NCBI GenBank assembly: GCA_018304505.1
Contig: JAGVWA010000002.1
Coordinates: 16,567-80,566, forward strand
Source: Nanobdellati archaeon
GTDB taxonomy: Archaea > B1Sed10-29 > JAGVWA01
Direction of reading: 5' to 3'
Length of the DNA stretch: 64,000 nt
Shown here one piece after another: positions 1 to 64,000 of the stretch. Within the stretch, counting starts at the first letter, position 1; the number at the start of each line of letters is the position of its first letter. The position numbers and the translations under genes are program-made. Under the pieces are notes generated by a model. It was given only the letters and a program-made list of their open reading frames with translations. It had not been told where the DNA came from and made no database searches.

Positions 1-3000
1 CACTGCACGCAGGAGCAGCTCGCGCGATCAGCAGCGCTAGGGCGTGATAGCAACCTTGTAAGTGAGTGTAAGTATAGCACTTACGGAAATCGATATCAAC
101 CAGGCTCACCAAGTGCTGACAGGGTGACTTGTGTTGCTGCAGGCTCAGATGATGAGTGGACCACGTTTTACGGAGCAGGCAAAGAATTTGTTCCGGGGCA
201 TGGTTTGCTTGACGTAAGCGGAGAAATTAAAAAACCAGCATACGAGGCTAATGACTTCACCAAATTCGAGACAGGCGCGGACCCAAAAGTTTATGGCGAG
301 GGCCGGGGGGCGGTGCTAAATGTCGGAGAGCGGTTTACAAGTGATATAAGCCCATTGCCAGCTGTGCCGAAAATCGATATTAAGAACCTGCAGCTGCTGA
401 TGCCGTACTATGCTAACAGGAGTTCTTTTGATGCCAATATTCTAGAAACACTAGATAAGAACCACCTGACTTACATTAGGCGAACGCAGTTCGTTGAGCC
501 ATTTATTGTCTTGAGAATGAAGAGCATTTTGGAAGAAATGTGGGGCGTGGCTGATTACTACGCAGGTGCAGTACAGCGCCCTGCAGATGCAGACAACTCG
601 AGCCAGTTCAACCGTGTAGTTTCGCTGGACATTTGTAACCCTCAACAAAGGCGGGCTGGCGATGCTTGTGAGCCCTTTGAGTATTACCTTGGCGATGGGG
701 CCTCGTCTTACGATTTGCTGCTGCCGGCCATATACCCAGAAATCATCCCTCCAGTTAATGATGGAGAATCGACAAGAACAATTGTGCACTTTGTGGCAAA
801 CTCAACACCACAGCTGCTTGAGTTAATCCAAAGATTCAACGAGAGCGTCCACGGCATCAGAGGGGCATTGTTTATCCAGACAGGCCAGTTCAATTTGCAG
901 GTGTTGACGCCCGGTGAGGACATCATCAAGGTCAACATGACGGGCATCGATTTAACTAGCAGCACTGTGTTGCAGCGCTTTGCCCAGACACAGCGCGGGG
1001 GCGAAACAGCAAGCCAGCTCGAGATAGAGTTCAGGCCAGGCAGCGTTGCTGACTCGCTGTTCATTGTTTCTGATTGCGCTTTCAAAGAAACATGTGGCGG
1101 CAATAATAACTTGAACCTAGACCTTGAAGCGCTAGTAATCGACAGGCTTAACAACATAACCTTTGGCACAGATAAGCAAGTTGTTTCAGCCGTACCGAAG
1201 GTCAACATGCTGCTGGAAATCCCGCTAGAGCAAGACAAGCCGGAAGAAGCGCTGTTCAAAAACAAGTACGTCGTGCTGGCAGAATCAGTAACAGAGGCTG
1301 AAAACCTCATCAAGAGGTTCATGGGAATCCAATTTAATGATGAGGGGAAGTATGTCTTTGCGCCAATCAAAACCGAAGCCCAGACAATACGATCCATGTC
1401 GGTACAGGTGAATGTCTCGAGGGGCCTGATAGTGAAGGACGTTCCAGAACTCACCTTGTCGGAGTTAGTCAAGTTCATTTTCGACGAGGACGACGATTCT
1501 GACACAAAGAAAGAATCAACGTTTATTCTTAGGTCGTATACGAGAGATGATGTTCGCATAGGGCAGGGTGTATCTGGTGAATGGCAGGGCGCAATTTGGG
1601 GCATTCCCGAAAACGGCGTGTACTCGCGCTTCGTCAACATCACCGCAACAGATTGCATTATTGGAAACCCAATAAACTCTGTTTCGCCTGATTTCCAGGA
1701 CGTGTTTGATTATAATGTGCCTGCTTCAGACCTGGGGAAGATAAACTTCGCATCTGGTGGTGACTCAAATGTGTATGGAAGGAACCCGGCGACTTATACT
1801 GGGCTGGCGTTGCTTACAATTTCACGCAGTACCACAAGAGCGGCTGGGCAGACCTACGAAGTCACTATTGACCCTGTAGAAAGGGAGAAACTGCAACGGT
1901 ATACCATCAGTGAAAGTACAAATTACACTATAAATAGTGTAACCGGGTCTGATGGGTTATTGTGGCAATTCTTCAATAGTACGGGATTAATTGACTCAAG
2001 TGTCATGGATTTGTCATCTTTGAACCCCGACAGCTTCTGCCTGTCGCAGTACCAGAGGGACGTTAGCGTTGCATCTGCAAATAGGATCGCGGTTGGTGCA
2101 CAGGTTGAAACCACAAAAGGTCTACCTGTTGATTCAGCCGATGGCACGATTCTAATAACAGACACTACCCCTTCTGGCACTGGGAAATCATGTGGATTCA
2201 CTGCTTCAAATTATTGTACGTTTGCCCAAGACACCGTAACGAGTTGGGAGGTTACCGGGGATTTCTTTGATAAGTGTGCTACTTTAGGTGTGGGAATAGC
2301 TAATAAAGGGGGGACGGTAACGTTCATTGCAGCGACGACTGCGACTCTTGGTATCTATCCTTTAATATGTGGGGGTGGGGCACTTCTCTCCGAAGGTACA
2401 ATAGAAGCCAAACAATGGGAGGAGGGCACGGCACGAGTAGTGACTGCCGAGTATTGCAGAGTTAATCCAGGGAATGGGGTATTCTACACTCCAACTCAGG
2501 AAAATGAATGCCTTATTCCATATGGGCCTAGTTGCGGCAGTGAACCCGCTAGCGATAACTCGTGCCCCACAGTACCCCCGAGATCCCCAGGAGCCTACTG
2601 CAAGCAAGGATTTACAAAATCTTCTAATGGAAGAGTGTGTTGCCCAGTTGATAAGCCAGCGGCTAGTGATGGTTTTTGCTGCCCAGCAGACAGAACTTAT
2701 AACCCAGAGCAAAACAGGTGCGCATGCACAAATGGTTTCGAGACCGCGAACGGAAATTGCGTTGGCTCGTTGAGTGAGTTAGGGGAACAAGAAAAGCAGC
2801 CGTACTACTATACGGAGTACATGAAGGACGGAAGCACTGCACTCGCAACGGGAATCTTCAAGGGAACGGCACCATTACAACAGCAAGTGACCGCAGTTGC
2901 CGAAACCACGGAAACAGATGTAACAGCTGAAACACCTGCTGGAACCACTAACGGAGTCGTGCTACCCCCCTCCCCCCAAGCGACAAAGAGCTTGATATAT

Positions 3001-3501
3001 GTGAAATCTGATGGAAGTGCTTCCCAACAATATAACGTAGACACTTATGTTAAGCCAACCCTTGGGCACTTGGTGGAGACTCTTGGTTACGGCACAAGAA
3101 ATGTCGACAGTGACTCGTATGTGACAGACAGAATTGGGGAAATATCAGGTTCAAGCGATTGGTATAACTGGGCCCTTACAAAATCGCGTACTAGTGCATT
3201 CAGGCGTATAGAGCCAGATGATGTTAATCTTTTCATGTTCCTAGGCTCGCGTTTTGAGGATGGGTGGGTTACAAACAAGCTTGAGCCATTGAAAATTAGG
3301 GACTTTTTCAGTAGGCAAAATGCTGGTGATTATTACATAGAAGTGATTCCCGAGACGGTTATTGCGGCTACAGGTGAAATCGAGAGGCACCCACTTGTTA
3401 TCATTATTAATTCCGAACGTATGAATTCAAGTGATGCAAACTTATTCTATGCCGCTGCTCGGAATGATATTCCCCTCAGAATTTCTTTTTGGACTAAGTA
3501 A
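1..3501 (+). CDS. large Cys-rich, probably extracellular protein (5'-partial; frame open to window start)
   Basis: Frame 1 has no stop from position 1 to the TAA at 3499-3501, so the gene begins outside the window (>1160 aa). Many N-x-S/T sequons. Disulfide-rich segment near the C-terminus (CPTVPPRSPGAYCKQG..CCPVDK..CCPADRTYNPEQNRCACTNGFETANGNC). No recognisable enzymatic motif. Internal minus-strand ORFs are antisense artefacts. Confidence 0.55.
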   Translation, partial: HCTQEQLARSAALGRDSNLVSECKYSTYGNRYQPGSPSADRVTCVAAGSDDEWTTFYGAGKEFVPGHGLLDVSGEIKKPAYEANDFTKFETGADPKVYGEGRGAVLNVGERFTSDISPLPAVPKIDIKNLQLLMPYYANRSSFDANILETLDKNHLTYIRRTQFVEPFIVLRMKSILEEMWGVADYYAGAVQRPADADNSSQFNRVVSLDICNPQQRRAGDACEPFEYYLGDGASSYDLLLPAIYPEIIPPVNDGESTRTIVHFVANSTPQLLELIQRFNESVHGIRGALFIQTGQFNLQVLTPGEDIIKVNMTGIDLTSSTVLQRFAQTQRGGETASQLEIEFRPGSVADSLFIVSDCAFKETCGGNNNLNLDLEALVIDRLNNITFGTDKQVVSAVPKVNMLLEIPLEQDKPEEALFKNKYVVLAESVTEAENLIKRFMGIQFNDEGKYVFAPIKTEAQTIRSMSVQVNVSRGLIVKDVPELTLSELVKFIFDEDDDSDTKKESTFILRSYTRDDVRIGQGVSGEWQGAIWGIPENGVYSRFVNITATDCIIGNPINSVSPDFQDVFDYNVPASDLGKINFASGGDSNVYGRNPATYTGLALLTISRSTTRAAGQTYEVTIDPVEREKLQRYTISESTNYTINSVTGSDGLLWQFFNSTGLIDSSVMDLSSLNPDSFCLSQYQRDVSVASANRIAVGAQVETTKGLPVDSADGTILITDTTPSGTGKSCGFTASNYCTFAQDTVTSWEVTGDFFDKCATLGVGIANKGGTVTFIAATTATLGIYPLICGGGALLSEGTIEAKQWEEGTARVVTAEYCRVNPGNGVFYTPTQENECLIPYGPSCGSEPASDNSCPTVPPRSPGAYCKQGFTKSSNGRVCCPVDKPAASDGFCCPADRTYNPEQNRCACTNGFETANGNCVGSLSELGEQEKQPYYYTEYMKDGSTALATGIFKGTAPLQQQVTAVAETTETDVTAETPAGTTNGVVLPPSPQATKSLIYVKSDGSASQQYNVDTYVKPTLGHLVETLGYGTRNVDSDSYVTDRIGEISGSSDWYNWALTKSRTSAFRRIEPDDVNLFMFLGSRFEDGWVTNKLEPLKIRDFFSRQNAGDYYIEVIPETVIAATGEIERHPLVIIINSERMNSSDANLFYAAARNDIPLRISFWTK

Positions 3502-3502
3502 T

Positions 3503-3555
3503 GCTGCACTGTAAACGTTTATAAACCCGCGCTGAGTGTTTTTGCGCGATGATGA
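3503..3555. repeat. direct repeat copy 1 (53 bp) containing the TATA-like palindrome AAACGTTTATAAAC
   Basis: gctgcactgtaaacgtttataaacccgcgctgagtgtttttgcgcgatgatga matches 4946-4998 at 50/53 positions, same orientation. It sits immediately after the stop of the giant ORF and 3' of the ATPase gene. Confidence 0.8.
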
Positions 3556-3587
3556 GCCGTTCAGCGAAAATACGCAGATGCACGCGC

Positions 3588-4838
3588 TTACTTCAATCCG
3601 TGTAGCATGAACTTCCACGCTGGAATAAGATGGATTTTTCCGTGTTCTGTTTTTATTTCATTTTCAGTGTCCTTTGTTATTATGATGCCTTTCTTGGTTT
3701 TGAATTTTTTCATAAATTCTTTTGTTCCTTTTAGGTCATCTGATACTATATTGTGCTGATATTTTACTTCTACGGGTGTCTTGTTAATGACCGCGTCTAC
3801 GTCATAGCTGTTTTTCCAGAACATGTTTGTTCCCAAGGCATTGATGACGGCCGTCTCTACCATTCTTCCGAAAAAGGAATCGTCTATAATTGGCTTGTAT
3901 GCGCTTATTATGCCCGTGTCGGTTAGGTATGCTCTCTTGGTTTTTCTTAGTGTGGACACGCCCCCTTTTCTGTAGTTTCCAAGTAATTTTACGACAAACC
4001 CCTCCTCTAGGATCATGACATATTCACTTACTGTTTTTCTATTCAAATCAAATTGCTGTGCAATTGATTGGTAACTTACGTCCATGCCGGGGTTTATCGC
4101 GATTGCTTCCATGATTTTTTTAAGTTTGTCAAGGTCGCGTATATGAAATAGTTGTAAAAAATCTTTGTAGATTATTTTGTCAATCACAATTGAGCGAATG
4201 TATTCTTTTGTTTGCCGCGCGTCTTCATTTATAACTTCTGGAAAACCACCACGTAGGATATATTCAACGAGTTCCTGCTTAATCTTTGCTTGCGGCAAAT
4301 TAATGTTTTTATTGCGCAGTTCGAGAAATTCCTTGAATGACAGGCTTGGCAGATAATGCTCATAAATGCGGCCAGCCAATGTTTCTTTAGTTTTTTGCGC
4401 TATAAATAGGCCTTCTGATCCACTGAGTACGAACTTCATTTTTGGATAAAGGTCATAGTATTTTTTAAGCTGGTTTTGCCAATTTTCTAGTTTTTGAATT
4501 TCATCAAGGAAAAGGTACGTTTTATCATGCCTGAAGTCCACGCCTTGCAGTTCTTTGTAACTAGTTAATATGTCATTTAGGTCTTTTACTGTTTCATCAA
4601 AGGAGAAGTACAGCACTTGCTTAGCGTCAACCCCGGTTGTGAGCAAGTGATTAATGGTTTGTCTCATCATCACTGTTTTTCCTACTCGTCGTAAGCCAAT
4701 AATTGATATTATCTGTCTTTTGCCAAGCTGGGATAACACTTCCTGCAACAAGTGCCGTTTATATGTTTCAAGCAATTCAGGAGGTACTCTGCGTGTGAAC
4801 CACCATTCATTAAATTCCTCAAGAACCTCTTTTCTCAT
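3588..4838 (-). CDS. AAA+ ATPase of the archaeal DUF4143/AAA_14-type family
   Basis: 416 aa. Walker A GLRRVGKT near the N-terminus. Overall sequence and length are typical of the widespread archaeal 'ATPase (AAA+ superfamily)' proteins with a C-terminal DUF4143-like region. The single gene is bracketed by the 53-bp direct repeats. Confidence 0.8.
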   Translation of the reverse strand: MRKEVLEEFNEWWFTRRVPPELLETYKRHLLQEVLSQLGKRQIISIIGLRRVGKTVMMRQTINHLLTTGVDAKQVLYFSFDETVKDLNDILTSYKELQGVDFRHDKTYLFLDEIQKLENWQNQLKKYYDLYPKMKFVLSGSEGLFIAQKTKETLAGRIYEHYLPSLSFKEFLELRNKNINLPQAKIKQELVEYILRGGFPEVINEDARQTKEYIRSIVIDKIIYKDFLQLFHIRDLDKLKKIMEAIAINPGMDVSYQSIAQQFDLNRKTVSEYVMILEEGFVVKLLGNYRKGGVSTLRKTKRAYLTDTGIISAYKPIIDDSFFGRMVETAVINALGTNMFWKNSYDVDAVINKTPVEVKYQHNIVSDDLKGTKEFMKKFKTKKGIIITKDTENEIKTEHGKIHLIPAWKFMLHGLK

Positions 4839-4945
4839 ATGTCCATTACACTGGGCACATATTTAAACTTTATGTCCGGTATAAGTGCCAAATATAGAGG
4901 GTTTGTGCGGGGCGTTGAGTGCAGGCCGAAACAAACTGACTGCGC

Positions 4946-4998
4946 GCTGCACTGTAAACGTTTATAAACCCGCGTTGAGTGTTTTTGCGTGATGACGA
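4946..4998. repeat. direct repeat copy 2 (53 bp); carries the promoter-like TATA palindrome and the first codons of the downstream gene
   Basis: gctgcactgtaaacgtttataaacccgcgttgagtgtttttgcgtgatgacga. TTTATAAA lies about 30 bp upstream of the GTG/ATG at 4989/4992, the classical archaeal TATA position. Copy 1 reproduces this sequence through the first 3 codons. Confidence 0.8.
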
Positions 4999-5432
4999 AC
5001 TGGGTGCTGCAGCTGAACTTTGGCAACAACACGAATCCGTTACTGGGCCTGTTCAAGTCGCTGTTCCTGATTTTCGACCAGATCATTGGCAGCATTGACA
5101 GGATTCTCGTCAACATCATTCCGCAGTACAACATCGTGAAGCTGGGCTTCAGGGTCCTGATTTTGCTGTACATCATCTCATTTGTCAGGGAGAAATTCGG
5201 CGGCGGAGCCCTAGGCACTATTGCGGCGCTGGTGGCTGCATACGTTTTTATATTCCAGCTCCCATTTTTGCAATTTGCGGTGCTGGCTTATATTATACTG
5301 ACCATGGGCATTTCCAATATCCTGCTTGACGTGGCCCTGGCCAACCCGTTCAAGATGATTGGCAAGAAGGGCAAGCCGGAAGCACCCCATGGCGGAGCGC
5401 AGCACCCGGATGGCGGGGGAGACGTGTTCTAG
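4992..5432 (+). CDS. small polytopic membrane protein (hypothetical), tail KKGKPEAPHGG
   Basis: ORF track 4989 (GTG); first ATG at 4992. About 4 hydrophobic helices, then a Lys/Pro/Gly-rich tail resembling the tails of the 6569-7930 array. Confidence 0.5.
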   Translation: MTNWVLQLNFGNNTNPLLGLFKSLFLIFDQIIGSIDRILVNIIPQYNIVKLGFRVLILLYIISFVREKFGGGALGTIAALVAAYVFIFQLPFLQFAVLAYIILTMGISNILLDVALANPFKMIGKKGKPEAPHGGAQHPDGGGDVF

Positions 5433-5433
5433 C

Positions 5434-5769
5434 ATGGCATCACGGGGTTTTGCAATAGGCACGTGGTACTTCATACTCTTCCTGGTAATCATGGCGTTCT
5501 TCCTTGTGGGGCCAATAATCTTGGCAGAAGCCTTCCCTGTACTGAAGATAATGCTGCTCGCGTTCTTTTGCTACGAGATTTACAAGTTTGTTGAAGCGCG
5601 CGTGGGCGGCGGCGTGCTGACGTATGTGCTCTCAGGCATACTGATTTATGTCTTCGTCATTGTGCTGTGGCCGCTCCTTGTGGCGTCGTACTTCTTCACG
5701 GTCATTGTAGGCCTGGGCCTGTTCGGGCCGATACTGTTCCAGCTGCAGCACGCGGTCGAGGGCAAGTAG
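5434..5769 (+). CDS. small polytopic membrane protein (hypothetical)
   Basis: ATG 2 nt after the previous stop (MASRGFAIGTWYFILFLVIMAFF...). 3-4 TM helices with a GGG motif. The longer track ORF 5359-5769 overlaps the upstream gene and is less likely. Confidence 0.5.
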   Translation: MASRGFAIGTWYFILFLVIMAFFLVGPIILAEAFPVLKIMLLAFFCYEIYKFVEARVGGGVLTYVLSGILIYVFVIVLWPLLVASYFFTVIVGLGLFGPILFQLQHAVEGK

Positions 5770-6307
5770 CTGAAGGGCTGGGCGGCAGTCGGTTTTAGGA
5801 AAGTTTTAAATTGGACTGTTCTATTATGAAAATCCACATCGTGAGTTTATATACTTTGGGATTTAATAAAATATAAACGTAAATTTCAAAGTTAATTTAT
5901 TTGGTTCTTCTGCGCCGCATGCTTGGGGTATTTTGAGTTTGAAATACTCCCGGTCGTGGAAGCCGTATGCTCTTCTCCTACAATATGGCAGAAGGGACCC
6001 CATTTTTATCACCTTATCCTAAACTAGCAGAAGAGCTGTATTTTATTAGGGCCTAGGGTCATTCTCTGTTAGCCGCCACCTAAGAATTTTATATAGTTTC
6101 TAATAAACCAGCCTAGAAATGCGAATGTGTTTTTTGATCCGCGCGCCCAGGATGGGATGGAGTTATATACTTTTTGTCATATATGCTAATGGGTATATAA
6201 TTTTCCTGGGCGTGCCCTTTTACCAGATAACGTTAAAATACTTTGGGGGTTTAGTACTATAGTATTATAGTATATTTAGTGTTAGGGTATTATACAACGG
6301 TGAAAAA

Positions 6308-6544
6308 ATGGGAAACGTGTTCGCGGACGTGCAGCTTGCTATTACATTGATACTGTTCATAATGCTCTTCCAGTGGTCTATTGAATTCACAGCCTCGATT
6401 TTCCTGGGCGCAGTGCTGGCCCTTGTTGTGGCATACCTCACCTTCTTCAGCCACTTCGAGATCCTGCTCCTGATCCTTGTGCTGTTCTTCGGCGCGCCGT
6501 TTTTCAAGGGCCTTCTCGAGGGCATTAAGGAAGGCGTAAAATGA
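6308..6544 (+). CDS. small 2-TM membrane protein (hypothetical)
   Basis: 78 aa, two hydrophobic helices. First gene of a tightly packed same-strand array that follows a 530-bp AT-rich noncoding region. Confidence 0.45.
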   Translation: MGNVFADVQLAITLILFIMLFQWSIEFTASIFLGAVLALVVAYLTFFSHFEILLLILVLFFGAPFFKGLLEGIKEGVK

Positions 6545-6568
6545 CGAGGTTTTTCTGGGGGGCTTAGC

Positions 6569-6871
6569 ATGGATTCGCTGTCGATAGTCATCGTGCTCCT
6601 CGTCACGTTCCTGGCATACCAGCAGGGCATACCGTGGCTTTTCTGGGGCTCAGTGCTGCTGTTTGTAGTCACTGTCAGGCAGCCCAGCGTGATCATTGTG
6701 TTCGGGTTGGGCCTGCTGGCGCTGCAATTCCTCAGGCTGCAGGACTTCTGGTTTATTATACTCGCCATCATCGTTGCCTTTGTGTTGATGACACAGAAAG
6801 AGCAACCCAAGCCCGCAGGCGGCGAAGAGCTCTACTCCCCTGAGCTGATGGAGCTCCTTGGTGGTAAGTAA
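6569..6871 (+). CDS. small 3-TM membrane protein, paralog family 'KPxx..YPEK-tail'
   Basis: 100 aa. Tail QKEQPKPAGGEELYSPELMEL resembles the tails of the next three genes. Its stop overlaps the next start (TAATG). Confidence 0.5.
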   Translation: MDSLSIVIVLLVTFLAYQQGIPWLFWGSVLLFVVTVRQPSVIIVFGLGLLALQFLRLQDFWFIILAIIVAFVLMTQKEQPKPAGGEELYSPELMELLGGK

Positions 6872-7221
6872 TGAAGCTTGACAATTCAGTGCTTGTGGCA
6901 GTCATCATCGTGCTGGCCTTCGGATTCCTTAACAAGCTCATAGTGCCGGCGATATTAGTAAGCATAGCAGTGGTTTATTTTATGGCAAAGCCAGAACCGG
7001 CGCCAGCCCTAATTACAGACACAGGGCAGCCCAAGGTAGAACCAATCAGGGTCCAGCGGGTTTACACAGGCCCGAAATCAATATACCCTGAGAAGATGGA
7101 GATCCACCTTAAGGGCGAAAAGGCCAAGCAGATCCACCTAAAGGAAGGCGCCAAGGGCACGCTCAAGGAACTTGGCAGGTGGGCGAAGTACTTCCTGACT
7201 GGAAAAATCGATGAAAAGTGA
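6871..7221 (+). CDS. small 2-TM membrane protein, paralog family 'KPxx..YPEK-tail'
   Basis: 116 aa. Two TM helices, then AKPEPAPA..SIYPEKMEIHLKGEKAKQIHLKEG. Confidence 0.55.
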   Translation: MKLDNSVLVAVIIVLAFGFLNKLIVPAILVSIAVVYFMAKPEPAPALITDTGQPKVEPIRVQRVYTGPKSIYPEKMEIHLKGEKAKQIHLKEGAKGTLKELGRWAKYFLTGKIDEK

Positions 7222-7238
7222 TCGCGGAGTGATATGCA

Positions 7239-7589
7239 ATGTCGAATAACAACACGTATGCGCTGCTCGCCATAATAATTTTGGCTTCACTGTACCTGAA
7301 ATTGCAGTGGCTCACCATAGGTTTGGTGCTGTTAACCGTGCTGTTGTATGTGTCAGAATCAAAGCCAGCAAAGGCCGAGGGGGCAAAGGCTGCACCAGGT
7401 TCGCAAGGGCCGACGCTGCGGCCTGTGATTTATGAGGACGTTGGGCCTGTGCCATCACTGTATCCTGAAAAGCAGGAAATCGTTATAGTTACAGAGCCCC
7501 CAAAAGTAGCAGCCACAATGGTGCTGGAGTCGCTGGCCAACATAACCTCGTCAGTGTTCTGGCTGTTTAAAGGACTAATGAGGAAATGA
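7239..7589 (+). CDS. small 2-TM membrane protein, paralog family 'KPxx..YPEK-tail'
   Basis: 116 aa. Two TM helices, then SKPAKAEGAKAAPG..SLYPEKQEIVIV. Overlaps the next gene by 4 nt (ATGA). Confidence 0.55.
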   Translation: MSNNNTYALLAIIILASLYLKLQWLTIGLVLLTVLLYVSESKPAKAEGAKAAPGSQGPTLRPVIYEDVGPVPSLYPEKQEIVIVTEPPKVAATMVLESLANITSSVFWLFKGLMRK

Positions 7590-7930
7590 TAAACATGAAC
7601 ACGACGCAACTGATATTAATCCTCATTGCTGCGCTGCTCGTTTACATTGGATACGGCATTCCTGCGCTTGTGCTGCTCGGGATCGCGTTCATGGTGAAGG
7701 AAAAACCAGCAGCCTCAAAGGCGGGCGCTGCAGGCGCGGGCGGCATCGCGCCCATCCAGATACCGTATCAGGCACCGTACACCATTCCAGAGAAAATGTC
7801 CATGAAGATGGGAGAGGCCAAGGCGGGAAAACGCAAGTGGGAAGGCCCGATGGAAGACGTCGCAGGTGGTCTCGGTGGTATAATCGGCAAGCTCCTTGGC
7901 AGGGCAGTAAGTGGGGGCAAGAAAAAATGA
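7586..7930 (+). CDS. small 2-TM membrane protein, paralog family 'KPxx..YPEK-tail'
   Basis: 114 aa. Two TM helices, then KEKPAASKAGAAGAGG..YTIPEKMSMKMGEAKAGKRK and a Gly-rich basic end. Confidence 0.55.
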   Translation: MINMNTTQLILILIAALLVYIGYGIPALVLLGIAFMVKEKPAASKAGAAGAGGIAPIQIPYQAPYTIPEKMSMKMGEAKAGKRKWEGPMEDVAGGLGGIIGKLLGRAVSGGKKK

Positions 7931-7958
7931 GGCCGGAGACAATTTGGTAGTGATCAAT

Positions 7959-8693
7959 ATGATCTGGTGGCTCTTTATTTTTCTTGTCTTGCTCGGGGTT
8001 TACATGAACAACATCGTTGTGCTTGCAGCAGCGCTCATCATCCCGCTTCACGAATTCTTCCTGAAACAGCAGGCGCAAGCCATGATGCCTACTAAACCAA
8101 TGCCCAGGGAGCATGCTGCAGTTCCCGTGCATGAAGACGCGCACATACGGATTCAGGATGAAATAATTCAGGGCCCTGCGCCGCCGCATCCGCTTGAGTC
8201 ATTTGACGTCTGGCGAAGGCCGTTCCCAGTGAATTTAGTGACACAGCTCGGGCTTACAGCTGCGCCTGTTGTACATCCAGAAACAGGAAAGCAGGTTTAC
8301 AGTGCTGAGGGCAAGCCCCTGATTGCACCAGCGATAGAGGCGAAAGAGCAGACTATCCCTCAGATATTGGCAGAAAAGCCCGAATACAGCAAAGACCCGC
8401 TGGTTAGAAGCAAGCTATTTATAGACTTCCCGCTTTACAACATCAGTGGCATCATCAAGTACGGTGGCGAGCTGGCGAGGGCCGTAGCTGAGCAGCCCGA
8501 GGTGTTTGAAGTAAAAGGGATGATGGAGACGCAGCTGGGGCAGCAGATAAAAACAATGCGCGCAGTTCAGCAAAGGTATTTTGAAGAAGTGGCTGCGTTC
8601 AACAAGATGCCGCGTGGGCCGGAAAAGCAGAAGGAGTATGAAAGGCTCAAGGGCCTTGACACAGCGTTGAAAAGAACAGGATGGTTAAAATGA
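7959..8693 (+). CDS. N-terminally membrane-anchored protein (hypothetical)
   Basis: The track start 7911 is GTG and overlaps the previous gene. The first ATG at 7959 gives MIWWLFIFLVLLGVYMNNIVVLAAALII (signal anchor) followed by a ~200-aa soluble domain. Its end overlaps the next gene's start. Confidence 0.5.
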   Translation: MIWWLFIFLVLLGVYMNNIVVLAAALIIPLHEFFLKQQAQAMMPTKPMPREHAAVPVHEDAHIRIQDEIIQGPAPPHPLESFDVWRRPFPVNLVTQLGLTAAPVVHPETGKQVYSAEGKPLIAPAIEAKEQTIPQILAEKPEYSKDPLVRSKLFIDFPLYNISGIIKYGGELARAVAEQPEVFEVKGMMETQLGQQIKTMRAVQQRYFEEVAAFNKMPRGPEKQKEYERLKGLDTALKRTGWLK

Positions 8694-9529
8694 TGACGAA
8701 GAAAATGTTCATGGCGTTGGGGATGCTGATTTTCATGTTTGCCGCAGTTCCGCTAGCAGTCGCGCAGGAAACCCCCGAGTTAGAAATAGGGACTCCGTAT
8801 GAGGAAATTCCGCAGGAGGAAATTGACGCTGCAATACAGGCTGCGCACGCAGCGGAAATCGCAACCACTAATCTCTTGAGCACCGGCATTTCGATTGACG
8901 AGGACCTTGGGTGTTATGATCGGCCTGACGGCGGCAAGGAATGCCTTAACCCGATAGTGTTTTTTGAAGAGCCAGTGACGTTCACAGACGACGTTTTCTG
9001 CTATTCAAGCAACCCCGAGGCGAGATGCACCAGTGACTGCAATGACATCCTGGACCTTGGCTGCACCACATCGATAAGAACCACGCAGGCTTCTGAAAAA
9101 GAGCTGTGCGTTGACGTGATTTCAAAAACAGGTGACGTTCGGGTTGAAGTTGAGTGCGAAAACATCACCATAAACGTGCAGGAATTCGACACGGGCCTTT
9201 TCCCTGGCGTCATAACGTCTTACGCGAACTGTCAGAAAAGAGTTACCGATGCCGATGCAGATGTGGCTGGCGGCCCGCAGGTGTATGAAGTGCAGTGCCC
9301 ATTCAAGGGCAAAACCTTCCTTGTAAACGGAGGTATAATGCACTACGGGGCCTTCATGATCAAGGACATTCTTTCAGAGACATCGCCGCAACAAATCGAG
9401 GTAAAGACCGTGTTTGCGGGCCTGCTGCTATTGATTTTCGTGTGGGCGCTCATTCCTACTCTGCTACAGAAGAAAAAACCGACTGTGGCTGTGGTACCAA
9501 AACCCCCGAAACCAAGCAAGCGCAGATAA
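8681..9529 (+). CDS. secreted Cys-rich protein with a C-terminal TM anchor and basic tail
   Basis: Sec-type signal MTKKMFMALGMLIFMFAAVPLAVAQE, about 12 Cys in the mature part. C-terminal VFAGLLLLIFVWALIPTLLQKKKP..KPPKPSKRR resembles an archaeal C-terminal membrane-anchor/sorting signal. Confidence 0.6.
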   Translation: MVKMMTKKMFMALGMLIFMFAAVPLAVAQETPELEIGTPYEEIPQEEIDAAIQAAHAAEIATTNLLSTGISIDEDLGCYDRPDGGKECLNPIVFFEEPVTFTDDVFCYSSNPEARCTSDCNDILDLGCTTSIRTTQASEKELCVDVISKTGDVRVEVECENITINVQEFDTGLFPGVITSYANCQKRVTDADADVAGGPQVYEVQCPFKGKTFLVNGGIMHYGAFMIKDILSETSPQQIEVKTVFAGLLLLIFVWALIPTLLQKKKPTVAVVPKPPKPSKRR

Positions 9530-9572
9530 AGCAGGCGTCAATAAAGCAGGTGCGGCAGACAAAACAGCGTCA

Positions 9573-9653
9573 AAGGCGCATGAGCATCTTGCGCCGTCAG
9601 AGGCGTATGAGCATCTTGCGCCGTCAAAGGCGCATGAGCATCTTCTTGTTCAG
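9573..9653. repeat. 3 x 27-bp tandem repeat; each unit contains the hairpin GGCGCA-N9-TGCGCC
   Basis: Units 9573-9599, 9600-9626, 9627-9653. Unit 3 encodes the last 9 codons of the minus-strand gene 9624-9923. Units 1 and 2 are in-frame copies each ending in TGA (reading ..KKMLMRL* RRKMLIRL* RRKMLMRL*). Confidence 0.85.
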
Positions 9654-9923
9654 GTCCAAGAGTTTCTCATTCAATTCTTTAATGGAAACAAGCAACGGCT
9701 TCAAGCCTTCAAGCATTTCCTTGATTGTGTGCACCTCATCGGCCAATTCGTGCGATTCCTTTTCAGACAAGCCGGAAACGCTGCCATGCAGCGCCTCGAT
9801 TTTCTTCTGGTGCTCTTCAAGGTCACTTTTCACAGTGTCCAAGACCCGCGAAACTTCCTCCGGGGACTCTGGCTCTGGCGCCGGTTCAGGCGCTGCGCCC
9901 GTTGTTTCTTCTTCATCCTGCAT
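9624..9923 (-). CDS. small acidic coiled-coil protein (hypothetical)
   Basis: 99 aa. Pro/Glu-rich N-terminus then heptad-like LEEHQKKIEALHG..LKPLLVSIKELNEKLLDLNKKMLMRL. The 3' end is part of the 27-bp tandem repeat. The overlapping plus-strand ORF 9295-9927 is judged antisense noise. Confidence 0.5.
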   Translation of the reverse strand: MQDEEETTGAAPEPAPEPESPEEVSRVLDTVKSDLEEHQKKIEALHGSVSGLSEKESHELADEVHTIKEMLEGLKPLLVSIKELNEKLLDLNKKMLMRL

Positions 9924-9991
9924 TTAATCACTCAACGTACACTGGTATTTAGTAACAAAGGTATATATATTAACATTCGCTTTATTAGCAC

Positions 9992-11533
9992 ATGGCGGAA
10001 CTGGACTTAAAACACGGGCCTTGGACAGCGATCTTCAGCGGCGAATGGAAGGGGCACGAAGTCAGTTTGTACCAAAACCCGGACATGCTGACGATGTTGA
10101 TGTTGGTAGACACATCGCCTGAAGGGCAAGCCAAGGGCGTCCTGATTGTCCTGAATAAGTACTTCACCTTCAAGGGGTCTCCAGAAGAGCTGGCAACTGC
10201 ATTACGGGGGTATTCGCTCGTGTTCGAAAAAAACACGCCGACGTTCAGGGCAAAGTACTTCGCCCTCTCGAGTTCACCGAGGTACGCGAAGCCTGACCAG
10301 GAATCGATACAGGAAACCATAGAAGAGAACTTTGCAGAGTTAAGGCAGAGGAGTGAACAGGCCATCGAATCAAGCACGGCTTATCAGGTTGACTTGACTG
10401 ACATTAGGAACTCCGGGAAGGATTTGCAGGACAAGCTCTTCAGTGAACCAAGCATACTCACGGGTTTAATGGTTACTGCGCCCGGTGTTGGGGCTGTCAC
10501 AGAAACAGAGGGCGGCGAAGCCATTGCAGGTGCCCCAGCGCGAGCCAAAGCAACCAATGAAGCAACAGCCCTGCTGGGAAAAAAACTCACAGGCGAAAAC
10601 GCAACAGAGGTACTGCAGAGCTTCCTCACAACGATTATTTCGGGCAGCGACAAGGAAGTGAAAAAAGCAGCACACGTGGTCCTTGAGAACTGTGTGTTGA
10701 ACAACGTCATCACGATTGTGTATGATGAGGACAATTACTTTGAGAGAATGAAAACGCCGAACCAGAACTTTGACCGGGAGCATTATCCTGAACTGGAACC
10801 GATAGGCATGCCTGTCAAAAACGTCACACTTGAGAAGATAGGCATCAACCTCGACCTCATGGACTCGAAATCATTTAGGGAGATTCTCAGGATAGCTGGT
10901 GATTCAATAACAGGGAATGACACTTATGCGCTGATAGGCGAGGTCTTTTATAAATATCCTCAGGGAATCGACAAGCTGGACGACGTCATTGGTTTGCTGC
11001 TGCAGGAAGAGGATCCGCAGAAGATGTTTCATTCGCGGCGTGCAGCCCGCTTCTTGAAAATCCTTGAGCAGAAACACCCGGGGGTTTTCAGAAAGGGCAC
11101 TGACATGACGCAGTTTGTGTCTGCTTATGCGGCTGCGTTGAGCCAGGCCATCAGGCTGCCATTGCAGAACGTGACGCCGGAAATCAAAAAGGCAGTCATG
11201 TTGTCCATGTCGAGCGCATTCCTGAACTATTACAAGGAACGCAACCCATCAAGTGCGCTCAAGGCGCTACACTTAATGACAAATGCCAACAACGTGATGC
11301 AGGCTGATTCTGAAAAAGTGCTTGATGCAAAGCTCATAGAAGTTTACAAGCAGTCGCAGCAGATCGGCATCGGTTACCTCTTCGGGCTTGACGTTGACGC
11401 CGCGCCCCACGCCGACGTTCAGTCAAACCAAAGTTTAAGCATTTCGTTTGTTACGGAAACCGAAGTCGCCGTGAAGGAAAAAACCGGCAAGCCCTACCGT
11501 GCAGTCCTGAGGCCGCCGCTGTCTGCATATTAA
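9992..11533 (+). CDS. hypothetical soluble protein (513 aa)
   Basis: Long ORF with no TM helices and no motif I recognise. Confidence 0.55.
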   Translation: MAELDLKHGPWTAIFSGEWKGHEVSLYQNPDMLTMLMLVDTSPEGQAKGVLIVLNKYFTFKGSPEELATALRGYSLVFEKNTPTFRAKYFALSSSPRYAKPDQESIQETIEENFAELRQRSEQAIESSTAYQVDLTDIRNSGKDLQDKLFSEPSILTGLMVTAPGVGAVTETEGGEAIAGAPARAKATNEATALLGKKLTGENATEVLQSFLTTIISGSDKEVKKAAHVVLENCVLNNVITIVYDEDNYFERMKTPNQNFDREHYPELEPIGMPVKNVTLEKIGINLDLMDSKSFREILRIAGDSITGNDTYALIGEVFYKYPQGIDKLDDVIGLLLQEEDPQKMFHSRRAARFLKILEQKHPGVFRKGTDMTQFVSAYAAALSQAIRLPLQNVTPEIKKAVMLSMSSAFLNYYKERNPSSALKALHLMTNANNVMQADSEKVLDAKLIEVYKQSQQIGIGYLFGLDVDAAPHADVQSNQSLSISFVTETEVAVKEKTGKPYRAVLRPPLSAY

Positions 11534-11557
11534 CTACGGGTTACGGGTCGTGGAAAA

Positions 11558-11695
11558 ATGGAAAAAATCAAGATGCTTGGAGCAATGATGAGACTGGCTC
11601 GTTTTAAAGGCGCAGCAAAAAAGAAAACAACTGATGCAGAATACGAGCTGATTAGAGCAAAGGCGTTTAAGACATTGGAAAAAAGATTCGAGTAA
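11558..11695 (+). CDS. possible small basic protein (45 aa)
   Basis: ATG 25 nt after the previous stop. MEKIKMLGAMMRLARFKGAAKKKTTDAEYELIRAKAFKTLEKRFE. Below the ORF-track cutoff; coding status uncertain. Confidence 0.25.
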   Translation: MEKIKMLGAMMRLARFKGAAKKKTTDAEYELIRAKAFKTLEKRFE

Positions 11696-11952
11696 TAGCT
11701 CAGAGCAGATCTTCAGGTTTGTAATGCGGTGAAATGTCTTCTAGTTTTTTAAAGTCCACATCGGTCTTCGTATAAATCCATCCAAATCGAGGTGTCAAGG
11801 TAGTATCTTTCCATCAAGGGGGATTAGTGATTTGGCATGTTTATATAACTTAGTCATGCCGCCGCTGTCTGCGTACTGAGGCCTCGTGAGGGAAGGCTTT
11901 TTATATAAAATGCGCCACAATTTTGTAAAAGTAATGGTGTGGAGGGATGTAA

Positions 11953-12324
11953 ATGTGGGGACAGCAAATAGTTGACGCAGCAACAGCCAACAGGCGAAGC
12001 ATTAAATGGTGGGGGCCGCGCGAATCATTTCCGTTCAGGGACGGCGAACCAAAATACCCCGAAGGCCGAATGGTTGGCTCAGTCGGCATCCCGCGCGAAG
12101 AACCCGGGCTGTACGTGAACGTTGTAAATGGTGATGCTGGAATATTTTACATGTATTTAACAGATGATGAAAACGGAAGACATGCAAGCCAGATGGCGAC
12201 AACCGCAGACCGTGCGTTCAGGCAGGACTTGCTGCGCCAAGGCCAGGACAGCAAAAGCACAAGGGAATTTTTGAGGGAAATGCAATCGCACTTTGAGCGG
12301 CAGTCCCCGGAAGAAGATCAGTAG
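11953..12324 (+). CDS. hypothetical protein (123 aa)
   Basis: ORF preceded by about 250 bp of noncoding sequence. No recognisable motif. Confidence 0.4.
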   Translation: MWGQQIVDAATANRRSIKWWGPRESFPFRDGEPKYPEGRMVGSVGIPREEPGLYVNVVNGDAGIFYMYLTDDENGRHASQMATTADRAFRQDLLRQGQDSKSTREFLREMQSHFERQSPEEDQ

Positions 12325-12803
12325 TCCTCTTCGTACTCGTCACGCGGGCGCCTTCTTCTGCGCACGGGTGCAGCGCGTTTTCTTTCCTCTAATTCAAGAG
12401 CTCGGTCGATCTTTTCGTCAATCAAGTCGTTGACCTGGTCTACAGTGACGTAGGCCACGGGGTTCATCTGGTTAACAATGTACTTTGTCTCATCAACAAC
12501 CCCGCGCAGCTTTGACAGCTCCTTCTGATTCTGATCGACAAGCCTCTGCAGTTCAGCCGCGTTTCCAGCACCCGCCGCACTGGCTGTCGCGGCCACTTGT
12601 TTCGTTGTAGCTGCCTCAGCTATCGCTTTTTCAAGGTCTTTGAGCATCTTATTATGGCTCACGAGGGTTTTGCCGATGATCTGCTCGTTCTTCTCGATGA
12701 TCTTCATTCGCTGTGCAATGACCTGAATTTTAGAATTAAGGGAACTCACTTCTCCTAATAAGGCTCCAACAGATGCGGGTTGCGCCATGTAATCATCGTG
12801 CAA
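12318..12803 (-). CDS. coiled-coil protein with an Arg-rich acidic C-terminus (hypothetical)
   Basis: 161 aa. Long heptad region and a C-terminal PVRRRRRPRDEYEEDY. Divergent from PolB. Confidence 0.5.
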   Translation of the reverse strand: MHDDYMAQPASVGALLGEVSSLNSKIQVIAQRMKIIEKNEQIIGKTLVSHNKMLKDLEKAIAEAATTKQVAATASAAGAGNAAELQRLVDQNQKELSKLRGVVDETKYIVNQMNPVAYVTVDQVNDLIDEKIDRALELEERKRAAPVRRRRRPRDEYEEDY

Positions 12804-12854
12804 AGTTTTAAATCAATCACGAGCCTTCTACATATAAACCTTACTTCATAGTGA

Positions 12855-15197
12855 GTGGTGATTGGAATCAAGGCTTACATTTTGGATCTCAAGTCAGAAG
12901 GGGAAGACAAGATAAAGATGACGCTGCGTGACAAGTCTTTTCAGGAAGCCCATGACACCTTGCAGCCGTACTTTTACCTAGAGCCTGAAAAAAAGGGCCA
13001 CAAGACGGACATAGAAAAGATCCCGGGCGTCATTAAAGTTGAGGATTACGAGGATTCGCTAGGCCAGAAGCTGCTGAAAATCACCGTGGATCATCCTGGC
13101 CGCATCCCGGAAATCAGGACCAAGATGCACGCTTACGGCGTCAACAGGGAGCATGACATACCGTATCACTTTAGGTATCTAATCGATAAGGCCCTGCATG
13201 CGAACACGTATTACGATTTCGAATTGGACAACGGAATGGTCAAGGGTGCCAAAAAAACATCACTTGGCTCGCCGAAGTTGAACATGTGCGCCTTCGACAT
13301 TGAGACCCATTCGGAAAAAGGTGTATTCCCCGACCCGAAACGTGACCCCGTGTTGATGATCGCATACAAGGACGACAAAGAAGAAAAGGTGTTCTATTGG
13401 CAGGAAGGTAAAGGAACCGAGAAAGAAATGATACTGGCCTTCATAGACAAGGTGAAGACGGAGGAAATCGACGTCCTGGTAGGCTATAACTCTGCGGGCT
13501 TCGATTTGCCATACTTGAAGGAGCGGGCCAAGAAGCTCGGTGTTGACTTCGATTTGTCAAGGGATGGGTCTGATCTGCACATAACAAAAGGCGCCTTCCC
13601 CAGGGCAACAATGTACGGCAGGATGCACATCGATGCGTACAACGGCGTCGAGTTTCTCAGTTATATCGGCGCGCTGAGGCTGCCAAAAAACGACCTTGAA
13701 TCAGTGTACAAAGCGTTCCTCGGAAAGGACAAAATCGACATACACTACGATGACATCACAACGTTCTGGAAAGCGGGCGGCGAGAAACTTAAGAAGCTAA
13801 TTCAGTACAACAAGGAAGACGCGCGCGCGGCATACGAAATCGCCGAACGTTTACTGCCGTTGTATAACGAACTCAGCCGTCTTATCGGGCTGCCGATTTC
13901 TGACGTGTCCAGGATGAGCCCGAGCCAGATGGTGGAATGGTACTTGACGAGGAAGGCCTTCGAGCGCAACGAAGTCATACCAAGGAAGCCGAGCAGCGAG
14001 GAAATCAAAAAACGTCAGCAGAGGCCAATAGAAGGCGGTTTCGTGAAACTGCCAAAACGGGGGATACATGAGCACATTGCCGTGTGCGATTTCCGGTCAT
14101 TGTACCCGAGCATCATCATTTCCCACAACCTCGATGGCCACGCGCTCAACTGCAATGACTGCACGGAAAAGGAAAAGCACCACAGCCCAGCAGGCTACTC
14201 ATTCTGCAGCAAAAAACAGGGCCTGATTCCACAGATCCTCGAAGAGCTCATCAACGCGCGCATTGGGGCAAAGAAAGAAATGAAAAAACACAAGCAAGGA
14301 ACGCATGACTACGATGTATTGCAGGCAAAACAGTGGGGACTCAAAATTTTGGCAAACTCAGTCTACGGCTACTTAAATTTTGCAATGGCGCGGTGGCACT
14401 CGCGTGAGGCGGCAGAGGCCACAACAAGCCTCGCCAGGTTCTACATCAAGGACACAATCGAAAAGGCTGAGAAGGCAGGCTTCGAAGTGCTTTATGCAGA
14501 CACTGATTCGGCGTTCTTGCTATTGAAAAACAAAAGCGAAGTCAAAAGGGCAAAGGAGTTCATTGAAAAAATCAACAAGTCGCTCCCTGGATTGATGGAA
14601 CTGGAATTCGAGGGATATTACCCAAGGGGCTTGTTTGTCACAAAGAAAGAAGGCGGTGCGGCAAAAAAACGATATGCTCTAATTAAGGAAGACGGCACCG
14701 TGGAGATAAAGGGCTTTGAATTCGTTAGAAGAGACTGGAGCAACATTGCCAAGATAACACAAGAAAAGGTCATTAATGCAGTGCTGAAGGAAGGCAAGCC
14801 GGAAAAGGGCATCAAGATAGTCAAGGACGTCATCAAGGATCTGCGGGCCGGCAAGGTTTCTCTTGAGGATCTTGTAATATACACGCAGATAACCCGCCCG
14901 CTGTCGAGCTACGAGGCCATCGGCCCCCACGTCAGGGCAGCCCAGCGGCTTATCGAAAAAGGCGAAAAGATCAGGCCTGGCAGCGTTGTGGAATACATTG
15001 TGACAGAAGGGCCGGGCAACATTGGCGAGAAGTCCTGGCCCAAACAGCTGCTGGGAAACCGCAAGCCGGACATGGAGTACTACATCAAGAACCAGATCAT
15101 CCCAAGCGTCATCAAAATACTGGCAGAGCTCGGCGTGACAGAAGATGAGTTAAGCAAGGATGAGAGGCAAAAATCGATAGCCCAGTGGTTCTCGTAA
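12855..15197 (+). CDS. polB: family B DNA polymerase (archaeal PolB)
   Basis: Exo I FDIETH, Exo II YNSAGFDLPYL, motif B KILANSVYGY, motif C YADTDS, N-terminal ILDxxxExxDK like archaeal PolB. 780 aa. GTG start (or the GTG 3 nt downstream). Confidence 0.92.
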   Translation: MVIGIKAYILDLKSEGEDKIKMTLRDKSFQEAHDTLQPYFYLEPEKKGHKTDIEKIPGVIKVEDYEDSLGQKLLKITVDHPGRIPEIRTKMHAYGVNREHDIPYHFRYLIDKALHANTYYDFELDNGMVKGAKKTSLGSPKLNMCAFDIETHSEKGVFPDPKRDPVLMIAYKDDKEEKVFYWQEGKGTEKEMILAFIDKVKTEEIDVLVGYNSAGFDLPYLKERAKKLGVDFDLSRDGSDLHITKGAFPRATMYGRMHIDAYNGVEFLSYIGALRLPKNDLESVYKAFLGKDKIDIHYDDITTFWKAGGEKLKKLIQYNKEDARAAYEIAERLLPLYNELSRLIGLPISDVSRMSPSQMVEWYLTRKAFERNEVIPRKPSSEEIKKRQQRPIEGGFVKLPKRGIHEHIAVCDFRSLYPSIIISHNLDGHALNCNDCTEKEKHHSPAGYSFCSKKQGLIPQILEELINARIGAKKEMKKHKQGTHDYDVLQAKQWGLKILANSVYGYLNFAMARWHSREAAEATTSLARFYIKDTIEKAEKAGFEVLYADTDSAFLLLKNKSEVKRAKEFIEKINKSLPGLMELEFEGYYPRGLFVTKKEGGAAKKRYALIKEDGTVEIKGFEFVRRDWSNIAKITQEKVINAVLKEGKPEKGIKIVKDVIKDLRAGKVSLEDLVIYTQITRPLSSYEAIGPHVRAAQRLIEKGEKIRPGSVVEYIVTEGPGNIGEKSWPKQLLGNRKPDMEYYIKNQIIPSVIKILAELGVTEDELSKDERQKSIAQWFS

Positions 15198-15272
15198 TCA
15201 GGGCCACTACGCTGCCCGCCGGAAGGTATTTATTTGTAATAGGATTAGTCTTCTATCGTATCATAAAATTCC

Positions 15273-15530
15273 ATGATCATTCACTTAGAGCTTTATACGT
15301 ATACTTCTTCTGATTTGCCTAAAAAGATAGCTATACGGGGCGATGGCAACTTCAATGTCCACGTGCAGTCCGTGGACGACTCATGGAGTGGTGCCATTAG
15401 CTTTAAGCCACGCAACAACAATGAGGTAATAAAAGTGGTTCCGCTTGGGCACCAACGTTATGACATTTACTGCGTGAACCCGTTTTATAGCGGGAGCTGT
15501 GATGTTAAGCAGGTGCGCTTTATTCGATAG
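15273..15530 (+). CDS. truncated member of the secreted 'KGxG..C-x(4-7)-C..EL[ED]I' paralog family (possible gene remnant)
   Basis: 85 aa with no signal peptide. Retains the family C-terminal module IAIRGDGNFNVHVQSVDD...CVNPFYSGSCDVKQVRFIR, closest to 17965/18810. Confidence 0.35.
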   Translation: MIIHLELYTYTSSDLPKKIAIRGDGNFNVHVQSVDDSWSGAISFKPRNNNEVIKVVPLGHQRYDIYCVNPFYSGSCDVKQVRFIR

Positions 15531-15572
15531 CGAATGAAAAGAAAAACGAGACCGTCATTGGCTGTGGCGTTT

Positions 15573-16016
15573 TTAGTAGTCAATGACGTCGAGTTCTCGT
15601 AGTTTGCACTGGAAGTACTTGCTCGTGCACTTTATGAAGAAACCAGTGATTTTCTTGTCGTCTTTAATCTTTGGTGTAACATAGACGCCGGATTTCCTCA
15701 TCTCTACTGGCGTGGTTTCGCCGCTCGTGGTTCCGTCTTCGAAGCGTGTTATTGCCACAAACCACCCGCTGCCGCGGAGTTTGAGCTGGCGCACCCTGTG
15801 CCTTGGCTCGTCGAGTTTTATTTCTAGAATTTGTTTTCTTTTGGTTTGTATCTTTGAGTATGTGCTGATTTTGCCGTCTGAGATTGAAGGCGAGTACACG
15901 CTGTCGCCGGCAGTGGCTGTGTAGCCTACATCAACTGCTAAGGCTGCGGGCACCATTAGTGTAACGGCCAGCAAAAATGCTAGTGCCCTAGTTGAGTTTA
16001 AGTTGAAATTTGTCAT
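15573..16016 (-). CDS. secreted protein, paralog family member (subtype A)
   Basis: Sec signal ..ALAVDVG. C-terminal module LKLRGSGWFVAITRFEDGTTSGETTPVEM..GFFIKCTSKYFQCKLRELDVIDY*. About 55% identical over the C-terminal 90 aa to 22469-22975. Confidence 0.7.
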   Translation of the reverse strand: MTNFNLNSTRALAFLLAVTLMVPAALAVDVGYTATAGDSVYSPSISDGKISTYSKIQTKRKQILEIKLDEPRHRVRQLKLRGSGWFVAITRFEDGTTSGETTPVEMRKSGVYVTPKIKDDKKITGFFIKCTSKYFQCKLRELDVIDY

Positions 16017-16185
16017 CGAATCATCTTAAATATTTATTGCAATTCCGGTATATAAACCTATCGGTTTGGTTATGGTTGTGGGAGAAAAATGCTGTGCTGT
16101 GGGAAATTGGGTATGGAAAAAAGTGCCGTGGGGTGTTAAATGCTGTTGGTGGTCTTTGTTATTAGTGGTGTTGATTATCGTGTTG

Positions 16186-16803
16186 CTATGGGTATATCTC
16201 GAGCTCATATATAAAGCAGGGAAAGTACTTATTAGTGCACTTTATTTCAAATCCATAGTACTGGTATGGCGATAACCCGCTGCTTCCTGTCGCGTCGCGA
16301 ATTGGTGGCACAATGTCTACCCCCCTCTTCTGGTTGGCCTTTACGGGTGTACTTTCGTAGCTTGTGGTAGAAATGCCTGCTCCCTTCGGTCTTTTAGCTG
16401 GATCACTTTTTTCATATTTTGATATGATAACAAACCAGCCGCTGCCTTTTATCCTGACCTTGCTTACTGTCCTGACGGGATTAGTGGCGGGATTACTGAA
16501 GGCGATTGAGAGTGACGAACGTCTCTTCACCGAGAGCAGATACTTGGTGTTCATGTTTCCATCACTGACTGTACTCCGTTTGGCATCTCCCAGACCCCTA
16601 AAAACGTAACTTATGGAGCCAGCGGCAAAGCCCGGTGTGATGGGCTCTTCTTGGGCAAAAATCTGATTGTAAACACTGTCTATGGTTTCATCGGCGAAGC
16701 CTGTGGCAAATGCAGCGACAACGATGATGGCGAGGGCTGCTGTTATGAGTAGGGGTTTGTTTTGAAGGTATTTGGTTATTGTTGCACCCTTTTGTTTTCT
16801 CAT
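16186..16803 (-). CDS. secreted/membrane-anchored protein, paralog family member (subtype B)
   Basis: Signal anchor ..AAFATGFADE. Module VRIKGSGWFVIISKYEK...GFEIKCTNKYFPCFIYELEIYP*. Pairs with 21744-22400 (same GFADE signal end and EIYP* terminus). Confidence 0.7.
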   Translation of the reverse strand: MRKQKGATITKYLQNKPLLITAALAIIVVAAFATGFADETIDSVYNQIFAQEEPITPGFAAGSISYVFRGLGDAKRSTVSDGNMNTKYLLSVKRRSSLSIAFSNPATNPVRTVSKVRIKGSGWFVIISKYEKSDPAKRPKGAGISTTSYESTPVKANQKRGVDIVPPIRDATGSSGLSPYQYYGFEIKCTNKYFPCFIYELEIYP

Positions 16804-16883
16804 ACAAAAAGATAAGTCACTGTGGTATTTATACGTTGCCGTTGTGGCCCTGCAACATGGGGCCGAACAAGTAACTATTAATA

Positions 16884-17804
16884 ATGGTCGCGAGTATGTT
16901 TATAAAGAGGATGTGCATGGAAGACGCAGAGAAGAAACTCGTCTTTAATCATAGCGAGACAAGGGGCCAGGGCTCAATGGAGTACCTGTTCATCATCGCA
17001 GGCGTTTTAGCAGTAGCTGCAATCGCTGTCTTGTTTTTGACAAGCGCGGGATCAGGGGCTGCACAGCAGCAACTAATCACGAATTGCGTCACTTCGGCCA
17101 CAACATGCCAGGCTGCACAGCTCGCGAGTCCGGGAACAACGTGCCTTTCATCATGCGCAAGGTCATGCAGTGACCCCAGAACGGGGATTGATCTGATGTC
17201 CAAGGATTCGGTTTTTGACATCCAAAGAAACAGGCCTGTTGCGTGCCCCCCGGGTTCGGCGTGCAGCCTTTGCGGGCTTGGAAAATCGGATTTAGTTGTA
17301 ACAGCACTAGCAGGGAACAAGCAGGTCGCGGTGCTGTCACCCCTGGTGCCGGAAAGCATCGGCCAAAACCAGCGTACTGCGGTCTCGTGCAACACTAGAA
17401 TAAGGCAGGTCATGTATCCCCTGCAAGGCGACAGGTATTTGCTTTACTACACCGTGGAAATACAAGGAAGAACACCCTTGGTTGATTTTTATGTCATTGA
17501 AAACAAGCCCGCGTCGTTCAATGGCCAATGTGTAGGAATAAACCCGACACAGGCCTACGGCAGCGTCCTGAATTTTATGAGCAACTATGAACAGCAAGAG
17601 GCCTGCGTAACAGAATTAGCCGGGCAAAACCCCCAAAATCCCTTTGCCCCGATACTGGTTTCAACAGCGCAGGCAAACAACCCCGCGGGCGCTATGGTAA
17701 ATCTTGATGAAGCAAACCTCGAATTCACGGTGCTGTACTTCACCCCGGGTTTTGAGCAGGACCTGTCAGATTCAACGCTCGGGTTAGTCATTGGCGGCCG
17801 CTGA
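16884..17804 (+). CDS. type IV pilin-like protein with an archaeal class III signal peptide, Cys-rich
   Basis: ..HSETRG|QGSMEYLFIIAGVLAVAAIAVLFL matches the archaeal prepilin (DUF361-like) motif (Q+1, S+3, E+5, hydrophobic stretch). Shares CxxxxRxCSDPRxGxD and near-identical N-terminal DNA with the pilins at 55369 and 55992. The leader is longer if 16884 is the true start; alternative ATGs at 16911/16917. Confidence 0.75.
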   Translation: MVASMFIKRMCMEDAEKKLVFNHSETRGQGSMEYLFIIAGVLAVAAIAVLFLTSAGSGAAQQQLITNCVTSATTCQAAQLASPGTTCLSSCARSCSDPRTGIDLMSKDSVFDIQRNRPVACPPGSACSLCGLGKSDLVVTALAGNKQVAVLSPLVPESIGQNQRTAVSCNTRIRQVMYPLQGDRYLLYYTVEIQGRTPLVDFYVIENKPASFNGQCVGINPTQAYGSVLNFMSNYEQQEACVTELAGQNPQNPFAPILVSTAQANNPAGAMVNLDEANLEFTVLYFTPGFEQDLSDSTLGLVIGGR

Positions 17805-17964
17805 CACCACTGCCACGGGGCCGTTGTCAGCTGCCATAGTGACGCTGTCAGCTGCTATGGCATGATATTGTAGGCCCGCGGAAAGGTTTTAGAAAGGTTT
17901 ATATATGTATGCTGGTTTGTTATAAAAATAAGGTTCCAAAGGCCAAATAAGCAGAGGTGAAAAA

Positions 17965-18771
17965 ATGGACTTAAGTTCGACTAACACAAAGATCATCATA
18001 GGGGTTTTAGTAGTGGCTGTTTTAGGAGGATACTATTTATTCTTTGATACAAGTACAACACCCGGGACTATTGAGGAGGCCACCATAGTTGGGCCACTGT
18101 CGGAGGATACAATCGGGCCCGGCTTTGCACCCACAACATCTTTTGTTAATTTAACATCTGGCCAAACCGGAACAGCGCCAGGTGGTGTCTCAGTAACCTT
18201 CAGGGCGGGTTCAAAAGTAGGGACGACACTCTACGCAACTTTCGATGTTGGAAGGGTATTGAGTGACGGAACAGCCTACAATTTCACAACTTATGCGATG
18301 TCGCTAAACCAATCGCATGTGAATGAAACCGCAGGGGTGACAGTATCTGTTGTCTCACTCGAAGAGATAAGCCAAGGTGTGTTTAATGTAATGGCAAGAA
18401 TAAGTGTAAGCGAACTTAATGTAAGTGTAAGTGAAGTAAAATTGAAGTACTACAATACATTATCAGGAAACATTAACGATGGTTCTACAGCAACATACAC
18501 GATAATGAGGAGCAGAACAGGTGTTGGCATCAAGCTGTTTACCAATTCCACTGTCAGTAAAATGACAATCAAGGGAAATGGCTACTTCAACGTGCACTCT
18601 AAGTTCACTGATGGGACATGGAGCAAAGCCTACGGCGCGCGCACAGACCCGAAAACATACGAAATCACGTTTACACCACCGTCAAAACCAGGGCAACTCA
18701 TCAGCAACTTTGAGCTATGGTGCAGCTGGAGCAGCGCTTGCAGGATAAATGAATTGGAGATCTACAAGTAA
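17965..18771 (+). CDS. secreted protein, paralog family member (subtype C)
   Basis: N-terminal signal anchor. Module MTIKGNGYFNVHSKFTDGTWS...ELWCSWSSACRINELEIYK*. Confidence 0.65.
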   Translation: MDLSSTNTKIIIGVLVVAVLGGYYLFFDTSTTPGTIEEATIVGPLSEDTIGPGFAPTTSFVNLTSGQTGTAPGGVSVTFRAGSKVGTTLYATFDVGRVLSDGTAYNFTTYAMSLNQSHVNETAGVTVSVVSLEEISQGVFNVMARISVSELNVSVSEVKLKYYNTLSGNINDGSTATYTIMRSRTGVGIKLFTNSTVSKMTIKGNGYFNVHSKFTDGTWSKAYGARTDPKTYEITFTPPSKPGQLISNFELWCSWSSACRINELEIYK

Positions 18772-18809
18772 GCACTAATAACCTATTTCGCAATTTGGGG
18801 AGATCATAA

Positions 18810-19328
18810 ATGCATAAACTGAATATAAAATCGAACACCAAAATCATTATCGGGGCGATAATCGCTCTAGCACTAGTTGCTGGGGTCTTTGTTTATGTTG
18901 ATTCAGGCTCAACGTCAACTGGTTTGACACCCGCGGAACTCGCGGACATAGAGGGGAAGTCTGCGCAGGAAGAATTGCGACCTGGCTATTATCTTAATCC
19001 GGGGCAGGTGCCGTACTATGGAGCACCAACAGCGATCTCAGATCGGAACACGGGCACGATAACCATACTCCGAAGGCGAGAGGGGGTCAAGGCATTAATT
19101 CTTGGCGGGTATGGGGCTCCATCAGTTGCAAAAATAAATGGATATGGTAGATTCAATGTTCATTCACTTTTCAGTGACGGGACTGCCAGCACTGCAGTAG
19201 TAGCAAGCGGGAGCGGTGATGTCACCCTGAAGAAAAAGTCAGGAACAACCATCAAAGGCGTTGAGTTATGGTGCCCTTCGTATTTTGGCAGCCCGTGTGG
19301 GATACGTGAACTTGAACTATACCAGTAG
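18810..19328 (+). CDS. secreted protein, paralog family member (subtype C)
   Basis: N-terminal signal anchor. Module AKINGYGRFNVHSLFSDGTAS...ELWCPSYFGSPCGIRELELYQ*. Confidence 0.65.
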   Translation: MHKLNIKSNTKIIIGAIIALALVAGVFVYVDSGSTSTGLTPAELADIEGKSAQEELRPGYYLNPGQVPYYGAPTAISDRNTGTITILRRREGVKALILGGYGAPSVAKINGYGRFNVHSLFSDGTASTAVVASGSGDVTLKKKSGTTIKGVELWCPSYFGSPCGIRELELYQ

Positions 19329-19384
19329 CTTGCAATGAGTTGCATAATCATCCTTCTAGTTGCATAGCTATTCACCCTGTGCTT

Positions 19385-19861
19385 TTACACCAAGCAAGGC
19401 CTGTACTGCTGCCGTTCTTGTAAGTAGTTCTGCAAGTGCGCAACACTAACTTCTGTAGTCTTGTCATCAAAATCAGTAATCACTATCCTGTCGCCATTCT
19501 CGAAAAACGGCAGCACCAGGGCGGTCTGCCACTCGTCAACGTTTTCAATGTCCCCGCCGGTTTCGAAACTTTCCCCGATTTGTATTGTCGGTACAGAAAA
19601 TCGCTGCTCATAAAGCACATCTCCTGCAGTTGACAAAACCTGTGCATTGTAACCCTGCAAAGCCCGCGGCGTCACGGACGCCTCTGCAACTGCCACGCCA
19701 GGAATCACTAAGCCAGACCCTGTTTTTTCCAAGCCCACGATGTATGATGCAGCGGGCGGGCTGGTTTGTGAAAAACCAAGCGACATCGACGCAACAATAA
19801 GCGACGCGGCCGCGAGAGCCAATATTACCAGCGATGCGTTATTTAGCCATTGTTTTCTCAA
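19385..19861 (-). CDS. secreted hypothetical protein, co-transcribed downstream of the metalloprotease
   Basis: Sec signal [29 protein letters not shown]. Its start overlaps the protease stop (ATGA-type overlap at 19858-19861). Confidence 0.55.
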
Positions 19862-21678
19862 GCATATCCCTCCAAGAGTTTTTCGAGTGCAGCAAAGCTC
19901 GGCGCGTCGAACTTCACCGTAACAAGTTCCGTTGTTTCATTCAGGGTCTGCCTTTGCGGCAGTTCCGCGCCCTCCATTAGCGATTCCCCAATCTCAGGGT
20001 TGTACTCTGCTGGTCGGTACCAGTCGCTGTACATGCAACCTTCGCGGCCATACTTGTCAGTGCTGTAGCAGCCAGTGCCAGGAATGTCATTCCATTTATC
20101 GCAACCCATTGGCGCACAATTCGGGGCATCTTTTAGCCTGCCGTCGCTGGGAAACCCGTATGAGTACTGGTCTGCAAGGTTTATCTGTTCAGGTCCAAAG
20201 GAGTGGCCGAACTCATGTAATGAAATTTCAGGGTACATTGCTGATGCATAAGCATGCGGATTCGCGGTGCCGGCTTGGTTGGGGGTGTTCATTAACACAA
20301 TGATCTCCTCATAGGGGCATATGCTAGCGATCCTGGAAATGGCCTCGTCGTTGCATTTTATTGTGCCACTGCTTTCTATGCAGTCAAGGCCAGCGCCCGA
20401 CAAAACCGTGTGGATGTTGATCTTGCCCGCGTTTTTCTTAAACGGCTCAACACTAACTAAATGGTCTGCGTGTATTTTCGCGTGCTGTTCAAATAGCGCG
20501 GCATTGGCGTATTTGTCGCCAAGGAAAACAATGTCTAGTGGATTGCTTCCTGTGCCCTGGTGCAGCGTTACGCATTCCAGTTCGTTTATTGTAAATGACA
20601 CGGAATCGCTTTGTTTGGTGTTTCCTTCTCGGTCTCTGGCTTCTATAATCATGTGTTTATCCCCAACAGTTGCCTGCACAGAGTCAAAGGTTCCAAGGTA
20701 CAGGCACTTGCCTGCTTTTTCTGATCCATCGATGGCTTTGCTGCGTTCCATTCTCACGTCAAACGTGCCGATTTTGGCGGTAACTGCAGGTACTGAGACG
20801 CATTCAGATTCCCCGGAGCTAGCTAAGTGTAAGACCTCTGTTTGGAGGGTGAAGACCGTTCCTTTTGTACTAGAAGTAGGGTAGATCGAGGTGTCTTTGA
20901 ACTGCGCGTTCGCCGCTATAAATGGGCTGGCCTGAAAACTTGTGAGCGCGAAATAAGCCACCACAGCAGCGGCAATTACCGCGGTGGCAATAAGGATTAT
21001 CTTGATCGTCCTCTTTGCAGCGTCGCTCAGCAGCGGTTTCTTGACTTCCACTTCTGGGGCCTTTAGGGCCTCTGGAACAGGTGCAGGCATCTCGATTTCC
21101 GGCGCTGCTACTGGCACTGGCGCCGGTGCAGGTGTGGGTGTCGGTTGCGGTTCTGTTGGTGTGGGTGTCGGCTCGGGGGTTGGTTCTGGTGTTGGCTCGG
21201 TGGTTGGTTCTGGTGTTGGCTCGGGGGTTGGTTCTGGTGTTGGCTCGGGGGTTGGTTCTGGTGTGGGTTCTGGTTGTGGTGTTGGTTCTGTGGGTGTTGG
21301 TTCTGGGGTCGGGGGTTCCGGCGTCGGGGCTGTTAGTTCTGTTGGTGTCGGTTCTGTTGGGGTTGGTTCTGCTGGTTCCGGTTCTGTTGGGGTTGGTTCT
21401 GCTGGTGTGAGTTTTTCAGGGGGCTGTGGTTCTGGTTCTGTTGGTGTGGGTTCTGGCGTGGAGGGTGTCGGTTCTGGAGTCGGCGCTGACTCCGGTTCTG
21501 TTGGTGTTGGTGTGGGTTCTGTCGGTGTCGGCTCAATTAGCGTGGCTTCTGGCGTTGTAATCTCGCGCTGTTGCCCTTCCCGCGTTTTGGGTTTTTCTTT
21601 CTCGGCTTCATGTTCTGGCTTCTTTTTTTCGCCACCCATGCGTAATGATAACCGTGTTTCATATATTAAAGTATACAA
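19858..21678 (-). CDS. membrane-anchored zinc metalloprotease (HEFGH zincin; M64/IgA-peptidase-like motif) with a ~200-aa N-terminal Pro/Thr/Glu repeat
   Basis: HExxH as LHEFGHSFG followed by LADQY, reminiscent of HEFGHxFxxLxDEY zincins. Single [23 protein letters not shown]. Cys-containing C-terminal domain. The N-terminal (TPEP)n low-complexity region precedes the TM. An alternative internal start at [10 protein letters not shown] just before the TM is possible. Confidence 0.6.
21100..21545. repeat. low-complexity tandem DNA repeat (18-bp period ggttctggtgttggctcg-like) encoding the (E/T)P(T/E)P repeat
   Basis: Visible periodic DNA. The plus-strand Gly/Ser/Val ORFs 20984-21712, 21081-21410 and 21145-21336 are antisense readings of the same repeat. 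Confidence 0.8.
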
Positions 21679-21743
21679 ATCTGCATGGTACCCGCGCGTT
21701 TATATATGTTGAGCTGCTAATATGTTTTAGTTGGTTGAGTGTA

Positions 21744-22400
21744 ATGGCAAGTGCGGTACTTACTCAGGTTTTGGGGCACAAGAAGCCCGTAATAATCGTG
21801 GCATTTGCTTTGGTTCTGGCAGTGGTTTTTGTTAGCGGTTTTGCCGATGAGGCGATTCAGGATGTATCTCGCTCGATTTCAGATGCCTTCGAGCCAGAGG
21901 CTGCACTGACAGCCGGTCATGCACTTGGCACTATTGATTATGAGGTATATATTTATCGTAGTTATGAGCAGTATTATTATTATAAAAACAAGGTTGAGGA
22001 GAAGGAACGGGATTACAATGCTCAATATAATATTATTGATCACAACCTGAAAACTAAGATAAAACTCGAAAACCAGCGGCGAGAAATCCTTAGCCTCAAT
22101 TTCAATAGAAGGAACACACTTAGCAAGGTCAGGATAAAAGGCAGCGGCTGGTTTGTTGTTACGGCCCATTATTATCAATCCAATAGTGGGGCTGTAAAAG
22201 ATCCGTCTTCAATTGATCGGCGTTTATTTACTCTTAGCGGCGAAACGACTCCTGTAAAGGCAAGCAAGAAAGGGGTAGATATTGACCCTGTACAAAACAC
22301 AATTACGCCTGTGGGGGTGATATACTTTCAATCAGTCGAGGTTTATTGTACTAGTAAGTACTTTGACTGTACGATCTACGGCATAGAGATATACCCATGA
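21744..22400 (+). CDS. secreted/membrane-anchored protein, paralog family member (subtype B)
   Basis: First ATG after the protease gene. The track start 21645 overlaps the protease CDS. Signal anchor ..VVFVSGFADE. Module VRIKGSGWFVVTAHYYQSN...VEVYCTSKYFDCTIYGIEIYP*. Confidence 0.7.
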   Translation: MASAVLTQVLGHKKPVIIVAFALVLAVVFVSGFADEAIQDVSRSISDAFEPEAALTAGHALGTIDYEVYIYRSYEQYYYYKNKVEEKERDYNAQYNIIDHNLKTKIKLENQRREILSLNFNRRNTLSKVRIKGSGWFVVTAHYYQSNSGAVKDPSSIDRRLFTLSGETTPVKASKKGVDIDPVQNTITPVGVIYFQSVEVYCTSKYFDCTIYGIEIYP

Positions 22401-22468
22401 AATGCCCACTCGTTAGGCACAGGCAAAGGTTTATATACCCAATTTGCAATAAATATTGAAGGTGATTT

Positions 22469-22975
22469 ATGATGAAAGTCAATGGAAAATCTTCAAAAGT
22501 CGGAAGGCTAATGCTGACTGCATTGGTGGTTTTAGGGCTACTGATGCCAATCGGAGTGCCGCAGCAAACCCCACAAGGAACGCATGACGGCAGCCAATAC
22601 CCTGAGCTAAGCTTTGCGTCGAAGATCAACTTTCAGGTCATCGCGGGCGACGAATACATGACCAAAAAGATCACTGATGGAAGCAAATGGACATACGCCA
22701 AGATCCAGAAAAAGCGACGCCAGAAGGTGGAGGTTCACTTTGATGAGCCGCAGGCCAATGTTACGTCAGTAAAAATCAAGGGCAGCGGCAAGTATGTCGT
22801 ACTAACGCGCTATGAAGACAGCAGCTCAAGCGGCGAAACAAAGACTATAAAAGCCAAGGGTAAGGGCGTTGTTGTTGTTCCAAAATCGGAAAGCGGCAAG
22901 AAAATCGACGGCATCTTCATAAAATGCACCAACAAGGTCTTCAGTTGTAAGCTAAAGGAACTCGAGATCAACTGA
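22469..22975 (+). CDS. secreted protein, paralog family member (subtype A)
   Basis: Sec signal. WTYAKIQKKRRQKVEVHFDEP..VKIKGSGKYVVLTRYEDSSSSGETKTIKAKG..IFIKCTNKVFSCKLKELEIN*. Confidence 0.7.
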   Translation: MMKVNGKSSKVGRLMLTALVVLGLLMPIGVPQQTPQGTHDGSQYPELSFASKINFQVIAGDEYMTKKITDGSKWTYAKIQKKRRQKVEVHFDEPQANVTSVKIKGSGKYVVLTRYEDSSSSGETKTIKAKGKGVVVVPKSESGKKIDGIFIKCTNKVFSCKLKELEIN

Positions 22976-23106
22976 TTACGCAACCTGGGGCTCCATTTCC
23001 TTTTTCAGCCCCATTTCCTTTTTATTTCACAATGCACTGATATTAGTAATGGAAATATTAGTAACAACTGTGAAGCGTTATCCAGAAACGCGCGGAAGGA
23101 AATTCA

Positions 23107-23490
23107 ATGACTAGTACAGAAAAACTCAAGGGCAAGGCGATGCAGTGGTACGAGCAGTCCAATAAGCACTCAACAGGCAGATCAGAGGTTGTGGAAAAGG
23201 AAGCGTACGACTCTGACGACGACACTGCACAAGAACTCAGAATCATCACGGACGTGAAAAAACTCATCGTGTCTGCAAACCTCGACCGCGCCTCAATATT
23301 CTTAGATACGCTCGCGTCATTCGAATACCAGCTCCGCAAGGGCAGGATTCCGGAAAACATGCCGCAGATGTTGAGAAACCTCGCAAAGAAGCCCGAGATT
23401 GCAGCAGGGTTAAAAACTATACTAAACAAATACACATTGAATGGGGTATCCTATTATTACCAATGGGGAATTAATCAACAGCAGGAATGA
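23107..23490 (+). CDS. hypothetical protein (127 aa)
   Basis: ORF upstream of MetAP. No recognisable motif. Confidence 0.45.
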   Translation: MTSTEKLKGKAMQWYEQSNKHSTGRSEVVEKEAYDSDDDTAQELRIITDVKKLIVSANLDRASIFLDTLASFEYQLRKGRIPENMPQMLRNLAKKPEIAAGLKTILNKYTLNGVSYYYQWGINQQQE

Positions 23491-23502
23491 AAAAAGACCG
23501 CG

Positions 23503-24414
23503 ATGAAAAGAGAGAGGACACAGATGTTTAACGAAGATGACATTCCGGACTTCATAAAAGCAGGCAAGATCGCTGAAACAGCCAGGGATCGCTCCAAGAA
23601 AATCGTTAAGCCAGGAGCCAAAATCATAGACATCGCGGAATCAATTGAGGGCTGGATCAAGGAAGAAGGCGGATCATTTGGCTTCCCTGCCAACATTTCG
23701 ATAAACAACATTGCCGCTCATTACACCCCTCCGTTTGATGATACATCTGAAATACCCGAAGACGCGGTGGTGAAAATCGACCTCGGAGCCTCGGTTAACG
23801 GCTGCGTTGGAGACACGGCGTACACGCTCGACTTCTCTGGCGAGCACGGAAAACTTCTAGAGGCATCTGAGCAGGCGCTCGAAAACATAATAAATCACAT
23901 CAAGTCGGGCATCAACGTTGGAGAGCTCGGGGAAATTGCAGAAGAAACCATAGCCGGAAAGGGCGTCAGGGTCATCAGGAATCTGTCAGGCCACAGGATA
24001 GAGCGGAACCTTCTCCATGGGGCCTCGGTGCCAATGATAAAGGGCTACAAGGGCTGGGAGCTCGAAGAGGGCATGGCGATTGCCATCGAGCCGTTCGCGT
24101 CTACTGGAAATGGGAACGTCAAGGAAGGCGCGAGGACAGAAATCTTCATGTTTCAGCGCGATATCCTAACCCGGAATTTGGACGCGCGCAATCTATTGGA
24201 GAACATAAAGCGAGAATTCAAGACCCTGCCGTTTGCCGAGCGATGGATTATTCGGGACCAGCAGACATTTAAATGGAGACTGGCAATGCGGGAACTCATA
24301 ACCCGCGGAGCACTGCACCCATACCCCGTGTTGCTGGAATCTGCAGGAAGCAGGGTTGCGCAGTTCGAAAAAACGCTGCTAGTAGAAAAGGATTCATGCA
24401 GAATACTGACATGA
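23503..24414 (+). CDS. map: methionine aminopeptidase, type 2 (archaeal MetAP)
   Basis: GFPANISINNIAAHYTP, KIDLGASVNGCVGDTA, HRIERNLLHG and AIEPFASTGNG align with the MetAP2 metal-ligand motifs. 303 aa. Confidence 0.85.
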   Translation: MKRERTQMFNEDDIPDFIKAGKIAETARDRSKKIVKPGAKIIDIAESIEGWIKEEGGSFGFPANISINNIAAHYTPPFDDTSEIPEDAVVKIDLGASVNGCVGDTAYTLDFSGEHGKLLEASEQALENIINHIKSGINVGELGEIAEETIAGKGVRVIRNLSGHRIERNLLHGASVPMIKGYKGWELEEGMAIAIEPFASTGNGNVKEGARTEIFMFQRDILTRNLDARNLLENIKREFKTLPFAERWIIRDQQTFKWRLAMRELITRGALHPYPVLLESAGSRVAQFEKTLLVEKDSCRILT

Positions 24415-24458
24415 CAAGGCCGTAACATGATACGGCGATAACATTACAAGGCGATAAC

Positions 24459-25670
24459 ATGACGCAAGTTGATTACAGGAACCTCGCAATTCACGCGACT
24501 GCATTTGGTTTATTTAGCGTGGCATGGATGTACCTATTTTCGCAACTAGGCATTGGGTTAAGCACTGCCACAGATCTTGGTTATGCCAGGTCACTGCTGA
24601 CGCAGCAAAGAATAATAAATGTTGTTTTAATGGCCCTGTTTTTCGGGGCAGCATCGGTCACGCTGGTAAGAAGGGCACACGTCAACACAATGTACGAGAA
24701 GTCATTGACCCCGCTAATCGGAGGGGCCATTGCTTATTACCCGGGCATGCTGTTCTTCGGCGCGACGTTACAGTACAACATGATTTATGCGTCGTACCTG
24801 ATTGGCGCAGCGCTGACGTCTGCCATGATTAAGCCGGACATCAAGGGCTTTGGCTCAAAATTAAAAGCAGGGTACCTTGCGCCAAAGAAACTGATTCTTG
24901 TGTTGGCCCTGGGCACCGCACTGACGACATTCGTTGTTGTAAACCAGGACATTGATTTTTACGAAAACCAGATCAAGCAGAACCTGCTTTCAAGCCTCGA
25001 GAGCTTTGACATCGGAAGCTTGGCATCGCAGATCGGTTCCAACGACGCACTGTTGCGGGCAACGGTTGAGCAGCAGCTGCAGCAGTACAGCGACATGGAA
25101 TTCGTGGAATCTCAGCTTCCCGCAATTGAATCGAATGAGTCAATGCAAACCCGCGTACTTGCGCAATTCCAGGCGCAGGCAGGATGGAATACGTTGTCAC
25201 CACAGCAGCAGCAGGAATATGTTTTGCAAGGCCTTGAGGATGTTTACAACAAGACAATAGCTGCGAGGGAAAACGCTATACAAGAAGCCATGGGCCTGTC
25301 TCGGCTAGAAGGCAGTGCGAAGGAAGAAAAAATTGAGGAGCTTATTGAACTCGCAAAGAAGGCAGGGCCCCAGCTCGGTCAGTTGCAAGGGAGTTTGGGC
25401 GAGGGGCAGTTGCAGGGGGTGCTTGAAAACGTTTTTGAAACCATGCCCCTGTTCAAGATGATCATACAGTATCTCCCGATTATTAACGCGTTTGCAAACT
25501 TCTCCGCAGTCATCTTTGTAGGCAACATCATGATTTCGCCCCTGAGTAGTGCCTTTGGCTTCCTGATCATACCAAAACAAGGATTTCAAAAAACGCAGCA
25601 GCAGACGCAGGAAGAAGAAATGAGGCAGGCTGCGGAGCACGCTACGAAGATGAAGAAGCTGCAGGGATAA
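24459..25670 (+). CDS. polytopic membrane protein with a Gln-rich linker (hypothetical)
   Basis: 5-6 N-terminal TM helices, Q-rich coiled segment, one C-terminal TM. Confidence 0.5.
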   Translation: MTQVDYRNLAIHATAFGLFSVAWMYLFSQLGIGLSTATDLGYARSLLTQQRIINVVLMALFFGAASVTLVRRAHVNTMYEKSLTPLIGGAIAYYPGMLFFGATLQYNMIYASYLIGAALTSAMIKPDIKGFGSKLKAGYLAPKKLILVLALGTALTTFVVVNQDIDFYENQIKQNLLSSLESFDIGSLASQIGSNDALLRATVEQQLQQYSDMEFVESQLPAIESNESMQTRVLAQFQAQAGWNTLSPQQQQEYVLQGLEDVYNKTIAARENAIQEAMGLSRLEGSAKEEKIEELIELAKKAGPQLGQLQGSLGEGQLQGVLENVFETMPLFKMIIQYLPIINAFANFSAVIFVGNIMISPLSSAFGFLIIPKQGFQKTQQQTQEEEMRQAAEHATKMKKLQG

Positions 25671-25724
25671 AGAATAAAAAAGAAGCAAAGACTTTTATTC
25701 ACCAATCAGCACAGATGAATAACT

Positions 25725-25799
25725 GGGTCCATAGCGCAGCTTGGATAGCGCGGTTGGCTTCGGACCAACAGGTCGGGGGTTCGAATCCCTCTGGGCCCG
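25725..25799 (+). tRNA. tRNA-Arg (anticodon TCG)
   Basis: Cloverleaf folded by hand: acceptor GGGTCCA/TGGGCCC, D-stem GCGC/GCGC, anticodon stem GTTGG/CCAAC with loop CTTCGGA (anticodon TCG, G37), T-stem GGGGG/CCCTC with loop TTCGAAT, discriminator G. CCA is not encoded. Confidence 0.9.
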
Positions 25800-25800
25800 T

Positions 25801-26030
25801 AGCAACAGTTTCGGCTGTTGCATCGCAAGGGCTGCGATTGCAACGAAACGAAGTTTCGTTGAAGATTTGAAAAACAGGGTTTTTCAAATTTGACAAACGC
25901 GTAGCGTTCTGTCAAATCTCAAGGAACGCAATTCCTTGCAGACCCCTTGCATCCCCGCAGTGCCACATTCGGCTGCGCCGAAGTGCCACGGTTCCTTGTA
26001 GGCTCCTTCTATCCTCGCAGTGCAAATGCA
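25801..26030. other. array of at least six consecutive stable hairpins immediately 3' of the tRNA (structured noncoding region)
   Basis: gcaacag-tttcgg-ctgttgc; atcgca-agggc-tgcgat; caacgaaac-gaa-gtttcgttg; ttgaaaaac-agg-gtttttcaa; ttgacaaacgc-gta-gcgttctgtcaa; caagga-acgcaat-tccttg; ttcggc-tgc-gccgaa. The stems are all different, so this is not a CRISPR array. Confidence 0.6.
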
Positions 26031-26062
26031 GCTTTATATACTAGTTTTTCTTTTCATTAGGC

Positions 26063-26692
26063 ATGGAACACATTCTGATAGACGTTCTTGTAAAACCGCA
26101 GCAAGCGCTGAAACACGTTAAGAAGGACGCTAATTTTGGCAACGGCTTGAAAGTCCTTGTCATATGGAGCGTTTTGTCATCAGTGATATTGTCAGCTGCA
26201 GCCTTTTTCCAGGCCCAGACCCGGTTCGCGTCTGCAGGCATTGACGCAACTGCGCTGCTGATAGACTCATTTGTCTCGTCAGAAATCAATTTCCTGCTAG
26301 TGTTTTTAATCATGGCCATCCTGGTGCACGTTTTTCTTAACGCTGTAAACGTCAAGCAGAAGATTGGCGTCTTTATCGGCACCTTGGCCTACCCGTTTTC
26401 AGCAATCATTGTGCTTTCGTCATTGTTCTCAGTCCTGATTTTCCTAGTGTCAGGTATAACGACGCAGAATGACCCGATAGGGTTCTATATATATCTTGTT
26501 TTGTCAGCGACAATGATGGGGCTTGCAATATATGGTTTCCTGCTGTACACCTTGACGATTTCGGAGGTCTACAGGACAAGCATGGCCACCGCGGCCGCGG
26601 TTATTATTTTAATGGCGCTAGTGGTCTTGAGCGTCGTCGCTTCGCCGGAATTGGCGCAGTCGTTCCTGCAGTTCTCAGGAACATTTATCTAA
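26063..26692 (+). CDS. polytopic membrane protein, Yip1-like topology (hypothetical)
   Basis: 209 aa. Hydrophilic N-terminus then 5 TM helices. Confidence 0.4.
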   Translation: MEHILIDVLVKPQQALKHVKKDANFGNGLKVLVIWSVLSSVILSAAAFFQAQTRFASAGIDATALLIDSFVSSEINFLLVFLIMAILVHVFLNAVNVKQKIGVFIGTLAYPFSAIIVLSSLFSVLIFLVSGITTQNDPIGFYIYLVLSATMMGLAIYGFLLYTLTISEVYRTSMATAAAVIILMALVVLSVVASPELAQSFLQFSGTFI

Positions 26693-27721
26693 TCCATACG
26701 GCTTTTTGATTACCTGGAAATCGAATGACACCTGGACAGTGCTTGGAGAAAACGGACGTACGATGCGCTTGTTTTTGATTTTATACGCGACTTTGTTTTT
26801 GCCGCACGCTTTTTGAATAATATGTTCTGTGTCCTCGAAAGCCGTTTGCTTGTCTGCGAAGTTGTAGAAGTGGACAGTGCCGTTGTTTTTTACGCTTTGG
26901 ATTGCAGCATCAAGGAAGTCCCCTGCGTCTTTCGGGAGTGGCATCAGGACCCTGTCAAAAACTTCGCCGAGTTTCCTGGCCTCAAGTGACACGTCTCCAA
27001 GTATCGGCTTGATTTTGTTTTGCATCCTGTTCAGCTTTATGTTATGCAGCAGGTATTCATATGACTCAGGATTCAATTCAATTGCCACTGCGGTCGCTTT
27101 TGGCTGGTGCTTTATGATGACGATTGGGAATGGCCCCACACCTGCAAAGAACGCACCGATTTTTTCACCGGGCTTCACCTGTTTCGCTATGCGCAGGCGC
27201 TCGTGGCTCAGCCTTGGAGAAAAATACGTCTTGTTGATGTCAAGCCTTAGCTGCACGCCGGACTCTTTGTATGTTGTCTCGGTTTTTCTCTCGCCCGCAA
27301 TCACCGTTGCTTTTCTGATCCTGTAGGTCCCTGAGTGGGCCCCCGCGCGCTTGCACACGGTTTTGATGTTTGGGTGCGTTTTCAAAATGGCTTCTCCGAT
27401 TTGTCTTTGTTTCTCGGCAAGAGGTTCAGGTATCTCGATTATTGCAATGTCGCCGATGACATCGAAGCTACGTATCGCGATTTCCAGTTCGCTATTTGTC
27501 AGGATGCCTCGCAGCGCTTGCTTGAGGTTTGCGGGTTTTTCTGTTTGCCGCGCGGCGCGCTTTTCAACAAGTTCGTATTCCTGTGGCTTCCTGTTAACGG
27601 GGATGTAGACGAAGCCGCCTTCTGAAAACGCGCCGTAGCTTTTTTTAAGCAAGCCTCGGGCTTTCAAGTTCTGTATCGTTTCCTGTGCCATTTTCCTGGG
27701 CACCTTTGCGCATGTAACCAT
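26675..27721 (-). CDS. trm5: tRNA (guanine37-N1)-methyltransferase Trm5 / Taw2-family class I methyltransferase
   Basis: FSPRLSHER, the SAM motif FFAGVGPFPIVI...ELNP and DRVLMPLP are characteristic of Met-10+/Trm5-like enzymes. 348 aa. Confidence 0.75.
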   Translation of the reverse strand: MVTCAKVPRKMAQETIQNLKARGLLKKSYGAFSEGGFVYIPVNRKPQEYELVEKRAARQTEKPANLKQALRGILTNSELEIAIRSFDVIGDIAIIEIPEPLAEKQRQIGEAILKTHPNIKTVCKRAGAHSGTYRIRKATVIAGERKTETTYKESGVQLRLDINKTYFSPRLSHERLRIAKQVKPGEKIGAFFAGVGPFPIVIIKHQPKATAVAIELNPESYEYLLHNIKLNRMQNKIKPILGDVSLEARKLGEVFDRVLMPLPKDAGDFLDAAIQSVKNNGTVHFYNFADKQTAFEDTEHIIQKACGKNKVAYKIKNKRIVRPFSPSTVQVSFDFQVIKKPYGLDKCS

Positions 27722-27754
27722 TAAGTTAATATTTACTCATGTAGTTTTAAAAAC

Positions 27755-28567
27755 ATGGGCTTTGTCGAGCAATATTTCATAGACCCGATGCTCTATGGCG
27801 GCGGCTATAACATAGTCAACACGCTTGTATATGCTGTTATACTCTTAGGGGCGCTGTATTTCGTAAAGAGTGGATTGGACAAATGGAAAGTTGAACTGAC
27901 CAGAGGTTTATGGAGCGACTTGCTGCTGCTGGTTTTGTTCGGCGGAATTGTCCGGGCCCTTGTAGATGCAGACATCGTTTCGAGAAATCCGCTAGTTGTA
28001 ACGCCTGGGATTTACATCTTCGTGTTCATCATTGCGGCCTTGATGATCTATCTGCAGAATCGCTACAAGGAGAAGTCAACATTGTATATCAGCCACGCTT
28101 TGCTTTTGTTGGTGGCGTTTACTGCGTTGTTTAATGGGCAGAATTGGTGGGCGCTGGTAATGATGCTGGCGCTAGCGGTCATTGTTTATGCTTTGACGGA
28201 GTTGATTTTCAGGTTTCATCCCGTCCTGAGCCGGCACATGGGGGTTTTGTCAGGCATTAACCGGCACGTGGTTTTTGCCCACGCCCTTGATTCTGTGTCC
28301 ACGTTCTTTTCAATCTCCTTTTTGTGTGTCGGGGGCTTTCGATATGCTGAGCAGCACGTGCTCCCGTCATTCCTGTTCAGCTTCGCGCCCATATGGGTCT
28401 TTATAATCATAAAAGTGGCCCTGGCTGTCGCTGCAGTTTACTACATAGACAAGGAAGTCAAGGACCACAGGTGGAACTGGCTGTTTAAGTTCACGGTCCT
28501 GGTTCTGGGATTGGGTCCCGGAACCAGAAACATCGTAAGCGCATTCCTAAATAGTGGTTTTTGTTAA
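27755..28567 (+). CDS. polytopic membrane protein (DUF63-like archaeal membrane protein)
   Basis: 270 aa, about 7 TM helices, C-terminal LGLGPGTRN motif. Confidence 0.4.
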   Translation: MGFVEQYFIDPMLYGGGYNIVNTLVYAVILLGALYFVKSGLDKWKVELTRGLWSDLLLLVLFGGIVRALVDADIVSRNPLVVTPGIYIFVFIIAALMIYLQNRYKEKSTLYISHALLLLVAFTALFNGQNWWALVMMLALAVIVYALTELIFRFHPVLSRHMGVLSGINRHVVFAHALDSVSTFFSISFLCVGGFRYAEQHVLPSFLFSFAPIWVFIIIKVALAVAAVYYIDKEVKDHRWNWLFKFTVLVLGLGPGTRNIVSAFLNSGFC

Positions 28568-28597
28568 TGCTTTTGTTACTTATGTTATAATGTGGGC

Positions 28598-28885
28598 TTA
28601 AGCCTCGACTTTTATTTCCCCGTTTCGCGGAATGTTGACCTGGATTTCTCCATTCCATTCGCGAACAAAGGCGCCGGTTATCGTAACCTTGGACCCCTGT
28701 GCCACGTTTTCACTCTGGTTGCCCCACAGCGAAACCTTTATCGAGCCGGTGTCGTCCTTCACCATAACTGTTGTCAGCGTGTTCGGGCCGTACTTGGTCT
28801 GTATCTGCCTTGGCTCTGAAACCTCTTCAACGGTTCCGGTTATGGTTACATCTCTGTCCCCTGATTTTATCTCACTTATGTTCAT
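28598..28885 (-). CDS. single OB-fold nucleic-acid-binding protein (RPA/SSB-like)
   Basis: 95 aa. DVTITGTV..VKDDTGSIKVSLWG..GSKVTITGAFVREWNGEIQVN has the alternating beta pattern of the aRPA OB fold. Confidence 0.5.
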   Translation of the reverse strand: MNISEIKSGDRDVTITGTVEEVSEPRQIQTKYGPNTLTTVMVKDDTGSIKVSLWGNQSENVAQGSKVTITGAFVREWNGEIQVNIPRNGEIKVEA

Positions 28886-28944
28886 TTTATTTACCTCTGT
28901 AAAGTCAGTGGCTTATTTATTCAAGTTGTTATATAAAAAAGGCT

Positions 28945-29535
28945 ATGAAACCCAAGCTGGTTAATTACACAAAAGAGTGCCTTGAATCCCGGAGATGGAA
29001 CGGTAATGTAGTTCAGATGCTCGTTGACGCGAGCATAACAAGCCTTGGCATGAGCTACTTCGGCGTCATTGTGCCAAAGGTGCGCGAATTCCCGCGGGCT
29101 TTTCCAGAAATAAATTCGCTAAAAGCGCTAGCAGACGCCAACACAGAGAAGCTCAGGGGGTTTTTCAAGAACAAGCGCTCATGGCATGTGGCGCAGTCGG
29201 TCGCCGCGGTGTTGATGAAGTACGGCAGTGGCGTTTCAGCACTGCGAAAATGGGCGTCACAGGCAGACCACCATTCCTGGCGCAATGACGAAATCGGGCA
29301 AATAAACGGCGTGGGCATCAACACCTTCCAGTATCTTAGGATGATGGGCGGCGTCAATACCATAATGCCAGACGGCATCGTAAAACGCTACATTGCGCGC
29401 GAATACGGGCTTGAGTGGAGCGATGACATTGACTTCATCGATAAGGTCCATGAAATGCAAGCTGGGTACTCGCCTATCGAACTCTGCTGGCTCTCCTGGC
29501 TGGTTGAGTCAAAAGAGATTGACAAGGAATTCTGA
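28945..29535 (+). CDS. hypothetical protein with a possible helix-hairpin-helix motif (GQINGVGINTFQYL)
   Basis: 196 aa ORF. The motif is only suggestive. Confidence 0.4.
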   Translation: MKPKLVNYTKECLESRRWNGNVVQMLVDASITSLGMSYFGVIVPKVREFPRAFPEINSLKALADANTEKLRGFFKNKRSWHVAQSVAAVLMKYGSGVSALRKWASQADHHSWRNDEIGQINGVGINTFQYLRMMGGVNTIMPDGIVKRYIAREYGLEWSDDIDFIDKVHEMQAGYSPIELCWLSWLVESKEIDKEF

Positions 29536-29617
29536 ATTATTCGTAGATATTTTTCCCGTGCCCAGCGAATAATGAAAAGAAAAAAATAAAGAAAAAGAAA
29601 GGAAAAAGGAAAATGAG

Positions 29618-29860
29618 TTATATTTCCTTTATCCATTTTGCGAGGAACTCGCGTAGTTCTGAGTCTTCTGCTGGAAATCCGAGCCCGCCCTTGTATCGCT
29701 TGCTGTCGGCCTTATTGTAGAAGCCCTTGCTGATGGAGATGAATTCCGGAACATCGTCCCCTTCCTTGACTTCGCTTGCTGGTACTCGTTTTCTTGCAAC
29801 TTCGATGAAGTTGTTTCCGTATTTGTACTCTTCTGCTTTGATTGTTTCAAATTCTGGCAT
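29618..29860 (-). CDS. small conserved hypothetical protein (80 aa)
   Basis: FIEVARKRV..EFISISKGFYNKADSKRYKGGLGFP. Pattern reminiscent of the small PC4/YdbC-like ssDNA-binding fold, but unverified. Confidence 0.4.
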   Translation of the reverse strand: MPEFETIKAEEYKYGNNFIEVARKRVPASEVKEGDDVPEFISISKGFYNKADSKRYKGGLGFPAEDSELREFLAKWIKEI

Positions 29861-29951
29861 GCCTTATTCCTCCGTTGTTTCCACTCGAGTGTGTGGTTGT
29901 GCTTAGTTTCTGGGCAATGTGCTATATATATCTTGCCTTAAAGGTATAGAC

Positions 29952-31085
29952 ATGGCCAGATATGCGTTTGTTTTCGGAAAGAATTGGCAACTCAGCCTAG
30001 CCGAGCTTTTGAGCTACTTTCAGCATCATGGGATCGGATGGGGATTTGTTGACTTGTCGAAAAAAGCGCTAATGGTGGACCTTGAAGCGCTGAGGAAGGA
30101 CATGGTGCACGAGCTCGGCGGGACCTTGCGGATCGTCAGGATTGAAAAGGAGTTCACGGCAGATCAAATCCCGCACATCGATTTCGGCGGCGGTGTTGAT
30201 GACTACCTCAGCGTGCATGGAAGCTACAACATTGTCAAGGTCGCGCGCAAGGTTTTTAACAGGATCCCGAAAGACGCCATGTTGAGCACTGCGGATTTGG
30301 CGAAAAAGGACATTCGCGAGGTGAACATTGTCTACGGTTTGAAGAAACTGTACTACGGCCCAACGGTGCAGTTCAGCGATCCATTCTATTATAAGGAGTT
30401 GGATTTGAAAAAGCCAGTGACGCGACCCGAACTCGGAATATCGCCGTCTAGGGCGCAGATTCTCTTAAACCTTGCACACTCGGAGGAAAATGTTCTGGAT
30501 CCATTCTGCGGAATCGGTACTATTGGGATAATGGGTTTTGGCAAGGTCGATAGGATATACTTGTCTGACAATGACAAAAACATTGTCAAGGATGCGCGAA
30601 GAAACATGGAGTGGGTCAAGAAACGTACAAATGCAAGCGCAACGGCAAAAACCAAATTCGAAACAAAGCCCATTGATGCACGTGTCTTGCATGAGGCCTT
30701 TCCAGAGAATTCGATGCAAAGCGTGGCGACAGAGCCCGATCTTGGGCCGAAAATGAGGTTCAGGCCGGACAAAAGCGACGCGCAGAAGATCCTGAGTTAT
30801 CTGCACCATACGTATCAGAAGTTTTTCCAGAACGTGCACAAGATAATGAAACCAGGAGCCCTCGTTGCCATCGTGTTCCCGGCCATCAACTCAAAGGCGG
30901 GCAAGGTCTTTATGAACAAGAAGTATGAAGGCTTCCGCTTCACGGATTTGTACGATGGAATTCCGCAGCACTACCGCGATGAGTTGAAGCTGCACAAGAA
31001 CTTTGTTCTTGATGAAGAGCGAGAAAAAGGCAAGTCTAGGGTCACGATAAGGGAATTTGCCGTTTACAGGGTCAAGAAGCATTAA
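29952..31085 (+). CDS. SAM-dependent RNA methyltransferase, Trm11/TrmG10-like (putative tRNA guanine-N2 methyltransferase)
   Basis: N-terminus MARYAFVFGKNWQLSLAELLSYF resembles the Trm11-family start. SAM motif I LDPFCGIGTIG. NPPY-like motif IV variant ATEPDLG. The track start 29919 is GTG; the first ATG is at 29952. Confidence 0.55.
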   Translation: MARYAFVFGKNWQLSLAELLSYFQHHGIGWGFVDLSKKALMVDLEALRKDMVHELGGTLRIVRIEKEFTADQIPHIDFGGGVDDYLSVHGSYNIVKVARKVFNRIPKDAMLSTADLAKKDIREVNIVYGLKKLYYGPTVQFSDPFYYKELDLKKPVTRPELGISPSRAQILLNLAHSEENVLDPFCGIGTIGIMGFGKVDRIYLSDNDKNIVKDARRNMEWVKKRTNASATAKTKFETKPIDARVLHEAFPENSMQSVATEPDLGPKMRFRPDKSDAQKILSYLHHTYQKFFQNVHKIMKPGALVAIVFPAINSKAGKVFMNKKYEGFRFTDLYDGIPQHYRDELKLHKNFVLDEEREKGKSRVTIREFAVYRVKKH

Positions 31086-31177
31086 GCATTAGCGCTACTT
31101 TTAAATACCAGGTTGTGCAGAATTGCTCATTGTGCAACATAGAATTTGCAAAACAACTTGGAATGGGTGATTGATTA

Positions 31178-31534
31178 ATGTGGACAATTGAACGTGCACA
31201 GCAGGAATTTGAACAGGCTAAGGGGATCATGGCCAGCCGCGGCAGTGAGGTGCCACTTGCACCCCTAATAGAGGCTAAAATGCAGGCTGTGGGAGATTAC
31301 AGGTTTGGCAGAGACTACTACAACGCTTTGCTGCACTTAAAGATCGCATGCAGTGACCTCAGCTACTCAGCGAGGCAGGTACAAGAATCAAATGACGATG
31401 GTGTTGTCAGGGATCACTTAATTAGGGCTCGTGACGAACTTGCAGATGAGGCAAAGGACATCATTTGTGAGGCAACATCAGAGCTCGCGTCGTTGAATAA
31501 TCAGATCCAGCAGCCAGACGTGATTTCCGATTAA
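31178..31534 (+). CDS. hypothetical protein (118 aa)
   Basis: Helical. No recognisable motif. Confidence 0.4.
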   Translation: MWTIERAQQEFEQAKGIMASRGSEVPLAPLIEAKMQAVGDYRFGRDYYNALLHLKIACSDLSYSARQVQESNDDGVVRDHLIRARDELADEAKDIICEATSELASLNNQIQQPDVISD

Positions 31535-32811
31535 GAAATGACGTATTGTTCAAGCACCGCTTTTTCCTTCAACACGTCATTGCCCGTGATGATTTTGGCT
31601 TTCTTCACAGGCCCTGACAAGTGGCTGGGCGTGGGCGTCAAAAGCAACTCAGAAATGAGGTCTTCGATCTTTTGCTTGTCGCGTTTTTTCCACGCGAACA
31701 GCACTTCATTTTCGAGCCAGTAGTTTGGGTTCCTTGCAATGAAATTCTTGACGTGCTCGTCGTCAAAAACCCGCGGTCCGCGGTGCTTCTTGAACTTGCT
31801 CAGTTTTGTTGTGTCTGTTTCGAGAACAACCCAGCAGTTCTTTTGCTCGTCTGTGTAGTGGAAGTTTCTGTAGACCCTGAAGTCCTGGATTTCAAGTTGC
31901 TTGGCAAAGTACCCTGATAAGCGCTCTAGCTGCCCCCATACGATTTCCTCAATAACGCCCGTTGGATAACTGAACTTCACGATCGTAATGTGCCTTCCGG
32001 CTAGTGCTTTTTTCAAATCTATTTTTTCCGGTTTCCTGAAAAAGAATTCAATATTCTGGTTTTTCATGAATTGTTGCGACATCATGACGAATTTGGCCAG
32101 GCTCTGCATTGACACTGCGGAGGCCATGTTGCGTTCCTTGTCGACAGGGTCGATAACAACCAGGGGTTCGTTTTCGAATTTAAGATAGCGGTCGCGCGTT
32201 TTCTCGTGGTCAATGATGACCTTTGATTTCCAGCCCTGTGCAGCTGTAATGACGTTAAGGAAGCTGCCATAATGAAGAACGAGAACTTCGCAAAGAACGC
32301 CTGAGAAGCCGTGCGTTTTCGTGTTGGCGCCGTAGAGGTTGTTGTTGCGCAGGAACTGTTTCAGTAGGAGGACATCGTCGCGCTTCTTAGCGATTTTGTC
32401 TTTTAAGTATTCGTCGTGCAATGGAGATCGGTCGACGGCAGAGATGATCTTGTCTTTCATGTGATAGCAAGGCACGATCTCCACGTCCAGGCCTTCAACA
32501 TTGCCCTTGACGTACGGGTGCTCTGCATAATGCACCGTGGGATTGTGCTTTTTCAAGACCCGTTTTCCGAGCTGTATTGACTTGGCCTCGAACTCATTCC
32601 TTGCCATGGTTTCCGGGAAGTACACGAAAATGTCCAGGTCGCGCGAGCCTGAAATGAATGTTCCACGGGACCGTGAGCCCACGACGACTGGCTCAAAGCC
32701 CTCTAGCAGAATGCCGCTGCACAGCAGGTCGCTTATCTGCCGAGCTTTTTCGACCTCAGTGGCTTTTGGGCGTATCTTTTTCAAAACTTCCTCGAACAGT
32801 GTTGACATCAT
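31531..32811 (-). CDS. cca: CCA-adding enzyme (archaeal class I tRNA nucleotidyltransferase)
   Basis: GSRSRGTFISGSRDLDIFVYF matches the archaeal CCA head motif GSxxRGTxxxGSSDIDIFV. 426 aa. Confidence 0.88.
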   Translation of the reverse strand: MMSTLFEEVLKKIRPKATEVEKARQISDLLCSGILLEGFEPVVVGSRSRGTFISGSRDLDIFVYFPETMARNEFEAKSIQLGKRVLKKHNPTVHYAEHPYVKGNVEGLDVEIVPCYHMKDKIISAVDRSPLHDEYLKDKIAKKRDDVLLLKQFLRNNNLYGANTKTHGFSGVLCEVLVLHYGSFLNVITAAQGWKSKVIIDHEKTRDRYLKFENEPLVVIDPVDKERNMASAVSMQSLAKFVMMSQQFMKNQNIEFFFRKPEKIDLKKALAGRHITIVKFSYPTGVIEEIVWGQLERLSGYFAKQLEIQDFRVYRNFHYTDEQKNCWVVLETDTTKLSKFKKHRGPRVFDDEHVKNFIARNPNYWLENEVLFAWKKRDKQKIEDLISELLLTPTPSHLSGPVKKAKIITGNDVLKEKAVLEQYVIS

Positions 32812-32842
32812 TATTTATATGTGTGGCTGATTTATATAAAGT

Positions 32843-34381
32843 ATGGGGCAACCTGGGAAGTTGGCTGAAGAACGCAGCAATGCGAAGATTTTTTCGGGTG
32901 AGCCGTGGAATTTTTATTATATAACGAAACCACATTTGAGCGATGATGAGCGCGAATTCATTGCGCTGATCGAGGAATCGGTTCTTGCTGATTACACAGC
33001 CCATGATCTGGAAATCATGATGCTTAAGGACAAGAAGCGTGAGAAGTTCATCGAGAAGGTCAATGATCTTTTGAGGGGTCTGCGGGAAAAAGTGGGTGTG
33101 TTTTCGGGCTCTGAGGAGGACAGGCAGCTCATTATCGAGAAGGTTAGCGATTTCATCGGCAAGCATGCGCCTTTTGTCGAGCAAAGGGATTACGTTGTCG
33201 GGGCAATCGTGAAGGACATGGTGGGGCTTGGCAGGCTAAGTGACCTCTTGGAAGACGGGTATCTTGAGGAAATAATGGTAAACGGGCCTGCGAAAAAGGT
33301 TTTTGTCTATGACAGGACCCACGGGCTGTGCGAAACGAACGTTGAGTTTGAAGACGACGCGCAAATCCAATTTCTAGTAAAGAAAATTTCTGATTACGTT
33401 AAGAAAGATGTGTCAACAGAACAGCCGCTTATCGACGCGCGCCTGCCTGATGGCTCACGAGTCAACGCGACAATTCCACCAGCATCCCCCAAGGGCACGT
33501 CAATTACTATCCGGAAGTTCAGAAAGAAACCGATAACTATAACTGAACTGATCGCCAGCGGGACACTAACGAGCGACTTGGCCGCGTTTTTCTGGATGGC
33601 CATCGAGGGGCTGCATGTTTACCCTGCGAATTTCGTCATCGCCGGCGGCACGGGAAGTGGCAAGACCAGCACGATGAATGCGCTTTCCGTGTTCATCCCG
33701 CCGCATGAGCGCCTTGTCACGATTGAGGACACGCTTGAGTTGAATTTGTATGATCGGGAAAACTGGATACAGCTAGAGGCCAGGCCGGGAATAGGCGCGA
33801 AACCGCTTGAAATGAATGACCTCTTAGTGAATTCGCTGCGCATGAGGCCCGATAGGGTTTTGGTTGGTGAAGTCAGGGGCCCGGAGGCCAACACCATGTT
33901 CATCGCAATGGACACTGGCCATCAGGGGGTCATGTCGACATTGCATGCAAACACGGGCCGTGAAACAATTCTCAGGCTGCAGAGCGCGCCCATGAGTGTG
34001 CCAAATGCCCTGTTCAGTTTGCTCGACCTGGTGGTTGTGCAGCACAGGATGTATCATCCGAAAAAGGGGCTTGTGAGGAAGGTCGTCGAGGTTTCGGAAG
34101 CCAGCGTGATGGAGGACAAGGTCCTGCTTTCAAACCTCTACAACTACGACCGCGATGCTGACGCAATAAAGCGAAGCAGCCTCCCGTCTAGGTATTTTGA
34201 ACGCCTTTCATATTACACCGGCCTGAGCATCAACGATGTCAGGGATGAGCACACCGCGCGCAAGCTGGTTCTGGATTACCTTGTTAAGAAAAAAATATTT
34301 GACTACCAAACGATCAGGCAGATGGCGTTCGATTACTATTCTGACCCAGAGAAGGTCATCAAGAAAATTGGCACAGCCTAA
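32843..34381 (+). CDS. FlaI/PilB/VirB11-family secretion ATPase (archaeal type IV filament assembly ATPase), copy 1
   Basis: Walker A GGTGSGKTST, Asp/His boxes (VGEVRG..., TLHAN). Overall similar to the ATPase at 51163. No TadC/FlaJ partner is adjacent. Confidence 0.85.
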   Translation: MGQPGKLAEERSNAKIFSGEPWNFYYITKPHLSDDEREFIALIEESVLADYTAHDLEIMMLKDKKREKFIEKVNDLLRGLREKVGVFSGSEEDRQLIIEKVSDFIGKHAPFVEQRDYVVGAIVKDMVGLGRLSDLLEDGYLEEIMVNGPAKKVFVYDRTHGLCETNVEFEDDAQIQFLVKKISDYVKKDVSTEQPLIDARLPDGSRVNATIPPASPKGTSITIRKFRKKPITITELIASGTLTSDLAAFFWMAIEGLHVYPANFVIAGGTGSGKTSTMNALSVFIPPHERLVTIEDTLELNLYDRENWIQLEARPGIGAKPLEMNDLLVNSLRMRPDRVLVGEVRGPEANTMFIAMDTGHQGVMSTLHANTGRETILRLQSAPMSVPNALFSLLDLVVVQHRMYHPKKGLVRKVVEVSEASVMEDKVLLSNLYNYDRDADAIKRSSLPSRYFERLSYYTGLSINDVRDEHTARKLVLDYLVKKKIFDYQTIRQMAFDYYSDPEKVIKKIGTA

Positions 34382-36225
34382 CCCGCAGGGGCATTGTCGC
34401 CCTGTACTACAACAGCCGTTATGCGCACCTCTGTTTCTTTGCCGTCAAGCGTGTCCCAGTAATCGATCTGCAGCCCGGGTGTTCTGGTGATGCCGTGGCA
34501 TATGCCATCTGCAATGCCGAGCATTTCTATCTGCGCTTCCTCATAGGTGAAATTCTGAACAGGGCAGTGAACGCTGACGATCTTTGCAGGAAACAGGAGG
34601 TTCCATGAAATAATCATTACCGCGATAAGCAGCGGCACTGCGATTGCAACGGCTATCTTGTGCTTCGAGAGCTTGCCCATCACGGTTTCCGGTTTTTCTT
34701 CCTCCTCAAGTTCCATGACCTCTTCGCCCTCAAGCCGCAGGATGTTCTTTTCGTACAGCTTCTCGATCGCGCTTTCAATCAGTTCGGTCGACATTTTCAA
34801 GTCAAGTGAGGATTCGCGCAGGTTGATGCGGCCCTTGTTTTTTATCACATAGTTTAGGATGTCTGTAAGGAACGGCGTCGGCGCAGTGTCTTGAAGGATC
34901 ACGAACGTCTTGTTCATGTCCAGGCGTTGGAGTTTCTTTTTTGGCTTTCGGGTATAGTGTTCTATGAACCGCTGTACGGCCAAGTTGTTGGTTGCCTGGA
35001 AACCAAGAAGAATCAACAGTGTCACCGACACGATGATGAAGTAATTCAAAAATGGATTTTTGGGTTTTTCGGAAAACACGAAAGCCGTGGCCTTGAAGTA
35101 ATTATTGACTGATGAGTTATCGTTTGGCAGCGTGTGCACTTCAGGTATTGGCTCTTCGTATATTATTTCCCTTCTGCCGATGCTTATGTCTGCTGCTGAT
35201 GCCGCTGAGATGTCTACCCACCCTTCTTCTAAGCCCCTGAACACCCTGATCCAACCAGTTGTTTTGTTTGATACGTCAGTGCCGATCATTACCCTGCAGG
35301 GTAGCAGTGCGCTGATGCACAGAGCTTTTACAACCGCGATTTGTTCATTTGATATTAGTTCTTTGCCAATCAGATTTATTGTTGTAAAGTTTTCAAGAAT
35401 ATCCCCTCCTGCTGTGGCGTAGTCCAGCCTCAATCTGTCCCGCAGTGTAAAGAATCTTGTCAGGATGTTGATTCTGCGCACGTCCAACGGGGGGACGGTG
35501 CCGTTGATTATGAACAGCGGGTCCCTGAAAAGGCCGGTGAACTCTGTCGGGAATTCCTCAGAGGCTTTCTTTTGCACATTGAACGGAAAGAAGCGCAGGA
35601 AATGTTCCTCTTTTTGGCCTGGTGCGAGGGTCTTGCTTATAGCGAATTTTTTCTCTGGCAGCCTGATGAAGTTTTGGGGGGGTTGTTCCAGGCCCCCGGA
35701 AAAGAGCACTGCGATGGTCGGACCTTGGGTGTCTTCTGGCATTACTATCAGGTATGTGTTGCGCTCTTCGTCATACTCCTTTGGGCTGAAAACGGTTATA
35801 GCACCGCTGATTTTTTTGATTGTGTATTCAATTGTTATGTTTATCGGCGCAGTGTTTCGGTTTTCAAGTTTGATATTGCTTTCAATGTATTCGTCCGCGA
35901 TGGTCAATTCCCTGATCAGCTCTGCCTTGTCGGTCAGGTCCCGATTTGTCAAAACATACGCATCTTCGCCTGTTTTTGGAACATCAAGATCGAACTCGAG
36001 TGGCTTTGAAAGCTCTGTGCCGTCAACTGTTACGCGCGGGCTCAGTGTAATCAGGTAAGTACCGGACACGCGCGAGAATTCCGTGGCATTGATCGGCAGG
36101 TGCATGGCGTAATTTTCGCTGTACAGCACGTAATCCTCGTTGTACTTGTTAAAGTAGTCGATCGCCATTGCGGGCGTAAGCATCAGCGTGATGATCAACA
36201 GTATGTACAGGTTTTTCTTTTTCAT
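34378..36225 (-). CDS. large bitopic membrane protein: signal peptide, ~380-aa extracellular domain, TM, ~180-aa cytoplasmic tail, second TM (hypothetical)
   Basis: MKKKNLYILLIITLMLTPAMA signal. TM at FLNYFIIVSVTLLILLGF and near the C-terminus IAVAIAVPLLIAVMIISW. Convergent with and overlapping the ATPase stop. Confidence 0.5.
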   Translation of the reverse strand: MKKKNLYILLIITLMLTPAMAIDYFNKYNEDYVLYSENYAMHLPINATEFSRVSGTYLITLSPRVTVDGTELSKPLEFDLDVPKTGEDAYVLTNRDLTDKAELIRELTIADEYIESNIKLENRNTAPINITIEYTIKKISGAITVFSPKEYDEERNTYLIVMPEDTQGPTIAVLFSGGLEQPPQNFIRLPEKKFAISKTLAPGQKEEHFLRFFPFNVQKKASEEFPTEFTGLFRDPLFIINGTVPPLDVRRINILTRFFTLRDRLRLDYATAGGDILENFTTINLIGKELISNEQIAVVKALCISALLPCRVMIGTDVSNKTTGWIRVFRGLEEGWVDISAASAADISIGRREIIYEEPIPEVHTLPNDNSSVNNYFKATAFVFSEKPKNPFLNYFIIVSVTLLILLGFQATNNLAVQRFIEHYTRKPKKKLQRLDMNKTFVILQDTAPTPFLTDILNYVIKNKGRINLRESSLDLKMSTELIESAIEKLYEKNILRLEGEEVMELEEEEKPETVMGKLSKHKIAVAIAVPLLIAVMIISWNLLFPAKIVSVHCPVQNFTYEEAQIEMLGIADGICHGITRTPGLQIDYWDTLDGKETEVRITAVVVQGDNAPAG

Positions 36226-36755
36226 TTGAGTTCAACTTCATGAATCGTTTCATACAAGGGGCCTTGTTCGGTGAGGGTGCTTTTAATGAGCTCTATTTTC
36301 ATAACACGCACGTCTCTATTATATTCTTTGTTCAGCACATCATGCACTTCCTCAGGGGGCCTTCCCTTGGCGCGCGCCAGGGTTATGTGCGGCTTGTACC
36401 CCTGTTCCTTCATAAACCCGAGTCCAGCAAGCTTTTCCTCAAGGTGGCTGTGTAGCTTCATCAATGGCTCTGATTCAACGCCAAGCCAAACCACGCGTAT
36501 GAATTTTTTGTCCGGAAAAACCCCTAGGTTGCTGAGGCGCAGGTCAAAAGCGTTAGTCTCGGCGCTTGCCGCGATTTCGTCAAGAATACTCTTTATCTGC
36601 CCGGCCTGCTCTTCATCTATGTCGCCGAGGAATTTCAGGTTCAGGTGCATGACTTCTGGTTTCACTAGCCGCAGCTCCTTGAATTTCCCCAGCTTGTCGA
36701 TTATTTCGAGCAGTCCCTTGTCAGCCTTGATTCTTATGCCGATGAAAGCCCTCAT
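36222..36755 (-). CDS. thpR: RNA 2',3'-cyclic phosphodiesterase ThpR/LigT (2H phosphoesterase)
   Basis: MRAFIGIRI..., first motif HLNLKFLG (H-x-N-x variant of H-x-T/S-x), second motif HITLAR. 177 aa. Confidence 0.75.
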   Translation of the reverse strand: MRAFIGIRIKADKGLLEIIDKLGKFKELRLVKPEVMHLNLKFLGDIDEEQAGQIKSILDEIAASAETNAFDLRLSNLGVFPDKKFIRVVWLGVESEPLMKLHSHLEEKLAGLGFMKEQGYKPHITLARAKGRPPEEVHDVLNKEYNRDVRVMKIELIKSTLTEQGPLYETIHEVELK

Positions 36756-36821
36756 GGGTATATGAAGAACCGCGGCTTTTAATTCCTTTTGCTCATTTCT
36801 CGGTCCATTCTGCTTTGGCTG

Positions 36822-38585
36822 CTAGATGATTTTCAGAAAATTAATTTTCTTGTTATTTACCATTTCCTTGTCGCTAGTCTCGAGGCATTTTCCTGCAGGA
36901 AAGTACTGCTGCATCTCCTCATGGTTTCCGATGCTTGTTGAGATGGACTTGTTCAGGCCCTCGCGCCGGTTGGAATTCTCGAAATGGCTAAGGCACTCCG
37001 GGTCTTCTACGAGACCGAGCTGCACGTTGATTTCCGTGTCTTTTGTAAACTCGCGCAGGTGCTTTTTTGAAAAACGTAGTATGCGGCCGATGATTTTGCT
37101 GTCGCCATAATACTCGGCGGTTTCCTGCAGGCCGTAGTATGAGATGATGTTCTGGAAGTTGTTGAACCGTATGTACTCCTCGTTGTCATAGGCCTGCGTT
37201 AAGAATCCCAGCGTCTTGTCTTTGTAAAGCCGGTCTTGCATGACGTCTTTCTTTATCCGCATTATCTCCACCGCGGCCTTCATGTCCCTTGCGAGCTCGT
37301 CATATAAGGCGTTTTCGTCTTGCGATTTTAGGACATGCTTTAAGACATTTAATGATACAGACTGCATGGTGCCGCTCCTTAATGAACGGGTTTCCCTGCC
37401 AGAAAGCACGTTGCCGGCTAGCATGCTTTCGTTGCTTTCCTGTTTCAGGTAGTAGATCCCCTTTTGCAGCTCCGTCTCGGGTTTCTTTATGCGCCTGTGT
37501 TTTATGCATATGCGCGGATGATTAAACGGTTTTGCCTCGTAGTCTCCCTGAATGAACGCCTTTACAAGTGCGTCCTTGAATTTTCGGGCTTCTTCGCTGT
37601 AATGCGAATACGGGGCCTTTGAGCCTGGCACAGGAGCATGTTCTTTTTTCAAAAAATCCGGGACCTCGTTGTCAAGGTTAATGGTAAACGCGTCCGGGTT
37701 TTGTTGCGAATTGCTGAGTTCGTAGAGGAAAACCTGCGCGATCTGCTCGATGTCTTTGTCAGATTTCTTTTCAAGGTATGGGGAAATAAAGATGTTGAAG
37801 AAATCGAAGCCAGCGCCCTTGCCGAGGTACTGTTTCGACGTAAGCAATACCCGGGCAGCGTGGGATGCGACAACCTGGGCGTGCTTTGGCGGGCCAGTGC
37901 TGGGAATTCCATGAATCCTGACTCCATGGCGCAGGAATGGCCGGAGGTCGTTCTGTATGCTCTCTGGGCACGTTGGAAAGTTGTCTAAGTTGTGTATGAA
38001 CAGGTCAGCGTTCAGGTGAGACTGCGCAATGTTAAATGGCAGTACCCGTGTTAACGTGTATTCACGCAGCATGGCCTGGCCGAAACCGGTCGTCATTTCT
38101 ATGGGGCTCTGTTTCTGCTCCTCAATGATTTTTGAGATGTCGTAAACCGGCAAACCTGCCCGCGTGTATCTGGTTTTGTAAGTTGTGAGCCGTTTGTCGA
38201 GTAGCATAACGTTCGCCATTTCCCGAATCAGGGGCGAGCTGATGTCCTTCAGCTGGAGCCGCCTGATGTCATCCTCGATCTCTTGCGCGATTTCCATCGC
38301 GGTTATCCTTGGGAGCCGCGTTTCCTTGATCAGTGACCGCGTTATAAAGCTGCGGTCGAATGATTCCAGTGTGTTTCTTGATGTCCGGACCTTGATTGAG
38401 TGGTAGTCATCGAACTGTTTCGCAGCATCCGGGGACAATTCGCTGAGGACTTTCGCTATTTTGTTTGTGATCGCCTTGTTTGTCTCAGGCAGCGTGTCGA
38501 TTTCTAGCGCAACTTGGGACGCAAGCCAGAACGAGAGGCCCGCTTCTTGGCACTTCTTCACTATAATGTTCTTGGACACACTCAT
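36822..38585 (-). CDS. anaerobic ribonucleoside-triphosphate reductase (NrdD)-like protein lacking a recognisable C-terminal glycyl-radical motif
   Basis: N-terminal ATP-cone-like segment (IIVKKCQEAGLSF...). Central IHNLDNFPTCPES..GPPKHAQVVASHAARVLLTSKQYLGKGAGFDFF parallels the NrdD core HYHDLD...EPPKSISTATAVTAQIIAQVASSQYGG. No RVCGY-type Gly-radical end, no Zn ribbon, and no NrdG nearby. Confidence 0.4.
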   Translation of the reverse strand: MSVSKNIIVKKCQEAGLSFWLASQVALEIDTLPETNKAITNKIAKVLSELSPDAAKQFDDYHSIKVRTSRNTLESFDRSFITRSLIKETRLPRITAMEIAQEIEDDIRRLQLKDISSPLIREMANVMLLDKRLTTYKTRYTRAGLPVYDISKIIEEQKQSPIEMTTGFGQAMLREYTLTRVLPFNIAQSHLNADLFIHNLDNFPTCPESIQNDLRPFLRHGVRIHGIPSTGPPKHAQVVASHAARVLLTSKQYLGKGAGFDFFNIFISPYLEKKSDKDIEQIAQVFLYELSNSQQNPDAFTINLDNEVPDFLKKEHAPVPGSKAPYSHYSEEARKFKDALVKAFIQGDYEAKPFNHPRICIKHRRIKKPETELQKGIYYLKQESNESMLAGNVLSGRETRSLRSGTMQSVSLNVLKHVLKSQDENALYDELARDMKAAVEIMRIKKDVMQDRLYKDKTLGFLTQAYDNEEYIRFNNFQNIISYYGLQETAEYYGDSKIIGRILRFSKKHLREFTKDTEINVQLGLVEDPECLSHFENSNRREGLNKSISTSIGNHEEMQQYFPAGKCLETSDKEMVNNKKINFLKII

Positions 38586-38619
38586 ACCTTTATTTACACC
38601 TTTTCACAAATAATAAGGT

Positions 38620-39039
38620 ATGGAAGACGTTGACGAAATCGATGCAAAGCTGCTTTCAATGCTCGCAGAGGACTCAAGGCAGTCGTACACCGACCTTGCT
38701 AAGACCCTGAATTTGAGCGACGTGGCCGTGAAAAAACGCATCGACAAACTCATGGAGAAAAAAATCATTACGAACTTTTCAATAACCGTAGACCAGGCAA
38801 AGCTCGGCAAGGCGCTGCACTCATTTCTCCTGCTTCGCACAAATCCGACAGAGACGGACAGCATCCTCGCGGAACTAAGGAAGATACCGGACATTGGAAG
38901 GATATCGAGCGCCCTCGGCCCTTTTGACATCGTTATTGAAATACACACGTCAAAAATCAGCGACCTGAAACGCCTAACCGAGGAGGACATCGGAAACCTA
39001 AAGGGCGTTATTGAAGTTAGAACCCTCATTATGACATGA
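38620..39039 (+). CDS. lrp: Lrp/AsnC-family transcriptional regulator
   Basis: HTH IDAKLLSMLAEDSRQSYTDLAKTLNLSDVAVKKRIDKL plus the C-terminal RAM/AsnC-type domain. 139 aa. Confidence 0.85.
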   Translation: MEDVDEIDAKLLSMLAEDSRQSYTDLAKTLNLSDVAVKKRIDKLMEKKIITNFSITVDQAKLGKALHSFLLLRTNPTETDSILAELRKIPDIGRISSALGPFDIVIEIHTSKISDLKRLTEEDIGNLKGVIEVRTLIMT

Positions 39040-39080
39040 CATTAAGGCATGACATAGTGCAGGGGCACTGGGGCATTGTT

Positions 39081-39368
39081 ATGAAAGTCGAAATTGATTT
39101 GATGAAAACCGAATCCCCTGAGGCACTTGTTGACGCGCTCCGCGGCGTGTTCAGCTCCTTCAGCGTCACAGGGCAGCGCGCGGACAAAATACTCGGAAGC
39201 ATTGATGATGCGGACTTCGAAAGTGAATTCAAGCTGCGGGGGCCTGAATTCCTCAAGCAGTCAATGGAGGAACAAGGGTACATAGACCTTAGCAAGATGG
39301 CATTGCTGGCCAAAAAGCTGGGGCCCGACCAGGGCTTTCCGCTGGGCAAAATCAGGGTTTTTCGATGA
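39081..39368 (+). CDS. hypothetical protein (about 95 aa)
   Basis: The track ORF 39036 overlaps the lrp stop. The ATG at 39081 (MKVEIDLMKTE...) is more plausible. Confidence 0.35.
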   Translation: MKVEIDLMKTESPEALVDALRGVFSSFSVTGQRADKILGSIDDADFESEFKLRGPEFLKQSMEEQGYIDLSKMALLAKKLGPDQGFPLGKIRVFR

Positions 39369-39396
39369 AAACCATATATAATAAGAAGGCCATAAT

Positions 39397-40173
39397 ATGC
39401 TCATGAGCAAGCTCTGGAAGCCATTGGTGCTTTTGCTGGTGCTGTTATCCATAGGCCTCTCGACCCTGAATCTGGAGTCCCCGACGCTGTATGAAGGCTC
39501 TTCGCTGTGGCAAATCGGGCCGGGCCAGCAAACAACCCTGGTGTTCTCGCGGAAATTTGGCGACCAAACATTTCCATGGGACGCGCTGCAGCTTGACGTT
39601 CCAAATGGATGGCAGTACTCGACCTCATTGCAGGCTGACACAATCACTGCTAGCCTGAAAGTTGGGCAAAAAGCAGTGCCTGGAGAATATGTCATTAAAG
39701 CCACGCTGCTGACGAACCTCGGAACCAGGATGCCGGAGTCAAAGGATTTTAAGCTCACAGTGACAGACAAGCCATACGTGGTGATGATACCGGCAGAGAT
39801 CAGGGCACCGGCGGGCAGGAAAACGCAGGTAGAATTTACAATCGAGTCAAGGTCTATAAGCCAGGATGAATTGATGTTCGACAAGATCAGTGGCCTCCCA
39901 AGCGCTTGGTCCAGCGAAACGCGGGCGGTGCTTGAACCAGGTGCCAGCCAGGCAATGACATTCTACATAACCCCAGAACAGGAAGGCCTCTTTGAAGTTG
40001 AATTCAGATATCAGAGCGCCTCAGGAGACTCAAGGGCGAGAAAGAGCATAGTGATAGTAAAGCCCACCTTGGAGTCAACGCTTAAGGGTTTCAGCCAAGG
40101 GGTTGTGCTGACGCCGAATGTGCTGCAGCCGTTCTATTCATTAATCAGTTTGCTCGCGTCCGTACTATACTAA
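39397..40173 (+). CDS. secreted protein with a C-terminal hydrophobic anchor (hypothetical surface protein)
   Basis: Signal MLMSKLWKPLVLLLVLLSIGLS. Beta-rich body. C-terminal PFYSLISLLASVLY. Confidence 0.5.
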   Translation: MLMSKLWKPLVLLLVLLSIGLSTLNLESPTLYEGSSLWQIGPGQQTTLVFSRKFGDQTFPWDALQLDVPNGWQYSTSLQADTITASLKVGQKAVPGEYVIKATLLTNLGTRMPESKDFKLTVTDKPYVVMIPAEIRAPAGRKTQVEFTIESRSISQDELMFDKISGLPSAWSSETRAVLEPGASQAMTFYITPEQEGLFEVEFRYQSASGDSRARKSIVIVKPTLESTLKGFSQGVVLTPNVLQPFYSLISLLASVLY

Positions 40174-40243
40174 TCAATCAATGGGCCAGCCAATCAATCA
40201 ATAGGCAACTGATGTATAACTCTCATATGATGGTGGGATAATA

Positions 40244-41812
40244 ATGACGACCGAAGCTGTTTTTCAGGGCATAGTTGGAAAAATCGTAAGCGGGGAGATC
40301 ACGACAAAAGCCCAGTTGACAGAAGAGAAGAAGCGCATCTCGAAAATCAACAGGCTTAACAAGGTCATCCGCGACTCCGATATACTCAGCTGCGCTTCTG
40401 AAAACACCGACCAGGTCATTGATCTGCTCAGGAAAAAGGACACGCGGACCATCAGCGGCGTGACACCGTTGGCGATAATGACGCCGCCGCTGGCATGCCC
40501 GCCGCAGGCGCAGTGCATCTACTGTCCGGGCGGGCCAAAAGTAGGCTCAGCAAAGGCATACACAGGGTTCGAGCCAGCAGCTCGCAGAGCTAAGGCATTC
40601 AACTTCGACTCATATGAACAAGCCAAAAACCGCATTCAGCAATTCCTCAATACAGGCCACAGTGCAGACAAACTCGAGCTCATTATTATGGGCGGCACAT
40701 TCACGTACCAAAACCCGCGCTTCCAGGACAGGTTCATGAAAGGCTGCCTAGACGCCATGAACAACAACATTTCGGAAACGTATGACCAAGCCAAACTTTT
40801 TAACGAAACCGCACAGCACAGGTGCATTGGAATGACCTTCGAAACGCGCCCCGACTGCTGCGGAAAAAACGAAATCGATAGGATGCTGTACTATGGAGGC
40901 ACCCGAGTAGAACTCGGGGTTCAAAATCCAGACAACGAAATTTACAAAATCATCAAGCGGGGGCACACCCGCGAGCACGTCATTCAAGCAACGCGCGATC
41001 TAAAGGAATCAGCGTTTAAGGTCTTGTACCACGTGATGCCAGGGCTGCCGGGATCAAGTCCGGGCAAGGACGTTGAAATGTTTAAGGGTCTTTTCGAGAA
41101 CCAGGACTTCAGACCCGACATGCTCAAGATCTACCCATGCCTTTTGGTAGACCAGAAGTACGGCCTCACAGGCACTTATGACTTATGGAAAAACGGAGAA
41201 TGGGAACCGTACAACGACGAGCAGGCCGCGCAAGTAATAGCACAGGCGCACAAATACATTCCAAGGTATTGCCGAGTAATGCGAATTCAGAGAGACATAC
41301 CAACAAACCTCCTCGTTACGGGAATCAAGTACGCTAACCTCAGGCAGCTCGTTGACGCGGAAATGCAAAACCAAGGTATACAGTGCCAGTGCATCCGCTG
41401 CAGGGAAATCAAAAACCGCGTACCAGAAAAAATCGAGTTGCGAAGAATCGATTACGAAGCCTCACAAGGCCGAGAAGTTTTCCTATCGCTCGACGACGCC
41501 GACAGAGATAAGATCATCGGCTTCATCAGGCTCAGGCTACCAAGGAAGCCATGGAGGTCAGAACTGCAAGGCAACACGGCCCTTGTCCGAGAATTGCACG
41601 TGTACGGAAAATCGTTGCAAGTCGGCCACAAAGACGACAAGGCGGTGCAGCACAAAGGCCACGGCAAGCGATTACTGAAAGAGGCAGAAGAAATCGCCAA
41701 GGACGAGTTTGGAATGGACAACCTCGCTGTGATTTCCGGCATTGGGGTCAGGCCATATTATTACAAGCAGGGCTACAAGCCAGAAGGAGCCTACGTCACG
41801 AAGAAACTTTAA
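40244..41812 (+). CDS. elp3: Elongator protein 3 homolog (radical-SAM + GNAT tRNA carboxymethyluridine synthase)
   Basis: Radical-SAM cluster CPPQAQCIYCPGG. C-terminal GNAT HKGHGKRLLKEAEEIA. 522 aa. Confidence 0.9.
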   Translation: MTTEAVFQGIVGKIVSGEITTKAQLTEEKKRISKINRLNKVIRDSDILSCASENTDQVIDLLRKKDTRTISGVTPLAIMTPPLACPPQAQCIYCPGGPKVGSAKAYTGFEPAARRAKAFNFDSYEQAKNRIQQFLNTGHSADKLELIIMGGTFTYQNPRFQDRFMKGCLDAMNNNISETYDQAKLFNETAQHRCIGMTFETRPDCCGKNEIDRMLYYGGTRVELGVQNPDNEIYKIIKRGHTREHVIQATRDLKESAFKVLYHVMPGLPGSSPGKDVEMFKGLFENQDFRPDMLKIYPCLLVDQKYGLTGTYDLWKNGEWEPYNDEQAAQVIAQAHKYIPRYCRVMRIQRDIPTNLLVTGIKYANLRQLVDAEMQNQGIQCQCIRCREIKNRVPEKIELRRIDYEASQGREVFLSLDDADRDKIIGFIRLRLPRKPWRSELQGNTALVRELHVYGKSLQVGHKDDKAVQHKGHGKRLLKEAEEIAKDEFGMDNLAVISGIGVRPYYYKQGYKPEGAYVTKKL

Positions 41813-41838
41813 ATGAAACAAACGCATAAAGGGATATA

Positions 41839-43164
41839 ATGTACTCAAAACAATTAGAGAAAGTCTTAAAGGACAACAAAATCGCTGTCGGCGATCCAAT
41901 ACAGATAGAAAAGCACAAGAAGCTCTACCAGGGAGTGCTAATGCCGGGCACGGAAACGCAAGCAAACGACACACTTATGATCAAACTCGTGAACGGCTAC
42001 AACGTAGGCATTAGCATTGACGCAACAACAAGGATCACAAAATCAGCACATCCAAAGCAAGAAAAAGAAAAACACGAGCATCGAAAGCAGGACAAGACAA
42101 AGCCATCAATTTCTTTGGTCAGCACTGGTGGCACCATCGCGAGCCGTGTTGACTACACTACCGGCGGGGTTTCCCCGGCACTAGACGCGCACGAAATCAT
42201 TGATAGCATTCCAGAACTCTTGGACTTTGTTTACATCGCGGACATGACAAACCCGATGAATGTGGCAAGCGAAGACATACTCCCAAGTGACTGGCAAAAC
42301 TTGGCAAAGGAACTTGAAAAAAAGCTAAACAGCGACATTGAAGGAGTTGTGGTGACGCACGGAACCGACACGATGCACTACACCACAGCTGCAATGTCAT
42401 TTATGCTCGACACGCCGAAGCCCGTTGTCTTTGTTGGATCGCAGAGGTCGAGCGACAGGCCGAGCAGCGACGCGTCAATGAATCTGCTCTGCGCATCATA
42501 CCTAGCCGGCTACAGTGACATCGCCGAGATTGGGGTTTGCATGCACGCGAACACCAGCGATTCATTCTGTTTGTTCAACCGAGGAACTAAAGTAAAAAAG
42601 CTCCACACCTCCCGCCGCGATGCATTCAGGCCGATAAATGACCTTCCATTGGCGAGGGTTTTCCCGCACGGCGAAATCAGCATCCTGAACAAGAATTACA
42701 AAAAGAAATCCGATGACGCTAAAGCACGGGCGATGACGAAATTCGAGGACAAGGTCGCGATCATCAAAGCTTACCCCGGATGCGACCCTGAAATCATAGA
42801 CCACTACGTGTCAAAAGGTTACCGTGGCCTAGTTGTAGAAGCGACAGGCCTCGGGCACGTGCCGACGAACAGCAAAAAGAGTTGGAAGGCAAGCATCCAA
42901 AGCGCCATCAAAAAAGACGTCATTGTCGCCTTCGCGCCGCAGACACAATACGGTCGCCTCGACCCGAACGTGTACGCCAACGGCAGAATAATGAAAGACA
43001 GCGGTGTTGTATATTGCGAAGACATGCTGCCAGAAACAGCGTACGTCAAGTTGGGCTGGCTGCTCGGAAACTACAAAAATATCGATGAGGCCAGACAGCT
43101 GATGGCACAGAACCTTAAGGGTGAAATCACTGCCCGGACGTTGCCGGAGACTTTTTTGTACTAA
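41839..43164 (+). CDS. gatD: Glu-tRNA(Gln) amidotransferase subunit D
   Basis: Asparaginase-type active site SLVSTGGTIASRVDYTTGG, HGTDTM, and the GatD-specific N-terminal extension. 441 aa. Confidence 0.88.
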   Translation: MYSKQLEKVLKDNKIAVGDPIQIEKHKKLYQGVLMPGTETQANDTLMIKLVNGYNVGISIDATTRITKSAHPKQEKEKHEHRKQDKTKPSISLVSTGGTIASRVDYTTGGVSPALDAHEIIDSIPELLDFVYIADMTNPMNVASEDILPSDWQNLAKELEKKLNSDIEGVVVTHGTDTMHYTTAAMSFMLDTPKPVVFVGSQRSSDRPSSDASMNLLCASYLAGYSDIAEIGVCMHANTSDSFCLFNRGTKVKKLHTSRRDAFRPINDLPLARVFPHGEISILNKNYKKKSDDAKARAMTKFEDKVAIIKAYPGCDPEIIDHYVSKGYRGLVVEATGLGHVPTNSKKSWKASIQSAIKKDVIVAFAPQTQYGRLDPNVYANGRIMKDSGVVYCEDMLPETAYVKLGWLLGNYKNIDEARQLMAQNLKGEITARTLPETFLY

Positions 43165-43176
43165 CTAACTCAAAGT

Positions 43177-43640
43177 ATGGGATTCAAAAAAATGATAATA
43201 GGACTCACCGGCTTGGCGCTATCAGGAAAAGACCAAGTCGCGAAGCATCTACAAGACAAATACGGCTACAGGATGCTTGTTTTTAGCGATGAACTCAAAA
43301 ATGAAGTGGAAGCAAAAGGCTTGGAAATGACTAAAATGAACAAGTAAATAGTAGGGGATGAATTAAGAGACGCGGAAGGTCCAGCAGGCGCGGCAAAGCA
43401 GATCCGGATGACATCGACTCATTCATGGCGCGCGATGAAAGGGACATCCAGAACAAGGGGCTCGACAAGGTAATCCGCATGGTGGATTACAAGCTCATCA
43501 ACAATGGCACAATCGAAACACTGCACTGCGACATTGAACTCCTATTTGAGGAACTTGAAAAGGAAGAAATCACCCTAGGGGATTTAACCGATGTTGGTGT
43601 AAACTGGTTTAAACCAGTGAACGTTGCAAAAACCGCTTAA
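43177..43640 (+). pseudogene. fragmented P-loop nucleotide kinase-like gene (dephospho-CoA/cytidylate-kinase-like N-terminus), disrupted by a stop and frameshifts
   Basis: 43177-43347 encodes MGFKKMIIGLTGLALSGKDQ... (degenerate Walker A with Asp in place of Ser/Thr) and ends in TAA. Plausible continuations lie in two other frames (IVGDELRDAEGPAGAAKQIR..., then the track ORF 43425-43640). Confidence 0.3.
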
Positions 43641-44136
43641 AGGAAGCCATGCACAAATAACGGCATGGCTTATTATTTCGATAAGCATCTGGATCGCGTT
43701 TTTAAGGTCACAGGACCTGCTTGAGGAAAACCCTGTAAGTCCGTATGGCGAATGGTTTTCTGAAGAAGCGGCAATGTGGTTTGATTACATTGAGAAGAAA
43801 AATGAGATGTTGTACGTGTCGTCAATTATTCAGGATGAAATAAAAAACTTCGATATGGAAAATGGCACTAATCTCGTTGGTCCGTATTTTGAGAAGTGCG
43901 GGGACTTTTATGTGGTCGATAAACTAAAGGTAATTGAGCCGACAGTTAATGAGAGGGGCCTTGCAAGGTCAAATAACCGTGTGTATAAGATAGGGTATGA
44001 TGATTGTCTACAAGGTGCCATGATAAAGAACAATAACCTAATTGGGGTTAGTGCTGACAAACATTGGGTTAAACTCTCACGGTTTGAGAACTTCATTTTT
44101 TATTTCGTGACTGAGATACATAATTTCTCTTTCTAG
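43624..44136 (+). CDS. hypothetical protein (170 aa), one N-terminal TM
   Basis: ORF. The 3' end overlaps the convergent RHH gene. Confidence 0.4.
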   Translation: MQKPLKGSHAQITAWLIISISIWIAFLRSQDLLEENPVSPYGEWFSEEAAMWFDYIEKKNEMLYVSSIIQDEIKNFDMENGTNLVGPYFEKCGDFYVVDKLKVIEPTVNERGLARSNNRVYKIGYDDCLQGAMIKNNNLIGVSADKHWVKLSRFENFIFYFVTEIHNFSF

Positions 44137-44428
44137 CCTCAAGCCGTGCCATGGTTTCATTGTGTATCTTTGAATGCTCCGCAGCCATAAGTTCAATCAT
44201 CTTGTCCTCGTCACCGCCAGCGCGCTTCAGGTAGTCCTGTTCCATTCTGCGTCTGATTTCCCGCACCTCTTTTACCAGGGGGTCATTTTCCAACGCCAGG
44301 ATCCTTGCCCGGGCAGCTTCGCGGATGAACTCCGAGCGGGTACCGTAGTGCTTTTCAACATACCAGTCTATATCGCTTACCAAGTTTGTTGGTAGCCTTA
44401 CCTGCACTGCAGTTGTTCGTGATGACAT
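44093..44428 (-). CDS. ribbon-helix-helix (CopG/Arc-like) DNA-binding protein
   Basis: VQVRLPTNLVSDIDWYVEKHYGTRSEFIREAARARILAL is a canonical RHH beta-strand plus helices. Start taken at the internal ATG (track start 44467). Confidence 0.6.
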   Translation of the reverse strand: MSSRTTAVQVRLPTNLVSDIDWYVEKHYGTRSEFIREAARARILALENDPLVKEVREIRRRMEQDYLKRAGGDEDKMIELMAAEHSKIHNETMARLEARKRNYVSQSRNKK

Positions 44429-44573
44429 ATGCATCCCCATTAGCGAGGCACACAAAGTGTACTCCATTTGTATACCAAATGTATACTATTTGTATCGCTG
44501 CTGTTTTATATACCATTCGGTGCAGAACGCTTAATATATCTCAAGCTCCATCTTTAACAACAAGGATGAGAGC

Positions 44574-46427
44574 ATGGATTACAAAAAACTCGGACTGAAG
44601 GCAGGCCTGGAATTCCACCAGCGGCTCGACACGCACAAGCTGTTCTGCAATTGTTCCTCGGTCCTGGAAGAAAATCCCAGCGTTGAATTCACGCGCCGCC
44701 TCCGCCCAACAGCCAGCGAACTAGGCAAGGTCGATCCGGCAGCCCTCAACGAATTTTTATCCAAAAAGACGTTCAACTATCAAGGCTTCGAAAACAGCGT
44801 CTGCCTTGTGGAGCAAGATGAAGAGCCGCCGCACGAAGTCAACAAACAAGCGCTCGAAATCGCGCTCAAAATCGGTCTAATGCTGGACATGAACTTTTTC
44901 GACCAAGTTCAAGTAATGAGGAAAACAGTCATCGACGGCTCAAACACTGCAGGTTTCCAGCGAACCATGATGTTGGGCCACAACGGCGAGCTGAAAACGC
45001 CGTACGGCGAGGTTGGAATTCTCGGAATCTTTTTGGAAGAGGAATCGTCTGGCATCGTTGGCGAAAAAGGCAAGGCGGCGTACCGCCTCGACCGCTTGGG
45101 CATACCGTTAATCGAAATCGCCACAGACCTCATTCCAGAACCCACACCGGAAAAAGTAAAAGACGTGGCGCTATATCTCGGTTCACTGTTGCGGACCACA
45201 CGGCAAGTCCAACGGGGGCAGGGCACGATAAGGCAGGACGTCAACATCTCGATCAAGGACGGCGCGCGCGTCGAGCTAAAGGGCGTTCAGGATATACGCA
45301 TGCTTGAGCAGGTAATTGAATTCGAAGTACAGCGACAGCTCAAACTCCTGGAACTAAAAGATGAAATGAAAAAGCGCAAGCTGGAAAAGCCGAAGGTAAA
45401 GCCAATAGACGTAACAGAAATATTCCGGGACACAAAGAACGAGTTCATAAAAAAAGCAATACATTCCAACGGGGTCGTCAAGCTTCTAGTTCTCAAGAAT
45501 TACAAAGGAGTCATTGGCGCCGAGCTAAATCCCAACAGAAGGTTCGGAAGCGAATTAGGTGATTATGCAAAAGCAGTAGGCGTCGGGGGCATAATTCACA
45601 CCGATGAAAACTTAGGTAAGTACAAGATCCAAAACGAAGTTCTTGAAATCGTCGCCAAGAATAAACTTGAAGAAAGCGATGCATTCATTCTCATCGCCGA
45701 GTCAGAAGACAAAGTCGACAACGCGTTCAATGCAATCAGCAAGAGGATCGGTGCAGCGTTCAGCGAAATTCCAAATGAGACACGTAATGTGATGCCTGAT
45801 GGGGTTTCAATGTACATGAGGCCACTGGCAGGGGCCTCGCGAATGTATCCTGAAACCGACATCTCGTATGTGAACATCACACAGAAAATGCTAGGCGAGC
45901 TGAAAAAGCAGCTGCCTAAGACGCCTGAACAGATCTCGGCAGAGCTTGAAAAGAAACACCGCTTGTCGAAACAGCTAGCGGGGATTATGATGCTGTCAAA
46001 GAACTATGAACTCTTTGAATCACTTGTTGGAAAAGGACACGACGCAAGGCTCGTGGCTCCGACACTCGAATACACATTGACTGAATTAAGGCGGCAGGGC
46101 GTCGACGTTGAAGTGTTTACTGAAGCGCATTTTGACGCGCTCTTCAAAGCACTTAAGGAAAACAAGTTCGCAAAAGAAGCCATTCCAAAGGTACTCGCTG
46201 CGTGGGCCAGCAAGCCTCACTATAATATAGTGCAGGTCATCGAAGAAGCAGGGCTTGGGGGGGTTTCAGAAAAGGAAATCCGCGACTATGCTGTCGGGGC
46301 AATGAAGAAAATCGACACCAGCGGGCCTAGGGCGTTTAACATGCTCATGGGTGATTTAATGAAGAAGTACCGTGGCAAGGCCGACGGCGCGTTGATTGCG
46401 CGGATCGCGAAAGAGGTATTAAGTTAG
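44574..46427 (+). CDS. gatE: Glu-tRNA(Gln) amidotransferase subunit E
   Basis: N-terminus MDYKKLGLKAGLEFHQRLDTHKLFCNC and the overall GatB/E-type architecture. 617 aa. Confidence 0.9.
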   Translation: MDYKKLGLKAGLEFHQRLDTHKLFCNCSSVLEENPSVEFTRRLRPTASELGKVDPAALNEFLSKKTFNYQGFENSVCLVEQDEEPPHEVNKQALEIALKIGLMLDMNFFDQVQVMRKTVIDGSNTAGFQRTMMLGHNGELKTPYGEVGILGIFLEEESSGIVGEKGKAAYRLDRLGIPLIEIATDLIPEPTPEKVKDVALYLGSLLRTTRQVQRGQGTIRQDVNISIKDGARVELKGVQDIRMLEQVIEFEVQRQLKLLELKDEMKKRKLEKPKVKPIDVTEIFRDTKNEFIKKAIHSNGVVKLLVLKNYKGVIGAELNPNRRFGSELGDYAKAVGVGGIIHTDENLGKYKIQNEVLEIVAKNKLEESDAFILIAESEDKVDNAFNAISKRIGAAFSEIPNETRNVMPDGVSMYMRPLAGASRMYPETDISYVNITQKMLGELKKQLPKTPEQISAELEKKHRLSKQLAGIMMLSKNYELFESLVGKGHDARLVAPTLEYTLTELRRQGVDVEVFTEAHFDALFKALKENKFAKEAIPKVLAAWASKPHYNIVQVIEEAGLGGVSEKEIRDYAVGAMKKIDTSGPRAFNMLMGDLMKKYRGKADGALIARIAKEVLS

Positions 46428-46568
46428 GGTTCCTTTTTTATTTATGAATAAGCAAGGTATTCTCCGGGGCCTTACGGAAAAGCGTAAGGTTCAAAAGGCC
46501 AGCCGACAAAACGTATGTTTTTTAAAAAGAACAAAATTGCACTTTTTGTTCTTTATATAGAACAGTTC

Positions 46569-47480
46569 TCAAGCAGCTTCTTGCAAAACCTGAAGCATCT
46601 CGCACTTCTTGCACACCAGGGAGCTTGTCAGCTCGCCGCATTTTTCGCACTGCAACGGCGCAGAGATGTTTTCAAGCCCACTTTGCAGTATCGGCAGCAT
46701 CCGGTCGTACGCGTTCAGTATGCCGAATTTTGTTCCAGGGCGCTTTTCTTCCATTTGGTTCATGAAGTTCCGGATATCTCTACGGAACGCGTCAGTGCTG
46801 TACGGGCACTCGATGTCATCGTACTCGATTCCGTTAACCAGTGCATAGACCACGTTTTCTTTTTCCGGCGAGTCGCGCAGCGGTTTTATTCTGGGAACGA
46901 AAAGCTCATTTTCTACCAAGCCCGCTACTGGCCCTGTGCGCGCCATCCGCTGCACTTCGCCGCGGAAGAAGTTCATTAGTATTACTTGGACCTCATCATC
47001 AAGGTTGTGCCCTGTAGCCAACTTAGTCATTCCAAGTTCCCGTGCAGTCCGGTTTAACTGTTCACGCCTGAACACGCCGCAGTAGCTGCACGCGGGTTTC
47101 GCTGGGTCACGCTTTCTCGCATCATCAATCGTTATGCCGTACTGGTCTTTGTTGCGTACGATGGTTAGCGGAATTTCACGCTGTTCGCAAAACCGCTCCA
47201 CGTAAGGAATGGTCTTGTCCCTGTATCCGGAAATGCCTTCATCAACACAAATTGCGTTCACGTCGTAATGCATGTCCTTCAGCACGTACAGCGTCACGAG
47301 TGAGTCCTTGCCACCGGAAACGCCGACGCCTACTTTGTCGTGGCGCGAGAGCATGTTGTTCCGTACAATGTTTCTTTTCACGCGCTGCCAGTAGTACCTT
47401 GAAAAGCAGTAGCTACAGAGCTGTTTCTGCATGTACCTCATGTCAATGACGGCGCGGTTACTGCACTTGCTGCACTTCAT
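46569..47480 (-). CDS. ncsA: tRNA thiolation PP-loop ATPase NcsA (Ncs6/Ctu1/TtuA family)
   Basis: PP-loop SGGKDS. N-terminal CxxC..CxxC and C-terminal CxxC..CxxC zinc fingers. 303 aa. Confidence 0.8.
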   Translation of the reverse strand: MKCSKCSNRAVIDMRYMQKQLCSYCFSRYYWQRVKRNIVRNNMLSRHDKVGVGVSGGKDSLVTLYVLKDMHYDVNAICVDEGISGYRDKTIPYVERFCEQREIPLTIVRNKDQYGITIDDARKRDPAKPACSYCGVFRREQLNRTARELGMTKLATGHNLDDEVQVILMNFFRGEVQRMARTGPVAGLVENELFVPRIKPLRDSPEKENVVYALVNGIEYDDIECPYSTDAFRRDIRNFMNQMEEKRPGTKFGILNAYDRMLPILQSGLENISAPLQCEKCGELTSSLVCKKCEMLQVLQEAA

Positions 47481-47484
47481 TTTT

Positions 47485-47682
47485 TCAGCCCCCGCTTACG
47501 ACGCGTATGAGCTTGACTGCCGCGTTTTCTTCAAGGGCGTCTTGGGGCAGCATTAGTTCCCTGTTCACCGAGACGACGTAGTCTTCGAAAAACAGCTTGC
47601 GTTGGCTAAACAAGTCCTGCACTGTTGCACCTTCGAATTCTACAGGTGCCGTGTTGCCGTCAAGCTCTAGTTTGACTTGCAT
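47485..47682 (-). CDS. ubiquitin-like small archaeal modifier / sulfur carrier (SAMP, ThiS/MoaD-like) ending in Gly-Gly
   Basis: 65 aa with C-terminal ..RVVSGG*. Immediately downstream of ncsA on the same strand. Confidence 0.6.
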   Translation of the reverse strand: MQVKLELDGNTAPVEFEGATVQDLFSQRKLFFEDYVVSVNRELMLPQDALEENAAVKLIRVVSGG

Positions 47683-47736
47683 TGCTTACACCGAAATTAG
47701 ACGTCCTTGTTTTACCGAATAAAAATCGGCGCCCTG

Positions 47737-48135
47737 TCACATGGACAGGGCCTGTCGTGTTTTTTCTATGTCGTTTGTCGTCAAAGCGATTCTTGTTGTA
47801 CCTTTTCCTGAACCGAGTATAAAAAGATTGTCTATGTTTACGCCCTTGTGGGCCAGCTTGTGCGTGGCCTTTGCCAATTCGCCTGGCTTATCGGGTAATT
47901 CGACCACGTGCAAGTCCTTCACATCATATTTGAAGCCCCCGAGTTTCAGGGCTCGCGTTGCCGCGTTTTCGTCATGCACTGCCATTCTCACAACGCCGCT
48001 CTTGTCATTATAGTTTGTCTGTTCTGCATATAATGAGAGAATGTTCACGCCGCTTTTTGCGAGCACGTCGCACACGTTATAAAGAGTGCCTGGCCTGTTA
48101 GGCAGACTTACAGATATCTGTTTCACTGAAATCAC
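47737..48135 (-). CDS. ACT-domain protein (tandem ACT)
   Basis: Two ligand-binding-type repeats: ISVSLPNRPGTLYNVCDVLAKSGVNILSL and HVVELPDKPGELAKATHKLAHKGVNIDNLF. Confidence 0.65.
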   Translation of the reverse strand: MISVKQISVSLPNRPGTLYNVCDVLAKSGVNILSLYAEQTNYNDKSGVVRMAVHDENAATRALKLGGFKYDVKDLHVVELPDKPGELAKATHKLAHKGVNIDNLFILGSGKGTTRIALTTNDIEKTRQALSM

Positions 48136-48199
48136 CCCTTTTTAATTAGAGCGTAACTTCCATAAAAGCATATGGCATGAATTGAATCCCGCGTCAACA

Positions 48200-49111
48200 T
48201 CAAGAACGGTACTTTCCGCCGCCTATCCGTTGTGCGATTTGGTTGTAGAGCCACGCGAGCAGGTAGCCGAAAACGAAGCTGTAGACTAGGTTGTATACCA
48301 ACAGGGCGATGATTGCAATTCCCGGGGGCATTCCACTGAAAAGGGGCATGGTCGCCATTATAATGGGCATCACTCCAGGCATCGCAGACATAAACGCTAC
48401 ACCGAGGATGGCAAACAAGGTGCTGAAAATCGCAGACAATTTCGCAATTGGCATCTCGAGAACTGAAGTGATTTCAATCATCTTATCGGCAGCGGTTTTT
48501 GTTTTATACGTAATGCCGTCCGTGAAGTCAGTTATTATGTTGTAAACCACACCCTGGATAGCCACAACAATCGCTGCAATGACCACAAAGATGATTGGGA
48601 GCATGATTAGACCTCCAAATGCCACCATCCCTCCGAGTAAACCAAACAAAAAACTGATAAGCCCAAGGAGAATGCCAAGGATCGCCGCCACCAATGCAAA
48701 TACCTTGACCAGCTGGGCAACTCCGAATTTTTTCAATTCGATTCTTTGTGATCGCTTGGGGGACTTCGAATTTATGGTAAGCTCAATGCCGCCGATTTTT
48801 GAGGCCATGTAATTGTAAACCCGTATTAGGACATATGTAAAAATAAAGACAAAGATGATAGAAAACAATGGCACCAGAATGATGTCTGTACCACCGAAAA
48901 TCGCTGCACTGTCACGCTGCGGCATTACGGGCAGCACGAGTTCAAGTAGCCCCTGGATAAACGCAATGACTGCAATAACGATAGCTGTGATTTTTGCATT
49001 AGACATCGGGTCGAAATACCTGAACTGCAATTTCGACATGCTTGCCGTCATGCATGCATTATGTTTCGCTGATATAAATACTTGCTTAGCACGGTATGCT
49101 GGCATGGCCAT
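48200..49111 (-). CDS. polytopic membrane protein (hypothetical, about 8 TM)
   Basis: 303 aa and highly hydrophobic. Confidence 0.5.
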   Translation of the reverse strand: MAMPAYRAKQVFISAKHNACMTASMSKLQFRYFDPMSNAKITAIVIAVIAFIQGLLELVLPVMPQRDSAAIFGGTDIILVPLFSIIFVFIFTYVLIRVYNYMASKIGGIELTINSKSPKRSQRIELKKFGVAQLVKVFALVAAILGILLGLISFLFGLLGGMVAFGGLIMLPIIFVVIAAIVVAIQGVVYNIITDFTDGITYKTKTAADKMIEITSVLEMPIAKLSAIFSTLFAILGVAFMSAMPGVMPIIMATMPLFSGMPPGIAIIALLVYNLVYSFVFGYLLAWLYNQIAQRIGGGKYRS

Positions 49112-49192
49112 GTTTCATATTATCCATCTGCTATGCACCATGCCACCAGAAACGTTTATTAAACCAAAAACTCAAAAGAGGATTGAGGAAAA

Positions 49193-51091
49193 ATGAAAAT
49201 CATAGCACTGCACTCGGACTTCATAGAATACAAAGCGGTAAAAGAAGCGATCAAAAACCCGCCAGCGGCCGACAAAGAGCTGCACAAAGTGGAAGATTGC
49301 CTCGTCGTCTTTACGGCTATCGAAAAGCAAGACGAGGGCCACGAGGACACCGTTGCAAAGAACGCAGCATCTGAAATAAAAAAGATCGCGGGCCAGGTCA
49401 AAGCAGATACGGTCGTCATATACCCATGGGTGCACCTTTCGTCAAATCCGTCAAGCCCCGGCAGCGCGCAAAGCGTACTGAAGCTGCTGAACGAGAAACT
49501 CAAGAAAGAATTCAAGACCGTGGAGCAGAGCCCCTTCGGCTGGTACAAGCAATTCGAGATCAAGGTAAAAGGCCACCCGCTCGCGGAACTGTCGCGTGAG
49601 ATAAAAACAGTGGACGTAGAGGACGCTAAAGAAGACCAGGAAGAATCGCAAGCTCTCAAAGCAGAAAAAAAGCTCGTGTCGCACTGGCACATTCTTGACA
49701 TGAACGGAACACTGCATGATATTAGCATTAATGATGATAAAATCAAAGGTTTCGATTTCGCTGGCCGCAAGAATCTGGAGAAATTCACCCGGTATGAGAT
49801 GGCCAAGGTGCGGGTTGCAAAAGAAGAGCCGCCGCATGTGAAAATCATGCGCGACCTCGAACTTGTTGATTATGAACCGGGTACAGATCCCGGGCACTTC
49901 AGGTACTATCCAAAAGGCCGCCTCGTAAAATCGCTACTGGAGGACCTCATCACGAAAGAAGTTATTGACTACGGCGGCATGGAGGTCGAGACGCCGATAA
50001 TGTATGATTACGAGCACCCGTCACTGAAAGCCTACCTAAATAGGTTTCCGGCAAGGCAGTATTCAATACAAACGCCGAACAAAAAAGTATTCCTGCGTTT
50101 CGCTGCATGTTTCGGGCAATTCCTGATGGCAAACCATGCTACGATTTCCTACAAGAACTTACCAATGAGGCTGTACGAGCTGACGCGATATTCGTTCAGG
50201 GTTGAACAACGCGGCGAGCTCACGGGGCTTCGCAGGCTCAGGGCATTTTCGATGCCGGACTGCCATGCCTTTTGTCAGGATTTGGAACAGGCAAAACAGG
50301 AAATGCACGCCCGCTTCGATCTGGCGGAGAGGATACACTCAAAGATCGGATTCAAGCTACCTGACGACTTTGAATTTGCCATTCGAACAACAAAGGAATT
50401 CTACAACGAGAACAAGCCGCACATCATGTCACTGATTGAAAAATGGGGCAAGCCAGCGCTTGTGGAAATGTGGGACGAGAAGTTTTTCTACTACAACATG
50501 AAATACGAGTGGAATTTCGTTGACGCGCTCGACAAAGCCTCGGCATTGACAACAGACCAGGTTGACACGGAAAACGCCAAGAACTACGACATCACGTACA
50601 TCGACACCGAGGGCAAGGCACAGAATCCCTTGATTTTGCATTTCAGCCCCGGCGCAGTAGAACGCATTATCTACGCAATGCTAGAGAAAATCTACATGGA
50701 GAGCCAAAACAACAGCAAGGTGCCCATGCTGCCCATCTGGCTCTCGCCGGCGCAAGTGCGTATAATACCGGTTTCAGAAAAGCAACGAGATTACGCGATC
50801 AATTTGTCGGAGAAATTCAACAACGTGCGCGTTGATGTCGATGACAGGGACGAAAAGCTCGGAAAGAAGATTATGCAAGCTGGAACTGAGTGGGTACCCC
50901 GCATAGTAGTTATCGGAGACAGGGAAGTGCAAGACGGAACCCTGACAGTGACGCTGCGCGAAACCGGCGAGAAGAAACAGATGTCAATTTCCGAATTACA
51001 GAACAACATCGACGAGGCCATGGAAAGCCGGCCGTTCAAGGCCCTCTCACTGCCGAAGCTGCTTTCGAAAAGGCCGGTTTTTGTAGGCTGA
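49193..51091 (+). CDS. thrS: threonyl-tRNA synthetase, archaeal type with N-terminal editing domain
   Basis: Archaeal ThrRS N-domain MKIIALHSDFIEYKAVKEAI...VVIYPWVHLSS. Class II motif 2 FRVEQRGELTGLRRLRAFSMPDCHAFC. C-terminal anticodon-binding domain. 632 aa. Confidence 0.9.
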   Translation: MKIIALHSDFIEYKAVKEAIKNPPAADKELHKVEDCLVVFTAIEKQDEGHEDTVAKNAASEIKKIAGQVKADTVVIYPWVHLSSNPSSPGSAQSVLKLLNEKLKKEFKTVEQSPFGWYKQFEIKVKGHPLAELSREIKTVDVEDAKEDQEESQALKAEKKLVSHWHILDMNGTLHDISINDDKIKGFDFAGRKNLEKFTRYEMAKVRVAKEEPPHVKIMRDLELVDYEPGTDPGHFRYYPKGRLVKSLLEDLITKEVIDYGGMEVETPIMYDYEHPSLKAYLNRFPARQYSIQTPNKKVFLRFAACFGQFLMANHATISYKNLPMRLYELTRYSFRVEQRGELTGLRRLRAFSMPDCHAFCQDLEQAKQEMHARFDLAERIHSKIGFKLPDDFEFAIRTTKEFYNENKPHIMSLIEKWGKPALVEMWDEKFFYYNMKYEWNFVDALDKASALTTDQVDTENAKNYDITYIDTEGKAQNPLILHFSPGAVERIIYAMLEKIYMESQNNSKVPMLPIWLSPAQVRIIPVSEKQRDYAINLSEKFNNVRVDVDDRDEKLGKKIMQAGTEWVPRIVVIGDREVQDGTLTVTLRETGEKKQMSISELQNNIDEAMESRPFKALSLPKLLSKRPVFVG

Positions 51092-51162
51092 CGCGGCGCG
51101 TCCGGTGCAGGCGCACCTGGGGCACAATATCTATATAAAGCCAGAGCTCTTTTTGTAAAACA

Positions 51163-53112
51163 ATGGGATATCTAGATGATCTTTTAAATAAAAAAGGCAA
51201 GGAAAAGCCACGCGAGGGCGCAGCAGAAGCGCCAGAAGCCGAAGTGCCACCAGAGGCTGCACAGCCGGCGCAAGTTGCAGAGGCACCACAGGCCTCACAG
51301 ACCCCTCAGGTATCACAGGCCCCACCAGTTGAACTGGCAGAGAAGCCTGTGGAAATTGTTGAGGTAAAACCAAAGCCGCTGGCGAAAGCAGCAGCACCTG
51401 CCAAGGTAAGCAAGCCATTAGCGCTTGAACAAAAGCCGTCTGCGCTGGACCAGATCATCAAGCCGAAGAAGCAATCGAAAGCCCTCGAAGCAGTTCTCGG
51501 CGCCAGTGTAAAGGAAGCAGTGGCAGAAGCCAAGCAAATTGCAGAAGCAGAGCAGGCAAGGGAAGAGGCCAAAATAGAGGAGCTCAAAAAAGCAGGCCCC
51601 GGCGAAGGCACGGAAGAGCTCATAAAAGAGGCGGCAGAGGAAGCAAAGGAACTCGAAATCACAGGCAAGAAACACTTATTGACATCATACGGTGACGTTA
51701 AAATCTACAGGGTCGAGGGTGAAGACCTCCCGGTTTATTCGATTCCAGTGATCAAGCCGACAGGGCCCGAGAAAATCATTGTTAACACAATAAAGGAAGC
51801 AGCCACGCGCCTTATCACGATAAGCCCTGAAGAAATCCGCGACCCGGAAAAGCGCCGCGACTTCTTTTTCAAACGCATTCAGGACATCATCGAATCAAGT
51901 CCGGAACTCGGCGTGCCGAGGACCCAGATAAAGTTCTACACAGAAATGGTCGTTAGGGAAATGATAGGCTTCGGTATACTGGATCCGTTGATCAAGGACG
52001 ACAAGCTGGAAGAAATCATGGTCATCGGACCAAGAAAGCCAGTGTACATCGCCCATCGCGATTACGACGTAATGAAGACAAACTTGTTGTTTGCCAAAGA
52101 CGACGAAATCAGGAACATCATTGACAGAATCGCTAGGCAGGTAAACAGGCGTGTAGATCAGTCTGCCCCAATGATGGACGCCCGTCTGATAGACGGCTCA
52201 AGGGTCAACGCAACCATCCCTCCGATTTCGATAGACGGATCAAGCCTCACCATCAGGAAGTTCAAGGCGGACCCATACACTATAGTCGACCTGATTAACT
52301 TCGGCGCAACAGACACAAAGCTTGCAGCGTTTATGTGGCTCTGCGTCGACGGCCTCGGCGCGAAACCGGCAAACATCATAGTTGCCGGCGGAACTGGCAG
52401 TGGCAAGACCACGACGCTGAACTGCCTTGCGAGTTTCATTCCGTCATCAGAGCGCGTCCTGTCCATTGAGGACACTGCAGAACTTCAACTGCCTATTGAT
52501 CACTGGATACGCTTTGAAACGCGAGTCAAGGGCCTCGAGGGCACCGGTGAGGTATCGATGGAAGACCTTCTAAAAAACAGCCTGCGTATGAGGCCTGACA
52601 GAATCGTTGTCGGGGAAGTCAGGGGCGCAGAGGCTGAAACACTTTTTACGGCAATCAACACGGGACACGATGGTTCTGTCAGTACGATACACGCCAACAG
52701 CGCGAAGGAAACTGTAGTGAGGTTGCAAAGCTCACCAATGAACGTGCCGAACATAATGCTTGGCGCGCTGCACTTCATCTTGTTGCAGAAGCGTATTTAC
52801 GATAGGCGCAAGGGCTCAATAAGGCGCTGGACAGAACTCGGGGAGCTGCAGAAAACAGAATCCGGCGCGCCTCAGGTAAACATTCTTTTCCGATGGAACC
52901 CTGTTGATGATACATTTGAGTTTACAGGAACGCCGTCAAGGTACATCCAGGAGCTGCAGCAGTTCACAGGCCTCTCTAGCAAGCAGATCCAGCAAAACGT
53001 TGACGAGAGGGCAAAGATTCTCGACAGGCTCGTTAAAACAAAAACACGCTCCCTTGATGAAGTCAAGGAAGAATTCAGAAACTACTATGCCTCAAAGAGG
53101 GTAAAGAAATGA
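51163..53112 (+). CDS. FlaI/PilB/VirB11-family secretion ATPase (type IV pilus assembly ATPase), copy 2, with an Ala/Glu/Pro/Lys-rich N-terminal extension
   Basis: Walker A GGTGSGKTTT, VGEVRGAEA, TIHANS. Its stop overlaps the downstream TadC-like gene start. Confidence 0.85.
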   Translation: MGYLDDLLNKKGKEKPREGAAEAPEAEVPPEAAQPAQVAEAPQASQTPQVSQAPPVELAEKPVEIVEVKPKPLAKAAAPAKVSKPLALEQKPSALDQIIKPKKQSKALEAVLGASVKEAVAEAKQIAEAEQAREEAKIEELKKAGPGEGTEELIKEAAEEAKELEITGKKHLLTSYGDVKIYRVEGEDLPVYSIPVIKPTGPEKIIVNTIKEAATRLITISPEEIRDPEKRRDFFFKRIQDIIESSPELGVPRTQIKFYTEMVVREMIGFGILDPLIKDDKLEEIMVIGPRKPVYIAHRDYDVMKTNLLFAKDDEIRNIIDRIARQVNRRVDQSAPMMDARLIDGSRVNATIPPISIDGSSLTIRKFKADPYTIVDLINFGATDTKLAAFMWLCVDGLGAKPANIIVAGGTGSGKTTTLNCLASFIPSSERVLSIEDTAELQLPIDHWIRFETRVKGLEGTGEVSMEDLLKNSLRMRPDRIVVGEVRGAEAETLFTAINTGHDGSVSTIHANSAKETVVRLQSSPMNVPNIMLGALHFILLQKRIYDRRKGSIRRWTELGELQKTESGAPQVNILFRWNPVDDTFEFTGTPSRYIQELQQFTGLSSKQIQQNVDERAKILDRLVKTKTRSLDEVKEEFRNYYASKRVKK

Positions 53113-54311
53113 CTGACTTGAAGAAGCTCCTAAAAAAAAGGGGCCCAGTCGAGGAAAAGAAAACCAGCGAACAAAAAATGAAGGAGGCAATCACTAGGCT
53201 TGAGGCAGGTGCATCGGTAGAAGAAGCTGAAGAGGGCGACGAAATCGATAGAAAGGCGCTCGCGAGCATGCTCGGCCGCCTGAGAGAAAAGTACAAGCGC
53301 GAAGGCTACCTCAAGGAGGTTTCTGAAGAAGAATCAGAGCGCTCAAAGCAAATGAAAAAAATAATGGAAGGGGGCGTCATCGGCGTAAAGGAAGCAGGCG
53401 CAGAAGAGCTCTTGGGGGTGCAGAGCCCAATAGTAAAGGTCTTCGCGCAATTCTACTTATCCCTGGAGGCGCCGCTGAAGTTTTTCAGAAACGCGCTGCA
53501 GGCAACCTTTGGAAAAAGCCTCGAAAGAAACCTGATTGCGGCAAGGATGAATTACACGCCAAGCCAATACCTCACGATAGTTACGAGCGCCACAATCATA
53601 ACATGGCTCGTTTATTTTCTCTTCGCAACCCTGTTCATAGTTACGGGTACAGCCGCGCTCGGCCCGCTGATCGCTGGCGCGCTCTTCGCGCCATTCTTAA
53701 TACTGATAGTTGGAATCCTTATACCGAGCAGCAACGCGGCCAAGGTCGCGTCAAACATTGAGAAGGACCTGCCATTTGCGCTGAGGCACATGAGCATCGA
53801 AATCAGGGCCGGTGTCGGTATTTTCAAGACAATGCAGTCGATCGCGGAGTCTGGCTACGGCGAACTGAGCATCGGTTTTCAGAAGGTCCTTAGCGACATC
53901 AGCAAGGGCGTGCCGACAGAAGACGCGCTCGAAAATTGGTCGAACCTGATGGGATCAGAAGCCCTCAAGCGTGTCGTGACGCACATTGTCAGGGCGCTCA
54001 AGACTGGCAGCAATCTCTCAGATATAATGGTGACAATTGCAGAGGACGTGACTTTCGAACGCAAAGCAAAAATCCAGGATTATGCGCAGAAGCTCAACTT
54101 GATGAGCCTGTTCCTGATGATGATCGCCATTGTCCTGCCGGTCATGGCGGGCGTCCTTACCGCCGTCGCCAGTTCGCCCAGCATAACGCGCTTCGTGTCA
54201 TTTTTTGCGGGCTTTGACACGAGCTTCCTAACAGTGATTTACTTCATCATAATTCCGGGCCTTCTTACCATGTTCCTGTTCTTCATCAAGGCGGGAGACC
54301 CGGGAACGTAA
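53109..54311 (+). CDS. type II secretion system F-domain membrane protein (TadB/TadC/FlaJ-like), part 1
   Basis: Hydrophilic N-terminus, 3 TM, cytoplasmic T2SSF-like domain (LPFALRHMSIEIRAGVGIFKTMQSIAE...ALKRVVTHIVRALKTG), C-terminal TM helices. Confidence 0.7.
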   Translation: MTDLKKLLKKRGPVEEKKTSEQKMKEAITRLEAGASVEEAEEGDEIDRKALASMLGRLREKYKREGYLKEVSEEESERSKQMKKIMEGGVIGVKEAGAEELLGVQSPIVKVFAQFYLSLEAPLKFFRNALQATFGKSLERNLIAARMNYTPSQYLTIVTSATIITWLVYFLFATLFIVTGTAALGPLIAGALFAPFLILIVGILIPSSNAAKVASNIEKDLPFALRHMSIEIRAGVGIFKTMQSIAESGYGELSIGFQKVLSDISKGVPTEDALENWSNLMGSEALKRVVTHIVRALKTGSNLSDIMVTIAEDVTFERKAKIQDYAQKLNLMSLFLMMIAIVLPVMAGVLTAVASSPSITRFVSFFAGFDTSFLTVIYFIIIPGLLTMFLFFIKAGDPGT

Positions 54312-54357
54312 CATAATGAAAAATAATGAAAACATGTAATACATCAGATAAAATGAG

Positions 54358-55290
54358 TTGATAAAAATGGCAGAAATTGAAATGACGTCGCAGCAAGGCC
54401 CAATAACAAAAGCGGTAAAGGGCATCATGGGTAAGTACACTGCGGCGTTTGAGTACACGGGCATCAAGTTTCCCCCCCGGCTGGCGATTCTTGGAACCAT
54501 TGGCGCTGCATTTTTCGTTGGCTTGATAACGATTTTGATCGACCCTGTTTTATCGCTGCTGCTCGTTGTTCTCATACTGGACATCGGCATGGGCCTCCCG
54601 TTTTTCCTCGTTGACAAAAAAATCGCACAGCTCGAAGGCAGTTTGCCCGATGTGCTGCATCACATGGGAACCACCCTGAAAACCGGGGGAACTATTGAGG
54701 TTGCGCTTCGCGAAATTTCAGAAGTGGACTATGGCCCGCTGACATTCGAGACCAAAAAGATGCTCAGGGAAATCAATGAAGGCAGGACATTTGAGGACGC
54801 CTTCTTCCGCTTTGCAGATCAGTCAAGAAGCGAGCTAATCAGGAGGACGGCCACTATAATAGTAGCCGCGCGCAGGGCGGGCGGGGGTCTGGTTGATACG
54901 TTGGCGTCAATGTCCGATGACATCCGGGAAATCGCGCGCCTAAAGCGTGAACGCGTTTCGGCAACCGCGATGCCTTTCATGTTCCTGCTCGCAGCCGGCG
55001 TCTTCCTTGCGCCGCTAGTCTTCGGCATAGTGAAATCAGTGCTCGAGATCCTGCTGCAGTCTGCAGTTGATGAGGCAACAAAGGCCCAGAGCGTCATCCT
55101 GCTCAATTCATTCGACACAACCTTCAAGCTCTATCTCGTAATAGAGACCGCGTTTAACACAGTCGGCGCAGTCCTCATCAGGACCGGCCAGTTCACGAAA
55201 TCCATACCCTATCTGCCGTTCACCATGCTGATTTCGTATGTTATATATACCGCAGTATCAACGACATTCCTTTCACTAATCGGGGGGTGA
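54358..55290 (+). CDS. type II secretion system F-domain membrane protein (TadB/TadC/FlaJ-like), part 2
   Basis: TM helices, then a second T2SSF-like domain (LPDVLHHMGTTLKTGGTIEVALREIS...LIRRTATIIVAARRAGG), then C-terminal TM helices. Confidence 0.7.
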   Translation: MIKMAEIEMTSQQGPITKAVKGIMGKYTAAFEYTGIKFPPRLAILGTIGAAFFVGLITILIDPVLSLLLVVLILDIGMGLPFFLVDKKIAQLEGSLPDVLHHMGTTLKTGGTIEVALREISEVDYGPLTFETKKMLREINEGRTFEDAFFRFADQSRSELIRRTATIIVAARRAGGGLVDTLASMSDDIREIARLKRERVSATAMPFMFLLAAGVFLAPLVFGIVKSVLEILLQSAVDEATKAQSVILLNSFDTTFKLYLVIETAFNTVGAVLIRTGQFTKSIPYLPFTMLISYVIYTAVSTTFLSLIGG

Positions 55291-55368
55291 GGAAAAGGTT
55301 GAGGAAAGGTTTATAAACAAATGCTGATTTCATAACTCAGTTATACTAACAATATGGAGGTAAAATGA

Positions 55369-55830
55369 ATGAGCGGAACAAAAGGTCAAGGTTCACTTGA
55401 GTACCTGTTTATCATCGCAGGCGTTTTAGCAGTAGCAGCAATTGCTGTCTTGTTTTTGACAAGCGCAGGAGCAGGCGCAGCACAATCACAGCTAAGAGCA
55501 ACATGCGTCGCAGCAGCGCAACAGTGCGGTTCCTTGCAATTGACTCAGCCAGGCGTAACGTGTCCAAACACCTGCGGCAGGGCGTGTAGCGACCCAAGAA
55601 CCGGCACAGACGTACTGGGTATAGAGGACGTCTGGAATGTCCAAGTGCAGCAACTCGCACCATCAGGAAGATGCTTTAATGAGGATGGTGGGGAGATCCT
55701 TGTTGACGGTGCGCCCATTGATGACCAGGTTACCTGCGAAGACGATAATGGCGGAATCTTCTTCGACAACAACTGCGTACCTGGAACAGCGTGTTACCAG
55801 TGTTCAATAGCAGGGCCAATACCAGCGTAA
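55369..55830 (+). CDS. type IV pilin with archaeal class III signal peptide, Cys-rich
   Basis: MSGTKG|QGSLEYLFIIAGVLAVAAIAVLFL. CxxxxRACSDPRTGTD motif. 153 aa. The N-terminal 60 aa and the underlying DNA are nearly identical to the pilin at 16884. Confidence 0.78.
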   Translation: MSGTKGQGSLEYLFIIAGVLAVAAIAVLFLTSAGAGAAQSQLRATCVAAAQQCGSLQLTQPGVTCPNTCGRACSDPRTGTDVLGIEDVWNVQVQQLAPSGRCFNEDGGEILVDGAPIDDQVTCEDDNGGIFFDNNCVPGTACYQCSIAGPIPA

Positions 55831-55991
55831 AACCAATTATTAATAAAACCGGAAAAGGGGAACGCGTTCCCCACTTCCAATTTAATAACCTAATTCTTAT
55901 TTTATTGACAACTTCACTGTGGGGCAGCTTTTAAACGAACCCAGTTCTTGCCTGAACAAGGTTTTTAAACCACGTGCGCATTCATTACTTC

Positions 55992-57194
55992 ATGCAAAAG
56001 GGCCAGGGTTCACTTGAGTACCTGTTTATCATCGCAGGCGTCCTCGCTGTCGCGTCCTTAGTTGTGCTTTTCTTGGCAAGCAGCGCAGCCCAGAGCGCGG
56101 AACAGCAGATAATAAGCGCGTGTGTCGGCGCGGCTGCTGAGTGCCAAACCCTTAGATTGGGAAACAAAAACCTTGAATGCCCCAATTTGTGCAGCAGGGC
56201 GTGCAGCGACCCGCGCAATGGCCTCGACTTAAAGACAAAGCAGAAGATCTATGACCCGGACACGCAGAAGCTCATCATCTGCCCGCCAGGTTCCGCGTGC
56301 GGGTCATGCAAGGTCGGCAGCATACAACACGTTACACAACAGGAGGCGGTGCGTTTAAGCCAAGACCTGCTGCTGAAAGTCAACGAGCCGGTGGTGCTGG
56401 ACAACGGTTATACTTTACTGTTCACGCTTGAACCATACCCAAGTGATTCAGCACTAACGTTGTTCGCGTTCACGCTAACGGATCTGCAAGGAACCAAACA
56501 TAAGCAAGGCTTCCCAGTAGAGACTGACGACACGCTGATTGAACTGAACCAGAAGCGCATTATTCAGCAGGCTGCGGTGCTGTTTGATACAGTCTCCCCA
56601 GTGCTTGCCATGAATTTTGACGCCATCGCGACGCAGCAGAACAAGCTGATACTGATCGGCATGATCACAGATTCAGTAACAGGGGATGTACTGAGGCTGC
56701 CTAAGCCGACATTGTATCTGAGCCCGTTTGACTGGTCAAAAATTGAGGGGGCATGCTTTGGCGAAGACACGCGGAATTGTGGTACTACAATGGATTCCAT
56801 GGTTGGCAAGGTAGCACAGTTTAGCCCGTATCTTTACTTCACGGCGACACAAGCTACGCATCCCGAAACAGGCATCAGCGGCACAAGGTATGACTTCAGC
56901 ATGTTTCTCTCAAGTACGCTTCTTGATCTCTGTATTGAAAGTGGTGATAGGACTAAATACCCTGATGGGGTGGCGCTTGTGAAGGATTATAAAAATCTCA
57001 ACGACCTTCAAAAGGGGTGCATTGATTTCTATATTTCAGAAAATGGAAACCCGTTTGCTGCAGAGTTATTTGGGCAGGGCACATTCGGGCCCGCAAAATC
57101 ATACCTAGGCGCAACTGTTGCCATCTCAAGCTATCGGGTACGGATCGTTGACATCAAGGGAACGCGGCTTGGCCTGGCGCCAGTGTTCCAGTGA
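55992..57194 (+). CDS. type IV pilin-like protein with class III signal peptide and a large C-terminal domain
   Basis: MQKG|QGSLEYLFIIAGVLAVASLVVLFL, then CPNLCSRACSDPRNGLD. About 400 aa. The track start 55974 is GTG; the ATG at 55992 gives a short leader. Confidence 0.7.
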   Translation: MQKGQGSLEYLFIIAGVLAVASLVVLFLASSAAQSAEQQIISACVGAAAECQTLRLGNKNLECPNLCSRACSDPRNGLDLKTKQKIYDPDTQKLIICPPGSACGSCKVGSIQHVTQQEAVRLSQDLLLKVNEPVVLDNGYTLLFTLEPYPSDSALTLFAFTLTDLQGTKHKQGFPVETDDTLIELNQKRIIQQAAVLFDTVSPVLAMNFDAIATQQNKLILIGMITDSVTGDVLRLPKPTLYLSPFDWSKIEGACFGEDTRNCGTTMDSMVGKVAQFSPYLYFTATQATHPETGISGTRYDFSMFLSSTLLDLCIESGDRTKYPDGVALVKDYKNLNDLQKGCIDFYISENGNPFAAELFGQGTFGPAKSYLGATVAISSYRVRIVDIKGTRLGLAPVFQ

Positions 57195-57422
57195 AATAAA
57201 CCCGTGCTGGTTTAAACTGGTTAACTTCACAAAATCGTTATAAGGAAACCGTGTGCTGGCCGTGACTGCGTTGCCAATAACTCCCATTATCTATAATAGT
57301 GAACGCAAAGTATTTAATGATTTTGTAAACTAGGTATAGTTAAAACCGAGCAATGGAATAAACGGGTTTAAACCCGCGGCTGTTGCAAAATCAATATATA
57401 ATTCGTATGCTATAAAAAGCGT

Positions 57423-58022
57423 GTGTTTCTCAACATCGCGGTGTTCATGCTGCTCGCGCTCGCGGCACTGAACGACATAAAGACAAGGATAATTCCGCCA
57501 TTGTTTTCGCATGTCTTGATAGCAATTGGCATCGTTAGCGTGTTCTTTGAATTCTCGCCAGTAAAAATGCTTCTGCCGATAGTGTTTTATGCTCTCTACA
57601 AGGTTGGTGCGATGGGGGGTGGCGATGCCAAGGTCTTAATGGGCTTAGGCATGCTGTTTTCCCAGCAAGTGCTTGTGATCTTGGGCATCGCGGTGCTCTT
57701 GTCAGGCGGGTTTCTGTTGGCCAGCGCAACGCCTCTCCGGGCTGTTGTGGAGTATGTCATGTCATCACTGCGGAGATTCAGAGGCTCAAAATTATCCCTG
57801 ATGATTGCGCTTTTCATTCTGCGCGAAAACACCATGGCATCGTTGTGGGCGTTTTTAGGCTTCTTTGCGCTCTGGGTTGCTGCTGACGTGTTTTTTTCAT
57901 CAATCAGCAATGCGAGAAAAACACACAGGAAAACCAGCGTGCCGTTCATTCCCTTTGTGGCGATGTCCTTTGCCCTGTGGGCTTTACTGGCTGCATACAC
58001 GGAAATTTGTGTGCTTTGTTAA
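57423..58022 (+). CDS. prepilin/preflagellin peptidase (A24 family, PibD/FlaK-like)
   Basis: Polytopic. First catalytic-Asp context AALNDIKTR and second GGGDAKVL are the two Asp motifs of archaeal A24 peptidases. The GTG start at 57423 places the first Asp at position 18; an alternative ATG is at 57447. Confidence 0.75.
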   Translation: MFLNIAVFMLLALAALNDIKTRIIPPLFSHVLIAIGIVSVFFEFSPVKMLLPIVFYALYKVGAMGGGDAKVLMGLGMLFSQQVLVILGIAVLLSGGFLLASATPLRAVVEYVMSSLRRFRGSKLSLMIALFILRENTMASLWAFLGFFALWVAADVFFSSISNARKTHRKTSVPFIPFVAMSFALWALLAAYTEICVLC

Positions 58023-58174
58023 GCGTAGCGTACAAAAGTATTTTGTTAAGTTTGTTTTACAATATGCATGCATTTCGTAAAGTTTACTTTACAATATGCC
58101 AATGCGACGCCAAATGGGGGCGCTATCGAGGCTGCATGAAGCTTTAAATATGTGCGTTTGTTATCCATAGGTAT

Positions 58175-61100
58175 ATGACGGCCGTACGAAACATCAATGA
58201 GTCGCGTGGACAGTTGTCACTTGAAGTTCTTGTTATTCTAGCTGTCGGCCTAGTGTCAGCGGCCCTCGTCGGCGTGTTCGCGTCAAACTTAATCAGCATC
58301 AGCGAGGGCATCGAGGCCCAGACCGAGGCCTTTGGGGGCGTCGTAGCCGAGACACTGGAGCAGCCAGAGTTCGAGCGGGCACAGCAGTTTCTCCCTGACT
58401 TGACGATTACGGAAAACATCCGGTTTGTTTCGGCAGCGGAAACAGCTGCCGCAGCCGCAGAAAGTGGGGTCATTGGCAGTGCACTTGTTGAAGTAGGGGA
58501 AATAAAAGCCAGTGAGTCGGCAACACTAACACTGACACAAGATCAGGCAACGCAGACAGGCATCAGCGAAATCACAATCAGTGCAGCAAATCAAATCCCG
58601 GACAGGTCACAGGTTACCGTGCAAAAGTTCTCAGACAAACCGGCAACGCTCGCAATCGCGCCGCTGGCTGTGCAAGAAGACGCTGCAATACCCGTGTATG
58701 CGTACCTCGAAATCACAGCAGTGGGCTTCACAAACAATGATGTTGAAGAGGCCACCATCAAGTTCCAAGTAGAAAAAGCGTGGCTCACAGAGAACGGTTT
58801 GTCTGACGCCCAAATCGTGCTGAGCAGGTTCTCTGGTGATGCATGGGCTGAACTGCCGACAACAGTTGTTACTCCAGACGACACTCAGGACGATACGTAT
58901 GTATATTATAGTGCGGTCTCTCCTGGCTTCAGCACCTTCGCGATCACGCCACAGGCGCCAGTACGTCCATCGTCAGTAGTCCCGGTTGCGTTGTGGCAGT
59001 TTAACGGCAACAGCCGTGCTGACTCTACAGGCCAGGCTGGCCAGGTCATTGGCGGGAATCTTGTGTCTGGGCGTTTTGCTGGTGGCCTTGAGTTAACTTC
59101 AGGTAGTGCGACCTTGAATTCAGACTGGTTTTCATCAAGTGGTAGTATAGAGCTTTGGTTTAAGCCTTCGTTGGAATACTCGCCGAGTAGTCCTGCATCT
59201 CAGAGAGCCTATCTTTTTAGTGGTTTTGAAGAGTCTCCTGTTGCCTGGATCCGTGAAGTTAACAATAATCCGGGTGTGTTGTCTGTGTGCATCAAAAACA
59301 CAGCTGGCCAGAATGCATGTGTGAATTCACAGACAAAAGCATGGCTTAAAGGCAGGTGGTATCATCTGGCGGTCACTTGGGAAGGTATTGGTACCACGGG
59401 GATTTTAAAGGTATACGTGAATGGCGTGCTTGAATCTGAGAATCGAAATGCTGGCGTGCCTAAAGCGGGCAGTGTACCTAATAATAAATGGCAATTGGGC
59501 AGAGGCTATGGCGAAACAAAGCCAATAAAGGCTGTGTTTGACGAAGTCGGCATTTACAATGTCGTGAAAAGCACCACTGAGATAGCGGAAGACGCGGCTG
59601 CACACGTGGAGTATGTTTATGTTGCTCCGAGCCTTCCACTTTTAAACGCCGCGCCTGAGCGGGATTTACAAAACCCAGAAATCGAGTTTGCCACGATTCA
59701 GGGAAGCAACGTCTACCTATCCCCCGCAGCTTCCTTCATAAGCACGCCGACACTGCCATCGATTTCAGAATTCACTGATGTAGATCATTTGTTGTCTACG
59801 CAGCTCGGTATCTTCAATTCTTTGACGAAGTTCTATGTTGCTAAATACACAACAGTACAGGGGTTCAAGAGAATCGAGGGATATTACAAGGTGCCGGATT
59901 CAACAGCATCATATCCTTTGTACATTGACCTCAATGGAGACGACTTGGCAGACTATTGGTTTTCGAGGAGCGGAATCGCAAATTGGTATAATAGGTACTG
60001 TGCAAGGACAGACAGGACAGGCTCCTGGCTGTATGGTAGCTCGGCAGGGCTTAAGACCGAACACAATTGTGAACAAGGTAGCGTAGTGACTAATATGGCT
60101 GATAACTATGCTTTTAAATTCCACATAACAACGCGTGACGAGATAAGGGTATCAACAGGGCTGGCAGGCACAGATCCGCTGAAAGACAAAATGACGAATG
60201 CAGTGACGCTGTCTATTCAAGCGCCGCCAACAGCAGGGGAGGTTGCAGAACCTATGCCCTCGAAGCCTGTCGACACCTGCGTTGCAAGTACACTTTCAAC
60301 TATTGCCCCGAATGAGATTAAGGAAAGGGCAGTATTAACACTTGATGGCAGCAAGGATGACTTTGATTGCGCTGACAGGTATAGTTTACAGGGTGATGCC
60401 GATGCACAAAGAAAAATCTACGTTGCTAGGGCAGCTAACACTCGCAAGACCCACGTGCACTTTGACGCGGACATTAATGAACTAAACAACTTTGTGTTGG
60501 CACACGCGTACATTGACATTGACAATGACAACACTGCAGACATTGATATGATGAAGCAATTCTCAAGGTCGCAGGTAACTTCTGGCGGGCAGACAAGCAC
60601 AACAGAACGCACCCTGTACTCAATCAGCTGCTTTAATGCCCGGGCAACTACAAAATGGGAGGTTGGGAACTGCGCAGACCGGGGAGTACAACATACCCAA
60701 ACGGGCGTCAGTTCAGACAAGCCCATAGAAGCCAGTTTCGAACCCAGGTTTCCTTCAATAAAAATAGCTACACAAGAACCGTCAAACATTCAAAGCCCGA
60801 TTCTCAGGGGCACGGTTTATGAATTCTTAACTGGCGTACGAGCTGTTGTAGAGCAGGTGGTTTCAAGGGACATTGTTTCTGCTTCAGCCACCCTGAATTT
60901 GCTGACCACGCTTAACGCGCCGAAGGACTTTAAACTCACCACCCCAATTGCAGGCTTCACTGCAACGTCAGTAAAATCAATAAGCATATCGTCAAGCAAA
61001 CAGTTGTCTCCAGGAAGCATAACCATAGAAAAATTATCCCGCATGCCGGCTGGCCTAACAGACCCCGGGCTAGACAACATCTTTACCAGGCTGTCGATCA

Positions 61101-64000
61101 CTAGCCAGGGCTTTTACATTGCAGACGTTACCCAGGCGACGCTTGAATTCGACATACCCAAGACTTGGCTACAAGCTAATATACCGAGGACTTGGCTACA
61201 AGCTAATAATGCAGGGTCACAAGCCATTTCTGTTTATCGGTATGAGGTAGATAAGTGGACAGAATACAAAGCTGAATTGGTTTCACAAGACATAGCAACA
61301 GCGTCCTTCAAAGCTGTGTTGCCCGGCTTATCAGTGCTCGTCATTGGGGAACGCACAGTACCAACAGCACCTGCAGCTCCAACAGAAGCAGAACCTGCAG
61401 CAGAGGAGCCTGAAGTGCCAGCAGTTACAGCACCTGCAGTAGGCACAGCAGTATCAGCAACGCCGCGCGGTGAACCCATTTCAGGGAACCTTGAATTCGA
61501 TGTGTACAACATCGGCAGGGTTGATTATCCGCCAACGCGGCTGCCAGTGTTAGCAGCTTCTTCCAAGCCCCGGGTTTTGCAATACCCCCAAATCGGTTTC
61601 CAAACCCCTGCGCAAACAACTCCAGAGCTTACTGTAAGCGACTACACCAAAATCCAGGATGCCTTGGCGCTGGAGCAAAACACATTTTCAGAGCAAGAAC
61701 TCATTATTGCCGCGCAGTACGCGAAGCAAAAATGCACCGAAACAGGGGCCCTTGGACCGAGCGTATCAGTAATCAATACGCCATTCACCAACCTTAACGA
61801 CTTGGCAGGTCCAAGAAACGGTGAGGCTAGCTGGTACATAACCAATACAGGCAGCACTGCTGCTACAGGCGTGCAGATAAAAATCGACGTTAGGGTATTC
61901 TTTGATGGAGGCAGGACCTTTACAGCAATAGAAAAGAGGGACGTCCCTGCAGGGCAAACCATTGTCATAAACCTTGCGGATCCATCAATATTATATAGGA
62001 TAACTCCAAGCGGCTCCCCAGTTCGGTGGAGTGATATGTTAACAACCCTCAGGGGAATAGACACTGTTACTATGACAGCCACAGTAGCAAATGACCCGAA
62101 CCAAAATGACAACAGGGGCACAGCGAAACTAACCTCAACGTCACCCTACACCTGGCAACTAACCTCGCCAGACTTCAACACTCAGGTGGCTTCGACAGTG
62201 CAAGTTGATTACTGTCGGTACCAGCCGCTGTTGCTCGTTGCAATTTTAAAAAGCCCTGACCAATACGGCTTTAACTTAGAATCTTTCCTGCAGCAGCGCG
62301 TGGCAGAGCAACTCATAACGCAGGCAGAAATCGTTGTGCCCGGCCGTGGAGCCCTTGTAGACGCCTCACTGTACACCGCAGAGTGCTACGCAGAGCTGCC
62401 GTTGTTGACAGAAGAAGGAGGGGCAGAAACAACAGACGAAGGGCAAGCGCAGTCCAGTGCGGTTTGCCAGGGCCAGCCAATAGCGTCAGTGCGTGTTCCT
62501 TCGACACAAGCAGGCACGTTCAACACGTTGAGAATGCAGAACCTCGAGCTATATACAGGGCAGGACTACGTGCTTGTTGTGGACCCCCAAGATGGTTTGG
62601 TTGAGTCAAGGGAAGACAACAACGCCATTCGATTTAAAGGCGCAGACCTTGTGGCGCTAAGACCTGTCGAGGCGCCATTAATTAGCCTGCCGCGGGAAAT
62701 AATCGACATACTTCTGCCGCCGACAGCAGGCGCAGTAGGCGACGTCACGGTAGGCAGCTTCGACACAGCAACATCGTATCAACTCAACGACCCCTTCGGC
62801 GGCGCGTACTCGATTGCCTCGCTGGATGCGAAAATCGCGTCGTTGCAGGGTGTTCTGTTGCGCACTGAGGACTTATCCTTTACCCGTGCTGCAGGGGAGA
62901 ACATCCAGGATCTTGTATTTCAGGATAATATGCTATCCATGCCCGTCAAGCCATCAGCGCTGCCCCAGGGAATTGACACCACATCTTTTTTCTATGTTAA
63001 CTCAGCATGGCAGCGGGACAGCTATGGATTGCAGTTTATAGACAAGTCACAGCAAGGCGTTTCTGACGGGCTGAGTAAAATAGATTACTCAGGGCTCGGA
63101 ATACAGGATATACATTTCAGTGACCCGAATAACGGCGTGATTGGGGGGTTGATTATATCAGGTGGAAATACATATGCAATGCTTGCAATTACTGAAACAG
63201 GTGGTGACGATTGGGTAATTTACTTGGTCCGTGAAGCGGCAACACATACGGTTCTTGTAGGTCACAGTTTAGGCAAGCCAGTTGCCTTGCTTTCAGACAG
63301 CCGCCTAGTCTACATTGAGGACGGCAAGGTCAAGAAATCAATAGACTTGGCAAATCTCGGCGGCGGATTTGACATGATGGCCACATCGAGCACGGATGTA
63401 TATCTTGGGGAAAAAGCCACAGGCAAGGTTTACAAAATCAGCGCGCTTGACGCAACGCAGGCAAAACTTGATTATCAAGCAGTGCAGTCAAATGCAGAAT
63501 CGCTAGCTGGATTGGCGGGAGCGCGTGGGCTGTTCGCAAGTGATGATCGTGACATTGGTTATCCTATAATAGAGTTCCAATTTCCTTCTCTGTCAACAGG
63601 AAGACGCATTGTTGACACCAGCGCTCAACAAACCACCACGCTAGGCGCGCAGCGCACACTTGTCGCGAACTCAAAGAAGCGCGACAACGCGATCCTCGTT
63701 TTGAACAACGTGAAATCAACAGGCGGAACGCGAATTACGGGCTACACAGTTCGATTGAAGGACTCTACCAAGATCCTCGCCTCGGGCCTCGCGTTGCAGC
63801 CCTCGATTTCGCAATTACTAATATCACTGCCATTGCAGGCCGTCGAATTCAACAGCCAGGGTATTACTGATCAGCCCTTGCAGATCACGTTCCAGCAGGA
63901 GAACGGCGCAACCACAACCATTGATGGGCCGAAGGTGTACGACATCGCTAAGGACACAAGGTCCAAGGCTGCCCTGGATTTGCTTGAGCGCGACATTAGC
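58175..64000 (+). CDS. giant (>1940 aa, 3'-partial) pilin-like surface protein with class III signal peptide and a LamG/concanavalin-A-like jelly-roll domain
   Basis: ATG at 58175, then MTAVRNINESRG|QLSLEVLVILAVGLVSAALVGVFA (Q+1, S+3, E+5 pilin motif). LamG-type motifs SDWFSSSGSIELWFKPS...YLFSG...WYHLAVTWEG...LKVYVNGVL. Frame 2 was read by hand with no stop through position 64000. The track lists only short artefactual ORFs in the other frames. Confidence 0.65.
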   Translation, partial: MTAVRNINESRGQLSLEVLVILAVGLVSAALVGVFASNLISISEGIEAQTEAFGGVVAETLEQPEFERAQQFLPDLTITENIRFVSAAETAAAAAESGVIGSALVEVGEIKASESATLTLTQDQATQTGISEITISAANQIPDRSQVTVQKFSDKPATLAIAPLAVQEDAAIPVYAYLEITAVGFTNNDVEEATIKFQVEKAWLTENGLSDAQIVLSRFSGDAWAELPTTVVTPDDTQDDTYVYYSAVSPGFSTFAITPQAPVRPSSVVPVALWQFNGNSRADSTGQAGQVIGGNLVSGRFAGGLELTSGSATLNSDWFSSSGSIELWFKPSLEYSPSSPASQRAYLFSGFEESPVAWIREVNNNPGVLSVCIKNTAGQNACVNSQTKAWLKGRWYHLAVTWEGIGTTGILKVYVNGVLESENRNAGVPKAGSVPNNKWQLGRGYGETKPIKAVFDEVGIYNVVKSTTEIAEDAAAHVEYVYVAPSLPLLNAAPERDLQNPEIEFATIQGSNVYLSPAASFISTPTLPSISEFTDVDHLLSTQLGIFNSLTKFYVAKYTTVQGFKRIEGYYKVPDSTASYPLYIDLNGDDLADYWFSRSGIANWYNRYCARTDRTGSWLYGSSAGLKTEHNCEQGSVVTNMADNYAFKFHITTRDEIRVSTGLAGTDPLKDKMTNAVTLSIQAPPTAGEVAEPMPSKPVDTCVASTLSTIAPNEIKERAVLTLDGSKDDFDCADRYSLQGDADAQRKIYVARAANTRKTHVHFDADINELNNFVLAHAYIDIDNDNTADIDMMKQFSRSQVTSGGQTSTTERTLYSISCFNARATTKWEVGNCADRGVQHTQTGVSSDKPIEASFEPRFPSIKIATQEPSNIQSPILRGTVYEFLTGVRAVVEQVVSRDIVSASATLNLLTTLNAPKDFKLTTPIAGFTATSVKSISISSSKQLSPGSITIEKLSRMPAGLTDPGLDNIFTRLSITSQGFYIADVTQATLEFDIPKTWLQANIPRTWLQANNAGSQAISVYRYEVDKWTEYKAELVSQDIATASFKAVLPGLSVLVIGERTVPTAPAAPTEAEPAAEEPEVPAVTAPAVGTAVSATPRGEPISGNLEFDVYNIGRVDYPPTRLPVLAASSKPRVLQYPQIGFQTPAQTTPELTVSDYTKIQDALALEQNTFSEQELIIAAQYAKQKCTETGALGPSVSVINTPFTNLNDLAGPRNGEASWYITNTGSTAATGVQIKIDVRVFFDGGRTFTAIEKRDVPAGQTIVINLADPSILYRITPSGSPVRWSDMLTTLRGIDTVTMTATVANDPNQNDNRGTAKLTSTSPYTWQLTSPDFNTQVASTVQVDYCRYQPLLLVAILKSPDQYGFNLESFLQQRVAEQLITQAEIVVPGRGALVDASLYTAECYAELPLLTEEGGAETTDEGQAQSSAVCQGQPIASVRVPSTQAGTFNTLRMQNLELYTGQDYVLVVDPQDGLVESREDNNAIRFKGADLVALRPVEAPLISLPREIIDILLPPTAGAVGDVTVGSFDTATSYQLNDPFGGAYSIASLDAKIASLQGVLLRTEDLSFTRAAGENIQDLVFQDNMLSMPVKPSALPQGIDTTSFFYVNSAWQRDSYGLQFIDKSQQGVSDGLSKIDYSGLGIQDIHFSDPNNGVIGGLIISGGNTYAMLAITETGGDDWVIYLVREAATHTVLVGHSLGKPVALLSDSRLVYIEDGKVKKSIDLANLGGGFDMMATSSTDVYLGEKATGKVYKISALDATQAKLDYQAVQSNAESLAGLAGARGLFASDDRDIGYPIIEFQFPSLSTGRRIVDTSAQQTTTLGAQRTLVANSKKRDNAILVLNNVKSTGGTRITGYTVRLKDSTKILASGLALQPSISQLLISLPLQAVEFNSQGITDQPLQITFQQENGATTTIDGPKVYDIAKDTRSKAALDLLERDIS

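Follow-up and report, generated by a model that had tools for sequence, protein, structure and literature searches.

In the 64,000-nt window analysed here (contig JAGVWA010000002.1 of a Nanobdellati archaeon, assembly GCA_018304505.1, positions 16,567 to 80,566, forward strand), an operon of eight small membrane proteins lies between a giant surface protein and a predicted dead HerA-type ring protein, G, and probably encodes a cell-envelope complex not described before, since the small genes are real and keep the same order between these two neighbours. The conserved locus is larger than a sequence-only reading of this stretch had it, running from an archaeosortase-like gene through a pilin-like protein, the giant N-anchored surface protein and the eight small membrane proteins to the coiled-coil protein CC1 and G. 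To the extent that the contigs cover it, L007 and L009-L017 all keep the order giant-A1-A2-B-C-D1-D2-D3-E-CC1 (opposite strand)-G (the contigs of L016 and L017 are 1.08 Mb and 692 kb), and at least nine related archaeal lineages (DPANN, Micrarchaeota-like) share this gene order, nine other lineages having it in the synteny check that the earlier reading had proposed. Loci found via D also had G, and loci found via G also had D.

The tiny membrane-protein genes are real. All nine same-strand ORFs proposed earlier are present as described, and their coding signal is clear: codon-position GC of every small ORF is about 0.55/0.31-0.44/0.56-0.74, matching G and the polymerase gene PolB, a pattern from which a 47-aa ORF inside the A2|B gap (see below) departs. 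Orthologs of the small proteins were found at 17-49% identity in lineages with PolB at 49-53% (27-49% for those in the same order in the nine other lineages, PolB being at about 50%), and homologs with the conserved tail motif exist in related lineages, which speaks against spurious ORFs. Neighbouring genes overlap by TAATG at 6869-6873, by ATGA at 7586-7589 and by 13 nt at 8681-8693; the first two had been correctly read as stop/start overlaps, and this coupling is conserved in other lineages too, as 1-4-nt overlaps or gaps of <20 nt recur across lineages within the B-C and D1-D2-D3-E blocks, selfish-gene insertions being found only at junctions outside them. Such conserved tight coupling supports the proposed single co-expressed operon of membrane proteins. 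The family had been called unrecognisable, and searches against Pfam, NCBIfam, PHROGs and the PDB indeed gave no hits.

A1 (4989..5432, + strand, previously started at 4992) is a 147-aa polytopic membrane protein with a 'FVRxKFGGG' motif and a codon-position GC of 0.53/0.31/0.74; in 7 lineages it has orthologs of 30-38% identity. Some 20 nt before its start we read a TATA-box-like element, TTTATAAA (4962..4969, +), whose position suggests a leaderless or short-leader transcript start; the element is duplicated together with the first A1 codons at 3503-3552. A2 (5434..5769, +) is a 111-aa polytopic membrane protein with orthologs of 28-46% identity; gene callers start it at an alternative ATG further upstream, at 5389. 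Judged by blastp (1.3e-5, nine-sequence database) and by the 'FVRxRxGGG' motif common to both, A1 and A2 are a separate paralog pair, missed earlier. The AT-rich gap at the A2|B junction (5770..6307), described previously as a noncoding stretch of 530 bp with TAGTAT repeats, was confirmed as 538 nt of 37.7% GC, compared with 48.7% for the window; it is found in this lineage only and contains, besides three TTTATATACTTT-like boxes, TAGTAT-type repeats of 20 nt at 6250-6294 and GGTGA 5 nt before the B start. In six other lineages the junction measures 34-77 nt, and in L013 it contains an inserted NTP_transf_2 gene.

B (6308..6544, +; 78 aa, about 3 TM helices) shows an invariant 'YLT..H.E' core in the alignment and is the best-conserved small subunit, its orthologs having 40-49% identity. 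C (6569..6871, +; 100 aa, about 4 TM helices, orthologs at 33-44% identity) carries an acidic C-terminal peptide aligned as 'EE.YSPELM.LLGG'. The three D proteins follow: D1 (6871..7221, +; 116 aa, hairpin-anchored), with the tail 'V[QR]PI[IV]VKRKYxGPxSIYPEKMxI' and a basic first strand; its paralog D2 (7239..7589, +; 116 aa), with the tail '[IL][YH]PV[IV]YEDxGxPPxLYPEK' and an acidic first strand, exact copies of D2 being present on 8 contigs from several groundwater metagenomes; and D3 (7586..7930, +; 114 aa), with the family motif 'LEPI[VI]IESTRGxPYRIPxxM', of which this copy is divergent ('IAPIQIPYQAPYTIPEKM').

Four adjacent genes at 6569-7930 had been proposed as paralogs, a grouping that was confirmed for 6871, 7239 and 7586 but could not be demonstrated for 6569. 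Sequence comparison shows D1, D2 and D3 to be true paralogs belonging to a new family of ~110-aa proteins: whole-protein blastp gave 2e-6 to 3e-5 (nine-sequence database), tail-only shuffle tests gave p=0.0015 for D1-D2 and p=0.0045 for D1-D3, and one profile recovers the three subfamilies among 1.8 billion proteins. C is not demonstrably a fourth member, as its tail compared with the D tails at p=0.26-0.81 and hhalign matched it to the family at 67% probability over one TM helix only. Nor do the shuffle tests support a single tail motif common to 4992, 6569 and the three paralogs; the A1 tail ('..KKGKPEAPHGG') shows no significant similarity to those of D1-D3 (p 0.22-0.91). E (7959..8693, +; 244 aa, hairpin-anchored, 'KHxxIQxxPPxE' motif in the alignment), overlooked as a paralog in the previous reading, is probably a fourth, divergent D-type member: hhalign matches it to the D family at 92% probability (E 6e-7). 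Its length ranges from 78 aa in some lineages to 244 aa.

In each of D1-D3, a TM hairpin leads through a linker rich in K, P and A to a 'PI[IV]V...GP..IYPEKM' motif and then to a C-terminal helix. Exhaustive searching with the profile retrieved 34 cluster representatives of 100-125 aa, 31 of them beyond D1-D3 and none of these 31 with a Pfam domain; a second search gave 49 clusters at 90% identity, again with a Pfam domain in none. The motif and the subfamily-specific charges are conserved among orthologs, the first strand of the motif staying basic in D1 and acidic in D2, and close to neutral in D3. An AF2 model of D3, of moderate quality (pLDDT 65, pTM 0.25), has helices at 6-23 and 26-36, which form the N-terminal hairpin, then an unstructured motif region and a C-terminal helix at 84-109. 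As the two hairpin helices span only about 13-18 residues each, a monotopic or re-entrant arrangement is possible; the topology of the small proteins was read solely from hydrophobicity and the positive-inside rule.

These features bear on whether the small proteins might be diverged pilins, minor pilins or accessory subunits of a neighbouring type IV pilus-like machinery, which we regard as very unlikely. A class-III-type pilin-like protein does lie just upstream of the giant gene, joined in L014 and L017 by a T2SSE ATPase, and unrecognisable small proteins of DPANN type IV pilus loci have been proposed as pilins (PMC6393860). However, A-E have no PF04021 (Class_IIIsignal) match at E<=0.1, while two other ORFs of the window do; the N-termini have neither a basic leader nor a [KR]G cleavage site, the hydrophobic residues form a hairpin of two helices instead of a single helix, and the lysine-rich D tails, net positive in most orthologs, would by the positive-inside rule be cytoplasmic rather than extracellular.

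The window holds the C-terminal 1125 of the 2611 aa of the giant protein (124..3501, +), whose gene begins upstream and was read at full length on contig k141_196450. With a conserved ~45-aa cytoplasmic N-domain ('EDKYYDFLDSLEEKGISLYSVIDPLEMKGIPTFP'), one TM helix and then a huge extracellular part, it is predicted to be a surface-exposed protein with a type II anchor, and its orthologs (1599-2810 aa) are directly upstream of the array in 7/7 lineages with upstream sequence. Further upstream genes encode pilin-like 'RGFSLF.PL.GT' proteins and Exosortase_EpsH-like products. Membrane proteins directly downstream of a very large surface protein recall SlaB-type membrane stalks, and the anchoring of Micrarchaeota S-layer proteins is an open question (bioRxiv 10.1101/2021.04.28.441871). 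Nevertheless, the giant protein is anchored by an N-terminal TM helix of its own and does not belong to the PF05123-type Micrarchaeota S-layer proteins, and A-E, being essentially devoid of extracellular domains, cannot form a stalk. On the other side of the array, F (8681..9529, +; 282 aa) is a Cys-rich secreted protein that begins with a signal peptide and ends in a TM helix and a basic tail. An accessory component of the locus, it occurs in just 3 lineages, its orthologs being confined to L012 and L015. CC1 (9624..9923, - strand; 99 aa) is a coiled-coil protein whose gene always lies between E/F and G, with generic coiled-coil Pfam matches only; this copy lacks a ~55-aa N-terminal helical domain found in all 10 orthologs.

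G (9992..11533, +; 513 aa) is a HerA-like cytoplasmic protein whose Walker A and Walker B motifs are degenerate. HerA (FtsK-HerA superfamily hexameric NTPases; DUF87/PF01935; PDB 4d2i, 7f6d, 8wiv, 8xau; DptH 7es4) was compared with G only, and all the evidence for the likeness is sub-threshold: Pfam DUF87 matches a central domain of about 180 residues in 6/11 orthologs at 15-22 bits, below the cut-off of 23.2, and the five best PDB matches of the G profile, all HerA-clade, have E 0.015-0.65. G shares with HerA a length of about 500 aa, a beta-rich N-terminal region (in a low-confidence AF2 model, pLDDT 42, otherwise unusable) and, after the central domain, ~110 residues alignable with the C-terminal half of the ATPase domain of HerA proteins. 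It differs in that GxxxxGK[ST] (Walker A) is absent from all 9 aligned orthologs, the Walker B position aligns to non-acidic residues in every ortholog and the '...GVG..L.SQRP' region reads 'YGVG.C.G'; hence G is predicted to be a pseudo-ATPase. Unlike HerA, it has no NurA, Sir2 or other known HerA partner and is encoded with membrane proteins, not with repair or defence genes; PADLOC models of HerA and other defence ATPases gave no match to G orthologs, one of which had a single weak RT_IV match (E 0.017).

Two-helix small proteins beside a HerA/VirB4-class ring protein in one locus are also characteristic of VirB3/VirB2-VirB4 modules and of Ced/Ted, so that the locus could be a much-diverged DNA/protein translocation apparatus akin to type IV secretion, Ced or Ted, with VirB2/VirB3-like hairpins, A1/A2 as a VirB6-like channel and G as the VirB4/HerA-class ATPase. 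The hydrophobic D hairpins and the presence of several small membrane-protein genes beside one for a HerA/FtsK-superfamily protein fit this proposal, and Ced and Ted components themselves have no recognisable mutual sequence similarity (PMC9905601). We consider it unlikely, because G without Walker A/B cannot power transport and its PDB matches are to HerA proper and DptH, not VirB4. Moreover, the locus has no sequence or profile similarity to these systems: neither the 25 commonest of the 40 families weakly matched by the 49 D members nor the matches of A-C at E<=0.1 include a VirB2, VirB3 or VirB6 Pfam family. It also lacks a large VirB6/CedA-like polytopic channel protein, a coupling protein and a relaxase; VirB2-type pilins have a longer hairpin than the roughly 35 residues of D, and unlike VirB2 and CedA1 the D proteins bear a long cytoplasmic tail with a conserved motif.

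The array is a vertically inherited chromosomal operon of a DPANN clade, one member of which is named Candidatus Micrarchaeota; the family was not detected in cultured Micrarchaeota. Housekeeping genes surround it in the window (tRNA synthetase, GatDE, Elp3, CCA-adding enzyme, NrdD, PolB), and it is syntenic with PolB across lineages whose PolB proteins are only about 50% identical. A viral, proviral or integrated-element membrane module, the alternative raised earlier, would be consistent with small membrane proteins beside a HerA/FtsK-superfamily protein, as in membrane-containing virus genomes, with the selfish genes (AAA_14/DUF4143, PIN) that interrupt the region in this genome and with the best, non-significant PDB match of the D profile, the PBCV-1 minor capsid protein P9 (E 0.11). 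This cross-lineage position, a GC content matching the surrounding genome, the absence of a capsid, integrase or replication module from the region, of PHROG matches at E<0.01 and of relatives in IMG/VR, phage records or plasmids effectively refute the viral or plasmid-borne reading. Adjacency to PolB is broken in L013 and L009 and therefore probably incidental.

Conserved gene order is possible without functional linkage in tiny DPANN genomes. The small proteins could accordingly be functionally unrelated, their order reflecting low rearrangement, and adjacency of the array to PolB and an M24 peptidase is indeed also conserved with no obvious functional link. To this we assign a low probability, as it is within the B-C and D1-E blocks that overlapping or abutting frames persist, insertions being tolerated at other junctions, and four genes (E probably) are paralogs kept in every lineage as a fixed ordered set with subfamily-specific motifs, which is typical of hetero-oligomer subunits.

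Membrane-scaffold subunits, as suggested earlier, are still the best reading. We tentatively propose, at somewhat less than even chances, that the small membrane proteins form a new lineage-specific, stoichiometrically co-expressed cell-envelope complex that docks the dead HerA-like ring and builds, anchors or organises a surface structure. The tight conserved start/stop coupling suggests that the eight integral-membrane proteins (the polytopic pair A1/A2, B, C and the hairpin-anchored D1/D2/D3/E) would be made in fixed ratios and assembled into one hetero-oligomeric complex. The cytoplasmic tails of D1-D3 would each present a short Pro-flanked motif, unstructured alone, followed by an amphipathic helix; from this build and the basic, acidic and near-neutral first strands, the tails may pair with each other and together dock G and CC1, G acting as a scaffold ring rather than a motor. 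A functional analogy only is offered by PilN/PilO-PilM of bacterial type IV pili, where small membrane-anchored proteins likewise present a short conserved cytoplasmic peptide, that of PilN docking a cytoplasmic scaffold protein of ATPase-type fold, and pilin-like and T2SSE genes are near our locus as well. Folds and sequences are unrelated, though: PilN and PilO each cross the membrane once and have periplasmic domains, whereas the D hairpins would expose almost nothing outside, and PilM is actin-like while G is HerA-like. Always placed after the giant anchored protein, which itself follows a pilin-like gene and a mini archaeosortase-like gene, the locus would most likely serve in building, anchoring or organising a structure of the cell surface or for adhesion, which could plausibly matter for contact with a host in these reduced archaea.

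The nine plus-strand ORFs listed by the sequence-only reading were all present in the window with matching coordinates: A1 (4989-5432, given there as 4992), A2 (5434-5769), B (6308-6544), C (6569-6871), D1 (6871-7221), D2 (7239-7589), D3 (7586-7930), E (7959-8693) and F (8681-9529). The start/stop overlaps it described were also found, TAATG between C and D1 and ATGA between D2 and D3; in addition E and F overlap by 13 nt, while the other junctions in the array are 1-28 nt long and several have GGTGA- or GGAG-like motifs. Every small ORF displayed codon-position GC values of about 0.55 (GC1), 0.28-0.44 (GC2) and 0.56-0.74 (GC3), the same signature being seen in the gene for the HerA-like protein G (9992-11533, +) and in PolB. 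The D2 product recurs with identical sequence on eight contigs, which come from several metagenomes of groundwater, Rifle samples among them; the NCBI annotation is hypothetical protein, 'DPANN group archaeon'.

Loci of relatives were recovered first with PolB as the anchor and afterwards through the contigs of individual homologs; scans with protein E on genome contigs and with G on metagenome contigs retrieved nothing or one locus. The same genes were found in the same order in nine further lineages of related DPANN archaea (L007, L009-L017). The window's B protein is 40-49% identical to its orthologs, C 33-44%, A1 and A2 28-46%, D1-D3 17-41% and E 17-35%; for scale, the values for G and PolB were 28-50% and 49-53%, respectively. 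The earlier reading had named missing homologs or a missing coding signal as marks of spurious ORFs, and neither was encountered, since orthologs in conserved order and a coding signature were both found. The small ORFs are genes, and we regard it as virtually certain that they form a real, conserved operon of new membrane-protein families.

The proposal that C, D1, D2 and D3 (6569-7930) are four adjacent clear paralogs held for the last three, which are mutually paralogous by whole-protein blastp (2e-6 to 3e-5 in a nine-sequence database) and, with the hydrophobic part removed, by shuffle tests (D1-D2 p=0.0015, D1-D3 p=0.0045). It was not supported for C, which was matched to the D proteins by hhalign (67%) over one TM helix alone and gave p values of 0.26-0.81 in tail tests; by its sequence, C is a separate, well-conserved family with about four predicted TM helices, ending in 'EE.YSPELM.LLGG'. 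E probably belongs to the D type as its fourth and more divergent paralog (hhalign 92%, E 6e-7). A1 and A2 are a paralog pair with the common motif 'FVRxRxGGG', and the D-like tail attributed to A1 was not borne out, its 'KKGKPEAP' tail having no significant similarity to the D tails. B is the best-conserved small subunit. None of the families A, B, C and D gave a significant match in Pfam, NCBIfam or PHROGs, and PDB profile searches were empty or non-significant.

A word-indexed search with a profile of D1, D2 and D3 retrieved only the genome's own proteins, while an exhaustive HMM search of 1.84 billion cluster representatives yielded 31 further D proteins, all of 100-125 aa. A second search, run with 49 sequences, gave 49 clusters at 90% identity, with a Pfam domain in none of them and one being labelled Candidatus Micrarchaeota archaeon. 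Two D3 clusters have a JGI name indicating SPFH/stomatin/HflC identity, which was not reproduced and which we judged spurious: Band_7 (PF01145) is absent from the 25 most frequent of the 40 weak Pfam families obtained with 49 D members at E<=1, and about 75 residues follow the D membrane anchor, against the ~170 aa of a Band_7 domain.

According to the alignment and AF2, D proteins consist of a two-helix hydrophobic hairpin, a linker rich in K, S, P and A, a motif flanked by prolines and, at the C-terminus, a helix with many small residues; the AF2 model of D3 is of low confidence (pTM 0.25). Their N-termini read MKLDNS, MSNNNT and MINMNT. The motif exists in one version per paralog, and each version is kept across all lineages, namely 'V[QR]PI[IV]VKRKYxGPxSIYPEKMxI' in D1, where the first strand has a net charge of +2 or +3 in 7 of 8 lineages, 'PV[IV]YEDxGxPPxLYP' in D2, with an acidic first strand, and 'LEPI[VI]IESTRGxPYRIP' in D3, with an about neutral one. 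Lysine is abundant in the linkers and the tails carry a net positive charge, so that the segment after the hairpin is predicted to be cytoplasmic. These features make it very improbable that the small proteins are diverged pilins, for which a single N-terminal helix and an extracellular globular domain would be expected instead of two helices with a turn (AF2, hydrophobicity) and a basic tail. Moreover, the class III signal family PF04021 was unmatched by A1, A2, B, C, D1-D3 and E at E<=0.1, although it does match the ORFs at 16884 and 55974 within the window.

The conserved locus is larger than the array first described, comprising about twelve genes in fixed order. A giant surface protein of 1599-2810 aa is encoded 5' of the array in all seven lineages with sequence there; that of the window genome has 2611 residues, the last 1125 of which are encoded inside the window (124-3501, +). 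It starts with a conserved cytoplasmic N-domain of ~45 aa followed by a single TM helix, which places the anchor at the N-terminus and the bulk of the protein outside. Adjoining the giant gene is a gene for a 280-400-aa pilin-like protein with a class-III-like N-terminus, 'M[KR]GFSLF[TA]PL[VI]GT', located on the upstream side in L014, L016, L017 and the genome of the window and directly downstream in L013. In L014, L017 and the window genome the pilin-like gene is itself preceded by a short archaeosortase-like gene (Exosortase_EpsH-like, 174-178 aa), both genes of the pair preceding the giant gene (L014 1505-2943; L017 992-2336; 19253-21251 in L018, the upstream sequence of the window's own genome); L014 and L017 additionally have a divergent T2SSE ATPase. 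In the window genome a PIN toxin and a 66-aa gene are inserted as a pair between these genes and the giant gene.

On the other side of the array, the accessory secreted protein F was found only in three lineages, and E (or F) is always followed by a minus-strand coiled-coil gene, CC1 (9624-9923, -), and then by G, of ~500 aa. The window CC1 (99 aa) lacks an N-terminal helical domain of ~55 aa, with the motif '..IV..M...G.S..EI...L...G...DD...VL', that is present in 10 of 10 orthologs (163-220 aa). Beyond G, a second, well-conserved coiled-coil gene, CC2 (12318-12803, -), carries the motifs 'IEKNEQIIGKTL..HNK.LK' and 'KYV.D..NPVAYVT.DQV.DL.DEK' and is always divergently paired with PolB; profile matches of CC1 and CC2 were to generic coiled coils only. 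CC2 stays with PolB in L013, where the upstream locus is separated, and for this reason we left it out of the membrane system; it may have a role in replication or the cell cycle instead. The PolB of L016 (13675-17550 on a 1.08-Mb contig) has 1291 aa and an intein (Intein_splicing and LAGLIDADG matches), PolB being 770-789 aa long in the other lineages.

G (513 aa in the window) is the only component of the core locus with a recognisable relative, a degenerate HerA. The DUF87 central domain matched 6 of 11 G orthologs with 14.9-22.1 bits, below Pfam's cut-off of 23.2, over about positions 38-218 of the 220-position profile, so the matches start near the beginning of the model (position ~38-42); the window copy is not among the reported matches. 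Using a profile of 9 G orthologs, the five best PDB matches were all of the HerA clade (7es4, 8wiv, 8xau, 4d2i and 7f6d; E 0.015-0.65) and align ~110 residues after the part matched by DUF87. The AF2 monomer of G, built with 4 sequences, had a pLDDT of 42 and did not confirm the fold, HerA proteins being hexameric rings with an N-terminal HAS barrel, and PADLOC models gave nothing significant against G. The sequence of G is consistent with HerA homology at a sub-threshold level. Walker A (GxxxxGK[ST]) is absent from all 9 aligned orthologs, and the HerA Walker B 'LVVLEEAH' is aligned with non-acidic segments of the 'HLMTNANN' type; lacking a P-loop and the acidic residues of Walker B, G is predicted to be catalytically dead, and we classify it as HerA-like rather than as a HerA helicase.

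A transporter of the T4SS/Ced/Ted kind would fit the hairpins and the HerA-class neighbour, but such a system should have a VirB4-class ATPase in which both Walker motifs are intact, where G appears dead, and a VirB6-like channel, which is missing. Neither VirB2/TrbC, VirB3 nor a VirB6/CedA family occurs among the 25 most frequent of the 40 weak Pfam families of the 49 D members (E<=1), nor were these families matched by A-C in Pfam at E<=0.1. We consider this reading improbable.

The AT-rich stretch before B was confirmed as a gap of 538 nt (5770-6307) with 37.7% GC, against 48.7% for the window, and the TAGTAT repeats reported there correspond to 20-nt TAGTAT-type repeats at 6250-6294. It also contains three TTTATATACTTT-like boxes (5846, 6088 and 6162) and a TATA-like box at about 6270-6290, and its folding is more stable than that of shuffled sequence (z = -3.0, a value reached by 0 of 100 shuffles). 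No Rfam match was obtained, no second copy lies within the window, and a 47-aa ORF called by gene finders (6119-6262) is without coding signature. In other lineages this A2-B junction is 34-77 nt long, except that L013 has a nucleotidyltransferase gene there; a remnant of that NTP_transf_2 gene was sought in the gap by tblastn and none was found. The gap may represent regulatory DNA particular to this lineage, encode a small RNA, or be what is left of an insertion, the A2-B junction being one of those that tolerate insertions.

Interruptions of the locus are seen elsewhere as well. An AAA_14/DUF4143 ATPase gene (3588-4838, -) lies between the two copies of a direct repeat of 50 nt (3503-3552 and 4946-4995, 2 mismatches), in which the TATA-like box at 4962 and the start of the A1 coding sequence are duplicated; as the flanking repeat carries the start region of A1, the segment of ~1.44 kb seems to have been inserted, with duplication of the target, between the stop of the giant gene and A1, which are 31-49 nt apart in other lineages. 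Toxin-antitoxin or other genes occur in various lineages at the giant-A1, A2-B, C-D1 and G-CC2 junctions, such as RHH_1 in L010 (7593-7769) and NTP_transf_2 (8584-9384) and a ParE/RHH pair (13410-13895) in L013, while no insertion was seen within the B-C or D1-D2-D3-E blocks of the lineages compared.

The surroundings are those of an ordinary chromosome, with PolB, M24 peptidase, Trm5, CCA-adding enzyme, NrdD, Elp3, GatDE, ThrRS and two type IV pilus sets, one a lone T2SSE ATPase (32843-34381) and the other comprising T2SSE, two T2SSF genes and a class III signal pilin operon (51163-57194). Another pilin with this signal (16884-17804) is adjoined by a local family of four secreted or anchored paralogs (15573-16016, -; 16186-16803, -; 17965-18771, +; 18810-19328, +) having in common the C-terminal module '...G.G.F.V.S.F.DGT...W/KC......C....ELE[IVL]Y'. 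A viral or integrated-element origin of the array, suggested by the sequence-only reading, is contradicted by the synteny conserved on the chromosome and by the searches of viral, phage and plasmid collections: PHROGs gave no match below E 0.02, IMG/VR held no relatives of G or of the D family, and phage and plasmid collections none of G. Such an origin is hardly credible. The locus is not mobile, its mobile parts being the interruptions.

What has been conserved is, then, an ordered set of tightly coupled small membrane-protein genes with four retained paralogs, co-inherited with a giant protein and a predicted-dead HerA-like protein. Functionally unrelated genes in a frozen gene order would leave the conserved coupling and the retained paralog set unexplained, and we give this reading little weight. 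We propose instead that the products of the array assemble into one membrane complex in fixed ratios, with the D-type tails in the cytoplasm. The short D motif, unstructured in the monomer model, would fold upon binding, and because its first strand is conserved as basic in D1 and as acidic in D2, the subunits may pair with each other. A ring of G, together with CC1, may be tethered beneath the membrane by the tails and perhaps also by the acidic C-terminal peptide of C; G would act as a scaffold and not as a motor, since NTP hydrolysis should be impossible for it. That the array is constantly linked to the genes for the giant N-anchored protein and the pilin-like protein and to the archaeosortase-like gene suggests that its products build or anchor a structure of the cell surface or one for adhesion. 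This mechanism as a whole, that is, a membrane complex with tails holding G and a surface structure, we advance tentatively, with slightly more doubt than belief. Rather unlikely is the more specific idea of an undescribed, Micrarchaeota-specific trans-envelope machine, in which the giant N-anchored adhesin, the pilin-like protein, the eight dedicated membrane subunits, of families lacking known relatives, and the dead HerA-type ring as cytoplasmic baseplate form a site of attachment or exchange used by these genome-reduced archaea with their hosts.

At the sensitivity of the similarity searches used, HMMER profiles and one hhalign comparison per pair, the sequences of the eight membrane proteins could not be assigned to any known family or system; they may be very remotely related to T4SS-like or pilus-accessory proteins. 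The locus was not described in the passages searched on Micrarchaeota S-layers, DPANN cryo-tomography, archaeal 'dark matter', uncharacterised archaeal membrane proteins, Ced/Ted and the Mia14 genome, and we place it outside known kinds because neither a family or system match nor a description in those passages was found. Even if read with the greatest caution, it adds no fewer than four new conserved families of membrane proteins (A, B, C and D/E), with motifs clear enough for family databases. DPANN archaea need physical contact with host cells, and to our knowledge the molecules that build the contact sites are almost entirely unknown; the locus provides a concrete candidate set for them. 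If its parts form one complex, this would represent an archaeal envelope assembly of a new kind and a new example of a pumping-ATPase ring turned into a passive scaffold.

Follow-up and report, generated by a model that had tools for sequence, protein, structure and literature searches.

Seven ORFs in the 64-kb stretch of DNA analysed here (64,000 nucleotides, hereafter the window) are a species-restricted family of paralogous exported proteins, and all of them carry a common C-terminal module, six as intact members and one as a 5'-truncated copy. As the fold predicted for this tail resembles that of a sugar-binding jelly roll, the proteins are probably surface binding proteins, not fibre subunits.

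The initial annotation had listed eight ORFs sharing a module of approximately 90 aa and divided them into subtypes A, B, and C. Every listed ORF is present at its coordinates, but the module occurs in seven of them, and no eighth copy was found anywhere in the window. The module is also longer, comprising ~105 aa and beginning with an I-x-D-G-x3-T motif upstream of the first motif recognized earlier. Pairwise BLASTP among the members (nominal database size 1e8 residues) yielded E-values of 1e-33 for A1-A2, 2e-30 for B1-B2, 1e-14 to 1e-6 for A versus B, 1e-9 for C1-C2, and 0.008 for A1-C1. In leave-one-subtype-out searches, which covered all of the window's 1190 six-frame segments, an HMM built from A and B recovered C1 (2e-9) and C2 (2e-6), and an HMM built from C only recovered A1 (1e-9), A2 (4e-9), the truncated copy (2.8e-6), B1 (1e-4), and B2 (5e-4), with no further segment below E 0.3. 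Chance alignment of the conserved residues, named at the outset as grounds for abandoning the family, does not account for these matches, since the E-values between subtypes are significant in both BLASTP and the leave-one-subtype-out HMM searches (2e-9 to 5e-4). The cysteine pair described as invariant is indeed so, both residues being the sole cysteines of every member, and every copy ends 0-3 residues past the last motif, as had been noted.

The intact members share one architecture, in which a variable stalk separates an N-terminal signal or anchor from the module; each has a single hydrophobic segment, at the N-terminus, none at the C-terminus, and exactly two cysteines. The proposed status as exported or surface proteins is supported, with an N-terminal hydrophobic segment in six proteins, not in seven as previously counted. 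A1 (15573-16016, minus strand, 147 aa) consists of a Sec signal (..PAALA/VD), a short linker, and the jelly-roll module (15576-15896). B1 (16186-16803, minus strand, 205 aa) has an N-terminal anchor or signal (..TGFA/DE), a linker, and a module with two loop insertions (16189-16581). On the plus strand, C1 (17965-18771, 268 aa) has an N-terminal anchor followed by an extra beta-rich region of ~130 aa, which holds five of the six N-x-S/T sequons of the protein, and the module (18451-18768); its N-terminal region gave no match to PDB sequences. C2 (18810-19328, plus strand, 172 aa) comprises an N-terminal anchor, a linker, and the module (19020-19325). B2 (21744-22400, plus strand, 218 aa; module 22020-22397) and A2 (22469-22975, plus strand, 168 aa; module 22658-22972) are the mirror paralogues of B1 and A1, respectively; for B2 the start at 21744 is favoured over 21645 by a TATA box ~40 nt upstream and by a database entry of 218 aa. 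The truncated C-type copy (15273-15530, plus strand, 85 aa; E 1e-4 with HMMs trained on other members), which lies 75 nt from the stop of the DNA polymerase B (PolB) gene, lacks the first ~30 module residues as well as any signal peptide or hydrophobic segment, and keeps the G-x-G kink and the cysteine pair. The B and C types look membrane-anchored instead of released, and the A1 signal appears cleavable.

The arrangement of the three subtypes in mirror pairs, as proposed initially, applies to A and B but not to C, as C1 and C2 stand in tandem and the truncated C copy lies at the left edge of the cluster. The cluster contains an inverted duplication of a B-A gene pair, which is old, because synonymous sites are saturated between the mirror copies. 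Across the paralogue pairs pS is 0.69-0.84, compared with 0.76 for random codon pairs, so that all pairs are saturated and dN/dS is uninformative for every one of them. The upstream regions of A1 and A2 are 88% identical: the promoter and leader of A1 (16019-16059, minus strand), with a BRE/TATA element (AGGTTTATATA) and a GATGAT Shine-Dalgarno-like element, have their counterpart at 22427-22467 on the plus strand, as seen from inverted repeat I4 and the upstream sequences. Most genes of the island have a TATA box of their own; C2 has none and starts 38 nt after C1, and the two are therefore probably co-transcribed. A 42-nt tract in B1 (16429-16470, minus strand) is 95% identical to 22116-22157 in B2 and includes 12 consecutive identical codons (SKVRIKGSGWFV), whereas synonymous sites elsewhere in these genes are saturated; the chance of such a run, calculated from local codon usage, is ~2.5e-6, and the tract is probably the product of micro gene conversion. 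Among eight assemblies from other samples, at 99.8-100% identity, none has a SNP in a family gene; there is thus no population signal and no sign of ongoing diversifying selection.

All family genes lie in a lineage-specific island of 7.9 kb and 10 genes (15198-23106), delimited by collinearity with the metagenome-assembled genome L009. The island is flanked by the PolB gene (12855-15197) on one side and by a conserved small gene (23107-23490) followed by a methionine aminopeptidase gene (23503-24414) on the other. The window is collinear with L009 over 4968-15194 and 23074-25867, and in L009 the PolB stop (7914) directly adjoins the homologue of the conserved small gene (start 7915); the 10-gene cluster is thus an indel relative to this nearest sequenced relative. 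Scanning genome and metagenome collections with PolB as the anchor yielded one useful relative, L009 (52% PolB identity), and the family occurred in none of the other matches, whose PolB identity was 24-31%. The window itself belongs to an organism annotated as a DPANN group archaeon in its database entry.

No member had a significant match in Pfam, NCBIfam, PHROGs, or PADLOC, and none matched Pfam or NCBIfam even at E<=1 (the NCBIfam scan covering the six intact members). The family profile had no significant match among PDB sequences, and a scan of IMG/VR revealed no relative. When 5.8 billion proteins were searched by word index, the only matches were the six proteins of the window itself, and these were also the only true matches when 1.84 billion representatives were scanned in full with HMMER. 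Two Ig-like repeat proteins (P0007 and P0008) were considered as homologues and rejected because their E-values add up 4-9 weak repeats of 0.8-12 bits each. With no relatives in the databases searched and the entire cluster missing at the corresponding locus in the closest relative, the earlier description of a lineage-specific family stands, as does that of a module without a named domain.

Three further genes complete the island. The gene at 16884-17804 (plus strand), described earlier as a class-III-signal pilin, encodes a protein resembling type IV pilins, with a pI of 5.0. It has a class III signal peptide (Class_IIIsignal, PF04021, E 7.8e-8, scoring over the curated threshold), its extracellular part is acidic and rich in cysteine, and it is the sole island match to PF04021. 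Elsewhere the window contains a complete type IV pilus locus that includes a prepilin peptidase, and beside it a gene whose product exceeds 1942 aa and carries a LamG/ConA-like lectin domain. The predicted zincin protease was likewise recovered as a membrane-anchored M64-like zinc metalloprotease (19858-21117, minus strand, 419-aa version), with a HEFGH motif of the HEXXH type, a Peptidase_M64 match (PF09471, E 8.9e-7, 28.8 bits against a cut-off of 26), and matches around HEFGH to PDB entries 3p1v (E 2.5e-6) and 4df9 (1e-5). A longer version of its ORF, reaching 21678 by way of a Pro/Thr-rich repeat, is possible; its homologues, of 391-398 aa, are without this extension. A degenerate 12/15-nt tandem repeat tract (21105-21560) is open in both strands, reads PEPTPE on the minus strand and GSGVGS on the plus strand, has a strong GC/AT skew, and is length-polymorphic between samples (a 24-nt indel at 21205-21228 relative to L001). 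The third gene encodes protein X (19385-19861, minus strand, 158 aa), which is acidic and exported and begins within an overlap with the stop of the protease gene. A homologue of X on another contig (L020; 24% identity, E 2e-7) occupies the same overlapping place after a protease homologue, and X is accordingly the putative partner of the M64-like protease, the two forming a two-gene module. Since this module also occurs on that contig without the family, a dedicated protease-substrate relation is not indicated, contrary to the suggestion that the family proteins are protease substrates.

Two AF2 models of different subtypes, both built from the same 7-sequence alignment, gave the same all-beta domain (pLDDT 80.1 and pTM 0.72 for the first; module pLDDT 81-95 for the second), which according to the prediction is a complete beta-jelly roll of eight strands resembling galactose-binding domains. 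This is the fold that characterizes F5/8 type C (discoidin) domains, CBM32, and related carbohydrate-binding modules, and it is present in both predicted models. Foldseek matched them to CBM29, CBM32, and APC10 with probabilities of 0.99-1.0 and TM scores of <=0.60 (the query used for normalisation having a disordered tail), and no match reached E 1e-3; the best-scoring match of each model, and most of the top matches, are carbohydrate-binding modules. In the models one of the two invariant cysteines ends strand 7 and the other begins strand 8; placed on either side of the last hairpin loop, they can staple it by a disulfide. The conserved G-x-G is read as a kink because it falls at a break in one long predicted strand. 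The E-L-E-I-Y ending forms the final strand of the predicted sandwich; the extreme C-terminus, previously suggested to be a terminal strand used in assembly or sorting, thus appears to be the sandwich's own last beta-strand. Signals for archaeosortases or sorting (PGF-CTERM, PEF-CTERM, PIP-CTERM) were likewise missing from the six intact members, which have no hydrophobic window beyond the N-terminus and no NCBIfam match.

The similarity does not extend to sequence. An hmmscan of all seven proteins against Pfam-A gave no PF00754 match even at E<=1, and the family profile retrieved no discoidin or CBM32 chain from PDB sequences at E<=10. An hhalign comparison of A2 with 107 PF00754-annotated domains (retrieved with factor VIII C2, an animal-only reference set) gave a probability of 0.3% in local and 0.1% in global mode; a reading of the motifs (DG..T ... 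ELEIY) as a divergent F5/8 type C domain by sequence was therefore rejected on the 0.3% value, and the likeness stands at the level of the fold alone. Jelly rolls of this kind are also found in protein-protein interaction (APC10, IFT25), lipid binding (factor V/VIII C2), and toxins (PirA), and the fold by itself does not specify the ligand.

Taking the predicted fold together with the N-terminal signals, our best reading, put at about even odds, is that the family comprises lectin-like binding modules which a DPANN archaeon secretes or tethers to its membrane. The modules would be displayed on the cell surface or released from it, and their ligand would belong to a different surface, the most probable candidates being anionic glycans or glycoproteins in the envelope or matrix of a host cell, with the A, B, and C subtypes supplying different specificities. 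The modules have a pI of 9.4-9.9, compared with 4.2-5.0 for the pilin, X, and the protease and a window median of 7.9. Among the roles put forward initially, host interaction is the most plausible. The earlier reading is thus supported in part, for a lineage-specific and exported family, and is not supported for the fibre, sorting-strand, and protease-substrate roles. In cultivated DPANN archaea, organism-specific lectin-like exported proteins are established and have been proposed for host recognition (10.1101/2023.10.27.564410; PMC7443923).

Lineage-specific lectin-like surface proteins, often missed by sequence methods, are the proposed players in host recognition and attachment by DPANN archaea, and the locus offers a compact and easily expressed candidate: modules of ~105 aa with a predicted lectin-type fold, in six intact paralogues, within a clearly delimited island beside a pilin and a protease. 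If binding proves true, the modules would represent a new family akin to carbohydrate-binding modules and would make host specificity tractable in a DPANN lineage from groundwater; if they do not bind, they would be another orphan paralogue family of a fast-evolving genome. More tentatively, and with the balance clearly against it, the whole island could be a self-contained host-interaction cassette of an uncultivated DPANN archaeon, made up of a previously unknown family of minimal disulfide-stapled lectins with three specificities, a dedicated pilin, and a surface protease with its partner. Such a cassette would act on the envelope of one particular host, which it would recognise, grip, and remodel locally, and, gained or retained in this lineage only, it would act as a host-range determinant.

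It is unlikely that the modules are instead protein-protein or envelope-structural units that dock on the cell's own S-layer, pilus, or membrane without carbohydrate recognition, in the manner of APC10/DOC, IFT25, or GOLD-type sandwiches. The pilin gene is co-located, and the basic modules could dock on the acidic ectodomains of the pilin, X, and the protease; moreover, since the module is shorter than a typical CBM32 domain, the usual ligand-binding loops, including the long sugar-binding ones, may be trimmed. However, the top structural matches are mostly carbohydrate-binding modules, no sequence match to small-jelly-roll protein-interaction families was obtained, and the divergence of seven paralogues with variable stalks is easier to reconcile with a diversification of ligands than with one unchanging structural partner.

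A role as secreted effectors or toxin-like receptor-binding proteins, directed at the membrane of a host to damage or permeabilise it and possibly processed first by the metalloprotease, seems quite improbable. Comparable proteins are PirA, domain III of Cry toxins, and the lipid-binding discoidin C2 domains; the cleavable-looking signal of A1 (ALA/VD), a preference of basic modules for anionic lipid head groups, and the protease gene within the island would suit such a role. Yet the membrane-anchored appearance of the B and C types, the occurrence of the protease-X pair on a contig without the family, and the empty PHROGs and PADLOC searches, together with the lack of a PirB-like or other pore-forming partner in the island, argue against it.

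Fibre subunits that polymerise through donor-strand exchange or a terminal-strand assembly signal, one of the candidates in the initial annotation, are very improbable. The module always stands at the extreme C-terminus, the cluster includes a pilin, and the family profile has a weak, non-significant match (E 0.15) to the Bacteroides protein 3ufi, which we take to be a fimbrillin-like protein. Against this, each of the two models is an eight-strand sandwich complete in itself, with an integral and confidently placed C-terminal strand, none of the seven members has a class III signal (Pfam), a C-terminal hydrophobic or sorting segment is absent, and genes for an usher, a chaperone, or a sortase-like protein are missing from the island; there is no support for a new principle of fibre assembly. 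That the island is the remnant of a virus or mobile element, its jelly rolls being receptor-binding or capsid-decoration proteins, is scarcely credible, since its restriction to one lineage, its absence from the relative's syntenic site, and the inverted paralogous genes at its ends are outweighed by the lack of any integrase, capsid, terminase, or replication gene, of PHROGs matches, and of IMG/VR relatives, by a GC content equal to that of the flanks without visible direct repeats or an adjacent tRNA, and by the age of the duplication.

The lectin-like reading can be set against several known systems. Like F5/8 type C/CBM32 domains, the module is a predicted eight-strand beta-jelly roll on exported proteins that closes with its C-terminal last beta-strand; it differs in size (~105 aa versus 130-150 aa), in having no attached enzyme, and in showing no sequence similarity to them. 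In animal discoidin domains a disulfide joins the N- and C-termini, whereas the cysteine pair of the family flanks the last hairpin loop and is predicted to close it. CBM29, CBM36, CBM6/35, CBM86, and PirA are closer in size (100-140 aa). Among the structural matches, these small carbohydrate-binding modules are mostly parts of glycoside hydrolases (CBM29 coming from a non-catalytic protein), while no enzyme and no sequence relation are found here; PirA is a stand-alone module of ~100 aa, as in the family, but acts with PirB, which has no counterpart in the island. Chaperone-usher pilins resemble the family as small beta-rich exported proteins clustered near pilus genes, but their incomplete Ig-like fold is completed by a neighbour's strand, whereas the family models are complete jelly rolls, and no donor-strand-complemented pilin subunit is among the structural neighbours of the models.

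A further comparison is with the lectin-like ConA-like/LamG surface proteins of other DPANN archaea, namely LC1Nh_0399-0401 and LC1Nh_0423 of Nanohalobium constans and MJ1_0179 of Nanobdella aerobiophila. MJ1_0179 has an N-terminal TM helix, and some lectin-like domains of Nanobdella are detectable by structure prediction alone (10.1101/2023.10.27.564410; PMC7443923). The nanohaloarchaeal proteins are described as large, in contrast to the 147-268 aa of the family, and the DPANN proteins have a ConA-like/LamG fold instead of the predicted galactose-binding-like mini jelly roll; unlike them, the family consists of seven copies confined to one island. Both groups are nevertheless exported and lineage-specific, and the DPANN lectin-like genes are sometimes clustered.

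Seven paralogous ORFs share a C-terminal module and, by predicted structure and likely role, appear to represent a very common binding fold in a small variant stapled by a disulfide. Subtype A comprises A1 (15573-16016, minus strand, 147 aa) and A2 (22469-22975, plus, 168 aa), subtype B comprises B1 (16186-16803, minus, 205 aa) and B2 (21744-22400, plus, 218 aa), and subtype C comprises C1 (17965-18771, plus, 268 aa), C2 (18810-19328, plus, 172 aa), and the truncated C3t (15273-15530, plus, 85 aa). All seven were present as described in the initial annotation, which had counted eight copies, seven N-terminal signals, and a module of ~90 aa; we found seven copies in the window, a hydrophobic N-terminal segment in six, and a homologous region of ~105 aa whose first motif is I-x-D-G-x3-T. 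G-x-G, a serine, and two cysteines are invariant in the multiple alignment. BLASTP E-values, scaled to a nominal database of 1e8 residues, were 1e-33 for A1-A2, 2e-30 for B1-B2, 1e-14 to 1e-6 for A-B pairs, 1e-9 for C1-C2, and 0.008 for A1-C1. Leave-one-subtype-out HMMs were run on the six-frame segments of the window, 1190 in all: the A+B HMM retrieved C1 (2e-9) and C2 (2e-6), the C HMM retrieved A1 (1e-9), A2 (4e-9), C3t (3e-6), B1 (1e-4), and B2 (5e-4), and no further segment fell under E 0.3. Since the omitted subtypes were recovered, the family is real, and its conserved residues do not align by chance alone, as E-values between the subtypes are significant.

The only hydrophobic stretch of each intact member lies at residues ~3-41. 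The A1 signal is classical (..PAALA/VD), B1 and B2 have ..GFA/DE in common, and the N-termini of C1 and C2 resemble signal anchors. The conserved cysteine pair provides the sole cysteines of each family member. C1 has an additional region of ~130 aa holding five of its six N-x-S/T sequons. In C3t, both the signal and the module's first third are missing, and the ORF starts 75 nt past the stop of the DNA polymerase B gene (PolB); it is therefore a remnant cut at the edge of the gene island that houses the family. Against a window median pI of 7.9, all family modules are basic (9.4-9.9) and the island's remaining exported proteins acidic (pilin 5.0, the small exported protein X 4.2, protease 4.5).

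Judged by sequence, the family is unclassified, and the databases searched contain no relative of it. Pfam, NCBIfam, PHROGs, and PADLOC gave no match, IMG/VR yielded no relative, and the family profile found no significant match among all PDB sequences. When 5.8 billion clustered proteins were searched with a profile, the only proteins returned were four of the window's own, annotated there as 'MAG: DPANN group archaeon'. HMMER without filters, run on 1.84 billion representatives, returned all six intact members and two repeat proteins, the latter rejected as homologues at per-repeat scores of just 0.8-12 bits. The members are exported, species-restricted paralogues.

The module's predicted fold, a complete jelly roll, belongs to the lectin/CBM class. 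The AlphaFold2 model of mature A1, built from a 7-row alignment (pLDDT 80.1, pTM 0.72), has eight beta-strands, and the C2 model (module pLDDT 81-95) has the same strand pattern. Foldseek gave weaker evidence (best E 0.025, none reaching 1e-3), with probabilities of 0.99-1.0 for CBM29, CBM32, and APC10 and TM up to 0.60. The assignment is at the fold level only, and by sequence the family is an orphan; a divergent discoidin domain, suspected from motifs, was rejected (hhalign against 107 PF00754 domains, probability 0.3%). In the models, the two cysteines are placed where strand 7 ends and strand 8 begins, a disulfide across the hairpin loop is plausible, and G-x-G, at a break in one long strand, may be read as a kink.

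We propose an external ligand for the modules, most probably an anionic glycan or glycoprotein of a host envelope or matrix; subtypes A, B, and C may differ in specificity. The module surface carries a basic charge, and the cysteine pair is placed to close a loop. The same modules could instead serve as protein-protein or structural docking units, or the proteins could be PirA-like or lipid-binding effectors. A new principle of assembly or sorting is not what the family represents. Fibre subunits, a candidate of the initial annotation, are disfavoured: the modelled fold is complete, with the C-terminal E-L-E-I-Y as the last strand of the sandwich, there are no pilin-like structural neighbours, and the family has neither a class III signal nor a C-terminal sorting signal. 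The putative ligand-binding modules are a good and cheap target for experiment.

A PolB-anchored scan found one informative relative, MAG archaeon DPZ-2_202101_bins_94 (L009; PolB 52% identical), collinear with the window at 4968-15194 and 23074-25867. There, no gap separates the PolB stop (7914) from the homologue of window gene 23107-23490, which starts at 7915; methionine aminopeptidase and a membrane protein come next. The segment 15198-23106, with its 10 genes, is therefore as a whole a lineage-specific indel. The island could be a mobile-element remnant, but it has no hallmark genes, and PHROGs and PADLOC gave no integrase, viral, or defence matches; its GC content matches that of the flanks, and the sole tRNA gene lies 2.6 kb away. 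The mirror arrangement proposed for the subtypes stands for A and B and fails for C (C1/C2 in tandem, C3t at the left edge). The B-A gene pairs at both island ends are an inverted duplication, an old one because synonymous sites are saturated. B1 and B2, 36% identical overall, share a 42-nt tract at 95% identity (16429-16470 and 22116-22157) with 12 consecutive identical codons; the low chance of these from codon usage (~2.5e-6) suggests a short gene conversion between inverted paralogues, or nucleotide-level constraint. Over 41 nt, the promoter/leader regions of A1 and A2, which include a TTTATATA box, have stayed 88% identical. Most island genes are preceded by a TATA box of their own; C2 is probably co-transcribed with C1, and X with the protease. 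Downstream of A2 (22976-23050), CCATTTCCTTTTT occurs twice in tandem inside a T-rich stretch, probably an archaeal transcription terminator at the island's right edge.

The island also encodes, as initially annotated, a type IV pilin-like protein with a class III signal (16884-17804) and a membrane-anchored M64-like zincin (19858-21117, minus), whose stop is overlapped by the start of X (19385-19861, minus). Searches for the protease yielded only three further homologues, among them one of a Diapherotrites MAG. On the unrelated contig L020, a protease homologue is followed by an overlapping X homologue (E 2e-7) with no family member present; protease and X are thus an independent two-gene module, of which the family is not an obligate partner. 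Upstream of that protease homologue, a small signal-peptide protein (2-370, minus), cut by the contig end, was not matched by the family HMM and may be either a small surface protein of unrelated origin or a family copy too diverged to be recognized. The segment 21105-21560, which lies between protease core and B2 promoter, consists of degenerate 12/15-nt tandem repeats with strong GC/AT skew, open in both strands (PEPTPE... on minus, GSGVGS... on plus) and varying among assemblies from different samples by a 24-nt indel and several substitutions. Translation of this N-terminal extension of the protease is doubtful because the homologues lack it.

The family genes have zero SNPs across eight assemblies, and nothing in the population data points to hypervariation. 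Elsewhere, a 75-nt hotspot (10461-10535) with ~10 substitutions and 9 inserted bases separates assemblies otherwise 99.8-100% identical; it lies in ORF 9992-11533, whose 513-aa product has no Pfam match and is kept in L009 (34% identity). A diversity-generating retroelement is unlikely there, the substitutions not being adenine-specific. Four small tandem ORFs without annotation (6569-7930; 100-116 aa) are conserved in L009, a distant relative, with order and number unchanged (1175-2991; 31-37% identity), and the products there resemble small membrane proteins. Pfam gave no match for ORF 124-3501 (1125 aa, pI 4.6).

The type IV pilus/filament locus at 51163-58022 is complete: it encodes one T2SSE ATPase (51163-53112), a pair of T2SSF platform proteins (53109-54311 and 54358-55290), a pair of pilins with class III signals (55369-55830 and 55974-57194), and one prepilin peptidase of the Peptidase_A24 family (57423-58022). 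Another T2SSE ATPase is encoded at 32843-34381. The island's pilin could be processed and assembled by this machinery. Directly downstream of this locus, a giant acidic ORF (58175-64000, running past the window end; >1942 aa, pI 4.7) carries a Laminin_G_3/ConA-like lectin domain (E 1e-17). Lectin-like surface proteins specific to a lineage are already known from this organism group: in DPANN archaea, organism-specific proteins of this kind have been proposed to mediate host recognition, and they are ConA-like/LamG, the nanohaloarchaeal ones being described as large (10.1101/2023.10.27.564410; PMC7443923). The proposed binding of an external ligand by the family modules fits this literature. 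The giant LamG ORF is like the large lectin-like surface proteins of cultivated DPANN archaea, and together with the pilus locus it represents surface equipment of the kind described for them.

Follow-up and report, generated by a model that had tools for sequence, protein, structure and literature searches.

Introduction

What kind of protease does this archaeal locus encode, what is the small secreted protein whose gene overlaps its end, and is the proline-rich repeat in front of its membrane helix made as protein at all? These questions follow from an original prediction for the window, by which we mean the whole stretch of 64,000 nucleotides that was analysed. It described a membrane zincin with an unusual repetitive N-terminus and a cognate partner. 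To our knowledge, what is known of M64 peptidases comes from just two bacterial enzymes, both studied for cleaving IgA. Our literature search found no paper on archaeal M64.

Results

Organisation of the locus

The features of the locus are listed in Table 1. The protease and partner genes would form a two-gene operon of a DPANN archaeon. As first described, a 606-aa zincin ORF and a downstream, overlapping ORF for a secreted 158-aa protein are both present in the sequence. The longer ORF (19858-21678, minus strand) holds up as a reading frame but not in its start, which is a TTG upstream of a TATA-like box. The first ATG (21639-21637) gives 593 aa. The partner ORF and the protease stop share 4 nt (TTGA). 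Shine-Dalgarno (SD) sequences of the GGAGGG type found ahead of the partner also precede other genes of the window.

Table 1. Coordinates of the protease and partner genes and of their predicted parts within the window.
Feature	Position	Strand	Description
Protease CDS, 593 aa + stop	19858..21639	minus	tail, TM helix, beta-sandwich, M64-like catalytic domain
Partner CDS, 158 aa	19385..19861	minus	signal peptide + 7-stranded beta-sandwich (predicted)
Shine-Dalgarno GGAGGG	19868..19873	minus	6 nt 5' of the partner TTG start, within the protease 3' end
TATA-like box TTAATATA	21662..21669	minus	ends 22 nt 5' of the first ATG; one mismatch from TTTAWATA
N-terminal tail, residues 1-211	21007..21639	minus	Lys/Glu-rich head, then TPEP-type repeats
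Repeat core, residues 36-183	21091..21534	minus	TRF periods 12/24 bp, short 18- and 30-bp stretches
Internal alternative starts GTG 21117, ATG 21090, GTG 21051	21049..21117 (span)	minus	none with TATA-like box or SD
Single TM helix or signal anchor, residues 212-235	20935..21006	minus	N-in by the positive-inside rule
Protease's own beta-sandwich, residues about 245-360	20560..20907	minus	AF2 block, pLDDT mostly 80-95
M64-like catalytic domain, residues about 368-593	19861..20538	minus	Pfam, PDB sequence matches, alignment, AF2, Foldseek
Active-site motif (His, Glu, His, then Asp, Tyr)	20164..20217	minus	invariant in five clade members

The flanking family of paralogs is real, with 6-7 members at 15.2-23.0 kb. 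No member was found in the loci of relatives, and the neighbour in one of these (L003) aligned unconvincingly. With the family missing from every relative's locus, we rejected a link to the protease. The earlier proposal that the protease processes these paralogs thus has no comparative support.

A divergent M64-type zincin

Pfam PF09471 (Peptidase_M64) matched the window protease with 28.8 bits (E 8.9e-7), at profile positions 98-163 only. This score barely exceeds the cut-off of 26. The closest relatives (P0002 and P0003) reached 38-42 bits. Sequence matches in the PDB were 3p1v and 4df9 (E 1e-6), which align the HEFGHSFG..LADxY motif. We also compared folds, using Foldseek and an AF2 model (pLDDT 67, and below 50 in the region past the HExxH helix). 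The best 13 PDB matches were chains of 4df9, 9qdi and 3p1v, with E from 9e-9 to 3e-7, probability 1.0 and TM-scores of about 0.33. Four entries for the Thomasclavelia ramosa IgA protease ranked lower, with E of about 1e-3. As judged by sequence matches and modelled fold together, the window protease is an M64-type zincin in fold and active-site residues, and the assignment is significant against chance. This bears out the zincin reminiscent of M64 that had been read from the motif: the profile match lies above its cut-off and the PDB and Foldseek matches are M64. The HExxH region, whose failure to align with any metalloprotease domain was to have counted against that reading, aligns to 3p1v and 4df9.

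In the M64 motif, HEXXHXXXGXXD, the two His and the Asp bind zinc and the Glu is the general base (PMC12402451). We transferred these roles to the window protease from that study. The His, Glu, His and Asp residues and the next Tyr are all present, but Pro replaces the Gly and the Asp lies 4 residues farther on. HMMER aligns the active site to 3p1v/4df9 with a 4-residue insertion before the Asp ligand. The structural zinc site, comprising a Glu after the Asp ligand and three Cys that include a C-terminal CxxC (ThomasA E551/C606/C616/C619; BF3526 E323/C398/C409/C412), is absent from the window protease. Here, a Gln occupies the position after the Asp (LADQY), and Cys is missing from the C-terminal helix. 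The C-terminal CxxC is present in P0006, P0009, P0010 and L090, and missing in P0007, P0008 and L088. By the sequence criteria of the insertion and the missing structural zinc site, the window protease is a divergent M64 subtype.

The best matches in both sequence and fold are BF3526 of Bacteroides fragilis and BACOVA_00663 of B. ovatus (PDB 4DF9, 9QDI and 3P1V). Like the window protease, these place a beta-sandwich before a catalytic domain with the HEFGHSFG helix, the Asp ligand and the next Tyr. Identity is only 16-17%, and the two differ from the window protease in the 4-residue insertion, in the Gly (now Pro) between helix and Asp, and in having the Glu+3Cys site in place of Gln after Asp and no CxxC. 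Where they have a lipoprotein signal, the window protein has an archaeal type II membrane anchor. It also has a 211-aa N-terminal tail, which they do not. The accessory domain fused in BF3526 and BACOVA_00663 is a separate gene in the window, and the window protease's own beta-sandwich is unrelated to their M64_N domain. ThomasA/IgAse of Thomasclavelia (Clostridium) ramosa, the M64 founding member (9QDH, 9QA6, 9I4Z, 9EKK), shares the catalytic fold and residues. ThomasA is a 137-kDa multidomain sortase-anchored Gram-positive protein recognising IgA Fab (PMC12402451). Nothing suggests an antibody substrate for the window protease.

Topology of the protease

A single hydrophobic segment (Kyte-Doolittle maximum 2.7) was found in the protease. 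It aligns with the N-terminal hydrophobic helix of homologs, and in every relative the same domains follow a short N-terminal signal or anchor. Five Lys/Arg residues flank the segment on its N-terminal side, compared to one on the C-terminal side. The tail lacks Cys altogether, compared to 10 Cys in the protease's C-terminal part. We predict from these features that the catalytic domain is outside the cell, in agreement with the original prediction, and that the tail, if translated, is cytoplasmic. Since there is only one TM helix, tail and catalytic domain would lie on opposite sides of the membrane.

The AF2 block corresponding to the protease's own beta-sandwich dips in pLDDT near residue 120 of the model. 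An origin of this domain by duplication, from the partner or from M64_N, was rejected (hhalign 0.5% and 0.3%, respectively). A class III (type IV pilin-like) signal peptide was also rejected. Neither the MQ(K/R)GQAFDAFK peptide of homologs nor the N-terminal peptides of the window protein had a Pfam or NCBIfam match; Pilin_N gave E 1.4 for the window N-terminal segment and Class_IIIsignal did not match. Signals of this class carry Gly or Ala at position -1 of the cleavage site; the window protein has Pro where homologs have Gly in this region. The neighbouring gene 16884-17804 matches PF04021 and served as positive control for this search.

The partner is related to a fused accessory domain

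The partner has a signal-peptide-like N-terminus. Its AF2 model (pLDDT 72) had no significant neighbour in the PDB. The partner sequence retrieved only itself, both in a word-index search and in a full phmmer search over 1.84 billion representatives; a word-index search with an 8-sequence partner alignment added only P0012. A profile of partner-type domains found no match among PDB sequences. No Pfam model, M64_N (PF16217) included, matched the partner or any one of 8 related domains when E was relaxed to 10. Informative relatives came from synteny combined with local hmmsearch of fetched loci.

The syntenic gene of L003 matched the partner by BLASTP (E 2e-6). Directly 3' of an M64-like gene, a free-standing partner gene is found in at least six other lineages (L003, L009, L088, L091, L093 and L123). 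Most free-standing partners have their own C-terminal membrane anchor. Elsewhere, the partner-type domain is fused: it is N-terminal to the catalytic domain in L010, L011, L095 and L052, and C-terminal to it in L090 (one contig). Aligned by hhalign, the free-standing partners and the N-terminal domains fused to M64 scored 98.2% (E 3.8e-14). These profile comparisons show the partner to be homologous to the accessory beta-sandwich domain fused to the M64-like catalytic domain in relatives, among both archaea and bacteria. The gene pair is conserved in at least seven loci, including the window, and fused in others. The fused M64-like proteins of L010 (Bathyarchaeota), L011 (Woesearchaeota), P0006, P0009, P0010 and L090 contain the same two modules as the window in one polypeptide, with the accessory module N-terminal in most and C-terminal in L090. 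Conversely, the window and six loci encode the modules as two overlapping or adjacent genes.

In BF3526 and BACOVA_00663, the accessory beta-sandwich (M64_N) lies beside the active site; the partner-type domain bears a weak resemblance to it. We compared partner-type domains with 105 Bacteroidota-type N-terminal domains, one of which was checked as PF16217. The fused partner-type domains aligned with these collinearly over 102 columns, a weak match (hhalign 49.8%, E 1.7e-4). All eight partner-type domains together scored 33.7% and the free partners alone 3.1%.

What had been proposed for the partner was a cognate protein that might be an inhibitor, chaperone or substrate. Its cognate nature is supported by the conservation of the pair in at least seven loci and by the fusions elsewhere. 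Being homologous to the fused accessory domain, the partner is not an inhibitor or substrate of unknown kind. Most likely, judging by this homology and by analogy with the BF3526 N-terminal domain, the partner is a detached accessory or gating subunit.

It might instead act in trans as an inhibitor or folding chaperone, a pro-domain imposing latency until removed rather than a permanent gating subunit. The 4-nt overlap and the partner's own SD suggest coupled stoichiometric expression, which fits a cognate inhibitor or chaperone. In BF3526, the catalytic domain was not expressible without the N-terminal domain, whose loss unleashed non-specific proteolysis (PMC12402451). However, relatives permanently fuse the domain at either end of the catalytic domain, and most free-standing partners have a C-terminal membrane anchor; both observations fit a stable subunit better. 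We consider a trans-acting inhibitor or chaperone unlikely. This explanation and that of a detached subunit are not cleanly separable.

Translation probably starts at the first ATG

In five other genes of the window, a canonical box ends 21-24 nt 5' of the ATG; these genes belong to the leaderless class. The box consensus used here, TTTAWATA, comes from the window itself. The only TATA-like boxes of the operon are at 21662-21679. On the minus strand between 19385 and 21661 we found no second box with one mismatch or fewer. No SD of the GGAGG/GGTGA type precedes any of the three internal starts, unlike the partner gene. A TATA-like box at leaderless distance, with no promoter or SD before the internal starts, favours translation of the tail. 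The tail frame also scores best of the six by codon usage, and both the repeat periods and the indel between two assemblies are multiples of 3, as would suit a coding sequence. Hence, we consider it likely that the tail is translated from the first ATG. The original prediction had allowed that a promoter or start signal might place translation after the repeat. None was seen; the TATA-like boxes of the operon lie 5' of the first ATG.

The main alternative is that the repeat is untranslated. The protein would then start at GTG 21051, ATG 21090 or GTG 21117 (residues 197, 184 and 175 of the long form), and the 550-590 nt upstream would be a repetitive 5' leader or spacer, open by chance. With an internal start, the topology oddity disappears. 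The tail is absent from all relatives, in which at most 20 residues precede the TM helix. A start at GTG 21051 would give a family-typical N-terminus, aligning with the MQKGQAFDAFK peptide and TM helix of homologs. GTG 21117 is the start chosen by metagenome gene callers (419 aa). Furthermore, about 10% of mononucleotide shuffles of the repeat are also open, so the open frame is not significant alone. Set against this, with one of the operon's TATA-like boxes at leaderless distance, a 5'-terminal in-frame AUG with no later stop would read into the protease. The internal starts lack the SD that is clear for the partner. A non-coding tail would leave a gap of about 600 nt, unique in a compact locus where other intergenic gaps are 38-160 nt. 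Finally, Pro in the repeat is encoded by all four codons, so that the repeat is more regular as protein than as DNA. An untranslated repeat is therefore a tentative alternative, less probable than a start at the first ATG.

Composition and variation of the tail

The tail is 33% Pro, 20% Thr and 19% Glu, with a net charge of -28. No other Pro-rich tract was found within the window. TRF reported a 24-bp repeat (4.2 copies, 96% matches, 21164-21264) and a 12-bp repeat (9.2 copies), and every reported period was a multiple of 3. The acidic Pro/Thr/Glu tail was correctly described at the outset; its 18-bp period was not, as TRF finds mainly 24 and 12 bp. The repeat was also expected to be length-polymorphic. 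This is so: it was assembled independently twice, and the two assemblies differ by one 24-nt (8-codon) indel and 2 substitutions. A third contig breaks inside the repeat. A metagenome scan for close relatives of the protease, made for tail comparison, found none, and an alignment-based scan found distant ones only.

The sense strand of the repeat is only 4% T, which accounts for the open frames among its shuffles. By codon usage, the tail frame is the best of six and is in frame with the protease. Measured against a genome background, its codon log-likelihood is positive, but a local background makes all six frames negative. The repeats shift phase, and self-lag mismatch counts per codon position were therefore uninformative.

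Pro/Thr linkers, such as the IgA1 hinge, cellulase PT linkers and the Thr-rich stalks of archaeal S-layers, are extracellular and usually glycosylated. The window tail is like these surface-protein linkers in composition and expected disorder. Unlike them, it precedes the only TM helix, lacks a signal peptide and is predicted to be cytoplasmic.

A location outside the cell would allow another role. If the tail were exported (charge-driven N-tail export), or met the catalytic domain in trans between cells or vesicles, it could be a tethered Thr-Pro-rich pseudo-substrate, pro-peptide or decoy. Repeat number would then tune latency and the detached subunit would control access. We know of no zincin for which such a zymogen mechanism has been described. 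Disordered acidic tails favour N-tail translocation in bacteria, and the window tail is TPEP-rich, disordered and strongly acidic. M64 enzymes cut Pro/Thr/Ser-rich hinges, BF3526 at S-T|P-P and ThomasA at the IgA hinge (PMC12402451). However, the one TM helix separates tail and catalytic domain across the membrane, the charges on its flanks indicate that the tail is inside, there is no N-terminal signal peptide and no relative has such a tail. We therefore regard a pseudo-substrate as very improbable.

Least credible of all is that the true gene in the repeat is antisense, either a Gly/Val/Ser-rich ORF at 20984-21712 (plus strand) or one of the small ORFs of the metagenome annotation, which are 84-92 and 44 aa long. 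The Gly/Val/Ser-rich frame has no stop either, but its codon usage is -0.39 per codon compared to +0.26 for the protease frame. It also runs across the divergent promoter region and the conserved stretch of the protease gene that codes for the TM helix, and missing stops are a trivial result of low-complexity sequence.

Discussion

On balance, the sequence comparisons and models lead us to favour, with moderate confidence, an outward-facing membrane-anchored M64-type zinc metallopeptidase with a separately secreted, detached accessory domain that associates with it outside the cell, and with a tail translated from a leaderless message. Transcription of the operon would be driven by the TATA-like box 22 nt 5' of the first ATG and give a leaderless mRNA. 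The protease would be anchored by its single N-terminal helix with the catalytic domain facing outward. The tail would be kept in the cytoplasm as a disordered, lineage-specific and length-variable extension, perhaps a spacer or bristle. The partner would be secreted separately and join the protease outside the cell.

The N-terminal domain of BF3526 sits beside the active site and narrows access to it; the enzyme is limited to flexible Pro/Thr-rich peptide ends and cuts S-T|P-P (PMC12402451). By analogy, the partner may wall or gate the active-site cleft of the window protease. If so, the enzyme would probably act on proline-rich linker peptides that are exposed on surface or environmental proteins.

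A translated tail would be a rare example of a PT-type linker that faces the cytoplasm in a prokaryotic membrane protein, confined to one lineage and perhaps functionless. More broadly, the locus and its relatives show that small DPANN-type archaea have a conserved form of the enzyme made by two genes, in which the accessory beta-sandwich is separate and usually membrane-anchored. Other lineages, with the accessory domain fused to one or the other end of the catalytic domain, offer a natural "Rosetta stone" for the interaction, and give a testable model of active-site access. In organisms living attached to other cells, proline-rich surface linkers are possible substrates.

An M64-like protease that departs from the canonical family

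The first ATG of the protease gene is at position 21639, giving a product of 593 residues. The original prediction was correct overall for the protease and its partner; the exceptions are the start codon and the repeat period. A 211-residue tail is followed by the sole hydrophobic segment (residues 212–235), with five K/R residues before it and one after. The remaining 358 residues include 10 Cys. The closest homologs are from Candidatus Diapherotrites/Iainarchaeum MAGs, and a 112.9 kb metagenome contig (L170) carries the identical locus.

Scores against Pfam Peptidase_M64 were 28.8 bits for the protease (cut-off 26) and 38–42 bits for its nearest relatives. In a phmmer search of PDB sequences, only the two Bacteroides M64 structures matched, and their active-site motif aligned with that of the protease. 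In an AF2 model built from 10 sequences (pLDDT 67), the TM helix was accompanied by a beta-sandwich predicted with confidence and by a catalytic domain of alpha/beta type. When PDB was searched with this model using Foldseek, the first 13 matches were chains of BF3526 and BACOVA_00663 (E about 1e-8). Entries for the T. ramosa IgA protease ranked after these. The predicted zincin of M64 type is borne out, as a divergent subtype.

Briefly, a 2025 structural paper takes three features to define M64. These are the motif HEXXHXXXGXXD, a Tyr that follows Asp-Glu and touches the scissile carbonyl, and a second zinc site with a structural role, formed by that Glu and three Cys (PMC12402451). Both His, the Glu, the Asp and the Tyr are invariant throughout the window clade. 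However, Pro replaces Gly, the Asp sits four residues farther from the helix, and the structural zinc site is absent, with the C-terminal CxxC found in no clade member. The residue after the Asp ligand is Gln in the window protease; some clade members keep Glu. Hence, on sequence grounds, we file the protease as an M64-like subtype rather than a canonical member.

The beta-sandwich within the protease itself is related neither to the partner nor to M64_N (Pfam PF16217), the N-terminal domain of BF3526. In two of the homologs, P0002 (residues 98–136) and P0003 (residues 96–130), this sandwich bears the motif YDDGKHxDGKxxDC, a match to 'choice-of-anchor X' that stays under threshold (NCBIfam NF041940, 16–19 bits, cut-off 25). 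This motif is lost in the window protease.

The partner as a candidate detached subunit

The partner ORF (158 aa) starts at TTG, with a GGAGGG Shine-Dalgarno (SD) sequence 6 nt ahead; one public source lists this protein under a 'DPANN group archaeon' MAG. The partner matched nothing in Pfam or NCBIfam, and sequence searches recovered a single relative besides the partner itself. Further relatives were found through synteny and a local profile search. The stop codon of the Iainarchaeum protease homolog is overlapped by 4 nt by a 170-aa gene, which is related to the window partner (24% identity, E 2e-6). Loci L009 and L088 share the arrangement, and the local profile search added L091, L093 and L123 to those with a downstream partner-type gene. 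In most free-standing partners a signal peptide precedes the beta-rich domain and a TM anchor follows it at the C-terminus; the window and L123 copies have no such anchor. These two have a Cys near the C-terminus (..YRPCLV, window 19385-19405 (-); ..ATPCRIQ, L123 709-1158 (+)), where a Cys-rich segment stands instead in the anchored copies of L090 and L091. Through this Cys the partner might be disulfide-bonded to the protease.

Partner-type domains were also found fused to M64-like proteases. They immediately precede the M64-like catalytic domain in L010 (Bathyarchaeota), L011 (Woesearchaeota), L095 and L052, and in proteins P0006, P0009 and P0010 (two of the three labelled bacterial by their source). 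Profile-profile comparison linked free-standing and fused copies (98.2% probability, E 3.8e-14). The L090 fusion has 610 codons stop-to-stop and 606 aa from its first Met. It runs from a TM anchor through a beta-sandwich, a canonical M64 domain (with CxxC), the partner-type domain and a Cys-rich segment to a C-terminal TM anchor, so its modules follow the gene order of the window pair. Because fusions occur at both ends and the gene pair is conserved, there is strong comparative evidence that the partner acts together with the M64-like domain at the membrane's outer face. The downstream product had been proposed as a cognate inhibitor, chaperone or substrate; the pair and the fusions uphold a cognate partner, most likely as a detached accessory subunit.

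Fused partner-type copies bear a weak resemblance to the Bacteroidota M64_N domain (hhalign 49.8%, E 1.7e-4), collinear across 102 columns; free partners alone gave 3%. The AF2 model of the partner is a 7-stranded sandwich (pLDDT 72), and had no significant neighbour among PDB structures. In BF3526, which cleaves at S-T|P-P, the active site is walled on one side by the N-terminal domain (PMC12402451). Without it, the catalytic domain cannot be expressed, and the restricted enzyme becomes non-specific (PMC12402451). By analogy with this domain, we infer that the partner would be a detached subunit gating or stabilising the protease.

Genomic surroundings

Features of the window and of the L090 contig (small-protein paralogs belong to the cluster at 15267-23000)
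Feature	Coordinates	Strand	Remarks
Protease ORF	19858-21678	-	606 aa counted from TTG
Partner ORF	19385-19861	-	4-nt overlap with protease stop
Paralog	15573-16016	-	small protein
Paralog	16186-16803	-	small protein
Paralog	17965-18771	+	small protein
Paralog	18810-19328	+	small protein
Paralog	21744-22400	+	small protein
Paralog	22469-22975	+	small protein
Paralog (weak match)	frame opening at 15267	+	
Class III (archaeal pilin-like) signal-peptide protein	16884-17804	+	306 aa; PF04021, 32.5 bits
Very long ORF	58175-64000	+	>1,940 codons; runs off window end
L090 fusion ORF	412-2244	+	metagenome contig Ga0066637_10034572

A paralog family flanks the pair, with six members that are clear and a seventh that is weak, all lying between 15.2 and 23.0 kb. 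They share an N-terminal membrane anchor and, at the C-terminus, a conserved two-Cys domain of some 90 aa (KIKGxGxFxV ... ELWCxxxxxxCxIxELEIY). The family matched nothing in Pfam or NCBIfam. No paralog was found at any locus of the protease's relatives, where the neighbours are unrelated genes. The suggestion that the protease processes the paralogs thus finds no support in comparative context. Judged by gene order, it is the pair of protease and partner that is conserved. A class III signal-peptide gene sits mid cluster, and the whole group may encode a surface structure. That gene marks the window as archaeal, as do those for a DNA polymerase of family B and a methionine aminopeptidase of archaeal type. 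A canonical TTTAAATA box precedes the start of the very long ORF by 24 nt, with leaderless geometry; the ORF may encode a giant surface protein. Such proteins are common in DPANN genomes.

The N-terminal tail

The tail is rich in P (33%), T (20%) and E (19%), has a net charge of -28 and lacks Cys. All relatives lack it, with about 20 or fewer residues ahead of the anchor. Hence, by comparison, it is a lineage-specific addition.

Promoters in the window have TTTAWATA boxes, which in five genes end 21–24 nt before the ATG (leaderless class). The protease box, TTAATATA, ends 22 nt before ATG 21639. On the minus strand, from 21661 to the operon end, there was no box with ≤1 mismatch. Alternatively, the tail may go untranslated, with synthesis starting at an internal codon. 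Metagenome gene callers place the start at GTG 21117, and with GTG 21051 as the start codon the N-terminus would be typical of the family. However, neither these codons nor ATG 21090 has an SD like that before the partner and other genes. An untranslated tail would also leave about 600 nt non-coding, whereas neighbouring intergenic gaps are only 38–160 nt. By codon usage the protease frame ranks first of six across the tail, and all four Pro codons are used; tail codon scores are ambiguous against local background. The sense strand is just 4.1% T and, therefore, the frame stays open in about 10% of shuffles. Box geometry, the lack of an internal box or SD, codon frame, Pro codons and gap length together make translation of the tail the likelier outcome, with real room for doubt.

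If translated, the tail is probably cytoplasmic, since there is a single TM helix with asymmetric flanking charges. The Cys-rich domain is predicted outside the cell and to be secreted in all relatives. The topology originally proposed therefore holds, provided the tail is made.

The antisense strand of the repeat is also open and Gly/Val/Ser-rich (window 20984-21712 (+)). Metagenome annotation places two small ORFs there, of 44 aa and 84 or 92 aa (L001 9582-9986 (-); L170 2302-2730 (-)), probably artefacts of low-complexity sequence.

In the repeat, periods of 12 and 24 bp predominate (24-bp array: 4.2 copies, 96% matches). The 18-bp period first proposed spans just 38 nt. Every period reported is a multiple of three. 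Between two assemblies the repeat differs by one 24-nt unit and two substitutions, and a third contig (71 kb; L002/L171 position 1, ERZ27254845 k141_2749304) breaks off within the TPEP repeat, 193 nt upstream of the position at which the protease start was called. Hence, the repeat is either length-variable, as expected, or hard to assemble. Because short-read assembly breaks at the repeat, copy numbers from assemblies are uncertain.

We conclude that the locus encodes a putative M64-like ectoprotease with a predicted detached accessory subunit. The TPEP tail, unique to the window lineage, is probably translated and cytoplasmic. The arrangement of protease and detached subunit appears conserved in several small archaeal lineages.
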